Source: a bacterium
GTDB lineage: Bacteria; UBA8248
NCBI GenBank assembly: GCA_965219955.1
Contig: OZ244799.1
Span: 2,080,001 to 2,144,000 of the forward strand
DNA length: 64,000 nt
Reading direction: 5' to 3'
Shown: piece after piece, positions 1 to 64,000 of the stretch
Layout: every line of letters begins with the position of its first letter
Numbering within the stretch: position 1 is the first letter of the stretch
Position numbers and translations under genes: made by a program
The notes under the pieces: model-generated
What the model was told of the DNA's origin: nothing
The model's database searches: none
The model's input: the letters and a program-made list of their open reading frames with translations, nothing else

Positions 1-444
1 GCCGCCGCGCCCGAAGGAGAAATGAGGAGACGATTCGAACTCCTCCGGCAACTCTCGCTCGATGAGGGAATCGAGGCGGCCCTTGCGAGCGAGGGGATGC
101 GGGCGACGCTGCCCCGGGACTACATCGACGGAGCGAGCGCGGAAGAATTCAGAAAGCGCTTTCTCAAGAACACCCCTGAGGATTACGCCGCGGCGGTGGA
201 CGCCATCCTCGACACGCCGGATATGAGGGATCGCCTGGGTGAAATCCACGTCCCCACCTGGGTCTGCGTGGGCGAGGGAGACGCCGGGGCGATGGCATAC
301 GGGGAGATGTTCGAAGAGCGAATCCCGGATTGCGTGAAAACGGTTATCCCCGCCTGCGGGCATTTTCCGATGCAGGATGCGCCCGAGGCTTTTTGCGCCG
401 CGTTCGACGACTTCGTCGAGGCGGCGATAGATGCGGACTCATAA
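1..444 (+). CDS. alpha/beta hydrolase, C-terminal part (5' end outside window)
   Basis: Frame is open from base 1; has the typical hydrolase C-terminus 'LGEIHVPTWVCVGEGD...IPACGHFPMQDAPEAF' with the catalytic Asp/His positions. Confidence 0.8.
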   Translation, partial: AAAPEGEMRRRFELLRQLSLDEGIEAALASEGMRATLPRDYIDGASAEEFRKRFLKNTPEDYAAAVDAILDTPDMRDRLGEIHVPTWVCVGEGDAGAMAYGEMFEERIPDCVKTVIPACGHFPMQDAPEAFCAAFDDFVEAAIDADS

Positions 445-455
445 GGAGAACCCCC

Positions 456-857
456 ATGACGCACGACGAGGCGCTGGCCTTCCTGAACGAACAGCACTAC
501 GGCGTCCTGAGCACCCTGCTCGAGGACGGCAGATCGCACCCCACGCCCATCGTGTTCGATTACGCAGACGGCGTCGTCGAGATTTCGATGACGTGGAACC
601 GCATAAAGGCCAGAAACCTCAAGCGCGACCCCAGGGCCACGCTTTGCGTGATGCCGCAGGACAGCTTTTATCCTTACCTCTGCGCGGAAGGAGAGACCGA
701 ACTCGTCGAAGACCCCGACGGCACGAAAAACCTCGACCTCTACCGCCGCATCACCGGAAAGGACCCCGACGACCTCGACGAATACCTGCAAGCGATGAAA
801 AACGAGAAGCGCCTCGTGGCGAGGCTGCACGTCACGCGGATGTATCCGATTGGGTGA
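456..857 (+). CDS. PPOX-class (pyridoxamine 5'-phosphate oxidase-like, possibly F420-dependent) oxidoreductase
   Basis: ATG at 456 follows AAGGAG; motifs 'GVLSTLLEDGRSHPTPI', 'KARNLKRDPRATLCV' and 'EKRLVARL'. Confidence 0.85.
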   Translation: MTHDEALAFLNEQHYGVLSTLLEDGRSHPTPIVFDYADGVVEISMTWNRIKARNLKRDPRATLCVMPQDSFYPYLCAEGETELVEDPDGTKNLDLYRRITGKDPDDLDEYLQAMKNEKRLVARLHVTRMYPIG

Positions 858-1865
858 GTGAAGCGAAAAGGAGGGAAGACAATCAATCACTCACGCCGAT
901 ACTCGACCACTTCTTTCCGAGAATATATGCAATCAGCAATTTTTGTTGTCGTATTGTCCATCCTTGTGTTGTCAGGTTGTCAGGTCCGTGAGGCTCCTAC
1001 AAAGCCTCGCGAAGAACGCAATTTCGTGGTCAATAAAACACCGGGCCGGGTCCTCCCCTCCATCTCCCTTTGGAATCTCGGGGTGCGCTACGGGAAGCTG
1101 GCTGTTTCAATCGATGGCGAAAGGCACGAACTCGAAACGCTTACCGTCACACCTCCCGGTAAAGGACCGTTTCCACTCGCGGTAATCTCACACGGGAACT
1201 CGCGCAACCAGAGGCGAGTCAAACTCATCAGGTACCAGACAATCGCGGAGGATTTCGCGGTGCGTGGTTACAAGGCGGTCGTCTTTGCTCGACGTGGGGC
1301 GGCATCCTCCACTGGAGACTACGTGGACAACATGTGGGGCTGTCGGCATTTCTATGCTGGGACAACCTCGGCGAAGGACTACGCCGCAGTCATTAAGGTA
1401 CTAAGAAGCCAACAGGATATCGATGGTTCGACCATAATCGCCGCCGGCCAATCAGGAGGTGGGTTCGCGGTACTGGCTCTCGCGTCGCGGCCACCCGCCG
1501 GACTCATCGGTGTCGTCAATTTCGCGGGCGGACGTGGTGGGAACCGGCATCCTGATGAATACAATTGCGATGAATTCGGTTTCGTCAACGCTTTCGCCGA
1601 GTTCGGCAAGACGGCGCGTATCCCTGCGCTTTGGCTCTATTCCACGACCGACCATTTCTTCTGGCCCGATCTGGTCAAACGAGCTTTTGCCGCCTATGCC
1701 AAAGGCGGTGCGCCGGTGCGTCTGGAGTGGTTCGGGCCGCTTTTGTACGCCGAGGACGGACACAGGCTGTACAGGGGTGAGGGGCAGTCTCTTTGGAGCC
1801 CGCGCATTGGCGCTTTTCTGAAAGACATTGGCGCGCTGAGCTGGAAGATTGGTCCTGGCGGTTAA
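858..1865 (+). CDS. Dienelactone hydrolase-like alpha/beta hydrolase, probable lipoprotein (start may be ATG 927)
   Basis: 'GPFPLAVISHG', nucleophile elbow GQSGG, 'VNFAGG', 'DGH'; lipobox-like LSGC. Confidence 0.75.
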   Translation: MKRKGGKTINHSRRYSTTSFREYMQSAIFVVVLSILVLSGCQVREAPTKPREERNFVVNKTPGRVLPSISLWNLGVRYGKLAVSIDGERHELETLTVTPPGKGPFPLAVISHGNSRNQRRVKLIRYQTIAEDFAVRGYKAVVFARRGAASSTGDYVDNMWGCRHFYAGTTSAKDYAAVIKVLRSQQDIDGSTIIAAGQSGGGFAVLALASRPPAGLIGVVNFAGGRGGNRHPDEYNCDEFGFVNAFAEFGKTARIPALWLYSTTDHFFWPDLVKRAFAAYAKGGAPVRLEWFGPLLYAEDGHRLYRGEGQSLWSPRIGAFLKDIGALSWKIGPGG

Positions 1866-2040
1866 ACCCAACAAAATTTGATCGTCACGACTTTCGGCAA
1901 GGAGAGGCGCTGCAATTATATCTCGAACATCCGGCGCGAAGACGTGAAACGGCTGCTGCGCGAGCAACTGAAGCGATTCGAAGCCCACGGAAACCAGGAG
2001 AAAGAAACTGCGGAATCTACGGCTGAAGGCATTCGCATCC

Positions 2041-2931
2041 ATGCTCGTTTTTGCATTCGCATTCTGGGGCTGCGGCGGGGATACGGCGAGCATCCCACCC
2101 GCCGGCACCCCGATGGTGACGCCAGACCAGGCGGCCCCCGGCGACGGCAGGCTGACCGCTGTAATACGCGGAATCAGGCTGGCCGTCTTCACGCATCGGC
2201 CCGAAGGCTGCAAGCCCCGGGGCTTGTTGTTCATCTTTCACGGGGCAAATCGAAATGCCGCTGACTATCGCAGTTGGGCGCGCCCCTTTGCCGGGCGCGT
2301 CTGCCTGATCGTTTTCGCGCCTCGCTTTGAGCGCGATCGTTTCAGGAACTGGCAATATCAGAGGGGCGGCATTGCCCTCCGTCAGATTCCGCAGTCGCCC
2401 GATGACTGGACGGTTTCCCTTGTGGCTGGCTTGGTGAGATGGGCGCTTGCGCGGGAAGACGGCGAAGCGATGCCCGTCTTTTTGTTCGGCCATTCCGCAG
2501 GCGCGCAATTCCTATCGCGCGTCGCCGCCTATGCGCCCCCGCCTGGCGTCCGCAGATTCGTCATCGCCAATCCATCAAGCCACGTCTGGCCCTCGCTCAA
2601 AGAGGCCATCCCTTACGGCTTCGGCGGATTCCCCGCGTGGTTTCCGGAAGCGCGCCCATCGCTCAAGCGATATCTGCGCCTGCCCGTGACCATCTACATC
2701 GGATCGGAAGATACAGGATCGCGCCTCCTCAGCCGTGCCCCGGCGGCAGCCCGGCAGGGCGTGAACCGCTTCCATCGGGGCGAGAATGTCTTCTACGCCG
2801 CGCGGGCGCTGGCGCGGAAAAATGGCTGGGCTTTTAACTGGAAGCTGGTCATCGCCCTTGAGGTAGGCCATTCGACGCGGCGCATGCTGGGGGCCTTCGA
2901 AGTCATGGACGCCTTCGGGCTGGAAGAATGA
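2041..2931 (+). CDS. Secreted or lipoprotein alpha/beta hydrolase
   Basis: 'FHGANRNA', nucleophile motif GHSAG, 'VIANPS', C-terminal 'VGHS'; hydrophobic N-terminus with Cys. Confidence 0.75.
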   Translation: MLVFAFAFWGCGGDTASIPPAGTPMVTPDQAAPGDGRLTAVIRGIRLAVFTHRPEGCKPRGLLFIFHGANRNAADYRSWARPFAGRVCLIVFAPRFERDRFRNWQYQRGGIALRQIPQSPDDWTVSLVAGLVRWALAREDGEAMPVFLFGHSAGAQFLSRVAAYAPPPGVRRFVIANPSSHVWPSLKEAIPYGFGGFPAWFPEARPSLKRYLRLPVTIYIGSEDTGSRLLSRAPAAARQGVNRFHRGENVFYAARALARKNGWAFNWKLVIALEVGHSTRRMLGAFEVMDAFGLEE

Positions 2932-3133
2932 TGAAGATGCTGGAGTCATAAATTTTTTCTTGAGCCTGACGGATGATTCCAGCGCAAGACGACAATCGAG
3001 ATTTCCGCTCGAGTGTCCATCAACCTCGATAGTCGTTCCCACTGAAAATGCGACTGACAAACCCATCCACGCCAACTTGCTTCCCGTTCGTGCTATAATT
3101 CCAAGTGAATCCACCACTCAAGGAGGACCTTTC

Positions 3134-3448
3134 ATGGCCGTTACCGCAGTTGTCAATTTCGCGCTTCCCGAAGGAAAGACCGAGGAGGAGCTGGTTGCCG
3201 GTTTCGAGAGTTCGACGACTCTCTACCGCGACGTGCCCGGCCTATTGCGCAAATACTACCTGCTGTCCGAGGACCGTCGGACGGGTGGCGGGGTCTATAT
3301 CTTCGAGACGCGCGCCGACGCCGAGCGGGTCCACGACGAGGTGTGGCGCGCCCGGCTGCGCGAGCGCATGGGCGTCGAGCCCGACGTCCGGTACTTCGAC
3401 TCGCCCGTCATCGTCGACAACGAAGCCAGGGCCGCTTCGACCGCATAG
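3134..3448 (+). CDS. YdhR-like putative monooxygenase (dimeric alpha-beta barrel), copy 1
   Basis: AGGAGG RBS; motif 'YRDVPGLLRKYYLLSEDRRTGGGVYIFE...SPVIVDN'. Confidence 0.85.
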   Translation: MAVTAVVNFALPEGKTEEELVAGFESSTTLYRDVPGLLRKYYLLSEDRRTGGGVYIFETRADAERVHDEVWRARLRERMGVEPDVRYFDSPVIVDNEARAASTA

Positions 3449-3460
3449 GGAGGACGCTTC

Positions 3461-3778
3461 ATGGCCGTCACCGCAATCGTTCGCTTCGCGCTTCCCGAGG
3501 GAAAAACGCAAGAAGATATGGCCGCGGCCTTCGAGCACTCGGCCCCTCTCTACCGCGACGTGCCGGGCCTGGTGCGCAAATACTATCTGGTCTCGGACGA
3601 CGTGCGCACCGGGGGCGGGGTCTATCTGTTCGAGTCGCGCGAAGACGCCGAGCGGCTCTACGACGACGCCTGGCGCGCCGGGCTGCGCGAGCGTTTGGGC
3701 GTCGAGCCCACGGTCGAGTACTTCACCTCGCCCGTCATCGTGGATAACGAGATAGGGGCCATCTCCACGGCATCCTAG
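3461..3778 (+). CDS. YdhR-like putative monooxygenase, copy 2
   Basis: GGAGG RBS; near-identical motif 'YRDVPGLVRKYYLVSDDVRTGGGVYLFE...SPVIVDN'. Confidence 0.85.
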   Translation: MAVTAIVRFALPEGKTQEDMAAAFEHSAPLYRDVPGLVRKYYLVSDDVRTGGGVYLFESREDAERLYDDAWRAGLRERLGVEPTVEYFTSPVIVDNEIGAISTAS

Positions 3779-3786
3779 CAGCCATC

Positions 3787-3832
3787 AGGACAGGCACGGA
3801 GGCCTCGGACAGGCACAGGGGCCTGTCCGCTA
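3787..3832. repeat. Degenerate GTAG-type REP fragment
   Basis: GGACAGGCACGGAGGCCT...GGCCTGTCCGCTAC matches the REP seen at about 12420, 28700 and 59220. Confidence 0.6.
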
Positions 3833-3971
3833 CGGGCTCCTCACGCCGCCGCCGGACGCATAGCGGGCCTCTTCAAAAGCCCCCCTTCGGGCGTGTCGAT
3901 GAGGCGGAAAGAAGGCGTTCGCTCGCTCATGTTCCACCTGGTGGAATGACCGCAAAAAACCGGGAGCCTGT

Positions 3972-4583
3972 ATGATCGGCGTCAACGCGCTGACGCTCTA
4001 TCTCGCCTTCGTGGTGTTCGCCGTGGGCGGTAAAATCGCTCTTCACTACCTGGCCACCGGCGATCTCGGCATACGGACGCTGAAGCGAAACTCTCCGAGA
4101 ATCGCCAAGTATACGAGCATCCTTATCCTCGCGTCATTCGCAGCTACGTTCCTCATCTCCCTGCTCGACGCCGCCGGAGAGCTTCGTCCGCAAATCGATC
4201 CCGGCGAGCCGGGGAGATCGCTCGGCGCGACTATTTCGCTTGCCGGAATCACGGTCATGGTGATTGCGCAATACCAGATGGGAACCGCGTGGAGGTTCGG
4301 CGTCGACCAGGCCGAGAAAACCGATTTGGTGACGGGTGGCCTCTACGCCCTCGTCAGGAACCCGATCTACAGCGGCGTGTTCCTGTTCTGCGCCGGCATG
4401 CTGGTGTTGTTCCCGCACATATACATGCTGATTTACCTCGCCACGGCCTGGATGGGCATCGAGTTGCAGGTGCGCCACGTCGAGGAGCCGCATCTTCGGA
4501 ACCTTCACGGCGCCGTTTACGAGAAATACAGCGAGCAGACCGGTCGATACCTCCCGAGTCTTACACGCAAATCCGGGCGATAG
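3972..4583 (+). CDS. Isoprenylcysteine carboxyl methyltransferase (ICMT/PEMT) family membrane protein
   Basis: Multiple TM segments; 'LVTGGLYALVRNPIYSG' and 'EEPHLRNLHGAVYEKY...TGRYLP'. Confidence 0.85.
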   Translation: MIGVNALTLYLAFVVFAVGGKIALHYLATGDLGIRTLKRNSPRIAKYTSILILASFAATFLISLLDAAGELRPQIDPGEPGRSLGATISLAGITVMVIAQYQMGTAWRFGVDQAEKTDLVTGGLYALVRNPIYSGVFLFCAGMLVLFPHIYMLIYLATAWMGIELQVRHVEEPHLRNLHGAVYEKYSEQTGRYLPSLTRKSGR

Positions 4584-4927
4584 GGGGTTGTTGACAAAGC
4601 CCTTGTAGAGCGACTTTGGTTGAGCGCACGTTTTTGCAGTTCACTCCCCCCTTGAGGGTCTGGCTTCCCGAGGGGAAAGCCAGACGATGAAGCCGAGCGG
4701 TTTTTGCGAAGGCTGAATCGGTGGGGGGTAAAATGCGTTTTATCGCCATTCCGAATTATCCCCCCACCGAATCGCTTTCGGGCTTACGCCCTCAGCTCTT
4801 CGACTCCCCCTCAAGGGGGAGTGATTCTCTTCTCTCTCGTCGGGTTGGCAATGTGTTCAAGGGAGAAATCCGCAGCCGCGCCAGCGGTAATCGATGCCGA
4901 GAGAGAAGGAACTTTTTCAACAACCCC
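4584..4927. mobile_element. MITE-like mosaic element A with 5-bp target-site duplication GATAG
   Basis: Termini GGGGTTGTTGACAAAG and CTTTTTCAACAACCCC; GATAG at 4579-4583 and 4928-4932; internal CACTCCCCCCTTGAGGG...CCCTCAAGGGGGAGTG cassette. Confidence 0.85.
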
Positions 4928-4940
4928 GATAGATATCGAT

Positions 4941-5756
4941 TCAACCCACGAGCGCTTCGAGGCGCGCGCGGATTTCAGGGGGAAGCGCACCGCTGCCCGA
5001 CGCCGCCGCGTTCTCGCTCATGCGGCCCGCCCTGCCTGTGGCGGGAATGACGCTGGAGACTCTTTCGTCCGCCAGCAGGTATTTCAGGAGCGCCTGCCCC
5101 GGCGTCCCCGAATGATGGGCTTTCAGTTCCGGCATGCGGGCGATACTGCCCCTGGAACCAAGCAGGCCGGATTCTAAGTGACTGAAAGGCCGCATGACGA
5201 TCACGCCCAGGCCCATCTCCCGCGCCAGGGGCAGAACCTCCTCGCGGCACGTCACCTCGCCCAGATAGTAGGGGATCTGGATAGCGTCGTACGCCCCCGT
5301 CTTCATGGCTTCGATGAGTTCGGGGTAATTCTCCGGTCGCCTGTCGGTGATTCCCAGATGGCGGATTCTCCCCTCTTCTTGAAATTCCTGCATCACGGGC
5401 GTCACCTCGCGCCAGCCCGCCATGTTGTGAATCTGCAGGAGGTCTATCACGTCCGTCCGCAGGCGTCTGAAGGAACGCTCGATGCTCGCGCGGGCCGCCG
5501 ATGCGCTCGACTCCCACACCTTGGTCGCCAGGACGATCTCATCCCGGCTCCCGGCCAGCGCATCTCCGATCACCCGCTCGGATTCCCCGTAGATGGGTGC
5601 TGTGTCGAAGAAATTGATCCCGCAATCCAGGCATTCCCGGACGATCCCGACGCACCGGGCGGGCTCGCTCTTCGCCATGTGCATGAAATTGTGCGAAGTG
5701 CCGAGGCCGATCTCGCTCACCTCAAGCCCCGTCCTGCCCAGAATACGGTAGTTCAT
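4941..5756 (-). CDS. Aldo/keto reductase
   Basis: 'LGRTGLEVSEIGLGT', 'GINFFDTAPIYGESE', 'LATKVW', 'LRTDVIDLLQIH'. Confidence 0.9.
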   Translation of the reverse strand: MNYRILGRTGLEVSEIGLGTSHNFMHMAKSEPARCVGIVRECLDCGINFFDTAPIYGESERVIGDALAGSRDEIVLATKVWESSASAARASIERSFRRLRTDVIDLLQIHNMAGWREVTPVMQEFQEEGRIRHLGITDRRPENYPELIEAMKTGAYDAIQIPYYLGEVTCREEVLPLAREMGLGVIVMRPFSHLESGLLGSRGSIARMPELKAHHSGTPGQALLKYLLADERVSSVIPATGRAGRMSENAAASGSGALPPEIRARLEALVG

Positions 5757-5965
5757 ATCGCTCCTCATCGATGGTGGTTTCGAGTCTTTCACGGGACGAA
5801 GCCTTCTGCGCCCCAAGTAATCCGAGGTGCTCCCTTCACCAATCATGAACCGCACTCACGATAGTGGGGAAACCATCACCAGAGATGCGGTGAAAGTGAT
5901 ATTACAAACGCGGTGAAAGTGTTAATAGACGCCTGGGCAAAGTAGTCATTCGGCGCGCTCCCCCC

Positions 5966-6649
5966 TCACCCCGCCGCTCTCGCCAGAATCTCGCGGTAAC
6001 CCTCGTAGACCGCCTCCCCGTAGGCGGGCGGGGCGTGGACTTCGGTGAGCTTGCCGTCCTCTATCGTCTTGTCCGACGCGTAGGGGTTGAAGACGGCCTC
6101 TCCGCTCGGGAAGATGAGGGTGGGGCTCGTCATCGGCATGCCCTCTTCGTCCCTCAGGCGCATGGCTTCTCGATAGTCGACCATCACGCCCTCCGCGTAT
6201 GCGCCCGATTCCAGGTCCGCGCCCACTTTCGAGCCGTCGAGGCCCGCTTCTTCGGCCATCCCGCAAAGCACCTCGTCCTCATCCACGCGGCGTCCATCGT
6301 AGAAAAACCCTCGCCTGATATCGAGGTCGTAGACGCGCGCTTTCTCCGGGTCTTGCGCATAGGCGCTCGCGTAGGCCTGAAAGGCGCGTATGGTGGTGCG
6401 CAGGTATTCCTCGTGCGGCCAGCTTCTGCACGGGGAGAGCGGCTCCTGAACGGCTATCAGGGGCCATTCCTGGTCCACGATGTAGCGCGGCGCCGGGCGG
6501 TCGTTGATGACCTCCAGCGGGAACGCGCGCCATTTGAGATGCAGCCTGCCTTCGAACTCGGGCATCACCTTGTCCAGCCGCGCCGCGGCCATGTACGCCC
6601 AGGGTCAGTGGTATTCGTGAAATATCTCGACAACCGCCGCATCCGCCAT
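5966..6649 (-). CDS. DsbA/FrnE (thioredoxin-fold) family probable selenoprotein, UGA at 6607-6605
   Basis: Extending the 208-aa ORF upstream gives MADAAVVEIFHEYH-U-PWAYMAAARL from ATG 6649 with a GAGGG RBS. The TGA falls on the first Cys of the CPWC-type motif; cis-Pro motif 'TSPTLIF'. Confidence 0.8.
6575..6591 (-). promoter_or_regulatory. Candidate bacterial SECIS hairpin of the DsbA-like gene
   Basis: Stem-loop UGGCCGC-GGC-GCGGCUG; the apical loop starts with G, 20 nt after the UGA. Confidence 0.55.
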
Positions 6650-6832
6650 CTCATGCCCTCACAGATAAGAGAAAATATCTCAAGATGAAATCAGGGAGAG
6701 GCGCGTCCTCTTCCCTCCCCGATGATTTACACCCTCGTCTTCATAAAGGGCAAGCCGCCCCTTCCCCGCGGGCGCCTCATGCGCTCGCAATAAGCTGTGG
6801 TATCATGCCGAAAAACCAGGGAGACGCACGGA

Positions 6833-7249
6833 ATGAATCCCGAGGATCAGACAATTGCCTGCTTGCTCGCTGAGGCCGAGACCATCGCCGTGGTCGGCCT
6901 CTCGGACGACCCTTCGCGAACGAGCCACCGGATCGCCGCCTATATGCAGGAGGCGGGCTACCGGGTCATCCCGATAAATCCCAGAATCGAATCCGCCCTC
7001 GGGGAGAAGGCCTACCCGAGCCTGAGCGAGGTCGCCGGGCGCGTCGACATCGTGAACGTCTTCAGGCGTTCGGAGGAGATACCCGCCCTGGTGGATGAGG
7101 CGATAGAGAAGCGCCCGCGCGCGTTCTGGATGCAAAAGGGCATCTCAAATCCCGCCTCCGCGCGCCGTCTGGAAGATGCGGGCGTCACGACGATCCAGAA
7201 CCTCTGCATCAAGACCGCCCACCGGGAACTCGCCCAAACCCCTCGATGA
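6833..7249 (+). CDS. CoA-binding protein (YccU-like)
   Basis: 'TIAVVGLSDDPSRTS', 'GYRVIPINP', 'VDIVNVFRRSE', 'WMQKGI'. Confidence 0.9.
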   Translation: MNPEDQTIACLLAEAETIAVVGLSDDPSRTSHRIAAYMQEAGYRVIPINPRIESALGEKAYPSLSEVAGRVDIVNVFRRSEEIPALVDEAIEKRPRAFWMQKGISNPASARRLEDAGVTTIQNLCIKTAHRELAQTPR

Positions 7250-8093
7250 GAATGGTCCGCTGCGAATCTCGCAAAAACTCCACCGCTACCTGCTCCTCGG
7301 CGCAGGCGCTTTGCTGGTCGTGGGAATGTTCGGGCTATTAGAGAATTTCCTGCTCTACCACCCCTTCCGGGAAATCGAGGTGACGCCCCGAAACTACGGC
7401 GTCGCTTACGAGAACGTCTCCTTCAGCGCCGCAGACGGCGTGCGCCTGCACGGCTGGTACGTCGCGCCGAAAGACCCGGACGGCCCGGTTCTCCTGTGGG
7501 CGCACGGCAACGCGGGCAACCTCTCCCACCGCGCGGAGAACATCGCGCTCATCCAAAAAGAACTCGGCGCCGGGGTCTTCATCTTCGACTACCGGGGTTA
7601 CGGCAAGAGCGAGGGCAGGCCGGGCGAAGAGGGCCTCTACGCCGACGGCAGGGCCGCGTACGCCTGGCTCGCCGAGCGCGTGCCGCACGAGCGCATTTTT
7701 CTCTTCGGCCGCTCGCTGGGCGGGGCCGTGGTGGTGAAGCTCGCCGCGGAAGGAAAGAAAGCGCGCGGCCTGATTCTCGAAAGCCCCTTCGAGAGCACCC
7801 TCGCCATGGGGAAGAAGATGTTCCCCTTCCTGCCGGTGGGCTGGCTCATCTCTTCCAAATTCGACAGCGCGGCCATGATCCCGAAAGTGGAGACCCCCCT
7901 GTTCGTCCTGCACGGCGATAAGGACGGTATCGTCCCCTTCGATCAAGGGAGACGGCTCTACGAATTGGCCGGCTCGCCGCACAAGCGGTTTTTCACCATC
8001 AAGGGGGCGGGCCACAACGACACGTATTACACGGGGGGTGCGCCCTACTGGGCGGCGTGGCGGGATTTTCTAACCAATCCCGAGTCAGGGTGA
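7176..8093 (+). CDS. Membrane-anchored alpha/beta hydrolase (ABHD13/Bem46-like); start uncertain
   Basis: 'HGNAGN', 'DYRGYGKSEG', GRSLG, 'LHGDKDGIVP', 'GAGHND'. Confidence 0.85.
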   Translation: MRASRRSRTSASRPPTGNSPKPLDENGPLRISQKLHRYLLLGAGALLVVGMFGLLENFLLYHPFREIEVTPRNYGVAYENVSFSAADGVRLHGWYVAPKDPDGPVLLWAHGNAGNLSHRAENIALIQKELGAGVFIFDYRGYGKSEGRPGEEGLYADGRAAYAWLAERVPHERIFLFGRSLGGAVVVKLAAEGKKARGLILESPFESTLAMGKKMFPFLPVGWLISSKFDSAAMIPKVETPLFVLHGDKDGIVPFDQGRRLYELAGSPHKRFFTIKGAGHNDTYYTGGAPYWAAWRDFLTNPESG

Positions 8094-8891
8094 ATCCGGA
8101 GTCGGCTCCGTCTTTCCGGCTTTGCGCCTCGCCCGGAACTCCCGCAGCAGTCTTTCATGGTGCACGCTCGTGAAGAAACTCTCAACGAAAGCGTCCACCG
8201 GATGGTTGATGAGGTTCTCCGGCGTGTCGACCTGGACGATCACGCCGTCGCGCATCACGGCGATCCTGTCGGCGATCTGAAACGCATCCGTTAAATCGTG
8301 CGTCACGAGCAGGCTGATCGCCCCGATCTCGTCGTGCACCCTCCTCAGTTCTTTCCGGACCTCGAGCCTCGCGACCGGATCGATGTTCGCCAGGGGTTCA
8401 TCCAGGAGAAAAACCCGGGGGGGTATGGCGATGGCGCGGCCGATGGCGACTTTTTGCTGCTGGCCCGCGCTCAGGCTGTCCGGTCGGCGGCGGGACCATT
8501 TTTTGCTGATCCCCAGACGCCGCATCACGTCCTGGGCGCGCTCGTTCAGGATGCCCGGCAGCCAGCGGCGGATTTTGAGCGCGAAGCCCAGGTTCGAGTA
8601 TTTCTTCTCGTCGAAAACCTTCATGTGCGGCCAGAGGGCGTAGCTCTGGAACACGAGCTGCACCCCGCGCCGCCCGGGCGGAATGCCGTTCAGCCGCACG
8701 CCGTCGAGATAAATGTGGCCGCCGTCTTCATCCTCCACGCCGGCGACGAGGCGCAAGAGCGTCGATTTGCCGCAACCCGTGGGGCCGACGAGCACCATGA
8801 ACTCCCGGTCTTCGAGCGCCAGGGAGAGGTTGTCGATCGCGCAAACGTCGTCAAAGCTTTTCCTGAGTCCTGAAATCGTCAGACGGCTCAT
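8085..8891 (-). CDS. ABC transporter ATP-binding protein (MalK/PotA-like)
   Basis: Walker A GPTGCGKS, 'VFQSYALWPH', signature LSAGQQQ, Walker B LLDEP, 'VTHD'. Confidence 0.9.
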   Translation of the reverse strand: MSRLTISGLRKSFDDVCAIDNLSLALEDREFMVLVGPTGCGKSTLLRLVAGVEDEDGGHIYLDGVRLNGIPPGRRGVQLVFQSYALWPHMKVFDEKKYSNLGFALKIRRWLPGILNERAQDVMRRLGISKKWSRRRPDSLSAGQQQKVAIGRAIAIPPRVFLLDEPLANIDPVARLEVRKELRRVHDEIGAISLLVTHDLTDAFQIADRIAVMRDGVIVQVDTPENLINHPVDAFVESFFTSVHHERLLREFRARRKAGKTEPTPDSP

Positions 8892-8908
8892 GCTTCTCTC
8901 CGGCTCTT

Positions 8909-9265
8909 TCAGTCTTTAGGCGCGAGTTCGTTCAGCTTCTCGACGCCGGGGGTGAAGATCTCCTCCAGAACGAGCGGCCCGTCGCCCGCGTTGCGCGTGG
9001 AGTGCTCCTGGTTCGGCGGAAAAACCACGACGCCGCCCGGCCCGAGGACCACCTCTTTCCCGCCGCACGCGAACCTCGCCGTGCCTTCGAGCACGATCGT
9101 CATCTGCTCGTTGGGGTGCGAATGGGGATTGTACATATCCACGCCGGCGTGAATCGTCTGGCGAAGCACGGTCAGCTTCTCGCCCGCCACCACGCGCTGA
9201 ATCCTCTCGCCGGTATCGTGCGCTTCCATCTCCTCGAAATTGTAATATTTCACGTTCTTCTCCAC
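8909..9265 (-). CDS. Cupin domain protein
   Basis: 'PHSHPNEQMTIVLEG' and 'PPNQEHS...EIFTP'. Probable GTG start; the longer ORF overlaps the redoxin on the antisense strand. Confidence 0.85.
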   Translation of the reverse strand: MEKNVKYYNFEEMEAHDTGERIQRVVAGEKLTVLRQTIHAGVDMYNPHSHPNEQMTIVLEGTARFACGGKEVVLGPGGVVVFPPNQEHSTRNAGDGPLVLEEIFTPGVEKLNELAPKD

Positions 9266-9400
9266 CCGAATGGATAAAACTTTACGGAAACCTGGACTGC
9301 AGGGCGGCATAGGCACCCGACTCATCGTATAGAAGTATTTGCATCCGCTCAAACCTTCTCCTAAAGTGTTCACACGCCGTCTTTTGCCTAGGAGACCCCC

Positions 9401-9925
9401 ATGAAGCGAACACTCATCTGCATCATCGCCATCGCCGCTCTCGCCGTGTTCTGGACGTTCTACCAGGCGGGCGCATCGGGACTCGGGCCCGGCGCGCAAG
9501 CGCCCGAACTCAAGGGCGGGCCCTGGATTGGCGGAGAGCCCGTGAAGCTCGCCGATCTGCGCGGCAAGGTCGTTCTCCTCGACATGTGGACGTTCGCCTG
9601 AATCAATTGCGTGCGGGAGATCCCCACGCTGCGTTCGTGGCACGAGCGCTATGAAGACAAGGGGCTGGTCATCATCGGAAACCACGCGCCCGAGTTCAAC
9701 TTCGACAGGAAAAAAGAAAACGTGAAAGAAGCCATGGCCAAGCTCGGCATCAAATACCGCGTCGTGCTGGACAACGACTTCACCAACTGGGACGCCTTTC
9801 AGAATCGCTTCTGGCCGACGAAATACCTGATCGACAAGAAAGGGATCGTGCGCTTCAAGACGATCGGCGAGGGCAACCACCAGCGCACCGAGGCGATGAT
9901 CATGAAGCTGCTCGCCGAAAAATGA
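9401..9925 (+). CDS. TlpA/DipZ-like redoxin, probable selenoprotein (UxxC), UGA at 9599-9601
   Basis: ORFs 9401-9601 and 9611-9925 share a frame and join as 'KVVLLDMWTFA-U-INCVREIP'; N-terminal signal anchor; 'HAPEF' and 'NRFWPTKYLID' motifs. Confidence 0.9.
9609..9629 (+). promoter_or_regulatory. Candidate bacterial SECIS hairpin of the redoxin gene
   Basis: GCGUG-C-GGG-AGAU-CCC-CACGC; the loop has G at position 2 and starts 16 nt after the UGA. Confidence 0.6.
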
Positions 9926-10911
9926 TGGAAACAGAAGAAACGTCGCAACCGGAGAACGCTCCCGTATATCCATATTCGTCATTGCTTAGAATCACCCACT
10001 GGCTGAACGTGCCCCTCCTGCTCCTGATGATGGCGAGCGGGTTTCAGATATGGTGGGCGTACCCCGCCTTCGGGCCGGACAGGCCCAACCCCGAAGCCGT
10101 CTACGAAGCGCTGCGGGGATCGGAAACCCAAGCCGACCCGCGCGCCATCAACCTGGGCGCAGACTACAGGGTTTTCGTCCAGGGCCTCACGAAAACCTTC
10201 GGCATCGGCGAGTGGCTCGCGGGCGCGCTGCGCTGGCACTTCGCCCTCATGTGGCCCTACACCATCAACGGGCTGATCTTCCTGCTCCTGCTCCTGTTGA
10301 CGGAAGAAGGGAGGCACTACCGCATCACGCGGGCGGATTTCTCCGGCGCGAAAGAGATGCTGCTTCATCCGATAAAAACCTTCCATCATCCCCCCGGAGA
10401 GGGGAAATTCAACCCCATTCAAAAACTTGCGTACAACGTCGTCATACTGGCCGGTGTGCTCACCGTCCTGACGGGCCTCGCCATTTTGAAGCCCGTCCAG
10501 CTCGGTTGGCTGACCCGGCTTTTGGGGGGCTACCAGTCGAGCCGGTTCCTGCATTTTCTGGTGATGCTGTTCCTGGTCGTCTTCATGATCGGCCATTTCC
10601 TGATGGTGATATCCCACGGATGGCGGCGAGGACTCGCGCCCATGATCGTCGGGATCAAGGCGGAGCGCGACGCCTTTCGGGCCAGGCAACGGCAATTCGC
10701 CCGAAAACTCGGGCGCGCCGCCGAGGAGGCGGCGATCCTCGTGCTCGCCTTCTGGCTCGGAAACCTCGTTGCGGATATGATGAATGCGGTCTTGGGCGGT
10801 GAGGCTCAGGGCCTTTGGTTCGGCGCGCCGGGTTATCTCCTGGTCCGGTTTGGTTTCATGCGCGGACGGCGCGTCGGGGATTTTTGGCGCAAGGCGAGAA
10901 CAGGAAGCTGA
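9922..10911 (+). CDS. Cytochrome b/b6-domain membrane protein (Ni-hydrogenase/thiosulfate reductase cyt b-like)
   Basis: 'RITHWLN...MASGFQI', 'RWHF', 'KFNPIQKLAY', 'RFLHF...GH' provide heme-ligand His residues; ATGA overlap with the redoxin. Confidence 0.85.
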   Translation: MMETEETSQPENAPVYPYSSLLRITHWLNVPLLLLMMASGFQIWWAYPAFGPDRPNPEAVYEALRGSETQADPRAINLGADYRVFVQGLTKTFGIGEWLAGALRWHFALMWPYTINGLIFLLLLLLTEEGRHYRITRADFSGAKEMLLHPIKTFHHPPGEGKFNPIQKLAYNVVILAGVLTVLTGLAILKPVQLGWLTRLLGGYQSSRFLHFLVMLFLVVFMIGHFLMVISHGWRRGLAPMIVGIKAERDAFRARQRQFARKLGRAAEEAAILVLAFWLGNLVADMMNAVLGGEAQGLWFGAPGYLLVRFGFMRGRRVGDFWRKARTGS

Positions 10912-10914
10912 GGG

Positions 10915-11208
10915 ATGGGCACCGAAGAACGAACCGAATTCGTATTGCCGACCAGGCTGGCCAGGCGCAGGCTTTTCGCCGGCAGGCTGGTATTGGGCGT
11001 CGTCTGCATCAACGCCGCTCTGGCCTTGATCGCCGCTTATCTCCTGAGCGGGCCGATGGCCTGGATAACGCGCTTCCAGTTCGGGTTTCTGACGTGGGCC
11101 TGCATCTTGTATCCGACCTCTCTCGTCCTGGCCGTCCCGATCATCGCGCCCATCGTCATCAGGGTGCTGAAGCCGCCGCCTGAGGAGAACACCGGAGAGC
11201 GCAAATGA
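10915..11208 (+). CDS. Small membrane protein (2 TM)
   Basis: Two hydrophobic segments; closely spaced between the cytochrome b and Mo-enzyme genes. Confidence 0.6.
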   Translation: MGTEERTEFVLPTRLARRRLFAGRLVLGVVCINAALALIAAYLLSGPMAWITRFQFGFLTWACILYPTSLVLAVPIIAPIVIRVLKPPPEENTGERK

Positions 11209-12014
11209 AAAAAGGCGAAAAGCGAAACGTCTCCGGCGGGAACAAACCCACAGCTTCCCGGCGCGGATTCATGAAGATGCTTCTTGCCGCCGCCTCCGCC
11301 TTCATGGCCGGTTGCTCGCGCCTGAATGAAGAGCCCGGCGTGCAGGCCGTGCTGAGCTGGTTCGACCGCCTGAACCACAAGGTGGGTCTCATGACGGACA
11401 GCAACCACCGCCTGGCGCGCACCTACCCCCGAAGCGCCGTCCAGCCCGAACAGATGCGGCCCAACGGCTCGGTAGTCACGCCGAACTCCCGGATCATCGA
11501 GACCCCTCCCGAGGAGTGGAGCCTCGTCGTTGGGGAGGCCCATCTCAGAAACGGTCAGATGATGAAGCGCCACTGGGTGCGGGAATACACGCTTGCGCAG
11601 CTTCGCGGGATGCCCGTCCTCGAGCAGACCGTGGAGCACATCTGCGTCGAGGGCTGGAGCGCGATATGCCACTGGCGGGGGGTGCACCTCGCGCGCTTCA
11701 TCGAAATGCACAAGTTAAAACCCGAGAGCCGCTACGTGTTCTTCCTGTGCGACGACATGCTCGCCACGGCGAACGGGCACGAGCGCTACAGCGTGACGTT
11801 CGATCTCAAGCAGGCGATGCACCCGCAGAACGTCCTCGCGTATGAATACAACGGCGAGACGCTGCCCCCGGAACACGGCGCGCCGCTGCGCCTCGCCTCG
11901 CCCACGAACGTGGGCTGGAAGAGCGCGAAGTTCCTGCGCTACGTCTTCTTCACGAACGAGGACCTGGGCGGATTCTGGGAGAAGCAGGGCTACCCGCGCT
12001 ACTACGGCTTCTGA
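11205..12014 (+). CDS. Sulfite-oxidase-family molybdopterin oxidoreductase (MsrP/YedY-like), Tat-exported
   Basis: Twin-Arg motif SRRGFMK; Mo-ligand Cys in 'HICVEGWS'; 'LPPEHGAPLRL', 'GWKSAK', 'GGFWEKQGY'. Confidence 0.9.
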   Translation: MKKGEKRNVSGGNKPTASRRGFMKMLLAAASAFMAGCSRLNEEPGVQAVLSWFDRLNHKVGLMTDSNHRLARTYPRSAVQPEQMRPNGSVVTPNSRIIETPPEEWSLVVGEAHLRNGQMMKRHWVREYTLAQLRGMPVLEQTVEHICVEGWSAICHWRGVHLARFIEMHKLKPESRYVFFLCDDMLATANGHERYSVTFDLKQAMHPQNVLAYEYNGETLPPEHGAPLRLASPTNVGWKSAKFLRYVFFTNEDLGGFWEKQGYPRYYGF

Positions 12015-12192
12015 CGTTTCAGGGAGCCTCGACGAATTGCGCGGCCGCCAATCCGGCCCGATCTTCAAAGTAAATCTCACCTTCCGGGGTGTTGCCCCCC
12101 CTCCAAACAGGGAATGGATTTCTCAATCGACATTCCCTTGTGAATTGATTCCCGCCTTGAGAGTCACAGGCGACTGACTAAAGAGGAAGGAC

Positions 12193-12840
12193 CACTCCCC
12201 CTTGAGGGGGCTGTTGAAAAAGCCCTCCTCAAAGGAGCAACCCCCCCTACCCCCCCTTGTCAGGGGGGTAAAAAAAGCAAACCTTCCACCGGTGGAGCGG
12301 GGTTTTGGTTCTTCTGGCCGCCGACAAGGGGTTTGGTTCTTCATACCCCCCTGACAAGGGCCTGTTGAAAAAGTCTTCCGCGAGGAGGGAGGGAATCCCG
12401 ATCATCGAATTGTTTGCCGTAGGGACAGGCCTCCGTGCCTGTCCTGACGAAGGACAACCACGGAGGGTTGTCCCTACAACCGCCAACCCTCCTTTATCGG
12501 ACTTTTTCAACAACCCCGACAAGGGGGGGTAGGGGGGGTTGGTTTTCAAGAAGCGAGCCTGCGCCGCCCGGGCTCGGGTTTTGGCCGTCATTCCGGCGAA
12601 AGCCGGAATCCATTTTCGCCTTTGTCTTTGGCCTTTCGCCCGGCCGTACTCTCTCCCGCCCTAGGAAGATACGGGCACCGCCATATATATCCGCCTCATC
12701 CGTTCCGAATTCGGGCGCGCAGCTCCCTCCCGCGAGGCGGAGCTAAATGCGAAAACGAAAGCAAAAATCATAAAATGGATTCCGGCTTTCGCCGGAATGA
12801 CGGTGGTTATCCCACATCGAGGGACTTTCCCGACAGCCCC
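12193..12840. mobile_element. Nested MITE/REP mosaic B (inner element 12358-12517 with TSD GACAA)
   Basis: Outer termini GGGGCTGTTGAAAAAG and CTTTCCCGACAGCCCC; inner element inserted into CCCCCTGACAAGGGGG; GTAG-REP pair and GTCATTCCGGCGAAAGCCGGAATCC inverted pair. Confidence 0.85.
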
Positions 12841-12904
12841 TCACCCGGAAAATTGACGCTTCGCCGGGGACTTCGAAAGCCGGCTTGCCCCCGATTTTAA
12901 CCCC

Positions 12905-12932
12905 TTGACACCGGTCTGACGTAAGATAGAAT
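12905..12932 (+). promoter_or_regulatory. Sigma70-like promoter of the TRAP operon
   Basis: TTGACA-N16-TAGAAT upstream of dctP. Confidence 0.6.
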
Positions 12933-13057
12933 GAATCAGGGAAAACAAATCTTATCCAGAGAAATCACAGCGCAGGAGGTTACGGGGGCTCCTTATCAGC
13001 GAGGGAGAAGGATGCCCAAATTTGAGATTCGTCCAACTCGAAAGGAGGGAACTGCTG

Positions 13058-14119
13058 ATGACGATCAAGAAACTTACGACGATCGGGTTTATGATCTTTG
13101 CGCTGAGCGTCGCCCTGGTGGCGTCGGGTGTCGGCGAAGCGGACGCCGCGAAGCGCATACGCTGGAAAATGGCGAGTTGGTTCCCGAGCAAACTGACCCA
13201 GCTCGGCTCGATGGGCAAAGAAATGGTCGACCGTCTGGACAAGGTTTCGGGCGGCAACATCAAAATCAGGTTCTTCGAGCCCAACGCGCTGATCCCGGCC
13301 AAGGAGTGCTTCGACGCCGTTGCGAAGGGTTCGGTGGATGCGTGCTGGTCGACGCCCGGCTACTGGTACGGCAAGGAGCCGGCGCTCGCCATGTTCGCCG
13401 CCGTTCCCTTCGGACCCAGGGCAGGCGAATATATGGGCTGGATTTTCTACGGCGGCGGCATAGAGCTCTGGGATGCAATCTACAAGAAGCATGGCCTGAA
13501 ATCGCTGCCCTGCGGCGTCATCGCGCCCGAAGCGTCGGGCTGGTTCCGCAAGGAGATCAAGAGCATCGATGACCTGAAGGGCCTCAAGATGCGCTTCTTC
13601 GGCCTGGGCGCCAAGGTGATGGAGAAGGTGGGCGTATCGACCCAGCTCATCGCGGGCGGCGACATCTTCCCGGCGCTCGAGCGCGGCTCGATCGACGCGA
13701 CGGAATACTCGATGCCGGCGATCGACCTGAACCTCGGCTTCTACCAGGTGGCGAAGCACTACTACTTCCCCGGCTGGCACCAGCAGTCGACGGTCTTCGA
13801 ACTGTTGCTGAACAGAAAGAAGTGGGATGCGCTCAACGATACCCAGCGGGCGCAGATTGAGGTGTCGTGCGGCGACGCGTTCCGCCAGGGGCTCGCCGAG
13901 GGTGAGGCCATTCAGGGCAAGGCTCTGGTCGAACTCAAGAAGAAGGGCGTGACGATTCATCGCTGGCCCCAGTCCATCCTGGACACGCTGGAGAAGAAAT
14001 GGGCCGAAGTCGCCGCTGCCGACGCCGCGCGCGACGCGAACTTCAAGAAGGTATGGGAATCCTACAGCGCGTTCCGCAAGGAATACGCGGTATGGAAGGA
14101 CCTCGGATACTTAAGGTAA
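13058..14119 (+). CDS. dctP: TRAP transporter substrate-binding protein (TakP-like)
   Basis: AGGAGG RBS, signal peptide, 'GWFRKEIKSIDDLKGLKMRFFGLG', 'YYFPGWHQ'. Confidence 0.92.
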   Translation: MTIKKLTTIGFMIFALSVALVASGVGEADAAKRIRWKMASWFPSKLTQLGSMGKEMVDRLDKVSGGNIKIRFFEPNALIPAKECFDAVAKGSVDACWSTPGYWYGKEPALAMFAAVPFGPRAGEYMGWIFYGGGIELWDAIYKKHGLKSLPCGVIAPEASGWFRKEIKSIDDLKGLKMRFFGLGAKVMEKVGVSTQLIAGGDIFPALERGSIDATEYSMPAIDLNLGFYQVAKHYYFPGWHQQSTVFELLLNRKKWDALNDTQRAQIEVSCGDAFRQGLAEGEAIQGKALVELKKKGVTIHRWPQSILDTLEKKWAEVAAADAARDANFKKVWESYSAFRKEYAVWKDLGYLR

Positions 14120-14162
14120 TACCCATGTGACGGCGCTCAGCCGTCTCGCTTGAAAAACCCAC

Positions 14163-14203
14163 GGGCGCCGGAACCGTAACGGTCACGGTTCCGGCGCCTT
14201 TTT
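14163..14203 (+). terminator. Intrinsic terminator or stabilising hairpin after dctP
   Basis: GGCGCCGGAACCGT...ACGGTTCCGGCGCC followed by TTTTT. Confidence 0.75.
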
Positions 14204-14231
14204 CGCGTATGCTGCGCCGGGAAACCCATTG

Positions 14232-14810
14232 ATGCGGCAACTTTTTCGAATCCAAGAGTTTCTGGCCCGAATCGTGACTGGCGTCGGAAAGATCAGCGCT
14301 TGGCTCTCGATTCCGCTGATGGTCGTCATCATCTTCGACGTCGTGACCCGGCGCTTCCTGGTGCTGGGATCGACCAAGCTGCAGGAAGCCGAGTGGCACC
14401 TCCACGCGGTCCTGTTTCTGCTTTGCATCGGCTTCACCTATATCGAGGACGCCCACGTGCGTATCGATCTGCTCCGTGAGCGGTTGAGCACGCGCGCCAG
14501 GGACTGGGTCGAGCTCATCGGCTGCATCATCTTCGTGATCCCCTACTGCCTGATCGTCACCTATTTCGCCGAGGATTTCGTCGAAAGGTCCTGGGCCGTC
14601 GGCGAGGCCTCAGACTCCGCGACCGGCCTCCCCTACCGCTGGGCGATCAAGGCGGGTCTGCCGATAGGGCTCTTCGTCCTTCTTCTCTCTGGAATCACCG
14701 TTCTGCTGCGCAAGATCATCGAGTTGTTCGGCCCGGCGGACCTCCGCGAACTCCTCCCCCGGAAGGAAGAACGCGCGAGCGAACCGATCGACCGGATCGG
14801 GCAGAACTAG
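14232..14810 (+). CDS. dctQ: TRAP transporter small permease
   Basis: Four TM segments, 'LQEAEWHL', 'DAHVRIDLL'. Confidence 0.9.
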   Translation: MRQLFRIQEFLARIVTGVGKISAWLSIPLMVVIIFDVVTRRFLVLGSTKLQEAEWHLHAVLFLLCIGFTYIEDAHVRIDLLRERLSTRARDWVELIGCIIFVIPYCLIVTYFAEDFVERSWAVGEASDSATGLPYRWAIKAGLPIGLFVLLLSGITVLLRKIIELFGPADLRELLPRKEERASEPIDRIGQN

Positions 14811-14822
14811 GGACGCCTGCGC

Positions 14823-16187
14823 ATGTTCTATATCGAGGACTACCTGCCGGCCTGCATGTTCATCACGCTGGCGATTCTCCTGTTCTCCGGCTTCCCGGTC
14901 GGGTTCGTTCTCGGCGGCGTGGGCCTCGCCTTCGGCTTCATCGGCATGTATTTCGAGGTCTTCTCCCAGGTCGAGTTCTTCAACCTCGTCCTCCGCATCT
15001 GGGGTTTCGCCGACAACCTCGTTCTCGTGGCGATCCCGATGTTCATCTTCATGGGGACGATGCTGGAACGCTCAGGCGTCGCCGCCAATCTGCTCTACTG
15101 CCTCCAGGTGGTGCTGCGGCGCACGCCGGGCGGGCTCGCGCTCGCCGTTACGGTCATGGGGACCATCCTCGCGGCGACGACCGGCATCATCGGCGCTTCG
15201 GTGGTGATGATCAGCCTGATGGCGCTGCCGGTCATGGTCGAGCGCGAGTACAACCTGGAGCTCGCAACCGGCACCATCGCCGCCTCGGGCACGCTCGGGA
15301 TCCTGATACCGCCCAGCATCATGCTGGTCATCATGGCCGACCTCCTCGGGCGCTCGGTGGGCACCCTGTTCGTCGCGGCCATCTTCCCCGGCCTGATACT
15401 GTCGGGGCTTTACTTCCTCTACATCTTCACGAGATGCGCCCTCAGACCCGAACTGGCGCCGCGCCTGCCCAAGGAGATGGGCCCGCAGACATCGGGTGAA
15501 CTGGCCCTGCTGCTGCTCAAGGGCCTGGTGCCGGCGGTGTTCCTGATCGTCCTTGTCCTGGGGTCGATAGTCGCCGGCTGGGCGACGCCCACCGAGGCGG
15601 CCGGCGTCGGCGCGGCCGGAGCGACTTTTCTCGCCATCGTCAACCGGCAGTTGACCTGGTCGGTTCTCAAAGACGTGGTCGAGCGCACCTCGCTCACCAA
15701 CGCGATGCTGTTCTTCATTTTCGTCGGGGCGACCGCCTTCTCCTACGTCTTCCGCTCGCTCGGCGGCGACGACTTCATCCAGGACGTGATTTACTCCGTG
15801 GGGACCAACCCCTGGTGGATCCTGATGATCCTGATGGCGGTGGTGTTCTTCCTCGGGTTCTTCTTCGACTGGATCGAGATCACGCTCATCGTGCTGCCCG
15901 TGTTCGCGCCGATCCTCGCCGAGCTGGATTTCGGCGACCACCTGCCCAAGAGCGAGGTCATCTACTGGTTCTCGATCCTGATGGCGGTCAACCTGCAGAC
16001 GTCGTTCCTCACGCCGCCGTTCGGCTTCGCGTTGTTCTATATGAAGGGCGTCGCGCCGCCACAGGTGCGCCTCCAGCAGATATACCGAGGGATCATCCCC
16101 TTCGTGATTCTCCAGCTCATCGGGCTGGGGCTGGTCATCGTCTTCCCCGAAATCGCCATGTGGCTGCCGAGGGTGCTGCTCGACTAG
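14823..16187 (+). CDS. dctM: TRAP transporter large permease
   Basis: 'LVAIPMFIFMG', 'GTLGILIPPSI', 'ATPTEAA', 'NLQTSFLTPPFG'. Confidence 0.93.
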   Translation: MFYIEDYLPACMFITLAILLFSGFPVGFVLGGVGLAFGFIGMYFEVFSQVEFFNLVLRIWGFADNLVLVAIPMFIFMGTMLERSGVAANLLYCLQVVLRRTPGGLALAVTVMGTILAATTGIIGASVVMISLMALPVMVEREYNLELATGTIAASGTLGILIPPSIMLVIMADLLGRSVGTLFVAAIFPGLILSGLYFLYIFTRCALRPELAPRLPKEMGPQTSGELALLLLKGLVPAVFLIVLVLGSIVAGWATPTEAAGVGAAGATFLAIVNRQLTWSVLKDVVERTSLTNAMLFFIFVGATAFSYVFRSLGGDDFIQDVIYSVGTNPWWILMILMAVVFFLGFFFDWIEITLIVLPVFAPILAELDFGDHLPKSEVIYWFSILMAVNLQTSFLTPPFGFALFYMKGVAPPQVRLQQIYRGIIPFVILQLIGLGLVIVFPEIAMWLPRVLLD

Positions 16188-16579
16188 CGTATGGCCGCCT
16201 CCTCTGCTCCACACCCTGAACGCCTCACGAATCCAACGATTCACTGGAGATCCTGGCGTCTCGCCGCATGAACCGCGACGGATCATTTTTCTTCCCCCGG
16301 GCGGGCAATTTCTTTAGACTTGGGCTCTGACTCCCCGTCCCCACGGGGTTTCGGAGTCGCACCGCTACAGACAGGGGAGTTTCCCATGTTCGATGACCCT
16401 GTAACCTCTCCAGATACCGAAACGAAGCGGCTCCTTCGCTTCCCGCTGAAGTTCGTCGACCTCTCCGGCGCAACTTCTCCAATGCCACTCTCTCCGAAGC
16501 CCTCGGGCTTCCGCTCATCCCGCGTGGATACCGCCGCGACCTGCCGCCGTTTCGAAAAAACCAGACGGGGGGTCTACCG

Positions 16580-17506
16580 TTGACCGACAACCACAATAAA
16601 ATCCTGTTGACCGGCGCGACCGGATACATCGGGGGTCGGTTACGCCGCCGGCTCGAAGCCGAGTCTTGCGAGCTTCGATGCCTCGCGCGCCGCCCGGAAG
16701 CCCTCGAACCACAGGTCGCGCCGGGGACCGAGGTGGTGCGCGGCGACCTCTTGAGGCCGGAAACGCTCAACGCGGCCATGCGCGGCATATCCACCGCCTA
16801 CTACCTGGTCCATTCGATGGCGTCCGGCGGAGACTTCACCCGGGAAGACCGCGAGGCGGCCAAGGGGTTCGCATCCGCGGCCCGGGCCGCAGGGGTCGAG
16901 CGCATCGTCTATCTGGGCGGGCTCGGAAACGAGGATGCGTTGTCCGACCACCTTGCGAGCAGGCAGGAGGTGGGCCGGATTCTCCGCGAATCCGGCGTAC
17001 AGACGATTGAACTGAGGGCCTCGATCATCATCGGCTCGGGAAGTCTCTCGTTCGAGATGATCCGGGCGCTGGTGGAGAGGCTGCCCGTCATGGTGACGCC
17101 TCGCTGGGTTCGCACGCTTGCCCAGCCGATCGCCGTCGAAGACGTCATCGACTACCTCATCGCCGCTCTCGACACTCCCCCGGGGCGAAGCCTCATCCTG
17201 GAAATCGGGGGAGCCGACCGCGCCTCCTACGGGGACATCATGGCGGAATACGCCCGTCAGCGGGGACTGCATCGAGTGATGATCGCCGTTCCGGTGCTCA
17301 CCCCCCGCCTGTCGAGCCTGTGGCTCGCGCTGGTTACCCCCTTATACGCCAGGGTCGGGCGCAAACTCGTCGAAAGCCTCCGCAACGAGACGACCGTGAG
17401 CGATACGTCGGCTTTCGGGATGTTCGGCATCCGCCCGCGCGGTCTGGCCGAAGCGATCCGGCGTGCGCTGGCCGACGAAGAGCACGAGTTTGCGGAAAGG
17501 CGCTGA
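16580..17506 (+). CDS. Atypical SDR / NAD(P)H-binding protein (YbjT-like)
   Basis: 'ILLTGATGYIG', 'AYYLVHSM', 'IIIGSGSLSFEM', 'TPRWV...QPIA'. Confidence 0.85.
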   Translation: MTDNHNKILLTGATGYIGGRLRRRLEAESCELRCLARRPEALEPQVAPGTEVVRGDLLRPETLNAAMRGISTAYYLVHSMASGGDFTREDREAAKGFASAARAAGVERIVYLGGLGNEDALSDHLASRQEVGRILRESGVQTIELRASIIIGSGSLSFEMIRALVERLPVMVTPRWVRTLAQPIAVEDVIDYLIAALDTPPGRSLILEIGGADRASYGDIMAEYARQRGLHRVMIAVPVLTPRLSSLWLALVTPLYARVGRKLVESLRNETTVSDTSAFGMFGIRPRGLAEAIRRALADEEHEFAERR

Positions 17507-17517
17507 CCCGAGGCGTC

Positions 17518-17547
17518 TTGACAAGCCCGCGCCCGCTTCCCTATAAA
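17518..17547 (+). promoter_or_regulatory. Sigma70-like promoter for tRNA-Asn
   Basis: TTGACA-N18-TATAAA about 65 bp upstream of the tRNA. Confidence 0.55.
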
Positions 17548-17612
17548 CCCCTTACGCTTGGGAGCCGGCGCCGATTCCGCTAGAATGCCGACTCAAGCGA
17601 AACGCCTCTCAC

Positions 17613-17687
17613 TCCGGCGTAGCTCAACGGCAGAGCAATCGGCTGTTAACCGATGGGTTGTAGGTTCGAATCCTACCGCCGGAGCCA
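17613..17687 (+). tRNA. tRNA-Asn(GTT)
   Basis: Acceptor stem TCCGGCG/CGCCGGA, anticodon arm ATCGG-CTGTTAA-CCGAT, T-loop GGTTCGAATCC, encoded CCA. Confidence 0.97.
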
Positions 17688-17711
17688 GGTTTTTTGCGGT
17701 ATATCCCGCCC

Positions 17712-18062
17712 TTACGCTCCATCCGCTTTCGAGACGAAATCCGAGAGCGCCTCTTTCACGAGGGCGTTCATGCTGCGGCCCCTCAAGGACGCCATGCGGG
17801 CGAGTTTCTCATGAAGGTCCGCACCCGGCCGCACGTTGAACGAACCGCTGTAAGGCTTGTTCGGCTCGATTCCTTCCGCCTCGCACGTTTCGAGATAATC
17901 GCTCACCGAATCCTGAAATGCCTTCTTCAACCCTTTGGCGGTTTCGGCTTCGTATGTAATCAAATCCCGCACGTGCAGCACCTTGCCGTGCAAGGTCTCG
18001 CTTTCCTCGTCGTATTCAACGGATCCGAGATAATTTTTGAATTTCAATACCGCTCCGATCAT
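17712..18062 (-). CDS. hicB: HicB family antitoxin
   Basis: 'YLGSVEYDEE...LHGKVL..DLITYE...F..SV.DYL..C...G.EP.KPYSGSFNVR' plus a C-terminal RHH-like 'LHEKL...SMNALV'. Confidence 0.9.
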   Translation of the reverse strand: MIGAVLKFKNYLGSVEYDEESETLHGKVLHVRDLITYEAETAKGLKKAFQDSVSDYLETCEAEGIEPNKPYSGSFNVRPGADLHEKLARMASLRGRSMNALVKEALSDFVSKADGA

Positions 18063-18126
18063 CTTTGGCCCCTTTCCATCCCCGTGATCAAATCTAATGT
18101 CCCGTATTTCAGCATTCGGATGAACC

Positions 18127-18381
18127 TCACAACAAACCGCCTTCGTCCAACTTCTTTCTTACCTCGCGTATGATATATGGCTTCAACTTGTCTTCGGCAT
18201 GGGGCTGGTGAAGGAAAATCCGGGGAGCCAACGCATGAATGAATCTTCGCCGGGAGCCACCCGTTCTTCCTCCCGTTGACTGCCGATAGCCCAGCCCCTC
18301 CAATAACTGAACCAATTCGTTCCATGTAAAATTCTTTGGATTCTTCCTGAATTTATCCAGCAGCTTCTCGTGTTTACTCAT
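18127..18381 (-). CDS. hicA: HicA family toxin (mRNA interferase)
   Basis: 'MSKHEKLL...PKNFTWNEL..LL..LGY...GGSRRRF...HQPH....LKPY'; lies upstream of hicB. Confidence 0.9.
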   Translation of the reverse strand: MSKHEKLLDKFRKNPKNFTWNELVQLLEGLGYRQSTGGRTGGSRRRFIHALAPRIFLHQPHAEDKLKPYIIREVRKKLDEGGLL

Positions 18382-18420
18382 CGTTCTCTTGTCTGAATAT
18401 CATAGGTTCAAAGACAAATA

Positions 18421-18483
18421 GCAACCAATATTCAGTTGCATTATAAAGTGAACTCAAGGAAATGCAACTGTTTTTTCGTTGCA
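18421..18483 (-). promoter_or_regulatory. hicAB promoter with two GCAAC-N9-GTTGC operators
   Basis: Palindromes at 18421-18439 and 18464-18482 flank a minus-strand TATAAT (18445-18440) and overlap TTGCAT (18467-18462). Confidence 0.7.
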
Positions 18484-18596
18484 AATGACAAGCCGAACCA
18501 TAAGGTATGAATGGAACACAAACTCGGGAGGAAAAAGACTTCACGAGGGGTGATCAGCCCCAGAAAAGGGCACCTACCCCCTTCCAGCGAATCTCC

Positions 18597-19847
18597 TCAA
18601 GCGCCGCTCTTCGCCTTCTCGAGCGTAGCGACGTTCACCGGGTGCGCGTTGCGGCGGCGCTTGTCGACGCGGATGCGCAGGCGCGCGGCCCCGGCGAGGC
18701 TCAGGCCCGCTTCACGCAGCTCGCTCCGGCTGAACCCCTTGCCGGGCCGCCAGTTCCCGCGCGAGTCTCTCACGAGAGGGAGGAACCCGTTTTCCACGGG
18801 GGAAGTTTCCGGGGGTTCGTCCGTCTGCTCCGGGGGCGATTCAGTGAAGACCTCGCTGTGTGATGCAGCCTCATCTTCTCGAGACGGATCAGGCCGGGGC
18901 GGTTCAGACTCATCCGGCGACGCTTCCGGGGCTGATGCCGCCAGGGGTTCCCCCACCTCCTGAACGATATTGTCAGCAGGTTCTGATTCGCTCTCCAGAG
19001 GTATTTCCGGCTCGGGCGCCGTCGCCTCTGCGGCGCTCTCCTCGACAACCGGGACAGCTTCGTCTTGCCCTTCATCCGAATCAGGCTCACCCGGCGCATC
19101 ACCTGATCCCGGCTCCGTCAGCAACTCCAGGTCGAGACCATATTCCTCGAAAGGGGCGGCTTCACGAGACGGCTCGGGCGCATCCGGCGACTCGTTTGCG
19201 CTCGCCGCGGCCAGGGGCTCCTCATCTTCCGGGACGGCATCTCCGATTGCCTGCGCCTCGCTCTCCTGCGGAATTTGCGGCTCAGATGCAGTCGCCTCCA
19301 CGGGGCTATCCGCCGCGTCCGTGGCGGCTTCCTCATGTTCCGAAACGATATCGGCGACAGCTTCCGGCTCGCTCTCCCGGGGGATTTCCGGCTCGGCGGC
19401 AATCGCCTCCGTTACGCTTTCCGCTACGACCGGGAATGCTTCGACATCCTGCCCGGACGTCTCAGCCTCATCCGGCGATTCGCCTGCTTCCAGCTCCCCC
19501 AGCGGCTCCAGGTCGAGGCCATATTCCTCAAAAGGCGCGGCTTCGCGAGGCGTTTCAGCCGCATCCGGCGGCTCACCCGAGGCCGGCGCCGTCAATGATT
19601 CCACGGCGGGGGCAGGATCGTTTTCCCGGGCATCCACACCGTTCGTCAAATCCGTGCGCGGCGGCTCATCGGCAGCCAGCAGTTCGAGCTCCATATGAGA
19701 GCCGTAGCTTTTGCCCTCCGTATCTTCCGTCGAATACGGAACGCCCGGTTCGATGGCCGTGGGAGGCGGAATTTCGTGCCCCTCACCCGGTTTGGCAGGT
19801 GCGGAATCCTTGCGCCGCGCGATACGGCTCAAAAATTTTTTCTTCAT
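18597..19847 (-). CDS. Acidic low-complexity protein with C-terminal ribosomal protein eL13 (L13e)-like domain
   Basis: About 350 aa of E/P/A/S-rich sequence with an internal duplication; the last 62 aa include 'WRPGKGFSRSELREAGLSLAGAARLRIRVDKRRRNAHPVNVATL', matching the eL13 signature. Confidence 0.8.
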   Translation of the reverse strand: MKKKFLSRIARRKDSAPAKPGEGHEIPPPTAIEPGVPYSTEDTEGKSYGSHMELELLAADEPPRTDLTNGVDARENDPAPAVESLTAPASGEPPDAAETPREAAPFEEYGLDLEPLGELEAGESPDEAETSGQDVEAFPVVAESVTEAIAAEPEIPRESEPEAVADIVSEHEEAATDAADSPVEATASEPQIPQESEAQAIGDAVPEDEEPLAAASANESPDAPEPSREAAPFEEYGLDLELLTEPGSGDAPGEPDSDEGQDEAVPVVEESAAEATAPEPEIPLESESEPADNIVQEVGEPLAASAPEASPDESEPPRPDPSREDEAASHSEVFTESPPEQTDEPPETSPVENGFLPLVRDSRGNWRPGKGFSRSELREAGLSLAGAARLRIRVDKRRRNAHPVNVATLEKAKSGA

Positions 19848-20074
19848 GATGATACCGCCCTCTTTCGGAAAAACTCACGAGTCCATAAACCATCGTCGAG
19901 TAAATACAGGGGGCGGTAAGGGAGGTCAGAAAACTTACGGGTTAAGACTAACGATAACAAAGACTTGGTGTCAAGCCGCGAATCACGGAGCGCGCTGACG
20001 GGTTTTTTCAATCAGCCAAAACACGCGAAACCGGGAAGGCCGTGGGGGAATCAATCGTTCAAACCGGATACGGA

Positions 20075-20392
20075 TCACCCATCCTTTTGATGGATGGTTT
20101 GCAAGTCTCGCCCGAGATCTTCGAGGTCATATTGGACAGGCGTTTTTCGAGTACGCGCGTAGTCCATCATCTCCCACAAAGAAACTCCCGCATCGCGCGC
20201 CGCCCGCGCAAGAGTGACCTTGCCGTCCCCGTAGAGCCGGGAATAATGCTCCAGCTTCCACTGCCGGACCGCGTTCGACAGCAACCTTCGCAGGGTGGTC
20301 GAACGGTCGGTCTGCTCCACATTCTCGATGAGTTCCAGTTCGCGGACCAGTTCCAGAGGGAGCCTCGCGCCCACCATGCGCTCTTTTTTCAT
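20075..20392 (-). CDS. UPF0175 family antitoxin with N-terminal RHH-like segment
   Basis: ATG overlaps the toxin stop (ATGA); 'LY..GKVTLARAARDAGVSLWEM...YDLEDL..DL'. Confidence 0.85.
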   Translation of the reverse strand: MKKERMVGARLPLELVRELELIENVEQTDRSTTLRRLLSNAVRQWKLEHYSRLYGDGKVTLARAARDAGVSLWEMMDYARTRKTPVQYDLEDLGRDLQTIHQKDG

Positions 20393-20904
20393 CTCTTCGC
20401 CTCTCTTGCGATTCTCAACACTTCCGCCACGACGGCCGGGGAGAGCCACAGGACCCGGGTGATGTCTTGAATAGTAACTTCCAAATCTTCCAAATCAATA
20501 TGTTCTCGCAAGTATGCTTCCAACAATACGCCGATGGTGCCCAAGTGTTCTATTCCCGCGGCGGTGGCCACGCTTCGGGCCTCTTTGTCGTCAACGATCA
20601 GTTGCAAGCCCCGCGCACCCGCAAGCGCGATAGATTCAGACTCCCCTAGATCGAGCCGGGATCGGCCACTTAGTCGTCGCATCAAGCTTTGTTCTTCGGT
20701 GGTCAAGCGAACAACCCGCAGCCAGCCGTCTTCCGCAGCGGATTCGAGTTGCTCTATACCCAAGGCGCGAACAACTCTACCAGTGTCGATTGTCTCCTCC
20801 TTCACGACAGGCCCTGTTATCACCTCACCATAAAGTTCGTTCAAGAGCCTCAGGCGGCCAAGTTTGGCAAGGACGATCAAAGGGGAGGCGTCGGCTACGA
20901 TCAT
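20389..20904 (-). CDS. DUF3368-containing PIN-domain (VapC-like) toxin
   Basis: 'MIVADASPLI.L', 'LDLGESESIALA', 'LIVDDKEAR', 'GTIGVL'; GGAGG RBS. Confidence 0.88.
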   Translation of the reverse strand: MIVADASPLIVLAKLGRLRLLNELYGEVITGPVVKEETIDTGRVVRALGIEQLESAAEDGWLRVVRLTTEEQSLMRRLSGRSRLDLGESESIALAGARGLQLIVDDKEARSVATAAGIEHLGTIGVLLEAYLREHIDLEDLEVTIQDITRVLWLSPAVVAEVLRIAREAKR

Positions 20905-20945
20905 TCAACCTCCTGATGGATTCACACCAAGACTCATGAAATGAT

Positions 20946-20964
20946 AACAAATGTTGCATTTGTT
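20946..20964. promoter_or_regulatory. Palindromic operator upstream of the PIN/UPF0175 operon
   Basis: AACAAATG-TTG-CATTTGTT, a perfect 8-bp inverted repeat about 40 bp upstream of the start. Confidence 0.55.
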
Positions 20965-21033
20965 TGCAATAAGGCTGCACGCTTGCCATCTCATCTGCTG
21001 ATTCGCAAATCGACTGTTGTCTTCACGTCCCCC

Positions 21034-21789
21034 CTACCCGCCCGCCAGTTCCTCGGCGGTGCGGATGATGAGTTCGATGTCCGCATCCCGCGAGAGCCGG
21101 TGGCCGCCGTCCTTGACGAGGGTCAGCCGTACGTCGTCGCTTTTGAGGACCTCGGACAGCTTCAAAGATACCTCCCAGGAGATCGTCTCATCGGCCATTC
21201 CGTGGATGAGGCGCACGGGGCAGGTCACATCGATCTCACCGCGCAGGAGCAGATGGTTCTCCGCCTCATCGAGCAGTTTTCTTGTGATGGGATACGGCTC
21301 CCCCCAGATGTTGGGCGCGTGCAAGACGTATCCCCGCTCGTCGAGTTCACGCTCCATCTCTTCGGTGAGCCTGTGTTTTTTGAAACCATCCGTGAAATCG
21401 GGACCCGACGCCACGCCCACGAGACCCTTCACGCGTTCGGGCCGGGCGAGAGCAACGAGCAGCATCATCCACGCGCCCATGCTCGATCCAACGAGCACCT
21501 GGGGCCCGCGGGCGACTTCATCGAGTATGGCGAGGGCGTCCTCCGCCCATTCCCCGATGGTCCCCTCCTCGAATTTTCCGGAAGATTCCCCGTGTCCGCC
21601 GTAATCGAAGCGAACGTAGGCGCGCCCGATTTTCCGGCAATGGGCTTCGAGTGCGCTCGCCTTCGTCCCGCTCATGTCCGAGCGGAAACCGCCCAGGAAC
21701 ATCAGGCCGGGCGATTCGCCCTCAAGCCGGAACCAGGCGAGCGAAGTCCCGTTTTCTCTATGCAGAAAACTCGAATTTGAGTCGGACAT
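21034..21789 (-). CDS. Alpha/beta hydrolase (ABHD10-like)
   Basis: 'FLGGFRSDMSGTKA', 'RFDYGGHGES', GSSMG, 'GGHRLSR'. Confidence 0.9.
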   Translation of the reverse strand: MSDSNSSFLHRENGTSLAWFRLEGESPGLMFLGGFRSDMSGTKASALEAHCRKIGRAYVRFDYGGHGESSGKFEEGTIGEWAEDALAILDEVARGPQVLVGSSMGAWMMLLVALARPERVKGLVGVASGPDFTDGFKKHRLTEEMERELDERGYVLHAPNIWGEPYPITRKLLDEAENHLLLRGEIDVTCPVRLIHGMADETISWEVSLKLSEVLKSDDVRLTLVKDGGHRLSRDADIELIIRTAEELAGG

Positions 21790-21796
21790 CTTGGTT

Positions 21797-22330
21797 TCAG
21801 GAGGAATTTTCGAGATGGTCGAGCAGCCGGGCGGGGACGCCCCGGATGGCGGCCTCCGCCGCCTCGTCGACGCAGTTCCCATCCTCGTCGAACACCTTGT
21901 GGACGCTCCCGACCGAAGCCTGACCGGGCAGAACCTCCCCGCCGACGTGGGTGAGAATGTGCCTCAGGTGCGCGAGGGCGTTGTCCGCGCTCGGCCCCAT
22001 CGCCACGCCCAGGATGGCGATGGTCTTGCCCTCGAACGTGGAGGGATAGCCCAGGTTGTCTATCGCCAGCTTGAGCGTGCTGCTGATACTGCCGTGATAC
22101 TCGGGCGTCGCGATGAGTATGCCCGCCGCTCCCGTCACGAGACTTTTCAGCATTTCGGGGTCTTTCGACTCGCTCGGCTCACCGGGCAGGGGCAAATCCA
22201 GTTCGCCCAGATGAACGCGGTTGATCTCGAAATCGCCCTTCCCCAACTCATCGAGCGCGAGCGCGAGGGCCTTATCGGTATTGTTCTGCGGCCTGCGGCT
22301 GCCGCCGAAGACAAGGATGTAGGGGGTCAT
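21797..22330 (-). CDS. NADPH-dependent FMN reductase (SsuE-like)
   Basis: 'GGSRRP' and 'ATPEYHGSISSTLKLAID'. Confidence 0.88.
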   Translation of the reverse strand: MTPYILVFGGSRRPQNNTDKALALALDELGKGDFEINRVHLGELDLPLPGEPSESKDPEMLKSLVTGAAGILIATPEYHGSISSTLKLAIDNLGYPSTFEGKTIAILGVAMGPSADNALAHLRHILTHVGGEVLPGQASVGSVHKVFDEDGNCVDEAAEAAIRGVPARLLDHLENSS

Positions 22331-22345
22331 GTCCGGTTTTTTCGA

Positions 22346-23452
22346 TTACGCGGCGACGCCGGCCGGTTCGGTCAGTACGACGGGTTCGGTATCCTTGAGA
22401 AGCGGCAGAACTTCTCTGCCGAAAATCTCCGCCTCTTCTTTGTGGGGCCATCCGTTCATGATGAAATGCCGCACGCCCGCGTCGTAATACTCGCGAATCA
22501 CGCCAGCGACCATATCCGGCGTGCCGACGAACATCGTTCCCGCACCGCCGCGCACCCTGTTCACGCCCATCCAGATCGTATCGGTGATCCAGAGGCTGTC
22601 ACGCGAGCCCATCTCGTTGATGCGCATCTGGCCGGTGGACTCGGTGACGTTCTTCATGTCGCTCCACGTGCCCGTGTTCGAGATGTCGCTCTTATCAATC
22701 AGCGCCTCGGCGGCGCGCACCGCCTCTTTCCTCGTCTCGCGCACGCAGACCAGATGGCGGATGCCGTAGCTGAGCGGACGCTCGCGCTCATACGCCCGGG
22801 ACTCGCGCCTGCCCTCCTCGATGTCCTTCCCGACGACTTCGGGTTCGGCGGCGTACATGACGTGCACGTCCCCGTGCTCCCACGCCACCCGCTTGCCGGG
22901 GTCCGAGCTTCCCGCCAGGAAAATCGGGGGATTGGGCTTCGTCACCCGCTCGGGGAAGATTCCCGCGTTTTCGATCTCGAAGAATTTTCCCTTGTAGTCC
23001 AGGGGACCCTCCGCGTTCCAGAGCTTGCGCACCACGTCCAGGAACTCGCCCGTACGCGCGTAGCGGTCGTCGTGCGGCATGAAATCCCCGTACCTTTTCT
23101 GATCCACGGGCGTGCTGCCCGTCACCACGTTCAGGGTGCAGCGTCCGCCGGTGAGATAATCGAGGCTGTTCGCCTGCTGCGCCGCGTAGACCGGGCCGGT
23201 GATCCCGGGCCGGAACGCCACCAGGAACTTGATCTTCTTCGTCCGGCTCGAAATCGCGCCCGCCGTCGTCCAGGCGTCGATGCAGTGCGTGCCGCACGGC
23301 ACGAGGATGTTGGCGAAGCCCGCCTCCTCGGCCGCCGCCGTGACTTCCGCGAGGTAATCCAGGGTGGCGGGGCGATCGGGCGTCTTCTGGTTTACCTGCG
23401 ACCCGTCCCCCGCCCTGTGGGAGCAAAGCGCCCATATGTATTCGGTGGACAT
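22346..23452 (-). CDS. LLM-class flavin-dependent monooxygenase (SsuD-like)
   Basis: 'AAEEAGF..ILVP.G..C.DAW', 'FLVAFRPG', 'LNVVTG', 'HDDRYARTGEF', 'HF I..G.PH.EEA'. Confidence 0.9.
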   Translation of the reverse strand: MSTEYIWALCSHRAGDGSQVNQKTPDRPATLDYLAEVTAAAEEAGFANILVPCGTHCIDAWTTAGAISSRTKKIKFLVAFRPGITGPVYAAQQANSLDYLTGGRCTLNVVTGSTPVDQKRYGDFMPHDDRYARTGEFLDVVRKLWNAEGPLDYKGKFFEIENAGIFPERVTKPNPPIFLAGSSDPGKRVAWEHGDVHVMYAAEPEVVGKDIEEGRRESRAYERERPLSYGIRHLVCVRETRKEAVRAAEALIDKSDISNTGTWSDMKNVTESTGQMRINEMGSRDSLWITDTIWMGVNRVRGGAGTMFVGTPDMVAGVIREYYDAGVRHFIMNGWPHKEEAEIFGREVLPLLKDTEPVVLTEPAGVAA

Positions 23453-23587
23453 CTTTCGTCTCCTCGGCGCCTCCCGGACGTGCGGAGCGCGCGCGTTGGA
23501 AGAAGCGTTGAAACTTCATGCGGGTCACGTCCCCCAAGATTAAAGCCATCGCCCTCACGGATCAAGTCCGCGAATCGGCGCCGATGC

Positions 23588-24180
23588 GGGGCCGTTGAAA
23601 AAGCCCTCGTCAAAGGAGCATCCCCCCTGAAAGAGAAACCCCATAAAGGCTCCCCCCCTACCCCCCCTTGTCAGGGCTGTTGAAAAAGCCTGATTCGAGA
23701 GCAGGCGGTATCGGGGGTTACGCGGCGGCCCTCCTTCCTACCGCGCAGGCGGCCACAAAACCTCATCCTGAGTAGGCGCGAAAGCGCCGTATCGAAGGAT
23801 GGAGGCGTCTCCCGTCTTGCGAGAGGGCATCCTTCGATACGCCGCCTTCGGCGGCTACTCAGGATGAGGAAAGTGGGGGCGGAGCCTGTCCCGAGCGAAG
23901 TCGAGGGGCCACTACTCAGGATGAGGCGGAGAGGGGTTTTGGTTTTTTTTGCCCCCCCCCTGGCAAGGGCTTGTTGAAAAACCCCCTGAGAGGATGATGG
24001 CAACACCCTTGAAAGGGAAACCCCATAAAACCAACCCCCCCTACCCCCCCTTGTCAGGAGGTATGAAAAGGTGACGCCCGCCGCCGGTTGAAGGGCTTTT
24101 TTTTTTCTTGCCCCCCTGACAAGGGGGGGTAGGGGGGGTTGCCTTTATCCTCTGAGAAGGTGGGCTTTTTCAACAACCCC
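23588..24180. mobile_element. Nested MITE/REP mosaic C
   Basis: Three left-type termini (about 23588, 23673, 23967) and one right terminus (24180); CCCCCCTTGTCAGG/CCTGACAAGGGGGG arms; CCTCATCCTGAGTAG...CTACTCAGGATGAGG cassette. Confidence 0.8.
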
Positions 24181-24270
24181 CGAGGCGCGGGTAACAGGCG
24201 CGAACCAGATTCGCAACTCATCAAGGTGGATGATTTTTCCTCAGGCCGGCCGATCTGCGCCTGGAAGAGT

Positions 24271-24855
24271 TCAGGGCGCTTTTTCCAGAACGATCATGTA
24301 GCGGCGCTCGCGCCTGCGCTCGACGATGACGTTGCGGCGCTCCATCCCGTGCCCCGGCAGGCGCAGCCAGATCGAATACTCGCCCGGAGCGAGATCCGTC
24401 ACCTCGATCGCCGGGTCCGTTTTGCCGTAATACCGGCTCCCGATGAAGACTTCCGCGCCCGGAGGGTCCGAGCGGACGACGAGGCGGCCGGCGCCGTCTT
24501 TCGTGAGCCTCATCTCGATGGGCGTCTTCTTCGCCCGAACGTCGACTTCGAGAACCTGGCCGACGTAGCCCGGGAACTCCGCCCGGATCGAATGACGCCC
24601 GTAGTCCACGCCCTTGATCTCGACGGGCCTGAGTTTATAGGCCTCCCCGCGCGGATTGCCGTTGAAGATGACGACGGCGCCCTCGGGCCTGCTCGTCACG
24701 ACGATCTCGCCCTTGCCGCTGCGCAGGGCTTCGGCGGCTTTTTTCCCCCGGGCGCACCCCGCACCCGTCGCCAGTGCGAAAACTGCGAACAAAATGAGAA
24801 TCGTATGGATGGAGCGCTTCGGCGGCGAAATTGAAGCAAAGAGTTTGTTCTTCAT
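24271..24855 (-). CDS. PEGA-domain protein (two repeats), probable exported or lipoprotein
   Basis: Repeats 'V.S.P.GA.V...G...G....' ('TSRPEGAVVIFNG', 'RSDPPGAEVFIG') after a hydrophobic N-terminus. Confidence 0.8.
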   Translation of the reverse strand: MKNKLFASISPPKRSIHTILILFAVFALATGAGCARGKKAAEALRSGKGEIVVTSRPEGAVVIFNGNPRGEAYKLRPVEIKGVDYGRHSIRAEFPGYVGQVLEVDVRAKKTPIEMRLTKDGAGRLVVRSDPPGAEVFIGSRYYGKTDPAIEVTDLAPGEYSIWLRLPGHGMERRNVIVERRRERRYMIVLEKAP

Positions 24856-25030
24856 GCTCACCCCTCCTGTCTTGCGAGACCTGAGCCTTCCTCCATTCAA
24901 TGTACCCTGTTTCGGGCGAGAGCAAAAGCCGGGGGAAAGACGATTCCCGGATACGCTTGCCCATTCCCCGCCCATGAGGAATGATGCGGGTAAATTCCAG
25001 GAAACAATCACCAGGGGAGAAGATTCCAAG

Positions 25031-26725
25031 ATGCGGGGACACCTGAGAGGACTGACGAACTATGGCGATCCGGGCTTCAGCGTTTTCGCGAGAGGCGCTT
25101 ACGCGAGGGGGTTCGGCCTGACGAAAGAGGACCTGGAAAAACCCATCGTCGGCATCGCCCAGACCTGGAGCGAACTCAACCCCTGCCACCGTCACCTGCG
25201 CGAGATCGCCGAGGCCGTCAAGCGCGGCGTCTGGCAGACGGGCGGCCTGCCGCTGGAGTTTCCCACCATCTCACTGGGCGAGATGTACCTGAACCCCACG
25301 GCCATGTTCTTCAGAAACCTCCTCTCGATGGACACCGAGGAGATGATCAAGGGCCAGCCCATGGACGGCGTGGTGCTGCTCGGCGGCTGCGACAAGACGC
25401 TCCCCGCGCAGCTCATGGGCGCGGCCAGCGCGGGCATTCCCGCCATCTGCGTGACGGCGGGGCCGATGATCGGCGGTCGCTTCGAGGACAAGGTGCTGGG
25501 CGCGTGTTCGGACTGCCGCGGCACGTGGGCGGAATACCGGGCGGGCAACTACGACGATGAGCGGCTGGAGGAAGTCCAGGGGTCGCTCTTCCCTTCGACG
25601 GGAACCTGCATGGTGATGGGAACGGCCAGCACGATGGCGTCCCTCACCGAGGCGATGGGCATGATGCTCCCCGGTCTCGCGGCGGTTCCGGCGGTGAACT
25701 CGAACCGCATGCGCCTGGCGGAGCAAAGCGGTCGGCGCATCACCGGGTTGATCGAAAAAGACATCACGCCCGAGAAAATCATGACGCGCGAGGCGTTCGA
25801 GAACGCCATCCGCGTGCTGATGGCCGTGGGCGGCTCGACGAACGCCGTCGTCCACCTGCCGGCCATCGCCGGACGCCTGGGGGTCGACCTCCCGCTATCG
25901 CTTTTCGATGACATCTCGCGCACCACGCCCATGATCGGCAACATCCGCCCATCGGGGAAGAAATACCTGATGGAGGACCTGGCGGCGGCGGGCGGCATCC
26001 CCGTGGTGATGAAGGAACTCGAACCCCTCCTCCACGGGGAGTGCCTGACGGTGACGGGAAAGACCGTGACGGAAAACCTCGCAACAGTCCAAGGGGCGCA
26101 GCCGTGGCAGGACGTCATCTACACGCGCGAGGAGCCCATATCCGAAGAAGGCGGCCTCGTGATCGTCAAAGGCTCGCTCGCGCCGGACGGAGCGGTCATC
26201 AAGATATCGGCGGCCGACTCCGATCTGCTGACGCATACGGGGCCTGCGGTCGTATTCTCATCCCAGCAGGATTTGATCGAGCGGATCGACGACCCCGACC
26301 TCCCCGCCACGGCGGAAAGCGTCTTCGTGCTCCAGAACACGGGCCCCATCGGCGCGCCCGGCTTCCCGGAGGCGGGCTCCCTGCCGCTTCCCAGGAAGCT
26401 GCTCGAGGCGGGCGTGCGCGACGTTGTGCGCGTATCGGACGCGCGCATGAGCGGGACGGCGTCGGGGACCATCGTGCTCCACGTAGCGCCCGAAGCGGCT
26501 GCGGGCGGCCCCCTCGCCCTGGTCCGGGAGGGGGACATGATCACCCTGGACGTCCCGAACCGGAGGCTGGATCTCAACGTCTCCGAAGAAGAACTCGCGC
26601 GCCGACGCGAAACCCTGGAGTCGAGACCGCCTCACTACGACAGGGGCTACGGCAGGCTGTTCATCGAAAACGTGCTCCAGGCGCCCGATGGCTGTGATTT
26701 CGGCTTCCTGAGAAAGGCGGAATAA
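25031..26725 (+). CDS. IlvD/Edd family dehydratase (dihydroxy-acid or sugar-acid dehydratase)
   Basis: 'ELNPCH', 'GCDKT', 'GTCMVMGTASTM', 'GGSTN', 'SDARMSGT', 'HVAPEAA.GG'. Confidence 0.93.
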   Translation: MRGHLRGLTNYGDPGFSVFARGAYARGFGLTKEDLEKPIVGIAQTWSELNPCHRHLREIAEAVKRGVWQTGGLPLEFPTISLGEMYLNPTAMFFRNLLSMDTEEMIKGQPMDGVVLLGGCDKTLPAQLMGAASAGIPAICVTAGPMIGGRFEDKVLGACSDCRGTWAEYRAGNYDDERLEEVQGSLFPSTGTCMVMGTASTMASLTEAMGMMLPGLAAVPAVNSNRMRLAEQSGRRITGLIEKDITPEKIMTREAFENAIRVLMAVGGSTNAVVHLPAIAGRLGVDLPLSLFDDISRTTPMIGNIRPSGKKYLMEDLAAAGGIPVVMKELEPLLHGECLTVTGKTVTENLATVQGAQPWQDVIYTREEPISEEGGLVIVKGSLAPDGAVIKISAADSDLLTHTGPAVVFSSQQDLIERIDDPDLPATAESVFVLQNTGPIGAPGFPEAGSLPLPRKLLEAGVRDVVRVSDARMSGTASGTIVLHVAPEAAAGGPLALVREGDMITLDVPNRRLDLNVSEEELARRRETLESRPPHYDRGYGRLFIENVLQAPDGCDFGFLRKAE

Positions 26726-26729
26726 GCGA

Positions 26730-27776
26730 ATGCGCCGGGTCCGCGTCGTCGCACGCATGCTGCCCTGCATCCGCGCCCTGCGCGGCAGGCCTTACTCGCG
26801 CGAGATCGAAGAGCGCCTCGCCCGCGCGCTGGATGAAGAGAAGATAGAACTCATCATCGAGCCTGATGCCGGGAAGCGGATGGAGGCGCTCGAGGAGGCG
26901 GATTTCTATCTGTGCGAGAACGACCCGCTGCCCGATGATTTTTATGCGCGCGCGAAAAAGCTGAAGCTCATCCAGGCGGGCGGGTATTTCTTCGAAAAAC
27001 TGCAAATCGAGCGCGCCACGAAGGCGGGCGTGCCCGTGATGACCTTCCCGATGCCGATCACCGATTCGGTGGCGGACCACACCATGATGATGCTGCTGGC
27101 GCTCGCGAGAAACTTTGAAGTCACCATGCGCGCCTCCCGCGAGGGTTCGGACAATCCCTTATCCCCCCAAAGGCCGGACGGCAGCGCGTTCAACTGGACG
27201 CAGACGCAGGGCATCGCCCCGCTGCGCGGCGCGCGCCTGGGCGTTCTGGGGATGGGCGACATCGGACGCGGCGTGGCCCTGCGCGCCCGCGCGTTCGGCA
27301 TGGAGACTCTCTATTGGAACCGAACGCCGCTGCCCGAATCCGTGGACGATGCGCTGGGCGCGCGGCCCGTTGCGCGGGAGGAGCTGTTCCAAAACGCGGA
27401 CGCGCTCCTGGTCGGCGTCGCCTTGAACGAGGAGACGCGGGGCATCATCAGCGAAAGAGTGATTCGAACGCTCCCCAAAGGAGCCTATCTGCTGAACATC
27501 GGGCGCGGGCCATTGATCGATCAGGAAGCCATGTATCGCGCGCTCGCAGACGGCCACCTGGGCGGCGCCGGGCTGGACGTTTTCGACCCCGAGCCGTTTC
27601 CGCCCGAACACCCGCTGCTTCGCCTGCCGAACGTCATCCCCTCCCCGCACTGCGCGGGCGGGGACGATGAGAACATTATCCGGGAAATCGAGATTTACTT
27701 CGAGAACATCCACCGCGCCCTGGCTGGCGAAGCGCCCTTAGGGGTAGTGAACGACGCCCCCTGGCGGGGGTTGTAA
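26730..27776 (+). CDS. D-2-hydroxyacid dehydrogenase family protein
   Basis: 'GVLGMGDIG', 'LLNIGRG', 'AGLDVFDPEP', 'SPHCAG'. Confidence 0.9.
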   Translation: MRRVRVVARMLPCIRALRGRPYSREIEERLARALDEEKIELIIEPDAGKRMEALEEADFYLCENDPLPDDFYARAKKLKLIQAGGYFFEKLQIERATKAGVPVMTFPMPITDSVADHTMMMLLALARNFEVTMRASREGSDNPLSPQRPDGSAFNWTQTQGIAPLRGARLGVLGMGDIGRGVALRARAFGMETLYWNRTPLPESVDDALGARPVAREELFQNADALLVGVALNEETRGIISERVIRTLPKGAYLLNIGRGPLIDQEAMYRALADGHLGGAGLDVFDPEPFPPEHPLLRLPNVIPSPHCAGGDDENIIREIEIYFENIHRALAGEAPLGVVNDAPWRGL

Positions 27777-27779
27777 CCC

Positions 27780-28511
27780 ATGTGCGGACGCTTCACGCTC
27801 ATCGAACCCATCCCCTGGCTCGCGGAAATCCTGGGGCTGGAAAACCCGGAAAGCGTGGGCAAGGTTCCGCCCCGCTACAACGTCTCGCCGGGGACGGATG
27901 TCGTAATCGTCCGCGCGAAAGAATCGAAAGAAAAGAACGAGAGAGAACTCGCCCTCGCCCGCTGGGGCCTGGTGCCCTTCTGGGCGAAAGACCCTGATTT
28001 CGGGGCCAGAACGATCAACGCGCGCTCGGAGACCGCCGCAGAGAAACCCGCCTTCCGCGCCGCATTCCGCTACAAGCGATGCCTCATCCCCGCGGACGGT
28101 TTCTACGAGTGGGCCGGGAGCGGGCGAAAAAAACAGCCCTGGTTCATTCATCTGGAGAACGGAAAACCCTTCGCCTTCGCGGGCCTTTGGGAGAGCTGGA
28201 CGGGTGCAGACGGGAGCGTTCTCGAAACCTGCACGATCCTCACGACGGAGGCGAACGAGAAGCTCGCCGAACTGCACCACCGGATGCCCGTCATCCTGCC
28301 CGAGGCGTCCTACCCGGACTGGCTGAACCCGCGCGAGAACCGCGCGAAGGTTCTGAAGCCGTTTCTCAAGCCATATCCATCCGAGGCCTTTTCGTATTAT
28401 CCGGTAACCGAGCGGGTCAACAGCCCCAGAAACGACGACGCGGCCTGCCTCGAAAGACGCGAGGAAGAGAAGGAACCGCCACAGCTTCAGGGATCGCTAT
28501 TTGGGGATTGA
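27780..28511 (+). CDS. SOS response-associated peptidase (SRAP/HMCES/YedK family)
   Basis: N-terminal MCGRF, 'RYNVSP', 'INARSET', 'RCLIPADGFYEW', 'HHRMPVIL'. Confidence 0.95.
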   Translation: MCGRFTLIEPIPWLAEILGLENPESVGKVPPRYNVSPGTDVVIVRAKESKEKNERELALARWGLVPFWAKDPDFGARTINARSETAAEKPAFRAAFRYKRCLIPADGFYEWAGSGRKKQPWFIHLENGKPFAFAGLWESWTGADGSVLETCTILTTEANEKLAELHHRMPVILPEASYPDWLNPRENRAKVLKPFLKPYPSEAFSYYPVTERVNSPRNDDAACLERREEEKEPPQLQGSLFGD

Positions 28512-28556
28512 GGCTTCAGGAACCCGTAAGGGTGGACCTGCTGCAAGGAGCTGTTG

Positions 28557-29377
28557 CCCCCCTTGCCAGGGGATAAAGGCAACCCCCCTACCCCCCTTGT
28601 CAGGGGGTCTTTTTGTTGTTCCCCCCTGTCGGGGGGTTGTTGAAAAACCCTGTTTCGGGGTCGGCGGCATGGAGGTTCACGCGGCGCAGGCGCGATGGTT
28701 TTGTAGGGACAGGCCTCCGTGCCTGTCCTCACGAAGGACAACCACGAAAGGCAGGACAGGCACGGAGGCCTGTCCCTACGAGCGAATGTGGTTTTGATCG
28801 TCATTCCGGCGAAAGCCGGAATCCATTTGCTTTACCTTTGTTTTTCTTTTTTGATTGATTCGCGCTAACGACGGGGAGATGAAAAACCGGTGTATCGTCA
28901 TTCTGCTTGAAAATGGATTCCGGCTTTCGCCGGAATGACGGCTGTGGTCAATTCCGACCGAGGATGACTTTTCAACAAGCCTTTGTCAGGCGGGGTTTTT
29001 CAACAAGCCCGTCGGGGGGAGGCCTTCTTTTTTATATTACCCCACCTCGCTGGGGTATTGCCTTTTTTTACCCCCCTGACAAGGGGGGGTAGGGGGGTTC
29101 CGCAGGGGCGGATCTATGTGTTCACCCGCTTGTGCTTTTTCGGAACCTTCCTCTTACCCGTAGGGGCGGTTCGCGAATCGCGGGACGATCTCGAGAAGGG
29201 CTTTGCCCTACCCGCTCAAAAAACCATTCATTTCCTCACCAGGTGGAATTGAGTGTAGGGGCCGCATATATGCGGCCCGTCGTTGGAAGGCGAAAAGGCA
29301 GGGTCGCATATATGCGACCCCTACATTGCCGTTACAAGAGAACACCCGCATGGGCGGACACACAGGTCCGCCCCTAC
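28557..29377. mobile_element. Nested MITE/REP mosaic D
   Basis: Left terminus at about 28633, right termini at about 28982 and 29010; GTAG-REP pairs, a GTCATTCCGGC pair, CCTGACAAGGGGGG arms, and extra GTAGGGGC...GCCCCTAC REP doublets at 29100-29377. Confidence 0.8.
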
Positions 29378-29415
29378 AGAAAACATCACATTATCAATTA
29401 CTTACAAGACAATAC

Positions 29416-30609
29416 TCACGAAATAGACGAACCCTCGGGCTGTTCTTCTATCGGCGCGTCCGTGGTGAGGCGCTTTTTCGCCGTGGGCGCGTAGCCGCCG
29501 CCCGCCATGGTGGCGGCGATCTGAATCACCTCGCTCATGGATTCGGGGATGCCCGAGGGATACGCCTCGTCGGGGCACTTGCTGTTCGCCATGAAGGCGC
29601 ACGGCTTGCACTCGATGCAGCGGATGACCTCCCCGTCGCGCCCGTCGAGCGCCTTGTTCGCATAGTCCGGGTCGGTGAGCAGGGCGCGCCCCACGCCCAC
29701 GAAATCCGCACCCCCGTCGAGATACGCCTGTATCCGCGCGGGCTCGAAGGCGGCCCCGTTCGCTACGAGGGGGACCTCCACCGCCTTGCGCAGCCTGTCG
29801 AAGGCGGGGTCGTACAAATCGGGCATGACGGGCAGGCCGACGCGCGCGTTTCGCGAGCAATGGAGGATGTCCACCCCCGCCTCCACGAGCGCGGGCGCGA
29901 GCGCCAGCGTGTCCTCCACCGTGAAGCCGTTCTCGAAGGGTTCCAGAAGCCCCAGGCGGTAGCTCACCACCATCTCGTCTCCCCCGCCCTCGCGCACGGC
30001 CTGCGCCACCTCGAGCGGAAAGCGCATGCGGTTCCCGAGCGCGCCGCCGTAGCCGTCCGTCCGCTGGTTCGAGGCCGGGGAGAAGAACTGCTGGCACAGG
30101 TACCAGGTGGCCCCGTGAATCTCGAGTATCTTTCCGCCCGCCTCGCGCACCCGCCGCGCGGCGTCGCCGTAAGCCTGGACGGCGGTCTTGATGTCCGCCC
30201 CGCTCATCTCGCGCGGCACCTCGTCCTCGGTGGGATGCGGGATGGGAGATGGCCCCACGGGCTCCATGCCCGTGATGGCGCTGAGCGCCGTCCTGCCCGC
30301 GTGATAAATCTGCACCGCGAGCGGCGCGCCGGCGTCTTCCACCGCCTGAATCAACTCGCGAAGCGCGGGGACGTGCGCGTCATCGTGCGTGCTCAACTGG
30401 TTGGGGAAACCCTTCCCCTCCTGGTTGACGTAGGTCGCCTCGGTGAAGCAAATCGCGGCGCCGCCTCTGGCGCGGGCCTTGTAGTGCGCGTGCGACCAGG
30501 CGGATGGCGCGCCGTCTTCTTCTGCGCGCGAGGTCGTCATCGCGGACATGAGGATGCGGTGTTTTATGCGCTGCCCGCGCACTTCGATGGGATCCGTGAA
30601 TTTAGCCAT
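29416..30609 (-). CDS. NADH:flavin oxidoreductase (Old Yellow Enzyme family) with C-terminal Cys cluster
   Basis: 'QIYHAGR', 'EIHGATWYL.QQFFSP..NQRTDGYGG', 'GRALL.DPD', 'CIECKPC.......C'. Confidence 0.88.
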   Translation of the reverse strand: MAKFTDPIEVRGQRIKHRILMSAMTTSRAEEDGAPSAWSHAHYKARARGGAAICFTEATYVNQEGKGFPNQLSTHDDAHVPALRELIQAVEDAGAPLAVQIYHAGRTALSAITGMEPVGPSPIPHPTEDEVPREMSGADIKTAVQAYGDAARRVREAGGKILEIHGATWYLCQQFFSPASNQRTDGYGGALGNRMRFPLEVAQAVREGGGDEMVVSYRLGLLEPFENGFTVEDTLALAPALVEAGVDILHCSRNARVGLPVMPDLYDPAFDRLRKAVEVPLVANGAAFEPARIQAYLDGGADFVGVGRALLTDPDYANKALDGRDGEVIRCIECKPCAFMANSKCPDEAYPSGIPESMSEVIQIAATMAGGGYAPTAKKRLTTDAPIEEQPEGSSIS

Positions 30610-30726
30610 GTAGAGAAATCTCCCGAAAATCACCCCAACGATCACCATCGCGGCGAGCCCGCCGGACCCGCCGCGATGCGATCTGAAAATCAGGAGGGCG
30701 GAAACTGCGCCCGCTCCCCGCTCGTC

Positions 30727-31521
30727 TTAGTTTTTCGCCAGGAAATCCTCGATGTCCTTCAAGGATTCCTCAAAGCACTGGATGAGGAAGAAGTGGCTCG
30801 CCTCCTCGTAAATCTTGATCTCACAACCCGGCACGCGGTCGGCTATCTCCTGGGAAGCGCTCGCCGCGCACAGCACGTCCTGCCCGCCCGCGAGGACGAG
30901 CGTCGGGCACTTCACCTCGTGGAGCCTGTCGAGCGCGTCGTGCGTGAGGCAGGCGTGGGTGGAATTCACATAGCCGGGAATGGGGCGGTCCGTATTGCCG
31001 AGCCCCGCCTCGAACGCGTCGAGCTGTTCCTGGTTCTCGTTGAAATACTTGGGCGGGAAGAAGAAGAGCGACTGGTGCATCGCGGCCGGGGCGTAGCCCT
31101 GGGCCTTGACCACCTCGTTGATGTTGTAGAGGATTTGATAGCCGTATCTGTCCAGCTTGCCGAAAGAGGCGGTGATGAGGAGGCTGCGCACGCGGTCGGG
31201 GTAGTCGAGCGCCATCATCTGGGCGATGGCTCCCCCCATCGAGCGGCCGATGACGTGCGCGGGCTCGGTGATGCCCACCGCGTCCATCAGGCCGATGGTG
31301 TCGGCCGCGAAATGGCTCGACGTGTAGGGATAATCGGGCGCGGAACTCCTGCCCGCTCCCCGGTTGTCGAAGGCCAGCACGCGGTAGTTCTTCTCCAGGC
31401 TATCGATCTGCGCCTTCCACGCGCTGCAATCGCCGGCGAGACCGTGGATGAGGACGACGGGAACGCCTTCCCCGTAATCCTCATAGTAAAGCTCTACGTC
31501 ACCCACCTGAACTTTCGGCAT
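30727..31521 (-). CDS. Alpha/beta hydrolase (RutD/PcaD-like)
   Basis: 'LIHGL', 'FDNRGAGRS', GRSMG, 'ASHFF'. Confidence 0.88.
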   Translation of the reverse strand: MPKVQVGDVELYYEDYGEGVPVVLIHGLAGDCSAWKAQIDSLEKNYRVLAFDNRGAGRSSAPDYPYTSSHFAADTIGLMDAVGITEPAHVIGRSMGGAIAQMMALDYPDRVRSLLITASFGKLDRYGYQILYNINEVVKAQGYAPAAMHQSLFFFPPKYFNENQEQLDAFEAGLGNTDRPIPGYVNSTHACLTHDALDRLHEVKCPTLVLAGGQDVLCAASASQEIADRVPGCEIKIYEEASHFFLIQCFEESLKDIEDFLAKN

Positions 31522-31629
31522 CTTGGTAATCCTCTTCTGTTAGTAAGTCAAAAAGCCGCTCTTCGGCCGCTTGCGGCCGCTACAGCCTGCTTGTGAGACA
31601 TTGGAGACGCTCTTATCGAGCGCGGGGAA

Positions 31630-32367
31630 TCAGCTCTTCTTGCCTTCGGCGCCCTCGGCGACTTTATCCATGAACTCCTCGTTGTCGAACACCCAGCCGA
31701 GGCAGCGCATGACGTTCTGCATCCCGAAGACGTGGAGGTCCGGCCCGTACATGCTCTTCACGCAGTCGGAGAGCATCACCACCCGGTAGTCGTAGTTGAA
31801 GGCGGTGAAGGCCGTGTTCAGAACGCAGGTGTTCGTGTTGATGCCCATGAGGCAGACGTTCTTCGTGCCCAGCGAGTCCAGGAGCATCTGGAGGTCCGTT
31901 CCCATGAAGCAGTCGAGGCGCTTCTTGTTGTCGATGACGTAGTCGCCCTCTTCCACCAGGGAGGGGATCATCTCGGTCGTCACCTCGCCCATGATGTTGT
32001 GGTCGTTCACCGTGCTCTTGCGGCCCAGGGTCAGGCGGTTCTTCTCGTCCTGAATGTCGTGGAGCGCCTTCCAGAAGTGGACCCGCATGCCCTCGCTTCC
32101 GAGGCCGGGGATTTTCCGGAAGATGAGCTTCACGTGGACGACGGGAATCCCGTGGCTTCTGGCGAAACCGAGGACTTCCTCCGCTGCGCTGATGACGCTC
32201 TCGCAATCCTCGTCACTCGCCGGCATGGTGGCGACTTCGGGGTCCAGGTGCCCCCGGTGCATGTCGATGGTTACGATGGTGGTTTCCTTCGGATCGAGCG
32301 ATATCATTTCCTTCAGCTGATCCGTCATTTCCGAGCGATCGAGAATCTCTACTTGTTGCGCGCACAT
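31630..32367 (-). CDS. Isochorismatase-family cysteine hydrolase
   Basis: Catalytic triad motifs 'IDM', 'KKRLDCF.GTDL', 'GINTNTCVLNT'; GAGGGG RBS. Confidence 0.88.
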   Translation of the reverse strand: MCAQQVEILDRSEMTDQLKEMISLDPKETTIVTIDMHRGHLDPEVATMPASDEDCESVISAAEEVLGFARSHGIPVVHVKLIFRKIPGLGSEGMRVHFWKALHDIQDEKNRLTLGRKSTVNDHNIMGEVTTEMIPSLVEEGDYVIDNKKRLDCFMGTDLQMLLDSLGTKNVCLMGINTNTCVLNTAFTAFNYDYRVVMLSDCVKSMYGPDLHVFGMQNVMRCLGWVFDNEEFMDKVAEGAEGKKS

Positions 32368-32581
32368 GGCTTCACCCCTCTTTGAGAAAAGATGGACAGG
32401 TTCCTGTTGAATGCTCATAGCATAGTACATATCGCCGGGATTGAAAACGGGGGATTGGGGCGGACTTTCGGGGCAAGAACGCGCTCAGCTTGGTATCCCT
32501 TACGTTCGGTAGTATCATCCTGAATCGGATGAGGAGCGTCACTCCACCCAAGATGGCACTGACTCGATTGGCTACGCAAGG

Positions 32582-33730
32582 ATGAGCGAAATGCTGAAGT
32601 TCACCAAATTGCGCCTGAAGAACTGGAAGAACTTCAAGAACGTGGAAATCGACCTCCAAAACCGCATGTTCCTCGTCGGCCCCAACGCCTCGGGGAAATC
32701 CAATCTCCTGGACGCTTTCCGCTTCCTGCGCGATCTCGCCTCATCAGGCGGCGGCTTCGAAGAGGCCGTAAATCGGCGAGGTGGAATGAACGCCATTCGC
32801 TGCCTGGCGGCGCGAAAAAAACCGGACGTCGAGATCGGCGTCGAGCTTCAAGAAGTCGAAGGACATCGCTGGAAGTATGAACTCGCCTTCCACCAGGACA
32901 ACCGACGCCGACCGCTGGTGCGCAAAGAACGTATTTGGCAAGACGACGAAGCGATCATTGACCGGCCAAACAAAGAAGATTGCAAAGATACTCAACGCCT
33001 GACGCAGACCTACCTCGAACAAGTGAATATGAATCAGCCGTTTCGAGATTTGGTTACTTTCTTTGCATCCATCCGCTACTTGCACATCGTGCCGCAAATC
33101 CTGCGCGAACCGGATCGGGCGCAAGGACACTCGAACGATCCTTTCGGCGGCGATTTCCTGGAGCAGATTGCGAATACGAGAAAACAGACCCAAAACGCAC
33201 GAATGAAAAGGATTCAGACTGCGCTTCGCGTGGCGGTGCCGCAACTCGAGGAGATTGAATTGACGCGCGATGAGCGCGGGACGCCCCATTTGCGCGGGAA
33301 ATACCGGCATTGGCGTCCTCACGGCGCATGGCAAAACGAGGAACAATTCTCGGACGGCACGCTGCGCCTGATCGGACTGCTCTGGGCGGCCCTGGAGACG
33401 GGCGGTCCGCTGCTGCTCGAGGAGCCGGAGTTGTCACTCCATCCGGAAATCGTGCGCATGCTTCCGCAAATGCTGGCGCGCGTTCAACGCCGCACCGGAA
33501 GGCAGATATTCATGAGCACGCATTCGCCGGAGTTGTTGCACGATGAGGGGATCGGTCTCGACGAGACGCTCCTGTTCCTTCCCAGGAAAGAAGGCACCGA
33601 GGTGGAACCCGCATCATGTGATGCCGATATCCCACACCTGTTGGAAAGCGGACTCCAACTCAATGATATCGTGCTCCCCAAGACGCGCCCTGCAAACGCT
33701 ACAGAGTTGTTCATGATCGCGGATGCGTGA
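32582..33730 (+). CDS. ABC/SMC-like ATPase (AAA_21 type)
   Basis: 'LKNWKNFK', Walker A GPNASGKS, signature FSDGT, Walker B LLLEEPE, 'STHS'. Confidence 0.9.
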   Translation: MSEMLKFTKLRLKNWKNFKNVEIDLQNRMFLVGPNASGKSNLLDAFRFLRDLASSGGGFEEAVNRRGGMNAIRCLAARKKPDVEIGVELQEVEGHRWKYELAFHQDNRRRPLVRKERIWQDDEAIIDRPNKEDCKDTQRLTQTYLEQVNMNQPFRDLVTFFASIRYLHIVPQILREPDRAQGHSNDPFGGDFLEQIANTRKQTQNARMKRIQTALRVAVPQLEEIELTRDERGTPHLRGKYRHWRPHGAWQNEEQFSDGTLRLIGLLWAALETGGPLLLEEPELSLHPEIVRMLPQMLARVQRRTGRQIFMSTHSPELLHDEGIGLDETLLFLPRKEGTEVEPASCDADIPHLLESGLQLNDIVLPKTRPANATELFMIADA

Positions 33731-34343
33731 AGCGTTGGCGGTTCCGGTAATCAAAGCCGCGGTTGAAGGAATCGTGGACGAAGCGGTCGTGAAAAAGCTC
33801 GTTGCGCACATCGGCGGTGCGACGAGCGGTATATACGGACGAAAAGGCAAACCTTTCCTGCGCACAAAGATCGGCGGCTACAACAACGATTCCCGGACAC
33901 GTCATACGCCATGGCTCGTGCTGGTCGATCTCGATAATGAAGCAGACTGCGCGCCTTCTATGCGCGACGGGTGGCTGCCCGACCCCGCAGATAATTTTTG
34001 CTTCCGAATCGCCGTCCGTGAGGTCGAGGCCTGGTTGATGGCGGACGCCGAAACTCTCTCTGGCTATCTAAGCGTGTCCATGAACCGGATACCCCGGATA
34101 CCCGAAAGCCTCGCTCAACCGAAGAACGAGATGGTCAATCTGGGACGCCGCTCACGCCGGAGGACTATTCGCGAGGATATGGCTCCTCGTCAGGAAAGCG
34201 GTCGCCGCGTGGGACCCGCCTATGCGTCGCGGCTCATCGAGTACGTCAATAACGAATGGCGCCCCGAAGTCGCCGCCAATCACTCGGACAGCCTGCGCCG
34301 GGCGATCATTTGCCTGAAGCGACTCGTGCAGACTACATCCTGA
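33723..34343 (+). CDS. DUF4276-like TOPRIM-fold protein
   Basis: 'AVEG..DE', 'LVLVDLD', 'IAVREVEAWL.AD', C-terminal 'SDSLRR'; overlaps the ATPase stop. Confidence 0.75.
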   Translation: MREALAVPVIKAAVEGIVDEAVVKKLVAHIGGATSGIYGRKGKPFLRTKIGGYNNDSRTRHTPWLVLVDLDNEADCAPSMRDGWLPDPADNFCFRIAVREVEAWLMADAETLSGYLSVSMNRIPRIPESLAQPKNEMVNLGRRSRRRTIREDMAPRQESGRRVGPAYASRLIEYVNNEWRPEVAANHSDSLRRAIICLKRLVQTTS

Positions 34344-34380
34344 TTCGGTTTTCCAAGCGGAATAAACCCGGTTTTTCACG

Positions 34381-34409
34381 AAAAAAGGCTCCCCGCGCGG
34401 GGGAGCCTT
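34381..34409 (-). terminator. Intrinsic terminator of the sdh operon
   Basis: Minus strand reads AAGGCTCCCC-CGCGC-GGGGAGCCTTTTTT. Confidence 0.75.
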
Positions 34410-34434
34410 ATCACAACTGACTGACAAGTAAGGC

Positions 34435-35181
34435 TTATTCGCCTCTCACCGTCGCGCGGATGAACTCGCGGTTCATCTTGGCGATGTGGCTGATGCTGAT
34501 GTCCTTGGGGCACATGGCCTCGCACTCGGCGTGGTTGGTGCAGTTGCCGAAACCCTCTTCATCCATCCTGGCGACCATGCTGAGCACCCGCTGCCCCCGC
34601 TCGGGCACCCCTTGCGGCAGGTGCGCCAGATGGGAGACCTTCGCCGCGACGAAGAGCATGGCCGAGCCGTTCGGGCACGACGCCGCGCAGGCGCCGCAGC
34701 CGATGCAGGCGGCCGCGTCCATGGCCGCATCCGCGTCGGGCTTGGGAATGGGGACCGCGTTGCCGTCCGGCGCGCCGCCCGTGTTCGCGGAGATGAACCC
34801 GCCCGCCTGGATGATGCGGTCGAACGAGGTGCGATCCACCACCAAGTCCTTCAAGACCGGGAAGGCGCTCGCCCGCCAGGGCTCGACCGTGATGGTGTCG
34901 CCGTCGTTGAATTTTCTCATGTGGAGCTGGCAGGTGGTCGTTCCGGAGAAACCCCCGTGCGCTCTTCCGTTGATGACGAGCGAGCACGCGCCGCAGATTC
35001 CCTCGCGGCAATCGTGATCGAAGGCGATGGGTTCCTTGCCCTCCTCGATGAGACGCTCGTTCGTCACGTCGAGCATTTCCAGGAAAGACATGTCCGGGAT
35101 GATGCCGCTCACCTGATAGGTCTCCAGCGTTCCCGTAGACTGCCCGTCTTTTTGCCGCCATACCCTGAGGGTGAGGTCCAT
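34435..35181 (-). CDS. sdhB: Succinate dehydrogenase/fumarate reductase Fe-S subunit
   Basis: '[10 protein letters not shown]', '[11 protein letters not shown]', '[13 protein letters not shown]'. Confidence 0.95.
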
Positions 35182-37106
35182 TACTTGTAACTCCTCACGC
35201 TGAATTCAACTTCCTCGAATTCGAGATTTTCCTTGTGCAGTATCGGTCGTCCGCCGTTGCGCGGCGCCTCCCACGCGCTCACGTGGCTGAAATGCTCATC
35301 GTCACGAAGGGCTTCTCCCTCTTCGGTCTGATATTCCTCCCGGAAGTGTCCGCCGCAGGATTCCTCGCGCACGAGCGCGTCGTAGCACATGAGTTCCGCG
35401 AATTCGAGGAAATCGGCCACGCGCAGCGCCTTCTCCAGTTCGGGGTTCAGTTCGTCGCCGCCTCCGGGCACGGAGACGTTCTCCCAGAACTCCTCCTTCA
35501 GCGCGGGAATCAGGTCGAGCGCTTTCTTCAGGCTCTGGTCGGTGCGGGCCATTCCGCAGTAGTCCCAGCAAATCATGCCCAGTTCGCGGTGGAACGAGGT
35601 CACCGTGCGCTTGCCGTCGATGGAGAGAACCCTGTGGATTCTGTCCTTCACGTCGTCGGCGGCTTGCGTGAATTCCGAAGAATCAGCGGAATAATCGCCG
35701 GGCGTCAGGCTCGCGAGGTAGTTCCCCACCGTGTAGGGCGCGACGAAGTAGCCGTCGGCCAGCCCCTGCATGAGGGCGCTCGCACCCAGGCGGTTAGCAC
35801 CATGGTCCGAGAAATTCGACTCCCCCAGCACGAACAGGCCGGGGATGTTGCTCATGAGGTTGTAGTCGACCCACAGCCCGCCCATGGTGTAGTGGATGGC
35901 CGGGTAGATGCGCATGGGCACTTCGTAGGCGTTCTCGCCCGTTATCTTCTCGTACATGTCGAAGAGATTGCCGTAGCGCTGCTGCACCACGGGCAGGCTG
36001 AGGCGCTTGATGGCGTCCGTGAAATCGAGATAGACGCCCAGGCCCGTATCGCCCACGCCGCGCCCCTCGTCGCACGCCCTTTTCGCCGCGCGCGAGGCGA
36101 TGTCGCGAGGCGCGAGGTTCCCGAAGCTCGGGTACATGCGCTCTAAATAATAATCGCGCTCGTCCTCGGGAATCTGGGCGGGACCGCGCGGGTCGCCCTC
36201 TTTCGTCGGCACCCAGATGCGCCCGTCGTTTCTGAGCGATTCGGACATGAGCGTGAGCTTCGACTGGTGATCCCCCGAAACCGGGATGCAGGTGGGGTGG
36301 ATCTGCGTGTAGCAGGGGTTCGCGAAATAAGCGCCCTTCATGTACGCGCGTATCGAGGCGGTGACGTTGTTCCCCATGGCGTTCGTCGAGAGGTAGAACA
36401 CGGGGCCGTAACCGCCCGTCGCCATGATGACCACGTCCGCCGCGTGTTTCTCGATCTCCCCGGTCACGAGGTTTCTCGTGACGATGCCCTTCGCCTGCCC
36501 GTCGACCAGGACGACTTCGAGCATCTCGGTGCGCGAGTGCATCTTCACCGTGCCCGCCGCGACTTGGCGGCTCAGGGCCGCGTATACGCCCAGAAGAAGC
36601 TGCTGGCCCGTCTGGCCCCGGGCGTAGAAGGTTCTCGACACCTGCGCGCCGCCGAAGGAGCGGTTCGCGAGCTGCCCGCCGTATTCGCGCGCGAAGGGCA
36701 CGCCCATGGCGACGCACTGGTCGATGATGTTGGCGCTCACCTGCGCCAGGCGGTACACGTTCGACTCGCGGGAGCGGAAATCGCCCCCCTTGATGGTGTC
36801 GTAGAAGAGCCTGTAGGTGCTGTCGCCGTCGTTCTGGTAGTTCTTGGCGGCGTTGATCCCGCCCTGGGCCGCGATGGAGTGCGCCCGGCGGGGACTGTCC
36901 TGATAGCAGAAGCAATCCACGTTGTAGCCCAACTCGCCCAGCGTGGCCGCGGCGCCCCCTCCCGCCAGCCCCGAACCCACCACGATAATCTTGTAGCGGC
37001 GTCTGTTGGCCGGATTCACGAGCTTCATGTTGAAGCGGTGATTGTCCCACTTCTCCGCCAGGGGACCTGCGGGGACGTTTCCGTTCAGGCTGCCGTTCGT
37101 ATCCAT
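35181..37106 (-). CDS. sdhA: Succinate dehydrogenase/fumarate reductase flavoprotein
   Basis: 'VVGSGLAG', '[12 protein letters not shown]', 'QIHPT', 'HYTMGG', 'HGANRLG'. Confidence 0.95.
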
Positions 37107-37130
37107 ACCCTTCTCCTCACCAAGGGAGAA

Positions 37131-37808
37131 CTATTTCAACACACCCGCCAAGACGGCCAGCGGAATCGCCATGAAGCCGGCCGCGACGATCACGCCGCTC
37201 CAGGGGCCCAGCCGCTTGATCAAAGGGTTGTAAGAGGGATTGTTGATCCCCAGCGACTGGAACAGGCTCGTTACGCCGTGGCTCAGGTGAAGCCCCAGGA
37301 GAATCATCGAAACCAGATAAACGCCCGACACCGCGGTGTTCCCGAAGCCCAGAACCACCATCTTGTATACGTCGTGGCGGCCCTGCGCATCGTGCAACTG
37401 GGCGAACTCGGGATTCGTGGCGAACAGCGTGAAATGAAGCAGGTGGTAGGCGGCGAAAGCCAGCACCAGGAGGCCCGTCAACACGATGGAGCGGCCCGCA
37501 TAGGTGACCATCGTGGATTCGGAGACGGCGTAGGTCTGAGGCCGGGCCGCCTGATTCATGCGCCAGAGGCGCAGGGCCGAGCCGATGTGCACCAGGAACA
37601 CGACAAGAAGCCCTATGCGCGCCACCCACAGCAGTGCGCCCAGATCCTTGAGCCCCTTCGCGTAGGCGTTCGTCGCCTCGGGGCCTGCGAACATCAACAG
37701 GTTGCCGAGCATGTGGGCGATGATGAACAGGACCAGAAGAATGCCGGTGACGGCCATGGCGACTTTCGCGCCGATGGATGATTGCAGGACTTTCGCGAAC
37801 CTGCCCAT
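37131..37808 (-). CDS. sdhC: Succinate dehydrogenase cytochrome b558 subunit
   Basis: 'SSIGAK..MAVTG', four TM His residues, 'HGVTSLFQSLG'; first gene of sdhCAB. Confidence 0.92.
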   Translation of the reverse strand: MGRFAKVLQSSIGAKVAMAVTGILLVLFIIAHMLGNLLMFAGPEATNAYAKGLKDLGALLWVARIGLLVVFLVHIGSALRLWRMNQAARPQTYAVSESTMVTYAGRSIVLTGLLVLAFAAYHLLHFTLFATNPEFAQLHDAQGRHDVYKMVVLGFGNTAVSGVYLVSMILLGLHLSHGVTSLFQSLGINNPSYNPLIKRLGPWSGVIVAAGFMAIPLAVLAGVLK

Positions 37809-38017
37809 CAAATTGCTCCCCCAAAAGCAAAAAATCTCGAAATCGAGAGGGTTGATTCGTCTAATCGGGTGGCAATGTATAGTTTCGGGCGCAGGCGGTC
37901 AACCGCATTTCGGAAATTCCTCTTTTTTCATCAGACCCCGTTTCACCCCGTGGCTTATCGGCGTTTTTTGCGATATTTTAGGCTTGGAATTACTCCAAAT
38001 ATCCTGCAACCCACCCG

Positions 38018-39061
38018 ATGAGGGACCCTCAAATGCTGAACGGCGACGTCTTCGTTTTCGACAACGTGGTGCACATGTACGACCTCTCGGACGAGAACCT
38101 CGCCCGCCCGGACAGCGGACTCGATCGCCTCTGGCACCTGCGTATCGGCAAGGGAAGACGCCCCGCGGGCCAGGAGGACGTCTACGCGGGCGGAGACGCA
38201 ATCGGCGGGTTCGCCAGGAAATGGACCTGCGATGAGCTCGGCAGGCTGGTCTTCGAGGATTCCGGGACCGACATGGCGATGGCGCAGGCGGTCGTGCTCT
38301 ACGACGTCTACAAGGAGGGCTTCTCCCCCGTTCAGGCGCAATACGAATTCGCATGCGCGAACCCCGAGCGCGTCTTGTTCTGCGGCGGGGTGGACCCCAA
38401 GTATCCGAGCGTCGAGGGCGCGCTCGAAGAACTCGAACGCCAGGTGACGGAGATGGGCGCGCGCTCGATGAAGTTCTACAACGCCCACATCGACGGGAAC
38501 TCCTGGCGGTGCGACGACCCCGAACTCGCCTATCCGATATACGAGAAAGGGCGCGAGCTGGGGCTCAACGTGTTCCAGTACCACAAGGGCTTTCCCATCA
38601 CCCGAGCGCGGCTGGAGGATTTGACGCCGCTCGACATCCAGCAGGCGGCCATGGATTTCCCCGACCTCACCTTCGCCATCCACCACCTGGCGCTCCCCTA
38701 CTTCGAGGAGTGCGTCTACATCGCGGCGCGTTTCGAGAACGTCGTGCTCGTCCTCTCGGGCACGATGCACCTGCCTCTCGTCGCGCCCTGGCAGTTCAAG
38801 GAATACATGGGCAGGCTGCTCCGGGACGTGGGCTCGGAGCGAATCCTCTGGGGTTCGGAAGCGCCCCTTCTGGGCAATCCCCAGCCCATGATCGAGTGGT
38901 TCTGGGAGATGGAGATCGACGAGGAACTCCAGGAGCGCTACGGCTATCCCCCCATCACGGAGCAGGACAAGCGCAACATCCTGGGCGAGAACCAGGCGAG
39001 GCTCTTCGGGATCGACATGGAGACGAAGAAAAAAGAACTCGGCAGGGCCGGGGGTTGTTGA
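38018..39061 (+). CDS. Amidohydrolase family 2 protein
   Basis: 'FDNVVHMY', 'HKG', 'HHL', 'ILWGSE', 'ILGENQARLFGID'. The stop codon lies inside the adjacent MITE terminus. Confidence 0.88.
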   Translation: MRDPQMLNGDVFVFDNVVHMYDLSDENLARPDSGLDRLWHLRIGKGRRPAGQEDVYAGGDAIGGFARKWTCDELGRLVFEDSGTDMAMAQAVVLYDVYKEGFSPVQAQYEFACANPERVLFCGGVDPKYPSVEGALEELERQVTEMGARSMKFYNAHIDGNSWRCDDPELAYPIYEKGRELGLNVFQYHKGFPITRARLEDLTPLDIQQAAMDFPDLTFAIHHLALPYFEECVYIAARFENVVLVLSGTMHLPLVAPWQFKEYMGRLLRDVGSERILWGSEAPLLGNPQPMIEWFWEMEIDEELQERYGYPPITEQDKRNILGENQARLFGIDMETKKKELGRAGGC

Positions 39062-39440
39062 AAAAGTCCTGCTTCGCTTGAGATTGACCTTCGCTTTTGT
39101 TCGTCATTCCGGCGAAAGCCGGAATCCATTTTCGCCTTTGTCTTTGGCTTTTCGCCCAGCCGTCCTCTCTCCCGACCGGGGAAGATATGAACGCCGCCAT
39201 ATATATCCGCCTCATCCGTTCCGGATTCGGGAGCGGCGTTCCCTTCCGCGAGTCGGAGTCAAATGCGAAAACGAAAATCAAAAAAATGGATTCCGGCTTT
39301 CGCCGGAATGACGGTGGTTTTCCCGCATCGAGGAGACTTTTCAACGACCCCGACAAGGGGGGTAGGGGGGGTTGCTTTTATGGGATTTCCCTTTCAAGGG
39401 GGTTGCCATCACCCTCTCAGGGAGTTTTTCAACAGGCCCC
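39051..39440. mobile_element. MITE/REP mosaic E
   Basis: Left terminus GGGGTTGTTGAAAAAG; right termini at about 39351 and 39439; GTCATTCCGGC cassette similar to mosaic B. Confidence 0.8.
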
Positions 39441-39584
39441 CAAAAGGCGGTCAGTCCAATCCTCCGGACCACCTCAGGGCGCCGTGTGCTCATCGCCGGA
39501 GGACGCCACATCGATACTGGCCAGGACCTGGCCGTTCTCGCCGTTGCCCGTTGCAAACCTTGCGCTCCAACCGAACCGGCGAGC

Positions 39585-39989
39585 TCAACCGCAATGGACC
39601 TGAACCACCCGCCCATCGGTGCCAACTTCGATGTTGAGCCGTTCAGTCCGGATATCCTTCGTAAGCGCGCGACGCATCCAAACCTGCCCGTCATCGCCGA
39701 CAACGACGTAAGTGATCCGGTTACCGACGATCCCGTATATCCGAAACGGCATCGGCACCACGCCGACCTTTTCGACAGGCTGCCCCATCATCGCCTTGAA
39801 CTCCGCCACTGCGCAAATGCGTCTTGTTGCAACCGCGGGCATGTCAGCCACAGATATCCCGTTCGTGCCGCTAGACGGGAAGGCGCTGCTCGTCGCTTCC
39901 GCCCAAGAGATCGAAATACACACGACCAAGGTCGCAAAACCGAGGACACATACGGCCAGGAGGAAAGTCCTTGAAAGAAGCTTCATCAT
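39585..39989 (-). CDS. Secreted peptidase inhibitor I78 (potato inhibitor I-like) family protein
   Basis: Signal peptide; C-terminal 'ALTKDIRTERLNIEVGTDGRVVQVHCG' resembles the I78 consensus T.D....RLN..vD..G.V....CG; N-terminal Cys partner present. Confidence 0.7.
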   Translation of the reverse strand: MMKLLSRTFLLAVCVLGFATLVVCISISWAEATSSAFPSSGTNGISVADMPAVATRRICAVAEFKAMMGQPVEKVGVVPMPFRIYGIVGNRITYVVVGDDGQVWMRRALTKDIRTERLNIEVGTDGRVVQVHCG

Positions 39990-40230
39990 GTTACCCCCTG
40001 TTTCAGAAATACAGCCTTGCCTGCCCCAAGGGCCACGGTGGACGACGGCCCTATGGCGACACGTCCGCTGAACCACCGACTCCTGCCTTCTTCAGTCTCA
40101 CCGAAAGCGTAGCGCAAGCGCCCCGGATGCACCACAGAGTCCATAATGGCGTACGTCAATGGGACAAACGAGTCTCCGGCATCCGGGGAACACGGCAGTA
40201 CTCCGAACAAGTAACGAGTAACCTCGATGC

Positions 40231-40392
40231 AACCTTGCCGCCAGGACCGACATCGCCAAAGTTGAGGCCGGCATGGAAGCCCTGCGACAGGAAACCAGAG
40301 CCGGTATCAAGGCGGTGTAGGCGGATATTCTGAAATGACTGTTCGGAGCGCTGATCACCCAAGGCGGCCTGATCGCAACCCTGGTCAAGCTG
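40231..40392 (+). pseudogene. DUF1640 (CCDC90-like coiled-coil plus TM) remnant
   Basis: Reads NLAARTDIAKVEAGMEALRQETRAGIKAV*ADILK*LFGALITQGGLIATLVKL, with stops at 40318 (TAG) and 40336 (TGA, at the conserved W). Confidence 0.7.
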
Positions 40393-40471
40393 CCGCAGCG
40401 CCGCCCGTGCCAACGTGCCGTACATGGTGCGGTTTCCCCGGTGATTTTAGCTGAACAATTCCTCCCTCATC

Positions 40472-40847
40472 AGGGCTGTTGAAAAAGCTGGCGTACGTTA
40501 TCTCTGGCGCTCTCTCCTTCAAAGAGAGTTTCAAATCACTCCCCCCTTGAGGGGGAGTCGAAGAGCTAAGGGCGTAAGCCCGCAAGCGATTCGGTGGGGG
40601 GTATAATTTGGAATGGCGATAAAACGAGATTCACCCCCCACCGATTCAGCCTTCGCACAAACCGCTCGGCTTCATCGACTCCCCCTCAAGGGGGGAGTGG
40701 TTCTTCCTCTCTGGTAGGTTGTGCCCGACCCTCAAGGGGGGAGCAATTTTTTCTCTCATCCATTGGCAATGCTGTTCAAGAGCGATGTAAGCAGCCCTGC
40801 CCGTAGGGAGTGAGTTCCGAGCGGTAATGGCCTTTTTCAACAGCCCC
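40472..40847. mobile_element. MITE/REP mosaic F
   Basis: AGGGCTGTTGAAAAAG...CTTTTTCAACAGCCCC; the internal CACTCCCCCCTTGAGGGGGAG cassette is the reverse complement of the one in mosaic A. Confidence 0.8.
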
Positions 40848-40977
40848 GAGCCGGGCGGCGCGGCGGTCGATTTCACGGGGTTTCGGATTGACCCTCATCG
40901 TTTTCTGAGCGAGGATGAGCCGGACGAAAAAACTATTTTCAGATGCCTCCGGGCGAACAGGAAATGGAGGATTTTCC

Positions 40978-42108
40978 ATGCAACCACCCTATGACGGTGA
41001 AAAACTCGACCGCCTCATGCAGGACGCAGGGGTCGATCTCGTTCTGGCGAATACGCGGGAGAACGTGCGTTATCTGTGCGGCGGCTACTACTTCCACTTT
41101 CACGAGAGGTTCACGGCCTTGGGGCGCGGCCAGTACATGGCGCTGGCGGGCATTCCTCGCGGCGACGCCGGAAAATCGTTCCTGATCGGCGGCGGCGGGG
41201 AGATCGGCCAGGCGCAGGACCAGAACCTCTGGGTTCCCGAACTCATCCCCTCGGGCAGATATCCGGCGGAAGCCGCGGCGAACGCCGCGAACGCCATCTC
41301 GGCGCGCGGGCTGGGGAGCGGAACCATCGCCGTTGAGGGCAACTTCCTGCCCGCCGTCGCCAAGGATACGCTCTTGAGCGAACTGCCGAACGCGACCTTC
41401 GTCGAAGCGCTGCCGATTCTGGAGGAGCTTCGCGCCATCAAGACGCCCGAGGAGATCGATATCTACCGGCGCATCTCCCAGGCGGACGCGGAAGCCATTC
41501 GCGACGCTTTCGAGACCGCCAAGCCCGGCGCCACCACGCGCGATGTCGCCCACGCCGTGGAGCGGGGCATGACGGACAGGGGCCTCCACTTCCTGTGGGT
41601 CTTCGCCGCGGCGGGGCCGGGCATGCTGCGCGCCCCATCCGGGAAGGTGTGGGAAAAGGGCGAGGTGCTGCATCTGGACGCGGGCGGCTCCCAGTCCGAC
41701 TACCTGACCGACATCTGCCGCATGGGCGTGCGCGGCGAGCCCACGCCGCTTGCGGACGAGCTCTACAAGGCCTGTCTCGGCACGCAGGATCACGTGCGCG
41801 CCGAGATTCGCGCAGGCGCGGTGTGCGGCGACATCTACGAGAAGGGCACGGCGTATCTCAAGAACACCGAGCACGGGGAATACGGCAACTTCATCATCCA
41901 CGGCATCGGCATGGTCTCGCACGAGCAGCCCTATTTCGGCCCCGGCGTCGAGAGAGCGCTCGAAGAGGGCATGGTGGTGTCGATTGAGACCGACATCCGC
42001 CACCCCGAGGTGGGCTACGTGAAGGTGGAAGACGCCGTGGCGGTGACGGCGGACGGCTACGAGCCTCTGGGCGACCTGGGGCGTGAGGACTGGGTGGTCG
42101 TCGACTGA
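40978..42108 (+). CDS. M24 family metallopeptidase (Xaa-Pro peptidase/creatinase-like), copy 1
   Basis: 'LRAIKTPEE'; metal ligands in 'LDAGG...TDICR', 'HGIGMVSHEQP', 'SIET' and 'KVEDAV'. Confidence 0.9.
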   Translation: MQPPYDGEKLDRLMQDAGVDLVLANTRENVRYLCGGYYFHFHERFTALGRGQYMALAGIPRGDAGKSFLIGGGGEIGQAQDQNLWVPELIPSGRYPAEAAANAANAISARGLGSGTIAVEGNFLPAVAKDTLLSELPNATFVEALPILEELRAIKTPEEIDIYRRISQADAEAIRDAFETAKPGATTRDVAHAVERGMTDRGLHFLWVFAAAGPGMLRAPSGKVWEKGEVLHLDAGGSQSDYLTDICRMGVRGEPTPLADELYKACLGTQDHVRAEIRAGAVCGDIYEKGTAYLKNTEHGEYGNFIIHGIGMVSHEQPYFGPGVERALEEGMVVSIETDIRHPEVGYVKVEDAVAVTADGYEPLGDLGREDWVVVD

Positions 42109-43244
42109 TGAAACCCACGTACGATGAGGAAAAACTCGCCCGCCTGATGGGAGAGGCGGGCGTCGACCTCATACTCGCGCACACGCCCCACAACATCCGC
42201 TACCTGACGGGCGGCTACTACTTCCATTTCCGCGAACGAGTACCGGCCATCGGGCCGAGCCAGTACCTCCCCTTCGTGGGGATTCCCCGCGATAACTCCG
42301 AAAAAGCCTTCCAGGTGGCCTGGCGCGTCGAGGCGTCGCCCCGAAACGAGGTGGACACCTGGATACCCGAGGTCATCTACACCAGGGCGCGGGGAACCGT
42401 AGGCGCCGCGGAAACGGCCGCCGAGGCGATCAGGAAACGCGGTCTCGCCGAGGGAACCATCGCCGTCGAACACGCCTTCATGCCGGTGGACGCGATGGAA
42501 GCGCTCCAAGGAGAACTCCATGGTGCTCGGTTCGTCGAGTCCCTCGGGGTTCTTGAGGAACTACGCGCCGTGAAGAGAGAGGATGAGCTTGCGATATTCC
42601 GGCGCGCCGCGAACGCGGATTCAGAAGCCATACAGGCGGGTTTTCAGGAGGGAGCGCGCGACGTAACGACCCGGCGGGTGGAGCAAAAAGTGGAGGAGGA
42701 AATGGTGCGGCGCGGCCTTCATTTCCACTACGCCTTCACGGCGGCGGGACCCGGCATGAGACGCGAGCCGTCCGATAAAATCTGGGAGAAAGGGGAAATC
42801 CTCCACATCGACGCGGGAGGCTCCGAGGCGGGCTACATGTCCGACATCTGCAGGATGGGGGTGCGGGGCGAACCCTCCGCTCTGGCCGAAGAGTTGCACA
42901 AGGCGTGCCTCCACGCGGTAGACGTTTGCCGAGGCGTCATCCGCGCCGGTGCGAGTTGCGCTTCGGTGCACGAGCGGGGACACCGGGCGTTCGCGGACAC
43001 CGGCTTCGCCGACATGGGGATTTTCGAGGTGCACGGCATCGGCATGGTGCAGCAGGAGTTGCCGCGCTTCGGCCCCGGGGTGGAGCGTAAGCTCGAGGCG
43101 GGCATGGTGGTATCCGTCGAATGCGACATCCGCCACGCGGAGGTCGGCCACGTGAAGATTGAAGACGCCGTCGCCGTCACCGAAGACGGCTGCGAGGGCC
43201 TGGGGGATCTGGGCAGGGATACCTGGGCCTGCATCGACTCATAA
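42108..43244 (+). CDS. M24 family metallopeptidase, copy 2
   Basis: Paralog of copy 1: 'IDAGG...SDICR', 'HGIGMVQQELP', 'SVEC', 'KIEDAV'. Confidence 0.9.
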   Translation: MKPTYDEEKLARLMGEAGVDLILAHTPHNIRYLTGGYYFHFRERVPAIGPSQYLPFVGIPRDNSEKAFQVAWRVEASPRNEVDTWIPEVIYTRARGTVGAAETAAEAIRKRGLAEGTIAVEHAFMPVDAMEALQGELHGARFVESLGVLEELRAVKREDELAIFRRAANADSEAIQAGFQEGARDVTTRRVEQKVEEEMVRRGLHFHYAFTAAGPGMRREPSDKIWEKGEILHIDAGGSEAGYMSDICRMGVRGEPSALAEELHKACLHAVDVCRGVIRAGASCASVHERGHRAFADTGFADMGIFEVHGIGMVQQELPRFGPGVERKLEAGMVVSVECDIRHAEVGHVKIEDAVAVTEDGCEGLGDLGRDTWACIDS

Positions 43245-43277
43245 GAATGGATTCATAACAGCGGAGGAGATTTTTTC

Positions 43278-43862
43278 ATGCCGAGACCATCGGGGGGCTT
43301 CACGCGGCTTCAACACGCCGCCGTCAAGGTGCACGACATCGAGGCGGCGAAGGATTTTTACGTGAACACGCTGGGCTTCACCATTTCCGAGATATTCGAG
43401 CCGGGCACGGTGGGCGATTTCCCCTTCGGGCTTTGCTTCATGCGGTGCACGGAGCTTCACCACGACATGAACCTCATCTTCTGGCCCGAGGGCGAAGGCC
43501 CCGCCCCGCCCGAGGAGCGCTCCTTCTTCTCCTTGCAGACGGGCCTGCACCACATCGCGTTCGAGGTGGAAGACCGCACGCAACTCGCGGAATGGGCGTC
43601 TTATCTGGAAGAGAAAGACATCGAAATTTTCTGGGGGCCCTCCATCCACAGCCCCACGCACCCCGAAGGGGACGGCTTCTGGGGCGAGAACCACGCGCTC
43701 TATATCGCGGACCCGTCGGGCAACTGCATCGAGATATTTTGCGACATGGCTGTGATGGACCCCTACACGAACCGGGTGAACGAGGACTGGTTCCGGGACC
43801 GCCTCTCCCGGGACGGCCACCCGCGCGACGCGGCGGCGCCGCCGGAAGCCTGGAAGGCGTGA
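43278..43862 (+). CDS. VOC/glyoxalase family protein (extradiol dioxygenase-like)
   Basis: 'LQHAAVKV.D.....DFY...LG', 'HHD', 'LHHIAFEV', 'YIADPSGNCIEI'. Confidence 0.88.
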   Translation: MPRPSGGFTRLQHAAVKVHDIEAAKDFYVNTLGFTISEIFEPGTVGDFPFGLCFMRCTELHHDMNLIFWPEGEGPAPPEERSFFSLQTGLHHIAFEVEDRTQLAEWASYLEEKDIEIFWGPSIHSPTHPEGDGFWGENHALYIADPSGNCIEIFCDMAVMDPYTNRVNEDWFRDRLSRDGHPRDAAAPPEAWKA

Positions 43863-43978
43863 GCAGCCGCCGAAGGTCAAACGCGACCGGGAAAGGAGCG
43901 TTCGTATCGAAGGGCGCTCATGGGTACGCGAACCGTCCCTGCGAACTCATTCTTCCATTCGTCAAGGGACGCATATAT

Positions 43979-44324
43979 CGGGTTGTTGAAAAAGCCCCCT
44001 GACAAGAGGGGTCGTGGGGTTCTGACGAGGGGGCGGCAATATCTCCTCCTCACCCTGAGTAGCGGCGAAGCCGCGTATCGAAGGGCAAACGCGATTGATG
44101 AATGAGCGTTTGCTCTCGCCACGGCGTGAGTTCCTCGCCCCTCGATACAAACGCTCCTTTCTCAGTCGCGTTTTACCTTCGGAGCCTACTCGGGATGAGG
44201 TATTTTGGCGTCCCTCGCCCTTCCCCGGCTCGAACCAAACCGCATACCCCCCGACGAAGGGATGCCCCCCCGACAAGGGGGGTTGGGGGTTCCCACCCCG
44301 ACGAGGGGACTTTCCAACAAGCCC
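43979..44324. mobile_element. MITE/REP mosaic G
   Basis: GGGTTGTTGAAAAAG...CTTTCCAACAAGCCC; CCTCACCCTGAGTAGCGGCGAAGCCGCGTATCGAAGGG cassette. Confidence 0.75.
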
Positions 44325-44350
44325 TTATCGGTTGCGCCTGACCCGGCAAT

Positions 44351-44582
44351 TGCCCGCATTTGCCGTCATGGGACTCGTGGAGAACTCATGTAGAATGGCC
44401 AAGCGGCCAGGCGCGTTCGCCGAATCCGAATTTCCATAAAATTCGATAAAATTGGATAAATTCACGATGTTTTTCGATAAATAAACGGTAAATTGTTTTA
44501 TCGGGAAATGGCGCAGCCGGGTCGCGGCGCACGGGAATACTGCCACGGTCCGCGAGCGGTTCGATGACGGCAAATGCGGGCA
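44351..44582. repeat. 232-bp segment bounded by a perfect 19-bp inverted repeat, containing AT-rich GATAAA repeats
   Basis: TGCCCGCATTTGCCGTCAT (44351-44369) and ATGACGGCAAATGCGGGCA (44564-44582); degenerate third copy at about 44642. Confidence 0.75.
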
Positions 44583-44786
44583 GATGCGCGCGCGAAAACC
44601 GGTCCTGACGGCCGGATTCCGCCGCGACCCGCGCTGCGCTCGATGACGGCGAATGCGCGGACCAGCGGAGATGAAATTCCCTCGGGCGCGCTTTGCATGG
44701 ACGCGAGGGCCTGATGGAACGAGGGTTTTCCCGGGAGGATCGGATATCGCGCGTTGCTTTAATAACAGGGTATAAGTAATTGATAT

Positions 44787-45683
44787 TTAATTCATTTTTC
44801 TCACGCGAGGCGCATTGATGGAGCTCAGCAGGGCGTGCACCGCGGCGTTAAGCGGCGTGGGGATTCCGCGCCTGCCGCCGATGCGAACGACCGCCCCCGT
44901 CATGACGTCCGCCTCGATGGGGCGTCCGGCGCGCCTGTCGACGAGCATGGAAGTCGTTGCCTCGGGGTCGGCATCCCGCAAGCGCTCGATGGTGCGCTCG
45001 GCGACGTCATCCGCCAATTCCGCGCCCTCCGCTCTCCCCACGGCGGCGCATTCGCGCACGAGCCCGCGGCAGAGTTCGGCGACGTCGGGCTCGTGCAGCA
45101 CCCCCCTGCCCTTGTCGGTCAGCGCGGTGGCGGGGCCCGCGCCGATGTTGTTGCACAACTTCGCCCAAGAGGCTGTTTTGAAATCGGTTGTCGGCTTCAC
45201 CGGAACATCCGTGCCCTCATAAAGGGACGCAAGGAACCGCGCACCCCGGCCTTCTTCGGGCACGAGCTGGGCGCCCCCCTGCTGCGCCACGTGACCGGGA
45301 GCCAGCCTGTCCGCCGGACAATTCACCACGACGGGAACGACCTCCGCCCCCCGGGCGTACGGCTCCACCCGCTCCCTGTGCTCCACGCCGTTCTGCAACA
45401 CGGCGACGATGGTATCCTCACCAACGAGAGCCTCCAGCCAAGATGCGACATCGGGCACCTGATGCCCCTTCACCGCCAGGAGAACGCAGTCCACGGGCCC
45501 TGCCTCGGAGGGGGAGGCGGCGCACTTCACCGGTGATTCGATGACGGCGTCGGGCGTTTCCACCACGAGTCTGTCGATGGGCTTTCGCACGCACAGCGTC
45601 ACGTCGTGCCTGCCCGATCGGCATAACCGCACCCCGAACACGCCCCCGATGGCGCCAGCCCCCAACACAGCTACATTGCTCAT
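44787..45683 (-). CDS. panE: 2-dehydropantoate 2-reductase (ketopantoate reductase family)
   Basis: 'VAVLGAGAIG', 'LAVK', 'LQNGVEH', 'WAKLCNN', 'SMLVD...GRPIE'. Confidence 0.88.
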   Translation of the reverse strand: MSNVAVLGAGAIGGVFGVRLCRSGRHDVTLCVRKPIDRLVVETPDAVIESPVKCAASPSEAGPVDCVLLAVKGHQVPDVASWLEALVGEDTIVAVLQNGVEHRERVEPYARGAEVVPVVVNCPADRLAPGHVAQQGGAQLVPEEGRGARFLASLYEGTDVPVKPTTDFKTASWAKLCNNIGAGPATALTDKGRGVLHEPDVAELCRGLVRECAAVGRAEGAELADDVAERTIERLRDADPEATTSMLVDRRAGRPIEADVMTGAVVRIGGRRGIPTPLNAAVHALLSSINAPRVRKMN

Positions 45684-45702
45684 CAACCACGCTCCCGGAA
45701 AT

Positions 45703-46644
45703 TCATGCCGGAATCCGGCGGCCCCTCCATGACGCCACGGATTCCAGGACGCAAACGACACCGGCCAGAGAATCCCAGCCCGAGCTATGTCCTATCTTGT
45801 CCAACTCACGCAAAGCGGAACGCAAGCGCGCCTCATCCGCTATCCCCAGCGCCGAAATCGTCTCATGCAGGGCTTCAGTTCCCTGGCCTCCGGCCGCGCA
45901 CTCCATATGCGCGCGACTGATTTTATTCGTCCGCTCTTCAGCCCGTTTCAAGACATCACCGGACACTTTTTCCAAAATGCCCATAAAACCCTGCGCGCGC
46001 AACGCTATCATCACACCGCACCAAAAATCATCTCCCGACGGCGTGAGCCCCGGGCCGAGGCCAACGAGCCTGCGGGCAATGGCAGGAAATTCGAGGTTTT
46101 CCCCTTGATCCAGAGAGTGCGACAACCAAAGCCGGAAGTCCGAGATTCCCTTCCAGGAGACTGTTTGAAACGCGTCCTCATTCGAGATTTCCTCGCCGCC
46201 CACAACCTGCGCGATGAGCGGGGCCAGACCCTCCCGGGGCCCCGTTTCGGCTATCCACTGAACGAGAACCGGGAGATTTTCCAGAAAAAACTCCAAATCC
46301 CAGCCGTCAGGCAGCGGCTCCGGTTCCCACGCCACCGGGCGGGATATATCGATTTTCATCCGGGGGCCAAGTTGCATCCAGCCATCCCGGATTTTGGCGG
46401 GGCTTCCCGGTTCTACGATTTGCGTGAAATCCACGTCGTCCGAGAATTCACAAAGCGCATTCAAGGGTCCCGGCCCGATACCCTTATCGCCTATGCACGC
46501 GACCCGCCCGAATGTATTTTCCACATACAAACTTCTACGAAACACACCGATGATTGTCGCCTCACCCGGTGAGGTGAAGAATTTTTTAGCGAACGCGCCT
46601 GCAAGAACCACTCGGAGTGTATTTGGCATAAAAAAGACCTGCAT
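45703..46644 (-). CDS. DUF2877 family protein (AllH/YlbF-like)
   Basis: 'LVGLGPGLTPSGDDF' and 'IGHSSGWDSLAG'. Confidence 0.8.
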   Translation of the reverse strand: MQVFFMPNTLRVVLAGAFAKKFFTSPGEATIIGVFRRSLYVENTFGRVACIGDKGIGPGPLNALCEFSDDVDFTQIVEPGSPAKIRDGWMQLGPRMKIDISRPVAWEPEPLPDGWDLEFFLENLPVLVQWIAETGPREGLAPLIAQVVGGEEISNEDAFQTVSWKGISDFRLWLSHSLDQGENLEFPAIARRLVGLGPGLTPSGDDFWCGVMIALRAQGFMGILEKVSGDVLKRAEERTNKISRAHMECAAGGQGTEALHETISALGIADEARLRSALRELDKIGHSSGWDSLAGVVCVLESVASWRGRRIPA

Positions 46645-46723
46645 TATGAAGCGATTGTTTCAGCCTGGAAAGAAAATCCCCCCACCCACACAAGGGTGAG
46701 GGGTTTGTTCGCATATGCAATTT

Positions 46724-47065
46724 TCATCCACACCCAGGACCCCTGGTCTCACTCGCCGCAACCCCGGATGGCACAAGCGTACCTGCAAAGTTCGGGTCCG
46801 CCTGTTGTTTTTCAACCAGTTCGCCTAATTGCGACAGCAGCATCTCGCGTTTCATCAATCCCAAACGGTATATGCCCATCGGATTTATAAGCTTCATATA
46901 GTAATGGTTTCCAGCGTCATATTCCGTAGAGCACGCAGAAGGTTTTTGGGCGATGGAAAGAGGCCCCCCAAATACATCTGCAAATCGGGACAGGATTTCC
47001 TCATGATGTAAATCCGCCGGTATTTCGGGAAATCTGACCAAGAGTTCCTGGATAGTCATCGTCAC
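46724..47065 (-). CDS. Hypothetical protein (113 aa)
   Basis: AAAGGAG RBS; globular-looking sequence; no family recognised. Confidence 0.65.
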   Translation of the reverse strand: MTMTIQELLVRFPEIPADLHHEEILSRFADVFGGPLSIAQKPSACSTEYDAGNHYYMKLINPMGIYRLGLMKREMLLSQLGELVEKQQADPNFAGTLVPSGVAASETRGPGCG

Positions 47066-47192
47066 AACTCCTTTATCAGTTGATCATTCAAACGCAACAA
47101 CCCACTCATTTTAGCAGATATCGAACAGCCCGGCTCCCTGCATTCTGATGCTGCGACACTAAAACGAGCAAATCTCAAGAACAGCACAAGGA

Positions 47193-49166
47193 TTACATTT
47201 CCCGGATAAAGCGCGCAGCATAACTTCTTACATCTTTCCCGTTCAGAACATGGAATCGACGTATGCGGGCGATCGTTTCCCCAGAAAATCGACCAATAGG
47301 TATGTGAATCAGATGCTTCTTATACAACCGCGCAATCTGCCGCCAGCGTGTATTTGGAGGGTGCGGACTCACCAGGGCGATGAATCGCTCTTTCGAATGA
47401 AAACATGCCCCTGCAATCAATCGCTCCTCCAGTGTCTGTGTGTAGTGAAAGTGCGAATCCCGCCAGACATCCTCGATGTACCTGGGAGGAAAAACAAAAA
47501 ATGCCCCGCCATACTGAGATTCCGCGACCCCCGGCCCCACCAGGTTGTTCTCAAACGGAGTCGCATACATGCAAAGAGTTGATTCTTCATCATGTTCCGC
47601 ATACCACATCGTTCGCCAGGAGTACTTTCCGGCATCGGCGGGCGTGTCGAACAAAAAAACGACGACCTCCAGGTTCCCTCGCGCAGGGGGAATTTCTTTT
47701 ACATAAAGGTCGCCCGTATGCCAGTTGCGAAGCGTTTCCCTGATGTCCAGCCCATCTTTTATCGACGTCGTGAATTTCTCGGTACGCGCCAAATCCTCTC
47801 CCAACAACGCCTTGGCTTGCTCGCGCACATGGGTATGAAAACTCTCTATCGCATCATCTTCCGGCGGCCAGGAACACATGCCGAAAGGATTCCACCTCTG
47901 GGCCCAATTCTTACTTTCAAACGGGGTGGGCTTGGGCTTGAGGGAAATACTCCTCCAGGTGACGGCTGAACCGCCCAACCGAGACTTCATCGTTCCGACA
48001 TCTCCACCGGGGAATGCCGCACGGCCCACACCCATATGGACAAGAGCATCTTCATTCGATGAAGTTTTTTCTGGCTGATACGGATATTTCCTTGCAGTCT
48101 CAAGCAAAGAGAGGGCAAAAGCATCTCCTGCGGTTTGCTTTGCCGCCAGGGCGAGGGTGAACAAATCCGGCGTCAATCTCCTTCCCTGAAGCGTCAGGTT
48201 CCGGACATATTGCAAGAAAATCTGGAGTCTTTGAGGCGTTACCCAGTTTTGCACGGGCCGATGTTCCTGGAGCCATGCCGTTCTCGCCTCCACGAGGAGT
48301 TCCTTGACGCCGTCGATAGAAAGATTGGAGTCCCCCAGGAATTCTTCACGTTTTTTTTCGTATAAATACGTCAGATAGGGAAACTCCCCCAAGAGGAAAG
48401 CCAGAGTATCCTCCGATACTCCATACTTTCGGGGCGGGTTAAGAGACGCGCCTTCATGCGACTCGAATAATTCCTTATCACCGGACGGCCCTTCTCGGCA
48501 CGCCGAGCGAACCCAGGGCCAATCCATCGCGGAACATACGAAAACGATGCGCTTATACCTGGCCTCGAGTTCCAGTAAGGCGTCGGCCATCCAGCGGATT
48601 CTCGCAGCACGCTGTGTCGAGGGAGAAGGCTTTGGAGCTACCGTCAAAAGAGTGGCTGCAAAAGCCTCCATCGGTACTTTTTTCAGCGCGTACGGATCCG
48701 GCAGCGCATGAACATCCTGATGGAAACGCTCCACTTCCATATCCACAAAAACCCTGGGAATACGCTCTCCCATCGCGACTCTCAAAGCGGAAATCACGGG
48801 TTGGCAAGGGTCGATGGGCACATAATTACAAGAAGACAAATTGGATTCATCCGCCAACGAATCTTCTTGAGCTCCAAAATCATCTTCCGCCTCGGGGTAA
48901 GCATCCCATGGCTCATCAAACCCTGCTTCATCACTTCCGGGATATGATGGCGTATCCTCATTCATCGATACGATGGAGACATATGGGAGGTCATCCACGC
49001 CTGCTTCTACTTCGTGCTGAAATGACGGAGGCAGGGGAATCGCAATACAATCGGGCTCAAGTCGCAAAATCCTGTCGCGCACTTCGACGGCAAAGTCCCC
49101 CGATCCGTGGATGACAGGAAGTACGCTGGTGCGATCGGTGATATTCAGGAAACCTCGCGCCACCAT
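47193..49166 (-). CDS. Uncharacterised 657-aa partner of the MoxR-type ATPase
   Basis: Long ORF starting 3 nt after the ATPase stop; 'LPVIHGS', 'R...MA..L', 'KDGLDIRETLRNW'. Confidence 0.8.
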   Translation of the reverse strand: MVARGFLNITDRTSVLPVIHGSGDFAVEVRDRILRLEPDCIAIPLPPSFQHEVEAGVDDLPYVSIVSMNEDTPSYPGSDEAGFDEPWDAYPEAEDDFGAQEDSLADESNLSSCNYVPIDPCQPVISALRVAMGERIPRVFVDMEVERFHQDVHALPDPYALKKVPMEAFAATLLTVAPKPSPSTQRAARIRWMADALLELEARYKRIVFVCSAMDWPWVRSACREGPSGDKELFESHEGASLNPPRKYGVSEDTLAFLLGEFPYLTYLYEKKREEFLGDSNLSIDGVKELLVEARTAWLQEHRPVQNWVTPQRLQIFLQYVRNLTLQGRRLTPDLFTLALAAKQTAGDAFALSLLETARKYPYQPEKTSSNEDALVHMGVGRAAFPGGDVGTMKSRLGGSAVTWRSISLKPKPTPFESKNWAQRWNPFGMCSWPPEDDAIESFHTHVREQAKALLGEDLARTEKFTTSIKDGLDIRETLRNWHTGDLYVKEIPPARGNLEVVVFLFDTPADAGKYSWRTMWYAEHDEESTLCMYATPFENNLVGPGVAESQYGGAFFVFPPRYIEDVWRDSHFHYTQTLEERLIAGACFHSKERFIALVSPHPPNTRWRQIARLYKKHLIHIPIGRFSGETIARIRRFHVLNGKDVRSYAARFIREM

Positions 49167-49169
49167 GAA

Positions 49170-50144
49170 TCAATCGTCTCGGCCGGGGTGCAAGGGGCTA
49201 TCGCCTCCAAAGAAAATATCGCCGAAATCAAGTGGAGGAGGCTCATCGCCGAGAGCCTGTCGTCTTCTGTGCGCAAGACTTTTCAAGTCCAAGGCATCAT
49301 CTCCCAACACCTTGGTGAGCGACTCTCTCCATGCTTCGTCTTGAGAGAGTGGGTGCTCCGGGTCCTGCGCGAGACGTTTCAGGGCGAATTGAAGGATGTG
49401 GATTCCATCCCGAGGGGAATATTCAAGGTCCAGAGCATGGGCTTCCTGCAAAAACTGCACCGTCAAGGCCAACATCTCATTGGGGGCAAACGGCAAGTGA
49501 TATTTCAGAATGGCCAGTTCATCTTTCTTGTTCGGGAATTCAAGCGCGAGGGTCGGCTGGAGTCTCGACAGGATGTAATCGGGCACCTCGTATGTCGAGG
49601 CATCTTCATTCATCGTCACACAACAGCGAAAATCCGGGTGCGCCTTTACCGTAATCCCCGCAACGATAGACTCCACATAACGGCGGTGATCGAGCAACGG
49701 AGCCAGCGAGGCCCAACTCTTCTCGCTCATCCGGTTGCCCTCATCGAGCACACAGACGCCTCCCCGTATCATGGCCGTAACGAGAGGGGATGCGTGATAG
49801 GCGATTTTCCCTGATTCCGCCAAAACGGGCGTGATCAAGAGATCTTCCGGGCGGGTATCGGAGGTGCACTGATAAATAAACAGTTCCTGGCCTCGTTCCC
49901 GCGCCGCCGCCATCGCCAGCGTGGTTTTCCCGATCCCCGGGGAACCAACAATTCTCGGAGAAAGAGAAAAGTCTTCTTCCGCAACCACCATCCAGCAGGC
50001 CTGAAGCTGGCGAAGCACTTCTATCTGGCCGATCCACTCCTGGTCGGAAACGGTGTGCCTGCCCAGATGCAGGGATACGCCTTCGATTTCCACTACTCTC
50101 ACTTCTGACTCTTCATTGCCTGATGTTTTATCGTGCAAAATCAA
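49170..50144 (-). CDS. MoxR/CbbQ-like AAA+ ATPase (AAA_5)
   Basis: Walker A GSPGIGKT, '[11 protein letters not shown]', 'SPLVTAM..GG', Walker B VLDEGNR, 'AHPDFR...TMN'. Confidence 0.88.
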
Positions 50145-50208
50145 CTCCTCATTTCAAAATTCGCATCAAACGGTCTTGGCATCCCACCCTTGCATCCGGG
50201 GCATGCTA

Positions 50209-50955
50209 CTAATCCGTAAAATATCCCCCGTTTACATCCAGGGCTTCTCCGGTGATATGCGCAGCTTCCTCACTTGCAAGAAACAAAGTGGGCGGCACCA
50301 ATTCCGCAGCCGTCGCGAACCTCCCCATCGGGTGTTTCTCCAGCGCTCTTTTGTACAATTCCGGCCCAAACTCTCGCATCAATGGCCCGTCAATCGGCCC
50401 GGGGACCAAACAGTTTACTGTCACTCTGGTTTTCGCCAGTTCGCGGGCAAGGTTGAACGTCATGGCCAAAATACCACCTTTTGAAGCGCCATAAGTGAGA
50501 TTATGGCCCAGTCCCCCCGATTTTCCGGCCCCCGAACCAAACAGGATGATTCGCCCCGCCGGAGAATCCTTGAGTGCGGGCATCGCGCCTTTGATGCAAA
50601 AATAAGGCGCCAGGAGATTCACGTTCAGAGCGCGCCTCCAATCAGATTCACCAAGCGAGAGCGGGTCTTTCACCAACATGTTCGCCGCCGTGTGAACGAA
50701 GATGTCACATCCACCAAGCCATGCAATCGCTTCTTTGCTCATGGCATTTAATTCATCAAAATTTTCCATATTGCAATGTATCTTCTTCAGCATCTCCTCG
50801 GAACCTTTGATGTGACGCAGTTTTTCTGAACTTCGACCCGTTGCGACAAGCTTTGCGCCTGTACCCAGAAATCCTTGAACGAGCGCTTTTCCCACATCTC
50901 CCGTGGCGCCGGTCAGGAGCACTTTTTTGCCATGAAAATCAAAACGAAGCGTCAT
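50209..50955 (-). CDS. Short-chain dehydrogenase/reductase (FabG-like)
   Basis: 'LTGATGDVG', YxxxK in 'YGASK', 'VNCLVPG', 'ITGEALDVNGG'. Confidence 0.9.
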   Translation of the reverse strand: MTLRFDFHGKKVLLTGATGDVGKALVQGFLGTGAKLVATGRSSEKLRHIKGSEEMLKKIHCNMENFDELNAMSKEAIAWLGGCDIFVHTAANMLVKDPLSLGESDWRRALNVNLLAPYFCIKGAMPALKDSPAGRIILFGSGAGKSGGLGHNLTYGASKGGILAMTFNLARELAKTRVTVNCLVPGPIDGPLMREFGPELYKRALEKHPMGRFATAAELVPPTLFLASEEAAHITGEALDVNGGYFTD

Positions 50956-51108
50956 CCTGTTTCTCCCAAAACAAGCGCATAACTTTCAACCAGCCCCTTC
51001 CCCTGATATATATCGAATAAGATACAATATCGACTAAAGGATAGCATTTTTGATAAAGGATTATCTTTTCGTCGCTTAGCATGCGAAACGACACCGTGGA
51101 GAACACCC

Positions 51109-52374
51109 ATGAATTTGCTTGACGAACTAAAACTCCGCGGTTTGGTCCATGATCACACAGACCAGACGCAAATGATGAGCGCATTACGAAAAGACGCGAT
51201 AAGCCTTTATTGCGGTTTTGACCCCACAGCCGACAGTTTGCACGTTGGAAATTTGATTCCCATAACGGGACTCATGCGCTTTCAACGCGCAGGACACCGG
51301 CCGATTGCCCTCATGGGCGGCGGAACCGGGATGATAGGAGACCCTTCGGGAAAATCAGAAGAAAGAAACCTCCTAAGCGCAGAAATTCTAGATCACAACC
51401 TCAAGGGAATCAGGACTCAATTCGAAAGGTTCCTGGATTTTGATGCGGGCTCAAACTCTGCGCGTATGATGAACAACGCGGAATGGCTGAACGAGATCCG
51501 TCTCATCGATTTTTTCCGCGACGTAGGCAAACATTTTCCTATTGGTTATATGATGGCGAAAGAATCTGTGAAGTCACGTATCGCCGATGCAGGAATATCG
51601 TACACCGAGTTCAGCTACATGGCGCTTCAGGCCTATGATTTTCTCCACCTGTTCGAAAAAGAGAATTGCACCTTGCAGATTGGCGGTTCCGATCAGTGGG
51701 GCAACATCACAGCAGGAATCGAGCTTATTCGGCGCGTCCATGGAAAACCCGCTTTGGGCATGACTTTTCCCCTCATTACGACTTCCGACGGCAGGAAATT
51801 CGGGAAAACTGAAGAGGGAAACATCTGGCTGGACCCGAAGCGAACCACTCCATACCGATTCTCGCAATACTGGATTCAGACGGACGACAGGGATGTCGGC
51901 AGGTTTTTAAGATACTTCACCTTCTTACCCGTTGATGAGATTGACGAAATTGAGAAAGAGCATCTCAAGTCCCCGGAGAAACGAGCAGGACAACGTTTCC
52001 TCGCTAAGGAATTGACGACATTCGTACATGGTTCTGCCGCAGCGCGCAGCGCGGAGCGCGCCGCCAAAATTCTTTTTGGGGCTCGACTCGATGACATCGA
52101 GGAAAATGATTTGCTCTCGCTGGTGGAGGAAATACCGATAACCCGAAAATCGGGAGCGCCGCCGTATCCGCTGATCGATCTTCTGGTGGAAACCGGACTT
52201 TGTAAATCGAAATCCCTGGCTCGAAAAGACCTGAAGGGCGGCGGCATCTATGCAAACAATCATCCCGTCAGCGCCGAGACGAGCACGCTGTCGGACGATG
52301 ATATTTTGTTCGGTCAATACATCCTGCTTCGGAAGGGAAAAAAGAACTATCATCTGTTAGAATTTGAAAGATAA
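51109..52374 (+). CDS. tyrS: Tyrosine--tRNA ligase
   Basis: 'YCGFDPTADSLHVGN' (HIGH motif), 'QIGGSDQWGNI', 'KFGKT' (KMSKS motif), C-terminal S4-like 'LRKGKKNY'. Confidence 0.97.
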   Translation: MNLLDELKLRGLVHDHTDQTQMMSALRKDAISLYCGFDPTADSLHVGNLIPITGLMRFQRAGHRPIALMGGGTGMIGDPSGKSEERNLLSAEILDHNLKGIRTQFERFLDFDAGSNSARMMNNAEWLNEIRLIDFFRDVGKHFPIGYMMAKESVKSRIADAGISYTEFSYMALQAYDFLHLFEKENCTLQIGGSDQWGNITAGIELIRRVHGKPALGMTFPLITTSDGRKFGKTEEGNIWLDPKRTTPYRFSQYWIQTDDRDVGRFLRYFTFLPVDEIDEIEKEHLKSPEKRAGQRFLAKELTTFVHGSAAARSAERAAKILFGARLDDIEENDLLSLVEEIPITRKSGAPPYPLIDLLVETGLCKSKSLARKDLKGGGIYANNHPVSAETSTLSDDDILFGQYILLRKGKKNYHLLEFER

Positions 52375-52516
52375 GCGAATATGGAAACCATCATTGGTCG
52401 CATTCTGGTGCAGGGGTTGAGCAAATCCTCCTGGAAATTCCGAGACATCTACAGATGGCGAAAATGAACTTGCGAATCAGACGACGCTTCAGCGAAGCCG
52501 AAGCAACCATTCAAAC

Positions 52517-53794
52517 ATGAACGAACGAAGAAGCGCTGCCCAGGTCGATTATCATGACCTGCCTCCCGAGTTTCACCAGTGGAAATGGCGTATTCTCATC
52601 GCTTTCTGCGTTTTCTACGCCTTCAACTATCTGGGCAGATTCAACTTCAGTCTGGTGCAATACGCGGTCATCCAGGATCTGGGCATCACGCGAGTCGATA
52701 CCGGGTGGATCAATTCATGGATGTTTTGGGGCTTCGCTTTCGGTGATTTGGTTTTCGGGCGAATCGCCGAAAAAATAGGCTACAAAAACACCATACTCTT
52801 CGCCGCCATTGCTACATCTCTGTTCAACTTCATCGCGAGTTTCGGGAATTCGATTACCACGCTCGCCATCCCCTGGGCGATGGTCGGTTTTGTGAACGCG
52901 GCCACATGGGGGCCCGGACTCGGCCTGGTCGCGCAATGGTGGCCCAGACGCGAGCGGGGGCAGGCGATTGGGCTCGTGGGAACGGCCGCCGGTATAGCGC
53001 TCCTCATCGTCTGGGCAGTCGTCCCCTGGACGGCTGCGCAATATGGCTGGCGAGTTGCGATTCGCTACCCTCCTTTGATCATCGCCGTTTTGGGAATCAT
53101 TTTTTATTTCATCGCCAAAGACAAACCCTCTGAACTAGACCTCCCTGAGTATATAGAGTCAGACCACGTATCCCGAGAAGCAGAAACGGCAGGCAGCGAG
53201 AGTGAACATGGACTGAAGGCGTATCTTCACTTGATGACCAATCTGCGCTTCTTTTTGGCGTGCCACGTAAAAGGACTGGACAACGTGGTTCGTTATGGTG
53301 TCGTCTCATGGGCGCCTTTGTATTACGCTCAGGTGGGTGGATTCAACCTGAAAGAGATGGGATTGCTGACCTTCGCTTATCCGTTAGGGTATTTGTTCGG
53401 ACCCATCTTCGGCGGAATCATTTCCGACCGATTCTTCAAGAGCAATCGGTCTATCGTCATCATACTCGCCGCCGTTCTAAGCGCCGCCGCGATGATGGGA
53501 ATCGCCTATGCGCCCGCCGATAACATTCCCCTCGCCGTTATTTTGCTCATTGTCGGTGGGTTTTGCGTCAACATGTCCACTGTGCAGGCGCTGGGGGTAG
53601 ACCTGGCCGGCAGGCGGCTGGCGGGAACAGCGGCGGGCGTGCTGGATGCCCATGGGTATATTTACGGCGCGTTGCAAGCCATATTCTTTGGATGGCTGTC
53701 TCTGGCGATTTCTAATGGATGGTTCTGGGTGTTCGCAACCATGGCGGCCAGCAGACTCATTGCGGTACTGCTCGTCTGGAGGGTGCGGGCGTAA
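52517..53794 (+). CDS. MFS transporter, OPA/GlpT-like family
   Basis: About 12 TM segments; 'YAFNYLGRFNFS', 'WWPRRERG', 'GTAAGVLD...Y'. Confidence 0.88.
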   Translation: MNERRSAAQVDYHDLPPEFHQWKWRILIAFCVFYAFNYLGRFNFSLVQYAVIQDLGITRVDTGWINSWMFWGFAFGDLVFGRIAEKIGYKNTILFAAIATSLFNFIASFGNSITTLAIPWAMVGFVNAATWGPGLGLVAQWWPRRERGQAIGLVGTAAGIALLIVWAVVPWTAAQYGWRVAIRYPPLIIAVLGIIFYFIAKDKPSELDLPEYIESDHVSREAETAGSESEHGLKAYLHLMTNLRFFLACHVKGLDNVVRYGVVSWAPLYYAQVGGFNLKEMGLLTFAYPLGYLFGPIFGGIISDRFFKSNRSIVIILAAVLSAAAMMGIAYAPADNIPLAVILLIVGGFCVNMSTVQALGVDLAGRRLAGTAAGVLDAHGYIYGALQAIFFGWLSLAISNGWFWVFATMAASRLIAVLLVWRVRA

Positions 53795-53848
53795 AACAGG
53801 TTATTTTCCTCACAAAAGTTGAGAGGTTTGCTTTTTCAAGCTTAACCA

Positions 53849-55246
53849 TCATTTCTCAATAGCCCGTCTCAAGCCTTTCAATATTTCCAACCGAATCCCG
53901 TTTTCATCATTTGTAAATTTTTGCTCGAGAAATGAAAGCAGGTGTTGAACCCAAATTGCCCGGTCCTCTTGTGACATCACCAAATACAAGGACGTCCCGA
54001 AACGCCATTCCTTGTCCGAGCCACGAACGATGACATCGAGTCGAAAGTCGTCCTGCCTCGCAAGAAACATCGCCGTTAAAAGATCCCGCCCATTCTCCAA
54101 ATCAAAGGGAAATGATTTTTTCGTTCCAACTCCGAATCGAAGATTCAAACCCAACTTCGTCGAATCGGCCCATTCCGGGGAATCAAAAACGACCGAAAGC
54201 AATTCAGGGGAGGCGGAAGCATCAACGCCAACCACGATATAAGTTTCACCACCTACCGTGAACCTCGCCGATGAGAGAAGGCTGCCCTCTTGATGTTTTT
54301 CGCTTAAAAATTCTATTAACCAATCGGGCAATCTCTCCCGTCCGGGATAAGCCGTGGGCGTTTGGCCTTCATTCAACAATTGGAGTTTGTTTGCCCAAGC
54401 GAGCAAAGAAACCAGCAATGGCGGCGTGGGACGCAGGATTTCCGACTCCCAAGGCGTCATACCGGCCATGACCCCATCAAGACTCCCTATCAATCCAGCC
54501 TGCAAATTCCGCCACGTCGTTTTTTGTTCAATGTCCCCTCCAGATTCAATCGAAATTCTCAGCCCCTCTATCGCCACCAACCGACTAACCAATCCGGACA
54601 AATGGTGATTTTCCTCCATCACTCCATACATTTTCCGGGCTTCGGCAACATTTTCAGCCAAAACATTATCATCAAGCCGTGAGTCCAGATTCACCGGCAG
54701 AGGAAGCAAACCGGTATTCGGGTCGCTGGAGCGTCTCCAAAGGCCGCGAGCGCCTTCTAAAGCAGCTCTCGCGGCCTGCTCCGTACGAATCTCCCAGACA
54801 CCGGAAAGTTCTTCTCGTATGGCGCCTTCACCGACCCCCTCGTCGAACATGTGCGCCAACCGCCGGAGCAACAAACTGAAAAACGCCGATTGCGCCTTCG
54901 CCATGGAGGACAATTTTCCGCGCCTCGACGTGAGGGCCGTCAACGCCAGATACAGGGTGCCGACCTCCGGCTTCATGCCCTGAGCGCCATACAGCGCCGT
55001 CAGCTTCTCCATGCGCTGAAGGACAAACCCCAACTCCTCACCGGCCAACAGCTTCAAATGGATAAAAGAGATCGGAAGGACCTGCTCAGGCAGGATGGGT
55101 TCCGCCTGGGGAGAAAAAAGCGTTTGGGTGAAATTTTGCCTGATTTGCTCGCCTACATCCCCGAAATTCTCACGCAGGTAACGCTCACAAGACGACTCCC
55201 ACCAATCGCAAAACAAGCTTAGCGGCGCGGTTGGAGACACCCTCAT
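53849..55246 (-). CDS. Hypothetical protein (465 aa)
   Basis: Long ORF with an ATGA overlap to the upstream small gene; no family recognised. Confidence 0.7.
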   Translation of the reverse strand: MRVSPTAPLSLFCDWWESSCERYLRENFGDVGEQIRQNFTQTLFSPQAEPILPEQVLPISFIHLKLLAGEELGFVLQRMEKLTALYGAQGMKPEVGTLYLALTALTSRRGKLSSMAKAQSAFFSLLLRRLAHMFDEGVGEGAIREELSGVWEIRTEQAARAALEGARGLWRRSSDPNTGLLPLPVNLDSRLDDNVLAENVAEARKMYGVMEENHHLSGLVSRLVAIEGLRISIESGGDIEQKTTWRNLQAGLIGSLDGVMAGMTPWESEILRPTPPLLVSLLAWANKLQLLNEGQTPTAYPGRERLPDWLIEFLSEKHQEGSLLSSARFTVGGETYIVVGVDASASPELLSVVFDSPEWADSTKLGLNLRFGVGTKKSFPFDLENGRDLLTAMFLARQDDFRLDVIVRGSDKEWRFGTSLYLVMSQEDRAIWVQHLLSFLEQKFTNDENGIRLEILKGLRRAIEK

Positions 55247-55464
55247 TCGCTCTCGGACATGGGTGATTGATTGTGCTCACCTATTGAGGCCGCAGTCGCA
55301 CGTGCCTTCTTCTGGAGCAAACGTCCGAGAGAAAACAAAATGACCGCGGAACCCAATATGACGAGTTGGATGGCATAGGCCGAAGGATTCGAAATGCCTA
55401 TGAGCAAGGCGACCCCGCAATCCACCATCGCGAGAATCTGAAGAGCGCGCCCCAGGCCAAACAT
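55243..55464 (-). CDS. Small membrane protein (2 TM)
   Basis: Two hydrophobic helices; start overlaps the aminotransferase stop. Confidence 0.65.
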   Translation of the reverse strand: MFGLGRALQILAMVDCGVALLIGISNPSAYAIQLVILGSAVILFSLGRLLQKKARATAASIGEHNQSPMSESE

Positions 55465-56660
55465 CAGCCAAGTTGTCCCACGGCCGCTCTGATTCGTTCG
55501 ATTCCTTCTTTTACGTTCTCCAGGGAGGTCGCGTAGGAGAAACGCACGTAATTATCATTGCCGAAACCGGCGCCGGGCACGCCGGCGCAGTGGGCGTGTT
55601 CGAGGAGGTACAACCCCACATCCATTGAATTTTTCAATACTCCATCCGGCCCCTGACGCCCGAAAATATCACTCACCCGGGGAAAGGCGTAAAACGCGCC
55701 CTTGGGGTTCACGACGCTCAGCCCGTCGATCGAGTTCAGTCCCTCGACGATCGCCTTCCTTCTCGCGTCGTATTGCGCCAGCCATTCGCCCAGGAACTCA
55801 TGAGAGCCCCTGAGAGCCGCAACGCCTCCGTATTGGGCGAAGGAGGTGGCGTTGCTCGTGCTCTGGCCCTGCAGCGTGTCCATGGCTTCGATGATTTCAG
55901 AGCTCCCGAGCGTATAGCCCAGGCGCCAGCCCGTCATCGCGTACGTTTTCGAGAACCCGTCCAGAACGAGGGTGCGCGCCTTCATTTCGGGGGAGAAGCC
56001 GGCGATCGAAAAATGTTCCTCGCCGTCATAGGTGATTTTCCCGTAAATCTCATCGGACATGACCATCGCGCCGGTGGACAACACCACTTCGGCAATCGCT
56101 TCCAGCTCCTCGCGGCTGTACACGCAGCCCGAAGGGTTGCACGGGCTGTTGATCACCACGATTTTCGTTCGCTCATTCACGGCTTCGCGCAACTGCTCGG
56201 CCGTCATCTTGTGGCCGTTTTCCTCGCTCGTCTGAACCAGTACCGGTTTCGCCCCGGTCAGGGTGGCGACGGGCTCATAGGCCACCCAGATGGGTGCGGG
56301 GATGACGACCTCATCGCCCTCCTCGACGAGGACGTGCAAGGCGTTGAAGACCGATTGCTTCCCGCCCACGGTAACTATCGCTTCCGTTTTCGGGTCATAC
56401 CGGAGACCTTTGTGCTCCTCGGCCCAATCGCAAATCGCCTCCCGCAGGGAGGGTATGCCCCGAACCGCCGTGTATTTCGTGGCGCCGTCCCGCAGACCCT
56501 GAATGGCTCCTTCCTTGATGTGTTCGGGGGTATCGAAATCGGGCTCTCCCGCAGCGAACGAGATGACGTCGACACCCTGCGCCTTCATTTCCGACGCTTT
56601 CGTATTCATCGCCAGCGTGGGAATGGGAGGCAACTTGCTCATTCGGGATGCAAAACGCAT
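55464..56660 (-). CDS. aspC: Class I PLP-dependent aminotransferase (aspartate aminotransferase-like)
   Basis: 'GEPDFDTP', 'NSPCNPSG', 'SDEIY', 'FSKTYAMTGWRLG', 'VRFSYAT'. Confidence 0.9.
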   Translation of the reverse strand: MRFASRMSKLPPIPTLAMNTKASEMKAQGVDVISFAAGEPDFDTPEHIKEGAIQGLRDGATKYTAVRGIPSLREAICDWAEEHKGLRYDPKTEAIVTVGGKQSVFNALHVLVEEGDEVVIPAPIWVAYEPVATLTGAKPVLVQTSEENGHKMTAEQLREAVNERTKIVVINSPCNPSGCVYSREELEAIAEVVLSTGAMVMSDEIYGKITYDGEEHFSIAGFSPEMKARTLVLDGFSKTYAMTGWRLGYTLGSSEIIEAMDTLQGQSTSNATSFAQYGGVAALRGSHEFLGEWLAQYDARRKAIVEGLNSIDGLSVVNPKGAFYAFPRVSDIFGRQGPDGVLKNSMDVGLYLLEHAHCAGVPGAGFGNDNYVRFSYATSLENVKEGIERIRAAVGQLG

Positions 56661-56687
56661 GAGAAACTCCAGGGTTAGAAAATGGAA

Positions 56688-57173
56688 TCAGCTGCGGAGG
56701 CGCTCGCCGAGCGCCTCTCGCACGGAGGCGGAAACGTGATCGCTCACGTCTCCGCCGAGTGAGGCGACTTCCTTCACGAGGCTGGAACTGAGGAAACTGT
56801 ACTGTTCGCTGGGCATGAGGAAAATCGTTTCGATCTCCTCGTTCAGCCTTCTGTTCATGAGCGTCATCTGCATTTCATAATCAAAATCGCTCACGGCGCG
56901 AAGGCCGCGAATGATGGCCTGGGCATTCACATTCACGGCGAATTCCACGAGCAGTTCACGCTCGAAGCTCGTGACTTCGAGCTGGTTCGACTCCCTGAAT
57001 TCTTCCAGAAAGAAACTCTTGCGCTCCTCGAAGCTGAACAAGGGCGCTTTCGAGGGGTGAGCGGAAATGGCCACGGTAACCTTTGAGAAAAGCCTCTGGC
57101 TCCTGCGAACGACGTCGAAATGCCCTTTCGTCGGCGGATCGAAAGTACCCGGATATACCGCATGACTTTCCAT
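56688..57173 (-). CDS. coaD: Pantetheine-phosphate adenylyltransferase
   Basis: 'VYPGTFDPPTKGH', 'IRGLRAVSDFDYE', 'SSSLVKEVA'. Confidence 0.96.
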   Translation of the reverse strand: MESHAVYPGTFDPPTKGHFDVVRRSQRLFSKVTVAISAHPSKAPLFSFEERKSFFLEEFRESNQLEVTSFERELLVEFAVNVNAQAIIRGLRAVSDFDYEMQMTLMNRRLNEEIETIFLMPSEQYSFLSSSLVKEVASLGGDVSDHVSASVREALGERLRS

Positions 57174-57369
57174 GAAAACAAACCTCATCTGGAGCGAAAG
57201 GGGCTTATCCCCGTGCGAAATCCGCGTTAAAACTAGTCCTTTGGATATCTCGTGTCAACTTGAAGGTCGTGAAACCGCTGCGAGGAGAACCAGGCGGGGC
57301 CTGCGCTCCATTTCGCCCGGCAGATCCCCGAATTCCGGCCCCGTTGACAAGACCCGAGGAGAGAGGAAT

Positions 57370-57607
57370 CACTCCCCCCTTGAGGAGGCTGTTGAAAAAG
57401 CCCGTTTTAGTGCGTGCGGTATTGGGGATTACGCGTCGGTCATCCTTCCTGCCGTGCAAGCGGCCACAAAACTTCATCCTGAGTAGGCGCGTAAGCGCCG
57501 TATCGAAGGATGGGAGGCGGCTCCTAACGTGCGAGAGGGCATCCTTCGATACGCCGCCTTCGGCGGCTACTCAGGATGAGGCGGGGAGAGGCTTTTTCAA
57601 CAATCCC
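57370..57607. mobile_element. MITE/REP mosaic H
   Basis: CACTCCCCCCTTGAG followed by GAGGCTGTTGAAAAAG...CTTTTTCAACAATCCC; cassette similar to mosaic C. Confidence 0.8.
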
Positions 57608-57676
57608 ATTCCGCAGGAAATTGCGAATTTTTTCATCCAGCCGGGAGCCGGCTTCCCGCATCCGATACGGAACGCC

Positions 57677-58237
57677 TTACGGCTTCAGGACTTCCCGCAC
57701 CATGTGGCTGATTTCGGGGAGGATGATCTTTTCCATTCCCGTGCGGCAGGCGTTCCCCGAGCCGGGCAGCGTCATGATGATGGTGTCCCGGCAAGTTCCA
57801 GCCGTTGCGCGGGTGAGCATGGCGGCCGTGCCGATGTCCTCGAAACTCACGTGCCGGAACAACTCGCCGAAGCCGGGCATTTCCTTCTCCAGGATGGAGA
57901 CGACGACGTCGTACGTCGTATCCCGCTTGGTGATGCCCGTTCCCCCGTTCGAAATCACCACCTGGATGTCGGGATTCGCGCACGCCTCGAGCAGGGCTTC
58001 GCGAATCTGGGCAGGTTCATCCTTCACGATGCGGTAAAACGACACCTTGTGGCCCATGTCGCTCAGCATGTTCATGAGCAGTTTCCCGCTCGTGTCGCTC
58101 TCTTCCGTCCGCGTGTCGCTCACCGTGAGCACGCCGCACGTGACGGCGTCCGGTCCCTCGGCGCGGTGGTCTTCAAAAGTTTTCAGATCGGCCGCCTGCT
58201 CGACTTCCCGGCGGGATGGACCCTCGCCCTGGTTCAT
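57677..58237 (-). CDS. moaB: MoaB/MogA molybdenum cofactor biosynthesis protein
   Basis: 'VLTVSDTR...D.SG', 'GGTGITKRDTT', 'GFGELFR', 'LPGS'. Confidence 0.9.
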   Translation of the reverse strand: MNQGEGPSRREVEQAADLKTFEDHRAEGPDAVTCGVLTVSDTRTEESDTSGKLLMNMLSDMGHKVSFYRIVKDEPAQIREALLEACANPDIQVVISNGGTGITKRDTTYDVVVSILEKEMPGFGELFRHVSFEDIGTAAMLTRATAGTCRDTIIMTLPGSGNACRTGMEKIILPEISHMVREVLKP

Positions 58238-58414
58238 TCTTCTCTCCTGCTTTTCGGATTTCAGCGATATTCGTTTTTCTGCGCTCACGCCCGAGAACAA
58301 AAGAACCGGAGAACGAATTCTCCGGCTCTTCGAGGCTTGCGAAACGATACATCAAGAAGGCACGCCGGGAGTTCGCTTCCATCCTCCGGCAGGCTCGCCG
58401 CGCGCCCTCGGAAT

Positions 58415-58693
58415 TTATTTCATCATTTTCTTCTTGAAGCCCTTGGCCATCATGCACGAATCGAAATTGCTCTGCGCATAAGACGATGCGGAACTGGTCG
58501 CTTCGGGACCGCCCTTGGCTTTCGCATCGAATATGAACTCTTCCTTCATCGCGCAATTTTTAAGGTCTTTCACCGCCTGGTCCATCTTCACGCCCACGCC
58601 GCGCTTAAACCAGACGTTGTGCTCGGGCGTCGAGCACCCAGCAACCACGAAAACCACTCCAGCCGCAAGAAAGATACCAGCCATTTTTCGCAT
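58415..58693 (-). CDS. Small lipoprotein with two Cys
   Basis: Lipobox VAGC; 'W.K.G......DLKNC' and 'FDSCMMAKGF'. Confidence 0.7.
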   Translation of the reverse strand: MRKMAGIFLAAGVVFVVAGCSTPEHNVWFKRGVGVKMDQAVKDLKNCAMKEEFIFDAKAKGGPEATSSASSYAQSNFDSCMMAKGFKKKMMK

Positions 58694-58924
58694 GAGTCGG
58701 ATTCTCCCCCTAAAATCAATGCCTCGCTCGTCTTCTGAACACCGCGAGATCAAAAACACTCTTCAATCAAGACAAATCGAAATTTACCATTCTATTTCTT
58801 CATCGTCCAATGCAAAATACTCTAGCACTTCACCCGGTCAATATCGAGTGCTTCCGGCGGCGGTCCGGAGCCGCGAAATACGGCTGTTTCCATTAAAAAT
58901 TTCAATAGATAACGGATATTTTTG

Positions 58925-59081
58925 CCCCGTCAATTTATCGAAAAACCCCCTGAATTTATCTGATTTTATCGAAATTCCTTTTCTCCGGGCGCAACGACGC
59001 GCCTCGCCATCATACACGCCCGCGCCCTGAGCGGCGCAATCGCAAATGCGGGGAAATGCGGGGCGAACCCGACTGCGAGAA
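58925..59081 (-). repeat. Diverged second copy of the AT-rich GATAAA module found at about 44325-44490
   Basis: Reverse complement TTCGATAAAATCAGATAAATTCAGGGGGTTTTTCGATAAAT versus TTCGATAAAATTGGATAAATTCACGATGTTTTTCGATAAAT; both share CCCGCATTTGC. Confidence 0.7.
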
Positions 59082-59414
59082 AGGGTTGTCGACAAAGTCC
59101 CCTTTTCAAGGGGCAGGGGGACACCCCTCTCGACCGGAAAACCACCCTCCCTACCCCCCTTGACGGGGGATAAAAACAAAAAAGGCCCCCTGAAGCACTG
59201 GGGGTACAATGGTTTTGTAGGGACAGGCCTCCGTGCCTGTCCTGACAAAGGACAACCACGGAGGGCAGGACAGGCACGGAGGCCTGTCCCTACGATGAAC
59301 AATTCGATGATCGGGATTCCCCGCCTCGTCGGGGAGCATCGCCTTTACCTTCCTGACAAGGGGGTAGGGGGGGTTGCCTTTATCTCGTCAGGAGGGGGCT
59401 TTTCCAACAACCCC
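59082..59414. mobile_element. MITE/REP mosaic I
   Basis: AGGGTTGTCGACAAAG...CTTTTCCAACAACCCC; GTAGGGACAGGCCTCCGTGCCTGTCC...GGACAGGCACGGAGGCCTGTCCCTAC pair. Confidence 0.8.
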
Positions 59415-59552
59415 TGCAGGGACCGTTCGCGAACGGCCCTTTAACTCGAGCAGCCCCTCCTTCCTCGGTCGGGGCTGACCCCCAATCCCGCGCGAATATG
59501 CTATAAACAATGAAAACGCGACAAATCGCAGCCTGAAAAGGAGAAGAAAGAC

Positions 59553-60359
59553 GTGTCGAACTCGGATCTGGCGGGAAGCTGGGCGCTCATCCTGGGAGCG
59601 AGCAGCGGCTTTGGAGAGGCGAACGCGCTCAAGCTCTCGAGCCTGGGCGTGAACATTCTGGGCGTCCACCTCGACAGAAAGGCCACGCTGCCCAACGTCG
59701 AGCGCATTCGGGAGCAGATCAGGACGAACGGCGCGGAATCGCTTTATTTCAACGTGAACGCGGCGGGCCACGAGGAGCGCGAGGGCGTTCTGGATCAGAT
59801 AGGGGAGCACCTGGGCGGGAACGCGGAGGGCGCGGTGCGCATCCTGCTGCACAGCCTGGCCTTCGGCACGCTCAAGCCCTATATCGCCGAGGAGGAGAAA
59901 GACGCCATCAGCCCCAGGCAGCTCGAGATGACGCTCGACGTCATGGCGAACAGCCTCGTCTACTGGAGCCAGGCGCTCGTGCGGCGCGGCCTCATGGGCT
60001 TCGGGGGCCGCATCTACGCCATGACGAGCGCGGGCGGGCACCGCATCTGGAAGACCTACGGCGCCGTGTCGGCGGCCAAGGCCGCGCTGGAGAGCCACAT
60101 CCGCCAGCTCGCCGTCGAACTCGCGCCCTTGGGCATCACGGCGAACAGCATCCAGGCCGGCGTCACGGACACGCCCGCCCTTCGCAAGATCCCCGGAAAC
60201 GCCGAGATGATCGAGGGTACGAAGAAAATCAACCCGCACGGGGAACTGACGACGCCGCAGAAAGTGGCCGACGCCATCGCGACGCTCGCCGCCTCCGGCA
60301 CGCAGTGGATGACGGGAGACCTGATCCGCGTCGACGGAGGCGAAGACATCGCGGGTTGA
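59553..60359 (+). CDS. SDR, enoyl-ACP reductase-like (FabL/FabI-type)
   Basis: 'ILGASSGFG', YxxxxxxK in 'YGAVSAAK', 'GVTDTPAL', 'MTGDLIRVDGG'. Confidence 0.85.
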   Translation: MSNSDLAGSWALILGASSGFGEANALKLSSLGVNILGVHLDRKATLPNVERIREQIRTNGAESLYFNVNAAGHEEREGVLDQIGEHLGGNAEGAVRILLHSLAFGTLKPYIAEEEKDAISPRQLEMTLDVMANSLVYWSQALVRRGLMGFGGRIYAMTSAGGHRIWKTYGAVSAAKAALESHIRQLAVELAPLGITANSIQAGVTDTPALRKIPGNAEMIEGTKKINPHGELTTPQKVADAIATLAASGTQWMTGDLIRVDGGEDIAG

Positions 60360-60518
60360 GGCGGGGGTTTTTCAGAGACGGAGAACGATCCGGGAAAACC
60401 CGCTATGGCGCGTGACGGAAAGAATTCGTGCGTTCGTCCAAGCACTCGCCTGTTCCCGGCCGGACACGCCTTACGCCGCGCATCGGGATAGACTCCCCTC
60501 TTTTTCCCTGAGATCCGC

Positions 60519-61271
60519 ATGAGCGACACAGAAATCGCCATCGTCGTCTGCGTCCTCTTTTTCGGGGGATTCGTGAAGGGGTCCATCGGCTTCGGCACGC
60601 CGCTGGTGGCCGCCCCGCTCCTCGCGCTCTTCATCGCCCCCAAAGAAATCGTCACCCTGCTCGCGCTCCCGCTCCTCATCTCCAATTTCACCGACACCTA
60701 CCGCCTCCGCTCCGAATGGCGCGCCATCCGGGAGATCTGGTTCTATCTCCTGTGCGCCATGGCGTTCATGCCGGTCGGGGTGTGGTTCCTGGGGTTCGGA
60801 GACCCCGATTTCATCCGTCTGATGATGGGCGTCATGGCCTATATCTACCTGCTCGTGGAGAGCCGCCTGGGTTTCTTCAAGGAACTGGGCGCGGGCTTTC
60901 AGAGAGTCGTGGGCGCCCTCATGGGGGCGACGCTGGGATTCGTCTACGGGACGACAACCATCAGCGGCGCCATCAACATCATCTACTTCAGCATGCTCAG
61001 GCTGGCGAAAAACCCGTTCATCTTCCTGATGAACGCATTCAACTCGACGGGCATGTGCGTCATCATCCTGAGTCTCTACCTGCAGGGCTTTTATACGAAA
61101 CCGCGATTCACGAACGCGCTTCTGGCAATCATCCCCGTCTACGTCGGGTACTGGGCGGGCATCCGCGTTCGTGAGCGCATCGACCAGGCGCTTTTCTTCA
61201 AGCTCATCCGTATCGCCCTGTTCCTCATCGCCACGAGCCTCGTGATCAAGTTCATCATGGGGAAGATGTGA
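60519..61271 (+). CDS. TauE/SafE (sulfite exporter) family membrane protein
   Basis: 'GGFVKGSIGFG.PLVAAPLL', about 8 TM segments, 'G.WAG...RERI'. Confidence 0.88.
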   Translation: MSDTEIAIVVCVLFFGGFVKGSIGFGTPLVAAPLLALFIAPKEIVTLLALPLLISNFTDTYRLRSEWRAIREIWFYLLCAMAFMPVGVWFLGFGDPDFIRLMMGVMAYIYLLVESRLGFFKELGAGFQRVVGALMGATLGFVYGTTTISGAINIIYFSMLRLAKNPFIFLMNAFNSTGMCVIILSLYLQGFYTKPRFTNALLAIIPVYVGYWAGIRVRERIDQALFFKLIRIALFLIATSLVIKFIMGKM

Positions 61272-61802
61272 GGGGCTGTTGAAGAAGCCCGATGCGGCTC
61301 AATCCTCTGCCTTGTCCTGCGCAGCCCGCCGCTCCGCCTCACCCTGAGTAGCGGCGAAGCCGCGTATCGAAGGGCGCTCCCCTTCGACAGGCTTTTGATG
61401 CGCCCGGGTCCTCCCTCGATACGGCGCGCAAGCGCGCCTACTCGGGATGAGGGTTTGGGGCGCTTTCTCGGGATGAGGGCGTCAAGCGTTCTACAAAGCC
61501 CGATGCCGCGCGGTGGGTCAATCCCGACCGGCGGCCCCTACCCATCCCCCTCGAATGGCGACCGTAGGGACAGGTCGCGACCTGTCCCTACGAGACGGTG
61601 CGGTTTTGTTCGTCATTCCGGCCTTGAGCCGGAATCCATTTGGTTTTGCCTTTGTTTTTTATTTTCTGATCGATTCGCGCCAATGACGAGGAGATGAAAA
61701 GCCGTAGTATTATCATTCTGCTTGAAAATGGATTCCGGCTTTCGCCGGAATGACGGCAATCCCGTCATGGCAGGGGTTTTTCAACAACCCCGACAAGGGG
61801 GG
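61272..61802. mobile_element. MITE/REP mosaic J
   Basis: GGGGCTGTTGAAGAAG immediately after the TauE stop; right terminus TTTTTCAACAACCCC at 61791; contains CCTCACCCTGAGTAG, GTAG and GTCATTCCGGC cassettes. Confidence 0.8.
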
Positions 61803-61892
61803 AAATGCAATGTCCCCTGCGGTCGAGTCATGTATGCGATTTCTCCCAAAATCCATTTCCCGAACAGTTGCCGCCCGATTTTCTCAACAAAC

Positions 61893-61924
61893 AAAACCCC
61901 GCCCGGGCGGACCCGGACGGGGTT
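61893..61924 (-). terminator. Probable intrinsic terminator
   Basis: AACCCCGTCCGGG...CCCGGGCGGGGTTTT on the minus strand downstream of the amidohydrolase. Confidence 0.55.
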
Positions 61925-61955
61925 AGATGCTATCGGCGAGAGGCCGGGCTACCGG

Positions 61956-63110
61956 CTAGCTGCCGTTCTTCGCCATGATGGCGCGGGTGATGTCGCCCTC
62001 GGGCGTCTTCCCCTCCGGCGCGCCGTTCATGCCGGGGAATTTCAGGTGGTTCTTCACCGGGTCGATGCCCGCCAGCCTCGCGAGCGTGCCGCCCAGGAAG
62101 TCCGCCTTGTCCTGTTTCGTGATGGCGGGGTATCCCCACTTCTCCTGCAGTTCCTCGTCGATTTCGAGCTTCAGGACCGCCTCGACCGACTGATACGGAT
62201 CCGAAGCGGGCCAGTCGCTGCCCCAGACGAAACGGCCGGGGCCGACGATCTGCAGCGTCGTGCCGACCATGTGGGCGAACCGGTGCGGGGCGCGCATGAG
62301 CCAGGGCAGCAGAATCGAGTAGCTCACGTATACGTTCGGGTGCTTCCACATCAGCATGACGAGGTCTTCCCAATAGGGATAGCCGCCGTGATAGGCGACG
62401 ATCTTGAGGTCCGGGAAGTCGGACGCCACCTCGTCCAGCAGAATCGGCAGGGTGTAGCGCGTGGGACCCAGCCGGATGGTGATGCCGGTGTGGAAGAAGG
62501 CGACGATGCCCTTGTCCTGGCACATCTCGTAGGCGGGCCAGAGCCTGCGGTCGTTGATGGGGCAGTCTTCGGGCTGATAGAACTTGGTGAACTTGAAGTT
62601 GTAGTTGTCGTGGAGGTATTCCATCTCCCAGAGGAAATCCTTGGTCTTGCGCTTCGAGAACGGCCCCACGTTCGAGACGCCGATGACGCGGTCGGGGTAT
62701 TTCTCGATGGCGTCGATGACGTGCTGGTTCGTGGAGAACGGCGCGCTGTCGCCCGCCGTGTCGATGAACGACTCGCGCATCAGGGCTATCTGGTCCACGC
62801 CCGAGCGGTCCATGTCGGCGATGATCTTGTCGATGTGCCAGTCCATGCCCGGGTGCATGGCCGACTGCCTGTTGTTCCTGTGGTCGATCCACTGCCACTG
62901 GTTGCACATCTTGTGCGCGTACTCGAAGGTTTTGGTCCCTTCGAAATACTTGATGTAGCGCCGGTAATCCTCGGGCATCACGTGGACTTCGCAGTCGATG
63001 GTGTAATAGTCGTTCGCGTCCTCGCCCGTCTCGGGATTGGACGGCAAGGGCATCTTGGTGTCCCACGAGGGGGGCACGAATTCGGCCTGCGCGGTTCCGT
63101 CTGTGCTCAT
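61956..63110 (-). CDS. Amidohydrolase family 2 protein
   Basis: 'IDCEVH', 'FHTG', 'AYHGGYP', 'WGSDWP'; GGAGG RBS. Confidence 0.88.
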   Translation of the reverse strand: MSTDGTAQAEFVPPSWDTKMPLPSNPETGEDANDYYTIDCEVHVMPEDYRRYIKYFEGTKTFEYAHKMCNQWQWIDHRNNRQSAMHPGMDWHIDKIIADMDRSGVDQIALMRESFIDTAGDSAPFSTNQHVIDAIEKYPDRVIGVSNVGPFSKRKTKDFLWEMEYLHDNYNFKFTKFYQPEDCPINDRRLWPAYEMCQDKGIVAFFHTGITIRLGPTRYTLPILLDEVASDFPDLKIVAYHGGYPYWEDLVMLMWKHPNVYVSYSILLPWLMRAPHRFAHMVGTTLQIVGPGRFVWGSDWPASDPYQSVEAVLKLEIDEELQEKWGYPAITKQDKADFLGGTLARLAGIDPVKNHLKFPGMNGAPEGKTPEGDITRAIMAKNGS

Positions 63111-63271
63111 ACTCTCATACCTCCAGAAGGTTCGGATTATGGAAGCGACGGCGTCGCTTTCCGCTCTATGATGACAAACGCCATTTGCCCAGAAACAAAA
63201 GAAGCCCTATGTTAGTTTGCACGAGAAATCATGTAAAGCAGCCCCCGTTCGAAAACCAGGAAGAGGCGGCG

Positions 63272-64000
63272 ATGTCCGAAGCTACGAGAAAATCCTATAC
63301 GATCTGCTCCCCCCACTGCGGGAACAACCCCTGCAGTTTCGAGGTGGAATCGAGCGGCGATAATATCTCCTCGTTCCGGGCGAACCCCAGAATGCGCATC
63401 AAGCCCTGCATCAAGGGGTTCCAGCTGCCGGACAGGTACCATCATCCCGACAGGCTTCTCTACCCGATGAAGCGCGTGGGTGCTAAGGGCTCCGGGCCGG
63501 GCGGCGCGAACCGCTTCGAGCGCATAAGCTGGGACGAGGCGCTCGAACTCGTCGCCGGTGGGCTCGAGGCCGCCAAGGCGAAGGGCGGGAACGAGTCCGT
63601 GATGATGTACCACTACTCCGCCCAGCACACCCTGCCCGGCGGACGCGACGCCGAACCCGCCACCATCATGCGGCTTTTGAACATGTGGGGCGGCGCGGTG
63701 CAGCCCTACATGCGCGGCAGCCTCTGCTGGAAGGCCTTCCTCGGCGCGAGCGAAGACGTGTTCGGCCACTGGCAGGTGAGCAACAAGCCGACCGATGACT
63801 GCGAGTGGATCGTCCTGTGGGGCAACAACCCGGTGGAGACGGGATACCGCGGCCTGCTCCAATCCTTACAGAGCGCCAGGAGAAACGGGACGCGCTTCAT
63901 CGTGGTGGACCCTTTCCGCACGCGGACGGCGGAGCGATTCGGCGAGGTCCACGTGCCGATCCGCCCCTCGACGGACACGGCGCTCGCGCTAGCCGTGCTC
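63272..64000 (+). CDS. DMSO-reductase-family molybdopterin oxidoreductase, N-terminal part (runs off window; absent from ORF track)
   Basis: ATG 63272 gives MSEATRKSYTICSPHCGNNPC...PCIKG (4Fe-4S Cys), then 'HPDRLLYPMKRVG', 'FERISWDEAL', 'LWGNNPVET', 'VVDP', 'PIRPSTDTALALA'. Confidence 0.9.
   Translation, partial: MSEATRKSYTICSPHCGNNPCSFEVESSGDNISSFRANPRMRIKPCIKGFQLPDRYHHPDRLLYPMKRVGAKGSGPGGANRFERISWDEALELVAGGLEAAKAKGGNESVMMYHYSAQHTLPGGRDAEPATIMRLLNMWGGAVQPYMRGSLCWKAFLGASEDVFGHWQVSNKPTDDCEWIVLWGNNPVETGYRGLLQSLQSARRNGTRFIVVDPFRTRTAERFGEVHVPIRPSTDTALALAVL

Follow-up and report, generated by a model that had tools for sequence, protein, structure and literature searches.

The window, a 64,000-nt stretch of DNA, carries an island between a tRNA-Asn(GTT) gene and an alpha/beta-hydrolase gene, and this island holds a minus-strand gene for an acidic protein flanked on both sides by toxin-antitoxin genes: hicA and hicB downstream, and a UPF0175 gene with an overlapping PIN/DUF3368-like ORF upstream (Table 1). 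UPF0175 was matched in Pfam with E 1.4e-8, and the DUF3368 and PIN matches of its partner ORF are weak (E about 1e-3) and lie under the cut-off.

Table 1 Features of the acidic gene and its island, in positions of the window
Feature	Position	Strand	Description	Basis
tRNA-Asn(GTT)	17613..17687	+	Island edge; sister genomes have this tRNA at the island border too	ARAGORN
hicB	17712..18062	-	116 aa	Pfam HicB E 2e-18
hicA	18127..18381	-	84 aa; lies downstream of the acidic gene at a distance of 215 nt	Pfam HicA_toxin E 5.5e-10
Acidic gene, whole ORF, stop codon included	18597..19847	-	416-aa protein: predicted disordered acidic body and C-terminal eL13-like module	ORF list, translation
eL13-core-like module	18600..18797	-	Residues 351-416; net charge +9	Pfam, NCBIfam, PDB profile, hhalign, AF2, Foldseek
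Polyanionic arm, predicted disordered	18798..19787	-	Residues 21-350; diverged internal repeats	Composition, AF2
Motif copy 2, YGLDLELL	19119..19142	-	Residues 236-243, inside REAAPFEEYGLDLELL	
Motif copy 1, YGLDLEPL	19500..19523	-	Residues 109-116, inside REAAPFEEYGLDLEPL	Conservation
Conserved ELELLA stretch	19668-19697	-	After the N-terminal segment	Alignments of 20 and 97 family members
Conserved EIPPPxAIEP stretch	19728-19778	-	After the N-terminal segment	Alignments of 20 and 97 family members
Basic N-terminal segment	19788..19847	-	Residues 1-20 (MKKKFLSRIARRK...), net charge +7; conserved	Alignments of 20 and 97 members
Shine-Dalgarno-like GAGGG	19858..19862	-	10 nt ahead of the ATG	Sequence reading
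Upstream toxin-antitoxin-like pair	20075..20904	-	UPF0175 20075-20449 and PIN/DUF3368-like ORF 20389-20904	
Alpha/beta-hydrolase gene	21034..21882	-	Opposite island edge; adjoins the island in sister genomes too	Pfam

The acidic ORF is a real, expressed-type gene on which purifying selection acts. Its translation runs from MKKKFLSRIARRK to ...WRPGKGFSRSELREAGLSLAGAARLRIRVDKRRRNAHPVNVATLEKAKSGA, base 18597 being the first base of the stop codon, and dN/dS is below 1 for all three of its parts across 11 ortholog/paralog pairs (module 0.07-0.34, N-terminus 0.25-0.55, arm 0.28-0.54). A sequence scan found no sigma-70 consensus promoter for the gene, and the two terminator-like hairpins at the gene are a count not above that of shuffled sequences. 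The possibility of a chimeric assembly was rejected because independent contigs from runs of two other studies (X5 and X6, three records) cross the gene with both flanks; these contigs are about 96-97% alike to the window gene and flanks and carry in-frame indels only. X1 matches with no differences and was left out as independent support, since it may be the source sample. The runs holding near-identical copies of the gene are labelled sponge or marine metagenome, and no RNA run is among those listed.

Architecture of the acidic protein

About 84% of the protein is predicted to be a disordered polyanion, and the only part predicted to fold is the C-terminal module of about 60 aa. The arm consists of 21% E, 15% A, 15% P, 9% S and 8% D and has a net charge of -86, set between the two basic ends of the protein. 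The AF2 block means for residues 1-350 are 38-57, with no predicted secondary structure and no helix in residues 1-20, and a search of the ESM Atlas with residues 1-350 returned nothing usable. The arm is encoded in part by two direct repeats of 249 nt each (18945-19193 and 19326-19574; 73% alike), although Tandem Repeats Finder gave no rows for the gene. Its length differs among strains and species: the 97 homologues found span 230-541 aa, and contigs from other samples show an in-frame 15-nt deletion and a 375-nt duplication.

Two copies of a short, conserved acidic motif lie within the arm of the window protein. The motif has the pattern Y-G-x-[DEG]-[LFM]-[ED]-x-L, which places Y, a hydrophobic residue and L at i, i+4 and i+7, and it occurs in every one of the 97 family proteins in one to four copies. 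AF2 confidence is low at the motifs, and Y109, G110, E114 and L116 are invariant in alignment A1 and almost so in alignment A4. Among nucleic-acid-binding proteins, acidic disordered tails or arms with short partner-binding motifs are found in the bacterial SSB tail, in ribosomal P-stalk proteins and in PopZ-type hubs. Like the acidic protein, these couple a small folded anchor with an extended, flexible acidic segment in which short hydrophobic/acidic motifs are conserved. The window protein differs from them in having another motif and another order of parts, and shares no sequence kinship with any of them.

The C-terminal module and a possible ribosomal role

The module is, by sequence profile and by predicted structure, a homologue of the conserved core of the archaeal/eukaryotic ribosomal protein eL13. 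It is matched by the Pfam model Ribosomal_L13e (PF01294) at 30.2 bits (34.4 bits when only the module is scored), above the cut-off of 24.9, and by the NCBIfam model for archaeal L13e (NF008914) with E 7e-14, and a profile of the module retrieved the eL13 chain 9e6q_AH from PDB sequences (E 1.5e-10). Alignment with 31 archaeal eL13-like proteins in hhalign gave a probability of 99.6% with 46% identity over 61 columns. The AF2 model of the module (pLDDT 75-94) comprises a beta-hairpin (358-360/366-368) and three helices (374-379, 384-389 and 403-413), and the best 50 Foldseek matches in the PDB are all eL13 chains (probability 1.00, rmsd 2.6-4.1 A, 60-76 columns). An earlier note, made from the DNA letters alone, had described this ORF with the same two ends, and had read it as an eL13 domain at the C-terminus of a long acidic disordered arm rich in E, P, A and S, preceded by a short basic N-terminus. 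The translation, the charge distribution, the predicted disorder and the Pfam and Foldseek comparisons that it had proposed all bear this description out, and the two outcomes it had named as damaging, a missing eL13 match and a chimeric assembly, are countered by the profile and fold matches and by the contigs of two other studies.

A low-complexity or repeat artefact behind the eL13 match was rejected, the match sitting in the non-repetitive basic C-terminus. The PDB profile search also returned DotG/IcmE matches, many weak partial ones to a GFS..EL..AG-like repeat.

Across the 97 sequences the invariant residues of the module are W366, R367, G369, G371, F372, S373, E376, L377, L390, D395, K396, R397, R398, R399, H402, N405 and L409. 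The module has in common with eL13 its predicted fold and the core W/K-R-x-G-K/R-G-F-S..EL..AGL...A..L.I.VD.RRR..H..N...L, and spans essentially everything that is conserved in the archaeal protein of 70-100 aa. The whole protein is nevertheless unlike eL13 in several respects: it reaches only 51.2 bits, or 55.9 with the module by itself, where the NF008914 equivalog cut-off is 96; it matches PF01294 with residues 366-402, at model positions 62-98 only of 180; and it has a 350-aa acidic disordered N-terminal extension in place of basic tails. At 416 aa it exceeds the aligned archaeal relatives, of 64-110 aa, as well as the solved eL13 chains, of 157-355 aa, and its 330-aa arm sets it apart from the small basic proteins of about 70-220 aa that eL13 comprises. 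The gene itself is also unlike that of eL13, being a bacterial accessory gene of one genus in a variable island. Searches for the window protein returned no family in PADLOC 2.0 at E 0.01 or at E 10 and none in PHROGs v4 at E 0.01, and none of 31 pattern matches on viral contigs was confirmed. The full texts searched, including the Druantia and YprA papers, give no account of a bacterial eL13-like domain, of which their supplements may hold a mention.

The acidic family is an accessory gene confined to a single genus of Nitrospinota-like bacteria. Of the 22 other genomes in the genus, 17 have strong matches; 19 genomes from other genera of the same family have none. Most genomes of the genus keep the gene at one locus in conserved synteny. 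Extra paralogs also exist and are partly decayed; one of them, L002, has an apparent frameshift at a run of five G that may be an assembly error. Genes for metal ABC transporters and for transposases neighbour a second paralog lineage and are uninformative.

These observations bear on whether the protein is a lineage-specific ribosome-associated factor, with the module seated on the organism's own 23S rRNA in the place of eL13 and the arm projecting, for example to recruit or exclude other factors. The retention of every conserved eL13 core residue, a fold fitting that of eL13 in ribosomes, the strong purifying selection on the module and the single conserved locus would all agree with such a role. 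A ribosomal protein would however be expected to be a core gene, and the family is missing from five genomes of the same genus that are 94-100% complete (G143, G145, G149, G153 and G154; 94-99% for G149, G153 and G154), in one of which, G153, the island is empty. The gene lies in this variable island and not among translation genes, its paralogs are decaying, and the same module also serves a non-ribosomal, Druantia-type partner family (see below), which together leave a ribosome-associated role unlikely, though it is the best placed of the alternatives considered.

The tRNA-Asn island and the linkage to hicB

The content of the island varies among genomes of the genus. Besides the empty island of G153, it contains an HNH protein in G145, a transporter and hicB in G154, and in G143 a gene pair encoding a long module-bearing protein and a DruE-like helicase. 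A repeat of the tRNA 3' end, a mark of integrated elements, was not found.

Downstream of the acidic gene, 17 of 25 acidic-family loci have a hicB-like sequence on the same strand, with both paralog lineages represented; the linkage is old and common to both. It is one event and not a repeated association, since all loci descend from one ancestral arrangement. The window hicB is the sole Pfam HicB match in the 4.28-Mb genome. Six of the 25 loci have hicA between the acidic gene and hicB, and in these hicA and full-length hicB are intact; hicB is truncated or a relic in 11 loci and missing from 8. Functional coupling to hicB is not demonstrated by this arrangement, because hicB is cut or missing in many loci in which the acidic gene is intact.

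In the window, the hicA and hicB of a type II HicAB system stand directly downstream of the acidic gene on the same strand, and the acidic protein could be a component of a HicAB-type cassette, either as a third partner or as an effector in the position of the toxin upstream of hicB. The module would then act on RNA or ribosomes, and the arm would be a built-in or protease-labile mask. The presence of the linkage in both paralog lineages and the uniqueness of this hicB in the genome fit such an arrangement, as does the spacing in loci without hicA, where the hicB ATG lies 32 nt past the stop codon of the acidic gene with a GGGAG of its own, and so does the union of an acidic disordered part and a small basic part in one protein, a charge pattern that resembles antitoxin/toxin pairs. 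The acidic protein nevertheless has no HicA or HicB domain, in 19 of the 25 loci hicB is reduced to 70-85 aa, a relic or absent although the acidic gene is intact and under selection there, the linkage goes back to a single ancestral event, and hicA is present in 6 loci only. Membership in a HicAB cassette is, on this balance, quite unlikely.

A second module family and the role of the acidic protein

The module also ends a long bacterial family, which accounts for 78 of the best 150 of 889 matches and carries it at the extreme C-terminus. This family is a widespread bacterial multi-Ig protein whose gene precedes DruE: a DruE-like helicase gene follows directly in 10 of 10 loci (PADLOC DruE1 E 6.5e-160). 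Its structural model has a helix at residues 3-21, disorder at 22-184, beta-rich domains at 190-706 and then the module. Foldseek matches it to Ig arrays, its PDB matches by sequence are to eL13 only, and no PADLOC model matches it even at E 10. The layout of an Ig array followed by a C-terminal domain, and this layout only, is also that of the type III Druantia protein DruH as described in two reports (10.64898/2026.05.12.722862; 10.64898/2026.05.13.724758), the first of which describes single-stranded DNA bound by E. coli DruH at the interface of the C-terminal domain and Ig5. Further module-bearing proteins comprise P0156, which joins NusB (E 2.5e-24) to an eL13-like module, two archaeal proteins that join eL13 to HHH_5, and P0183, a 160-aa protein with the same minimal layout as the acidic protein.

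The acidic protein and the long family are alike in the C-terminal module, which shows an identical strand/helix pattern in the predicted structures of both, and in an N-terminus that begins with a basic segment and leads into a disordered stretch. They are unlike in that the acidic protein lacks the central multi-Ig body and its gene is followed by hicA, not DruE. Aligned in hhalign, the two give a probability of 99.4% and 45% identity, with homology limited to the 67-column module and none at the N-termini. The Druantia link bears on the module and not on the acidic protein itself, because its own genome is without DruE (only a 19-bit DruE1 match).

The relationships of the module point to no particular source. 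The three pairings of the acidic family, the long family and archaeal eL13 show nearly the same hhalign identity (45% between the first two, 46% between the acidic family and archaeal eL13, and 41% between the remaining pair), and a tree of 64 module columns, in which 15 of 106 acidic rows were sampled, singles out no donor. In a quick free search the acidic modules form a clade (SH-aLRT 99) among those of the long family, at a support of only 75-82. A constrained tree that sets the acidic and short archaeal modules apart from the long family, with short_P0130 outside the constrained set, was 68 log-likelihood units better than this search and was not rejected by an AU test (p 0.88), which on an unrooted tree of three clans cannot tell which two are closer. 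The earlier note had proposed such a phylogeny and had held the module to be acquired or repurposed; its reuse outside a standard ribosomal protein stands, and horizontal acquisition from archaea is not demonstrated, since the three groups are about equally alike and the tree picks no donor.

The acidic protein could alternatively be a cut-down descendant of a DruH-like Druantia-type partner, which would have kept the basic N-terminus, the disordered linker and the module, shed the multi-Ig body along with the helicase, and then been retained in a new or residual role. The similar layout of both ends, the matching module structures, the minimal protein P0183 and the long-family/DruE pair in the same tRNA-Asn island of sister genome G143 would suit this origin, as would the position of the acidic module in the free tree. 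The pair in G143 has however the opposite orientation, the homology is confined to the module, the tree support is weak and the tree with the long family apart scored better. Such a descent is improbable, and would speak to the origin of the protein and not to its present function. A secreted effector mimicking eL13 on the ribosomes, or in the ribosome assembly, of a host (e.g. sponge) or an archaeon is very improbable: eL13 belongs to eukaryotic and some archaeal ribosomes according to PMC9932298 and near-identical gene copies come from sponge- or marine-labelled runs, but no signal peptide-like hydrophobic stretch was read at the N-terminus, the annotated neighbours include no secretion-system genes, and the module is as near to the bacterial family as to archaeal eL13.

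We tentatively favour, at somewhat less than even confidence, a reading in which the bacterial eL13 core is a portable nucleic-acid-binding module (for RNA or single-stranded DNA), as its homology and domain partners suggest, mounted on a polyanionic adaptor or regulator that is not a standard ribosomal protein. The module would anchor this multivalent adaptor to nucleic acid or a ribonucleoprotein, and the arm could tune the binding of the module by charge, through competition or mimicry, and present the short motifs to partner proteins. The single-stranded DNA binding reported for E. coli DruH supports nucleic-acid binding by analogy only. The protein would work in a stress or genetic-conflict setting and not as a constitutive ribosomal protein, a leaning that follows from its spread in one genus, its variable island flanked by toxin-antitoxin genes, the hicB linkage and the presence of the module in Druantia-type partners; the hotspot position and neighbouring toxin-antitoxin genes are circumstantial evidence for the conflict setting. 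The target could still be ribosomal, since the core residues common with eL13 are exactly those expected for the rRNA site.

A more speculative scheme, which we regard as a long shot, would make the protein a self-masked ribosome regulator, with the module on the bacterium's own 23S rRNA at the eL13 site and the arm either recruiting factors such as the neighbouring HicA RNase through its short motifs, in the manner of a P-stalk, or masking the module until stress removes it. The eL13 core would then be an old, portable nucleic-acid-sensing domain common to archaeal/eukaryotic ribosomes and Druantia-type immune sensors.

To our knowledge, eL13 has been regarded as confined to archaeal and eukaryotic ribosomes. 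The present results show that bacteria have its core too, as an independent building block in at least two contexts, the end of a genus-specific, almost wholly disordered acidic protein and that of a partner of the DruE helicase, the latter forming a two-gene system whose partner side is missed by the current defence-gene library (PADLOC). If the module binds nucleic acid, it would open a concrete and testable way into how the trigger is sensed by Druantia-like partners, and would bring a new domain into the set common to ribosomes and immune systems. The close and old association of the acidic gene with hicB, and its place in a tRNA-Asn hotspot, mean that even a simple experiment on the protein would be informative.

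The acidic gene and its product

The acidic gene, a minus-strand ORF that encodes 416 aa (ORF listing and translation), is a real gene in a sound assembly. Its ATG is preceded by GAGGG 10 nt upstream, and its C-terminal module is common to 97 proteins of 230-541 aa, with identities of 73-100%. Over 11 pairs, dN/dS values were 0.07-0.34 for the module, 0.28-0.54 for the arm and 0.25-0.55 for the first 60 residues. The listing of sequencing runs for the gene contained no RNA run. Contigs from the runs of two other studies span the gene, hicAB and the TA pair upstream, ruling out a chimeric assembly, and the length changes within the ORF in these contigs (15 nt, 3 nt and 375 nt) are all in frame. 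The 375-nt change is a repeat duplication (362+13 nt), in agreement with the 541-aa members of the family (416+125). Relative to sequencing runs X5, X6 and X8, the length of the arm varies between strains by whole repeat units and small in-frame indels, which agrees with the size range of the family.

The protein has the long acidic arm and short basic N-terminus described in the earlier note, and the module at its C-terminus is again basic (Table). The arm, of about 330 residues dominated by Glu, Ala, Pro, Ser and Asp, is assembled from diverged repeats and differs in length among family members. Using the 97 family sequences as input, AlphaFold2 left residues 1-350 structureless (block means 38-57) and modelled the module as two short strands and three helices (pLDDT 75-94). 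The family alignment shows a near-invariant module and a conserved N-terminal KKxFLSRIxRRK, followed by an EIPPPxAIEP stretch and ELELLA. All 97 proteins also carry one to four copies of Y-G-x-[DEG]-[LFM]-[ED]-x-L in the arm, usually in the form REAAPFEEYGLDLELL. The tyrosine, hydrophobic residue and leucine at i, i+4 and i+7 have a spacing that, in our reading of the sequence, would suit one face of a helix; AlphaFold2 confidence in these stretches is low.

Table. Features of the acidic gene, its island and related loci
Feature	Position	Strand	Remarks
Acidic gene	window 18597-19847	minus	416 aa
Basic start of acidic protein	residues 1-20		MKKKFLSRIARRK; net charge +7
Acidic arm	residues 21-350 (window 18798-19787)	minus	net charge -86
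Basic C-terminus	residues 351-416		contains WRPGKGFSRSELREAGLSLAGAARLRIRVDKRRRNAHPVNVATL; net charge +9
hicB-hicA	window 17712-18381		downstream of acidic gene
Main copy neighbourhood	window 17613-21882		between tRNA-Asn and alpha/beta-hydrolase gene
Island, sister genome G153			empty, about 180 bp
Island, sister genome G145			HNH-domain protein, 548 aa
Island, sister genome G154			nucleoside transporter and hicB
Island, sister genome G143			660-aa protein that has an eL13-like module of its own, then 1425-aa DruE-like helicase, 2 further ORFs
Split acidic-gene copies	L002:537-1659; L003:653-1656		each in two frames
Two-gene unit	L027:3382-10378; L049:5959-12202; also L041-L048		long-family gene, then DruE-like helicase gene
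669-aa ORF	window 21674-23683	plus	no Pfam match
Low-G+C stretch	window 46000-56000		G+C 0.50-0.55 vs about 0.62

Likeness of the module to eL13

The likeness of the module to eL13 is real, bearing out the eL13 domain previously proposed at the C-terminus. Pfam Ribosomal_L13e scores 30.2 bits with the whole protein (cut-off 24.9) and 34.4 bits with the last 67 aa alone, spanning only model positions 62-98 of 180, and the archaeal NCBIfam model NF008914 matches with E 7e-14 at positions 26-73 of 83, its 51 bits lying below the equivalog cut-off of 96. The best PDB match of a 15-module profile is the eL13 chain 9e6q_AH (E 1.5e-10). Aligned profile to profile with 31 short archaeal proteins of eL13 type, the module reached a probability of 99.6%, at 46% identity across 61 columns; among the archaeal clusters sampled, two carry the name 50S L13e of Thermoproteota/Korarchaeota or 'large subunit ribosomal protein L13e'. 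The structural check suggested with that proposal gave the same answer, as the 50 best Foldseek matches of the module in the PDB are all eL13 chains of ribosome structures. The domain itself is already known, and public records auto-name some acidic-family proteins 'ribosomal protein L13e'. That the acidic protein is a true ribosome-associated protein is unlikely. The module also occurs in several other architectures.

In a search of 1.84 billion representatives, 889 proteins matched the module profile with E no higher than 1e-3. The best 150 of the 889, which were classified, comprise 16 acidic-family members, 78 long-family proteins (mostly of 700-850 aa, which end in the module and lack any further Pfam domain) and, as the bulk of the remainder, short archaeal-type eL13 proteins or fragments. 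Other architectures among the profile matches (P0156, P0183, P0226 and P0207) are a NusB domain with the module (P0156), a 160-aa protein in which a disordered stretch separates a basic N-terminus from the module (P0183), and archaeal eL13 joined to a helix-hairpin-helix domain. These combinations support a putative general nucleic-acid-binding use of the module.

Distribution, island and hicB linkage

Related records comprise 23 loci from 17 assemblies, titled as Nitrospinota MAGs. Across the 51 genomes of the window's phylum that were searched, strong matches are confined to the window's own genus, in which 17 of the 22 other genomes match at E < 1e-30 with one to three copies each; the gene is absent from five genomes of the genus, each 94-100% complete, and none of 19 genomes from the other genera of its taxonomic family has a strong match. 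The window's genome holds three copies. Both copies outside the window are split and followed by hicB relics; they are members of a second paralog lineage, or similar to it, and other genomes have this lineage intact. In the copy at L002 a five-G run includes an extra G, which may be a true frameshift or an assembly error, and the copy at L003, with a frameshift and the loss of invariant residues (R399P, R374G), is probably a pseudogene.

The main copy lies between hicA-hicB and a UPF0175/PIN-like pair. Comparison of its neighbourhood with loci L049, L051, L054, L055 and L056 identifies the interval from tRNA-Asn to the hydrolase gene as a variable island, or hotspot, within the genus. A repeat search found no repeat of the tRNA end flagging an integrated element at the island. 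The neighbouring 669-aa ORF is conserved as an ORF in 11 related loci, and its true start is probably further in, since as listed it overlaps the hydrolase gene of the opposite strand at its 5' end. The low-G+C stretch elsewhere in the window contains an AAA_5 (MoxR-like) ATPase gene adjoining a 657-aa ORF without Pfam match, tyrosyl-tRNA synthetase and MFS transporter genes, and a 465-aa ORF without match.

Sequence resembling hicB lies just downstream of the acidic gene, on the same strand, at 17 of 25 family loci (among L001-L026) and is absent there from the other eight. A full-length hicB, with hicA in between, is present at six. Five loci of the main lineage have no hicA; there the hicB ATG, preceded by GGGAG, lies 32 nt past the acidic-gene stop, and this hicB encodes only the N-terminal 70-85 aa, the C-terminal DNA-binding half being missing. 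Six further loci hold hicB relics only, including all four second-lineage copies that have it. Both paralog lineages have hicB-like sequence at this position and the sole Pfam HicB match of the window's genome adjoins the acidic gene, which makes the linkage both specific and old. An intact hicB is nevertheless not required for the acidic gene, and a role for its product as a HicAB-linked component is unlikely.

The Druantia connection, origin and possible role

A helicase gene immediately follows the long-family gene, usually with a 4-bp overlap, at 10 of 10 loci examined (L027, L041-L048 and L049; contig ends cut L041 and L043, and the L046 match covers the first 136 aa only). This helicase matches PADLOC DruE1 (E 6.5e-160) and has DEAD, Helicase_C and MZB domains. 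The two-gene unit, a 660-970-aa multi-Ig and module protein followed by a DruE-like helicase of about 1400 aa, is widespread; the long family is patchy, and of 120 genomes from one phylum three have a full-length copy. In its AlphaFold2 model an N-terminal helix and a disordered segment of about 160 residues precede beta-rich domains, which match multi-Ig arrays in Foldseek, and then the module, whose strand/helix pattern is that of the window protein's module. PADLOC models do not recognise the long family even at E 10, and the unit appears to be either a Druantia-type variant not yet described or a very divergent DruH. According to the accessible text of two preprints (10.64898/2026.05.12.722862; 10.64898/2026.05.13.724758), E. 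coli DruH consists of an array of Ig domains plus a C-terminal domain, which binds ssDNA together with Ig5; that text does not mention L13e or ribosomes. The likeness of the long family to DruH is one of layout.

By profile-profile comparison, the modules of the acidic and long families and archaeal eL13 resemble one another to about the same degree, and a 64-column tree with an AU test leaves the nearest relative of the acidic-family module undecided among the long family and archaeal eL13. Of the earlier suggestion that the module was horizontally acquired or repurposed, perhaps for ribosomes, the results bear out the repurposing but neither a particular source nor a ribosomal target. The module may have come from archaea; the acidic gene may equally have descended from a Druantia-type partner gene. 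That the present protein is a cut-down Druantia partner is quite improbable, and that it is a host-directed effector even more so. Literature searches, supplements aside, found no published description of the acidic-arm architecture, the genus-specific biology or the Druantia connection. The reading we tentatively prefer is that the acidic protein may be a polyanionic adaptor or regulator that is anchored to nucleic acid and acts during stress or conflict.
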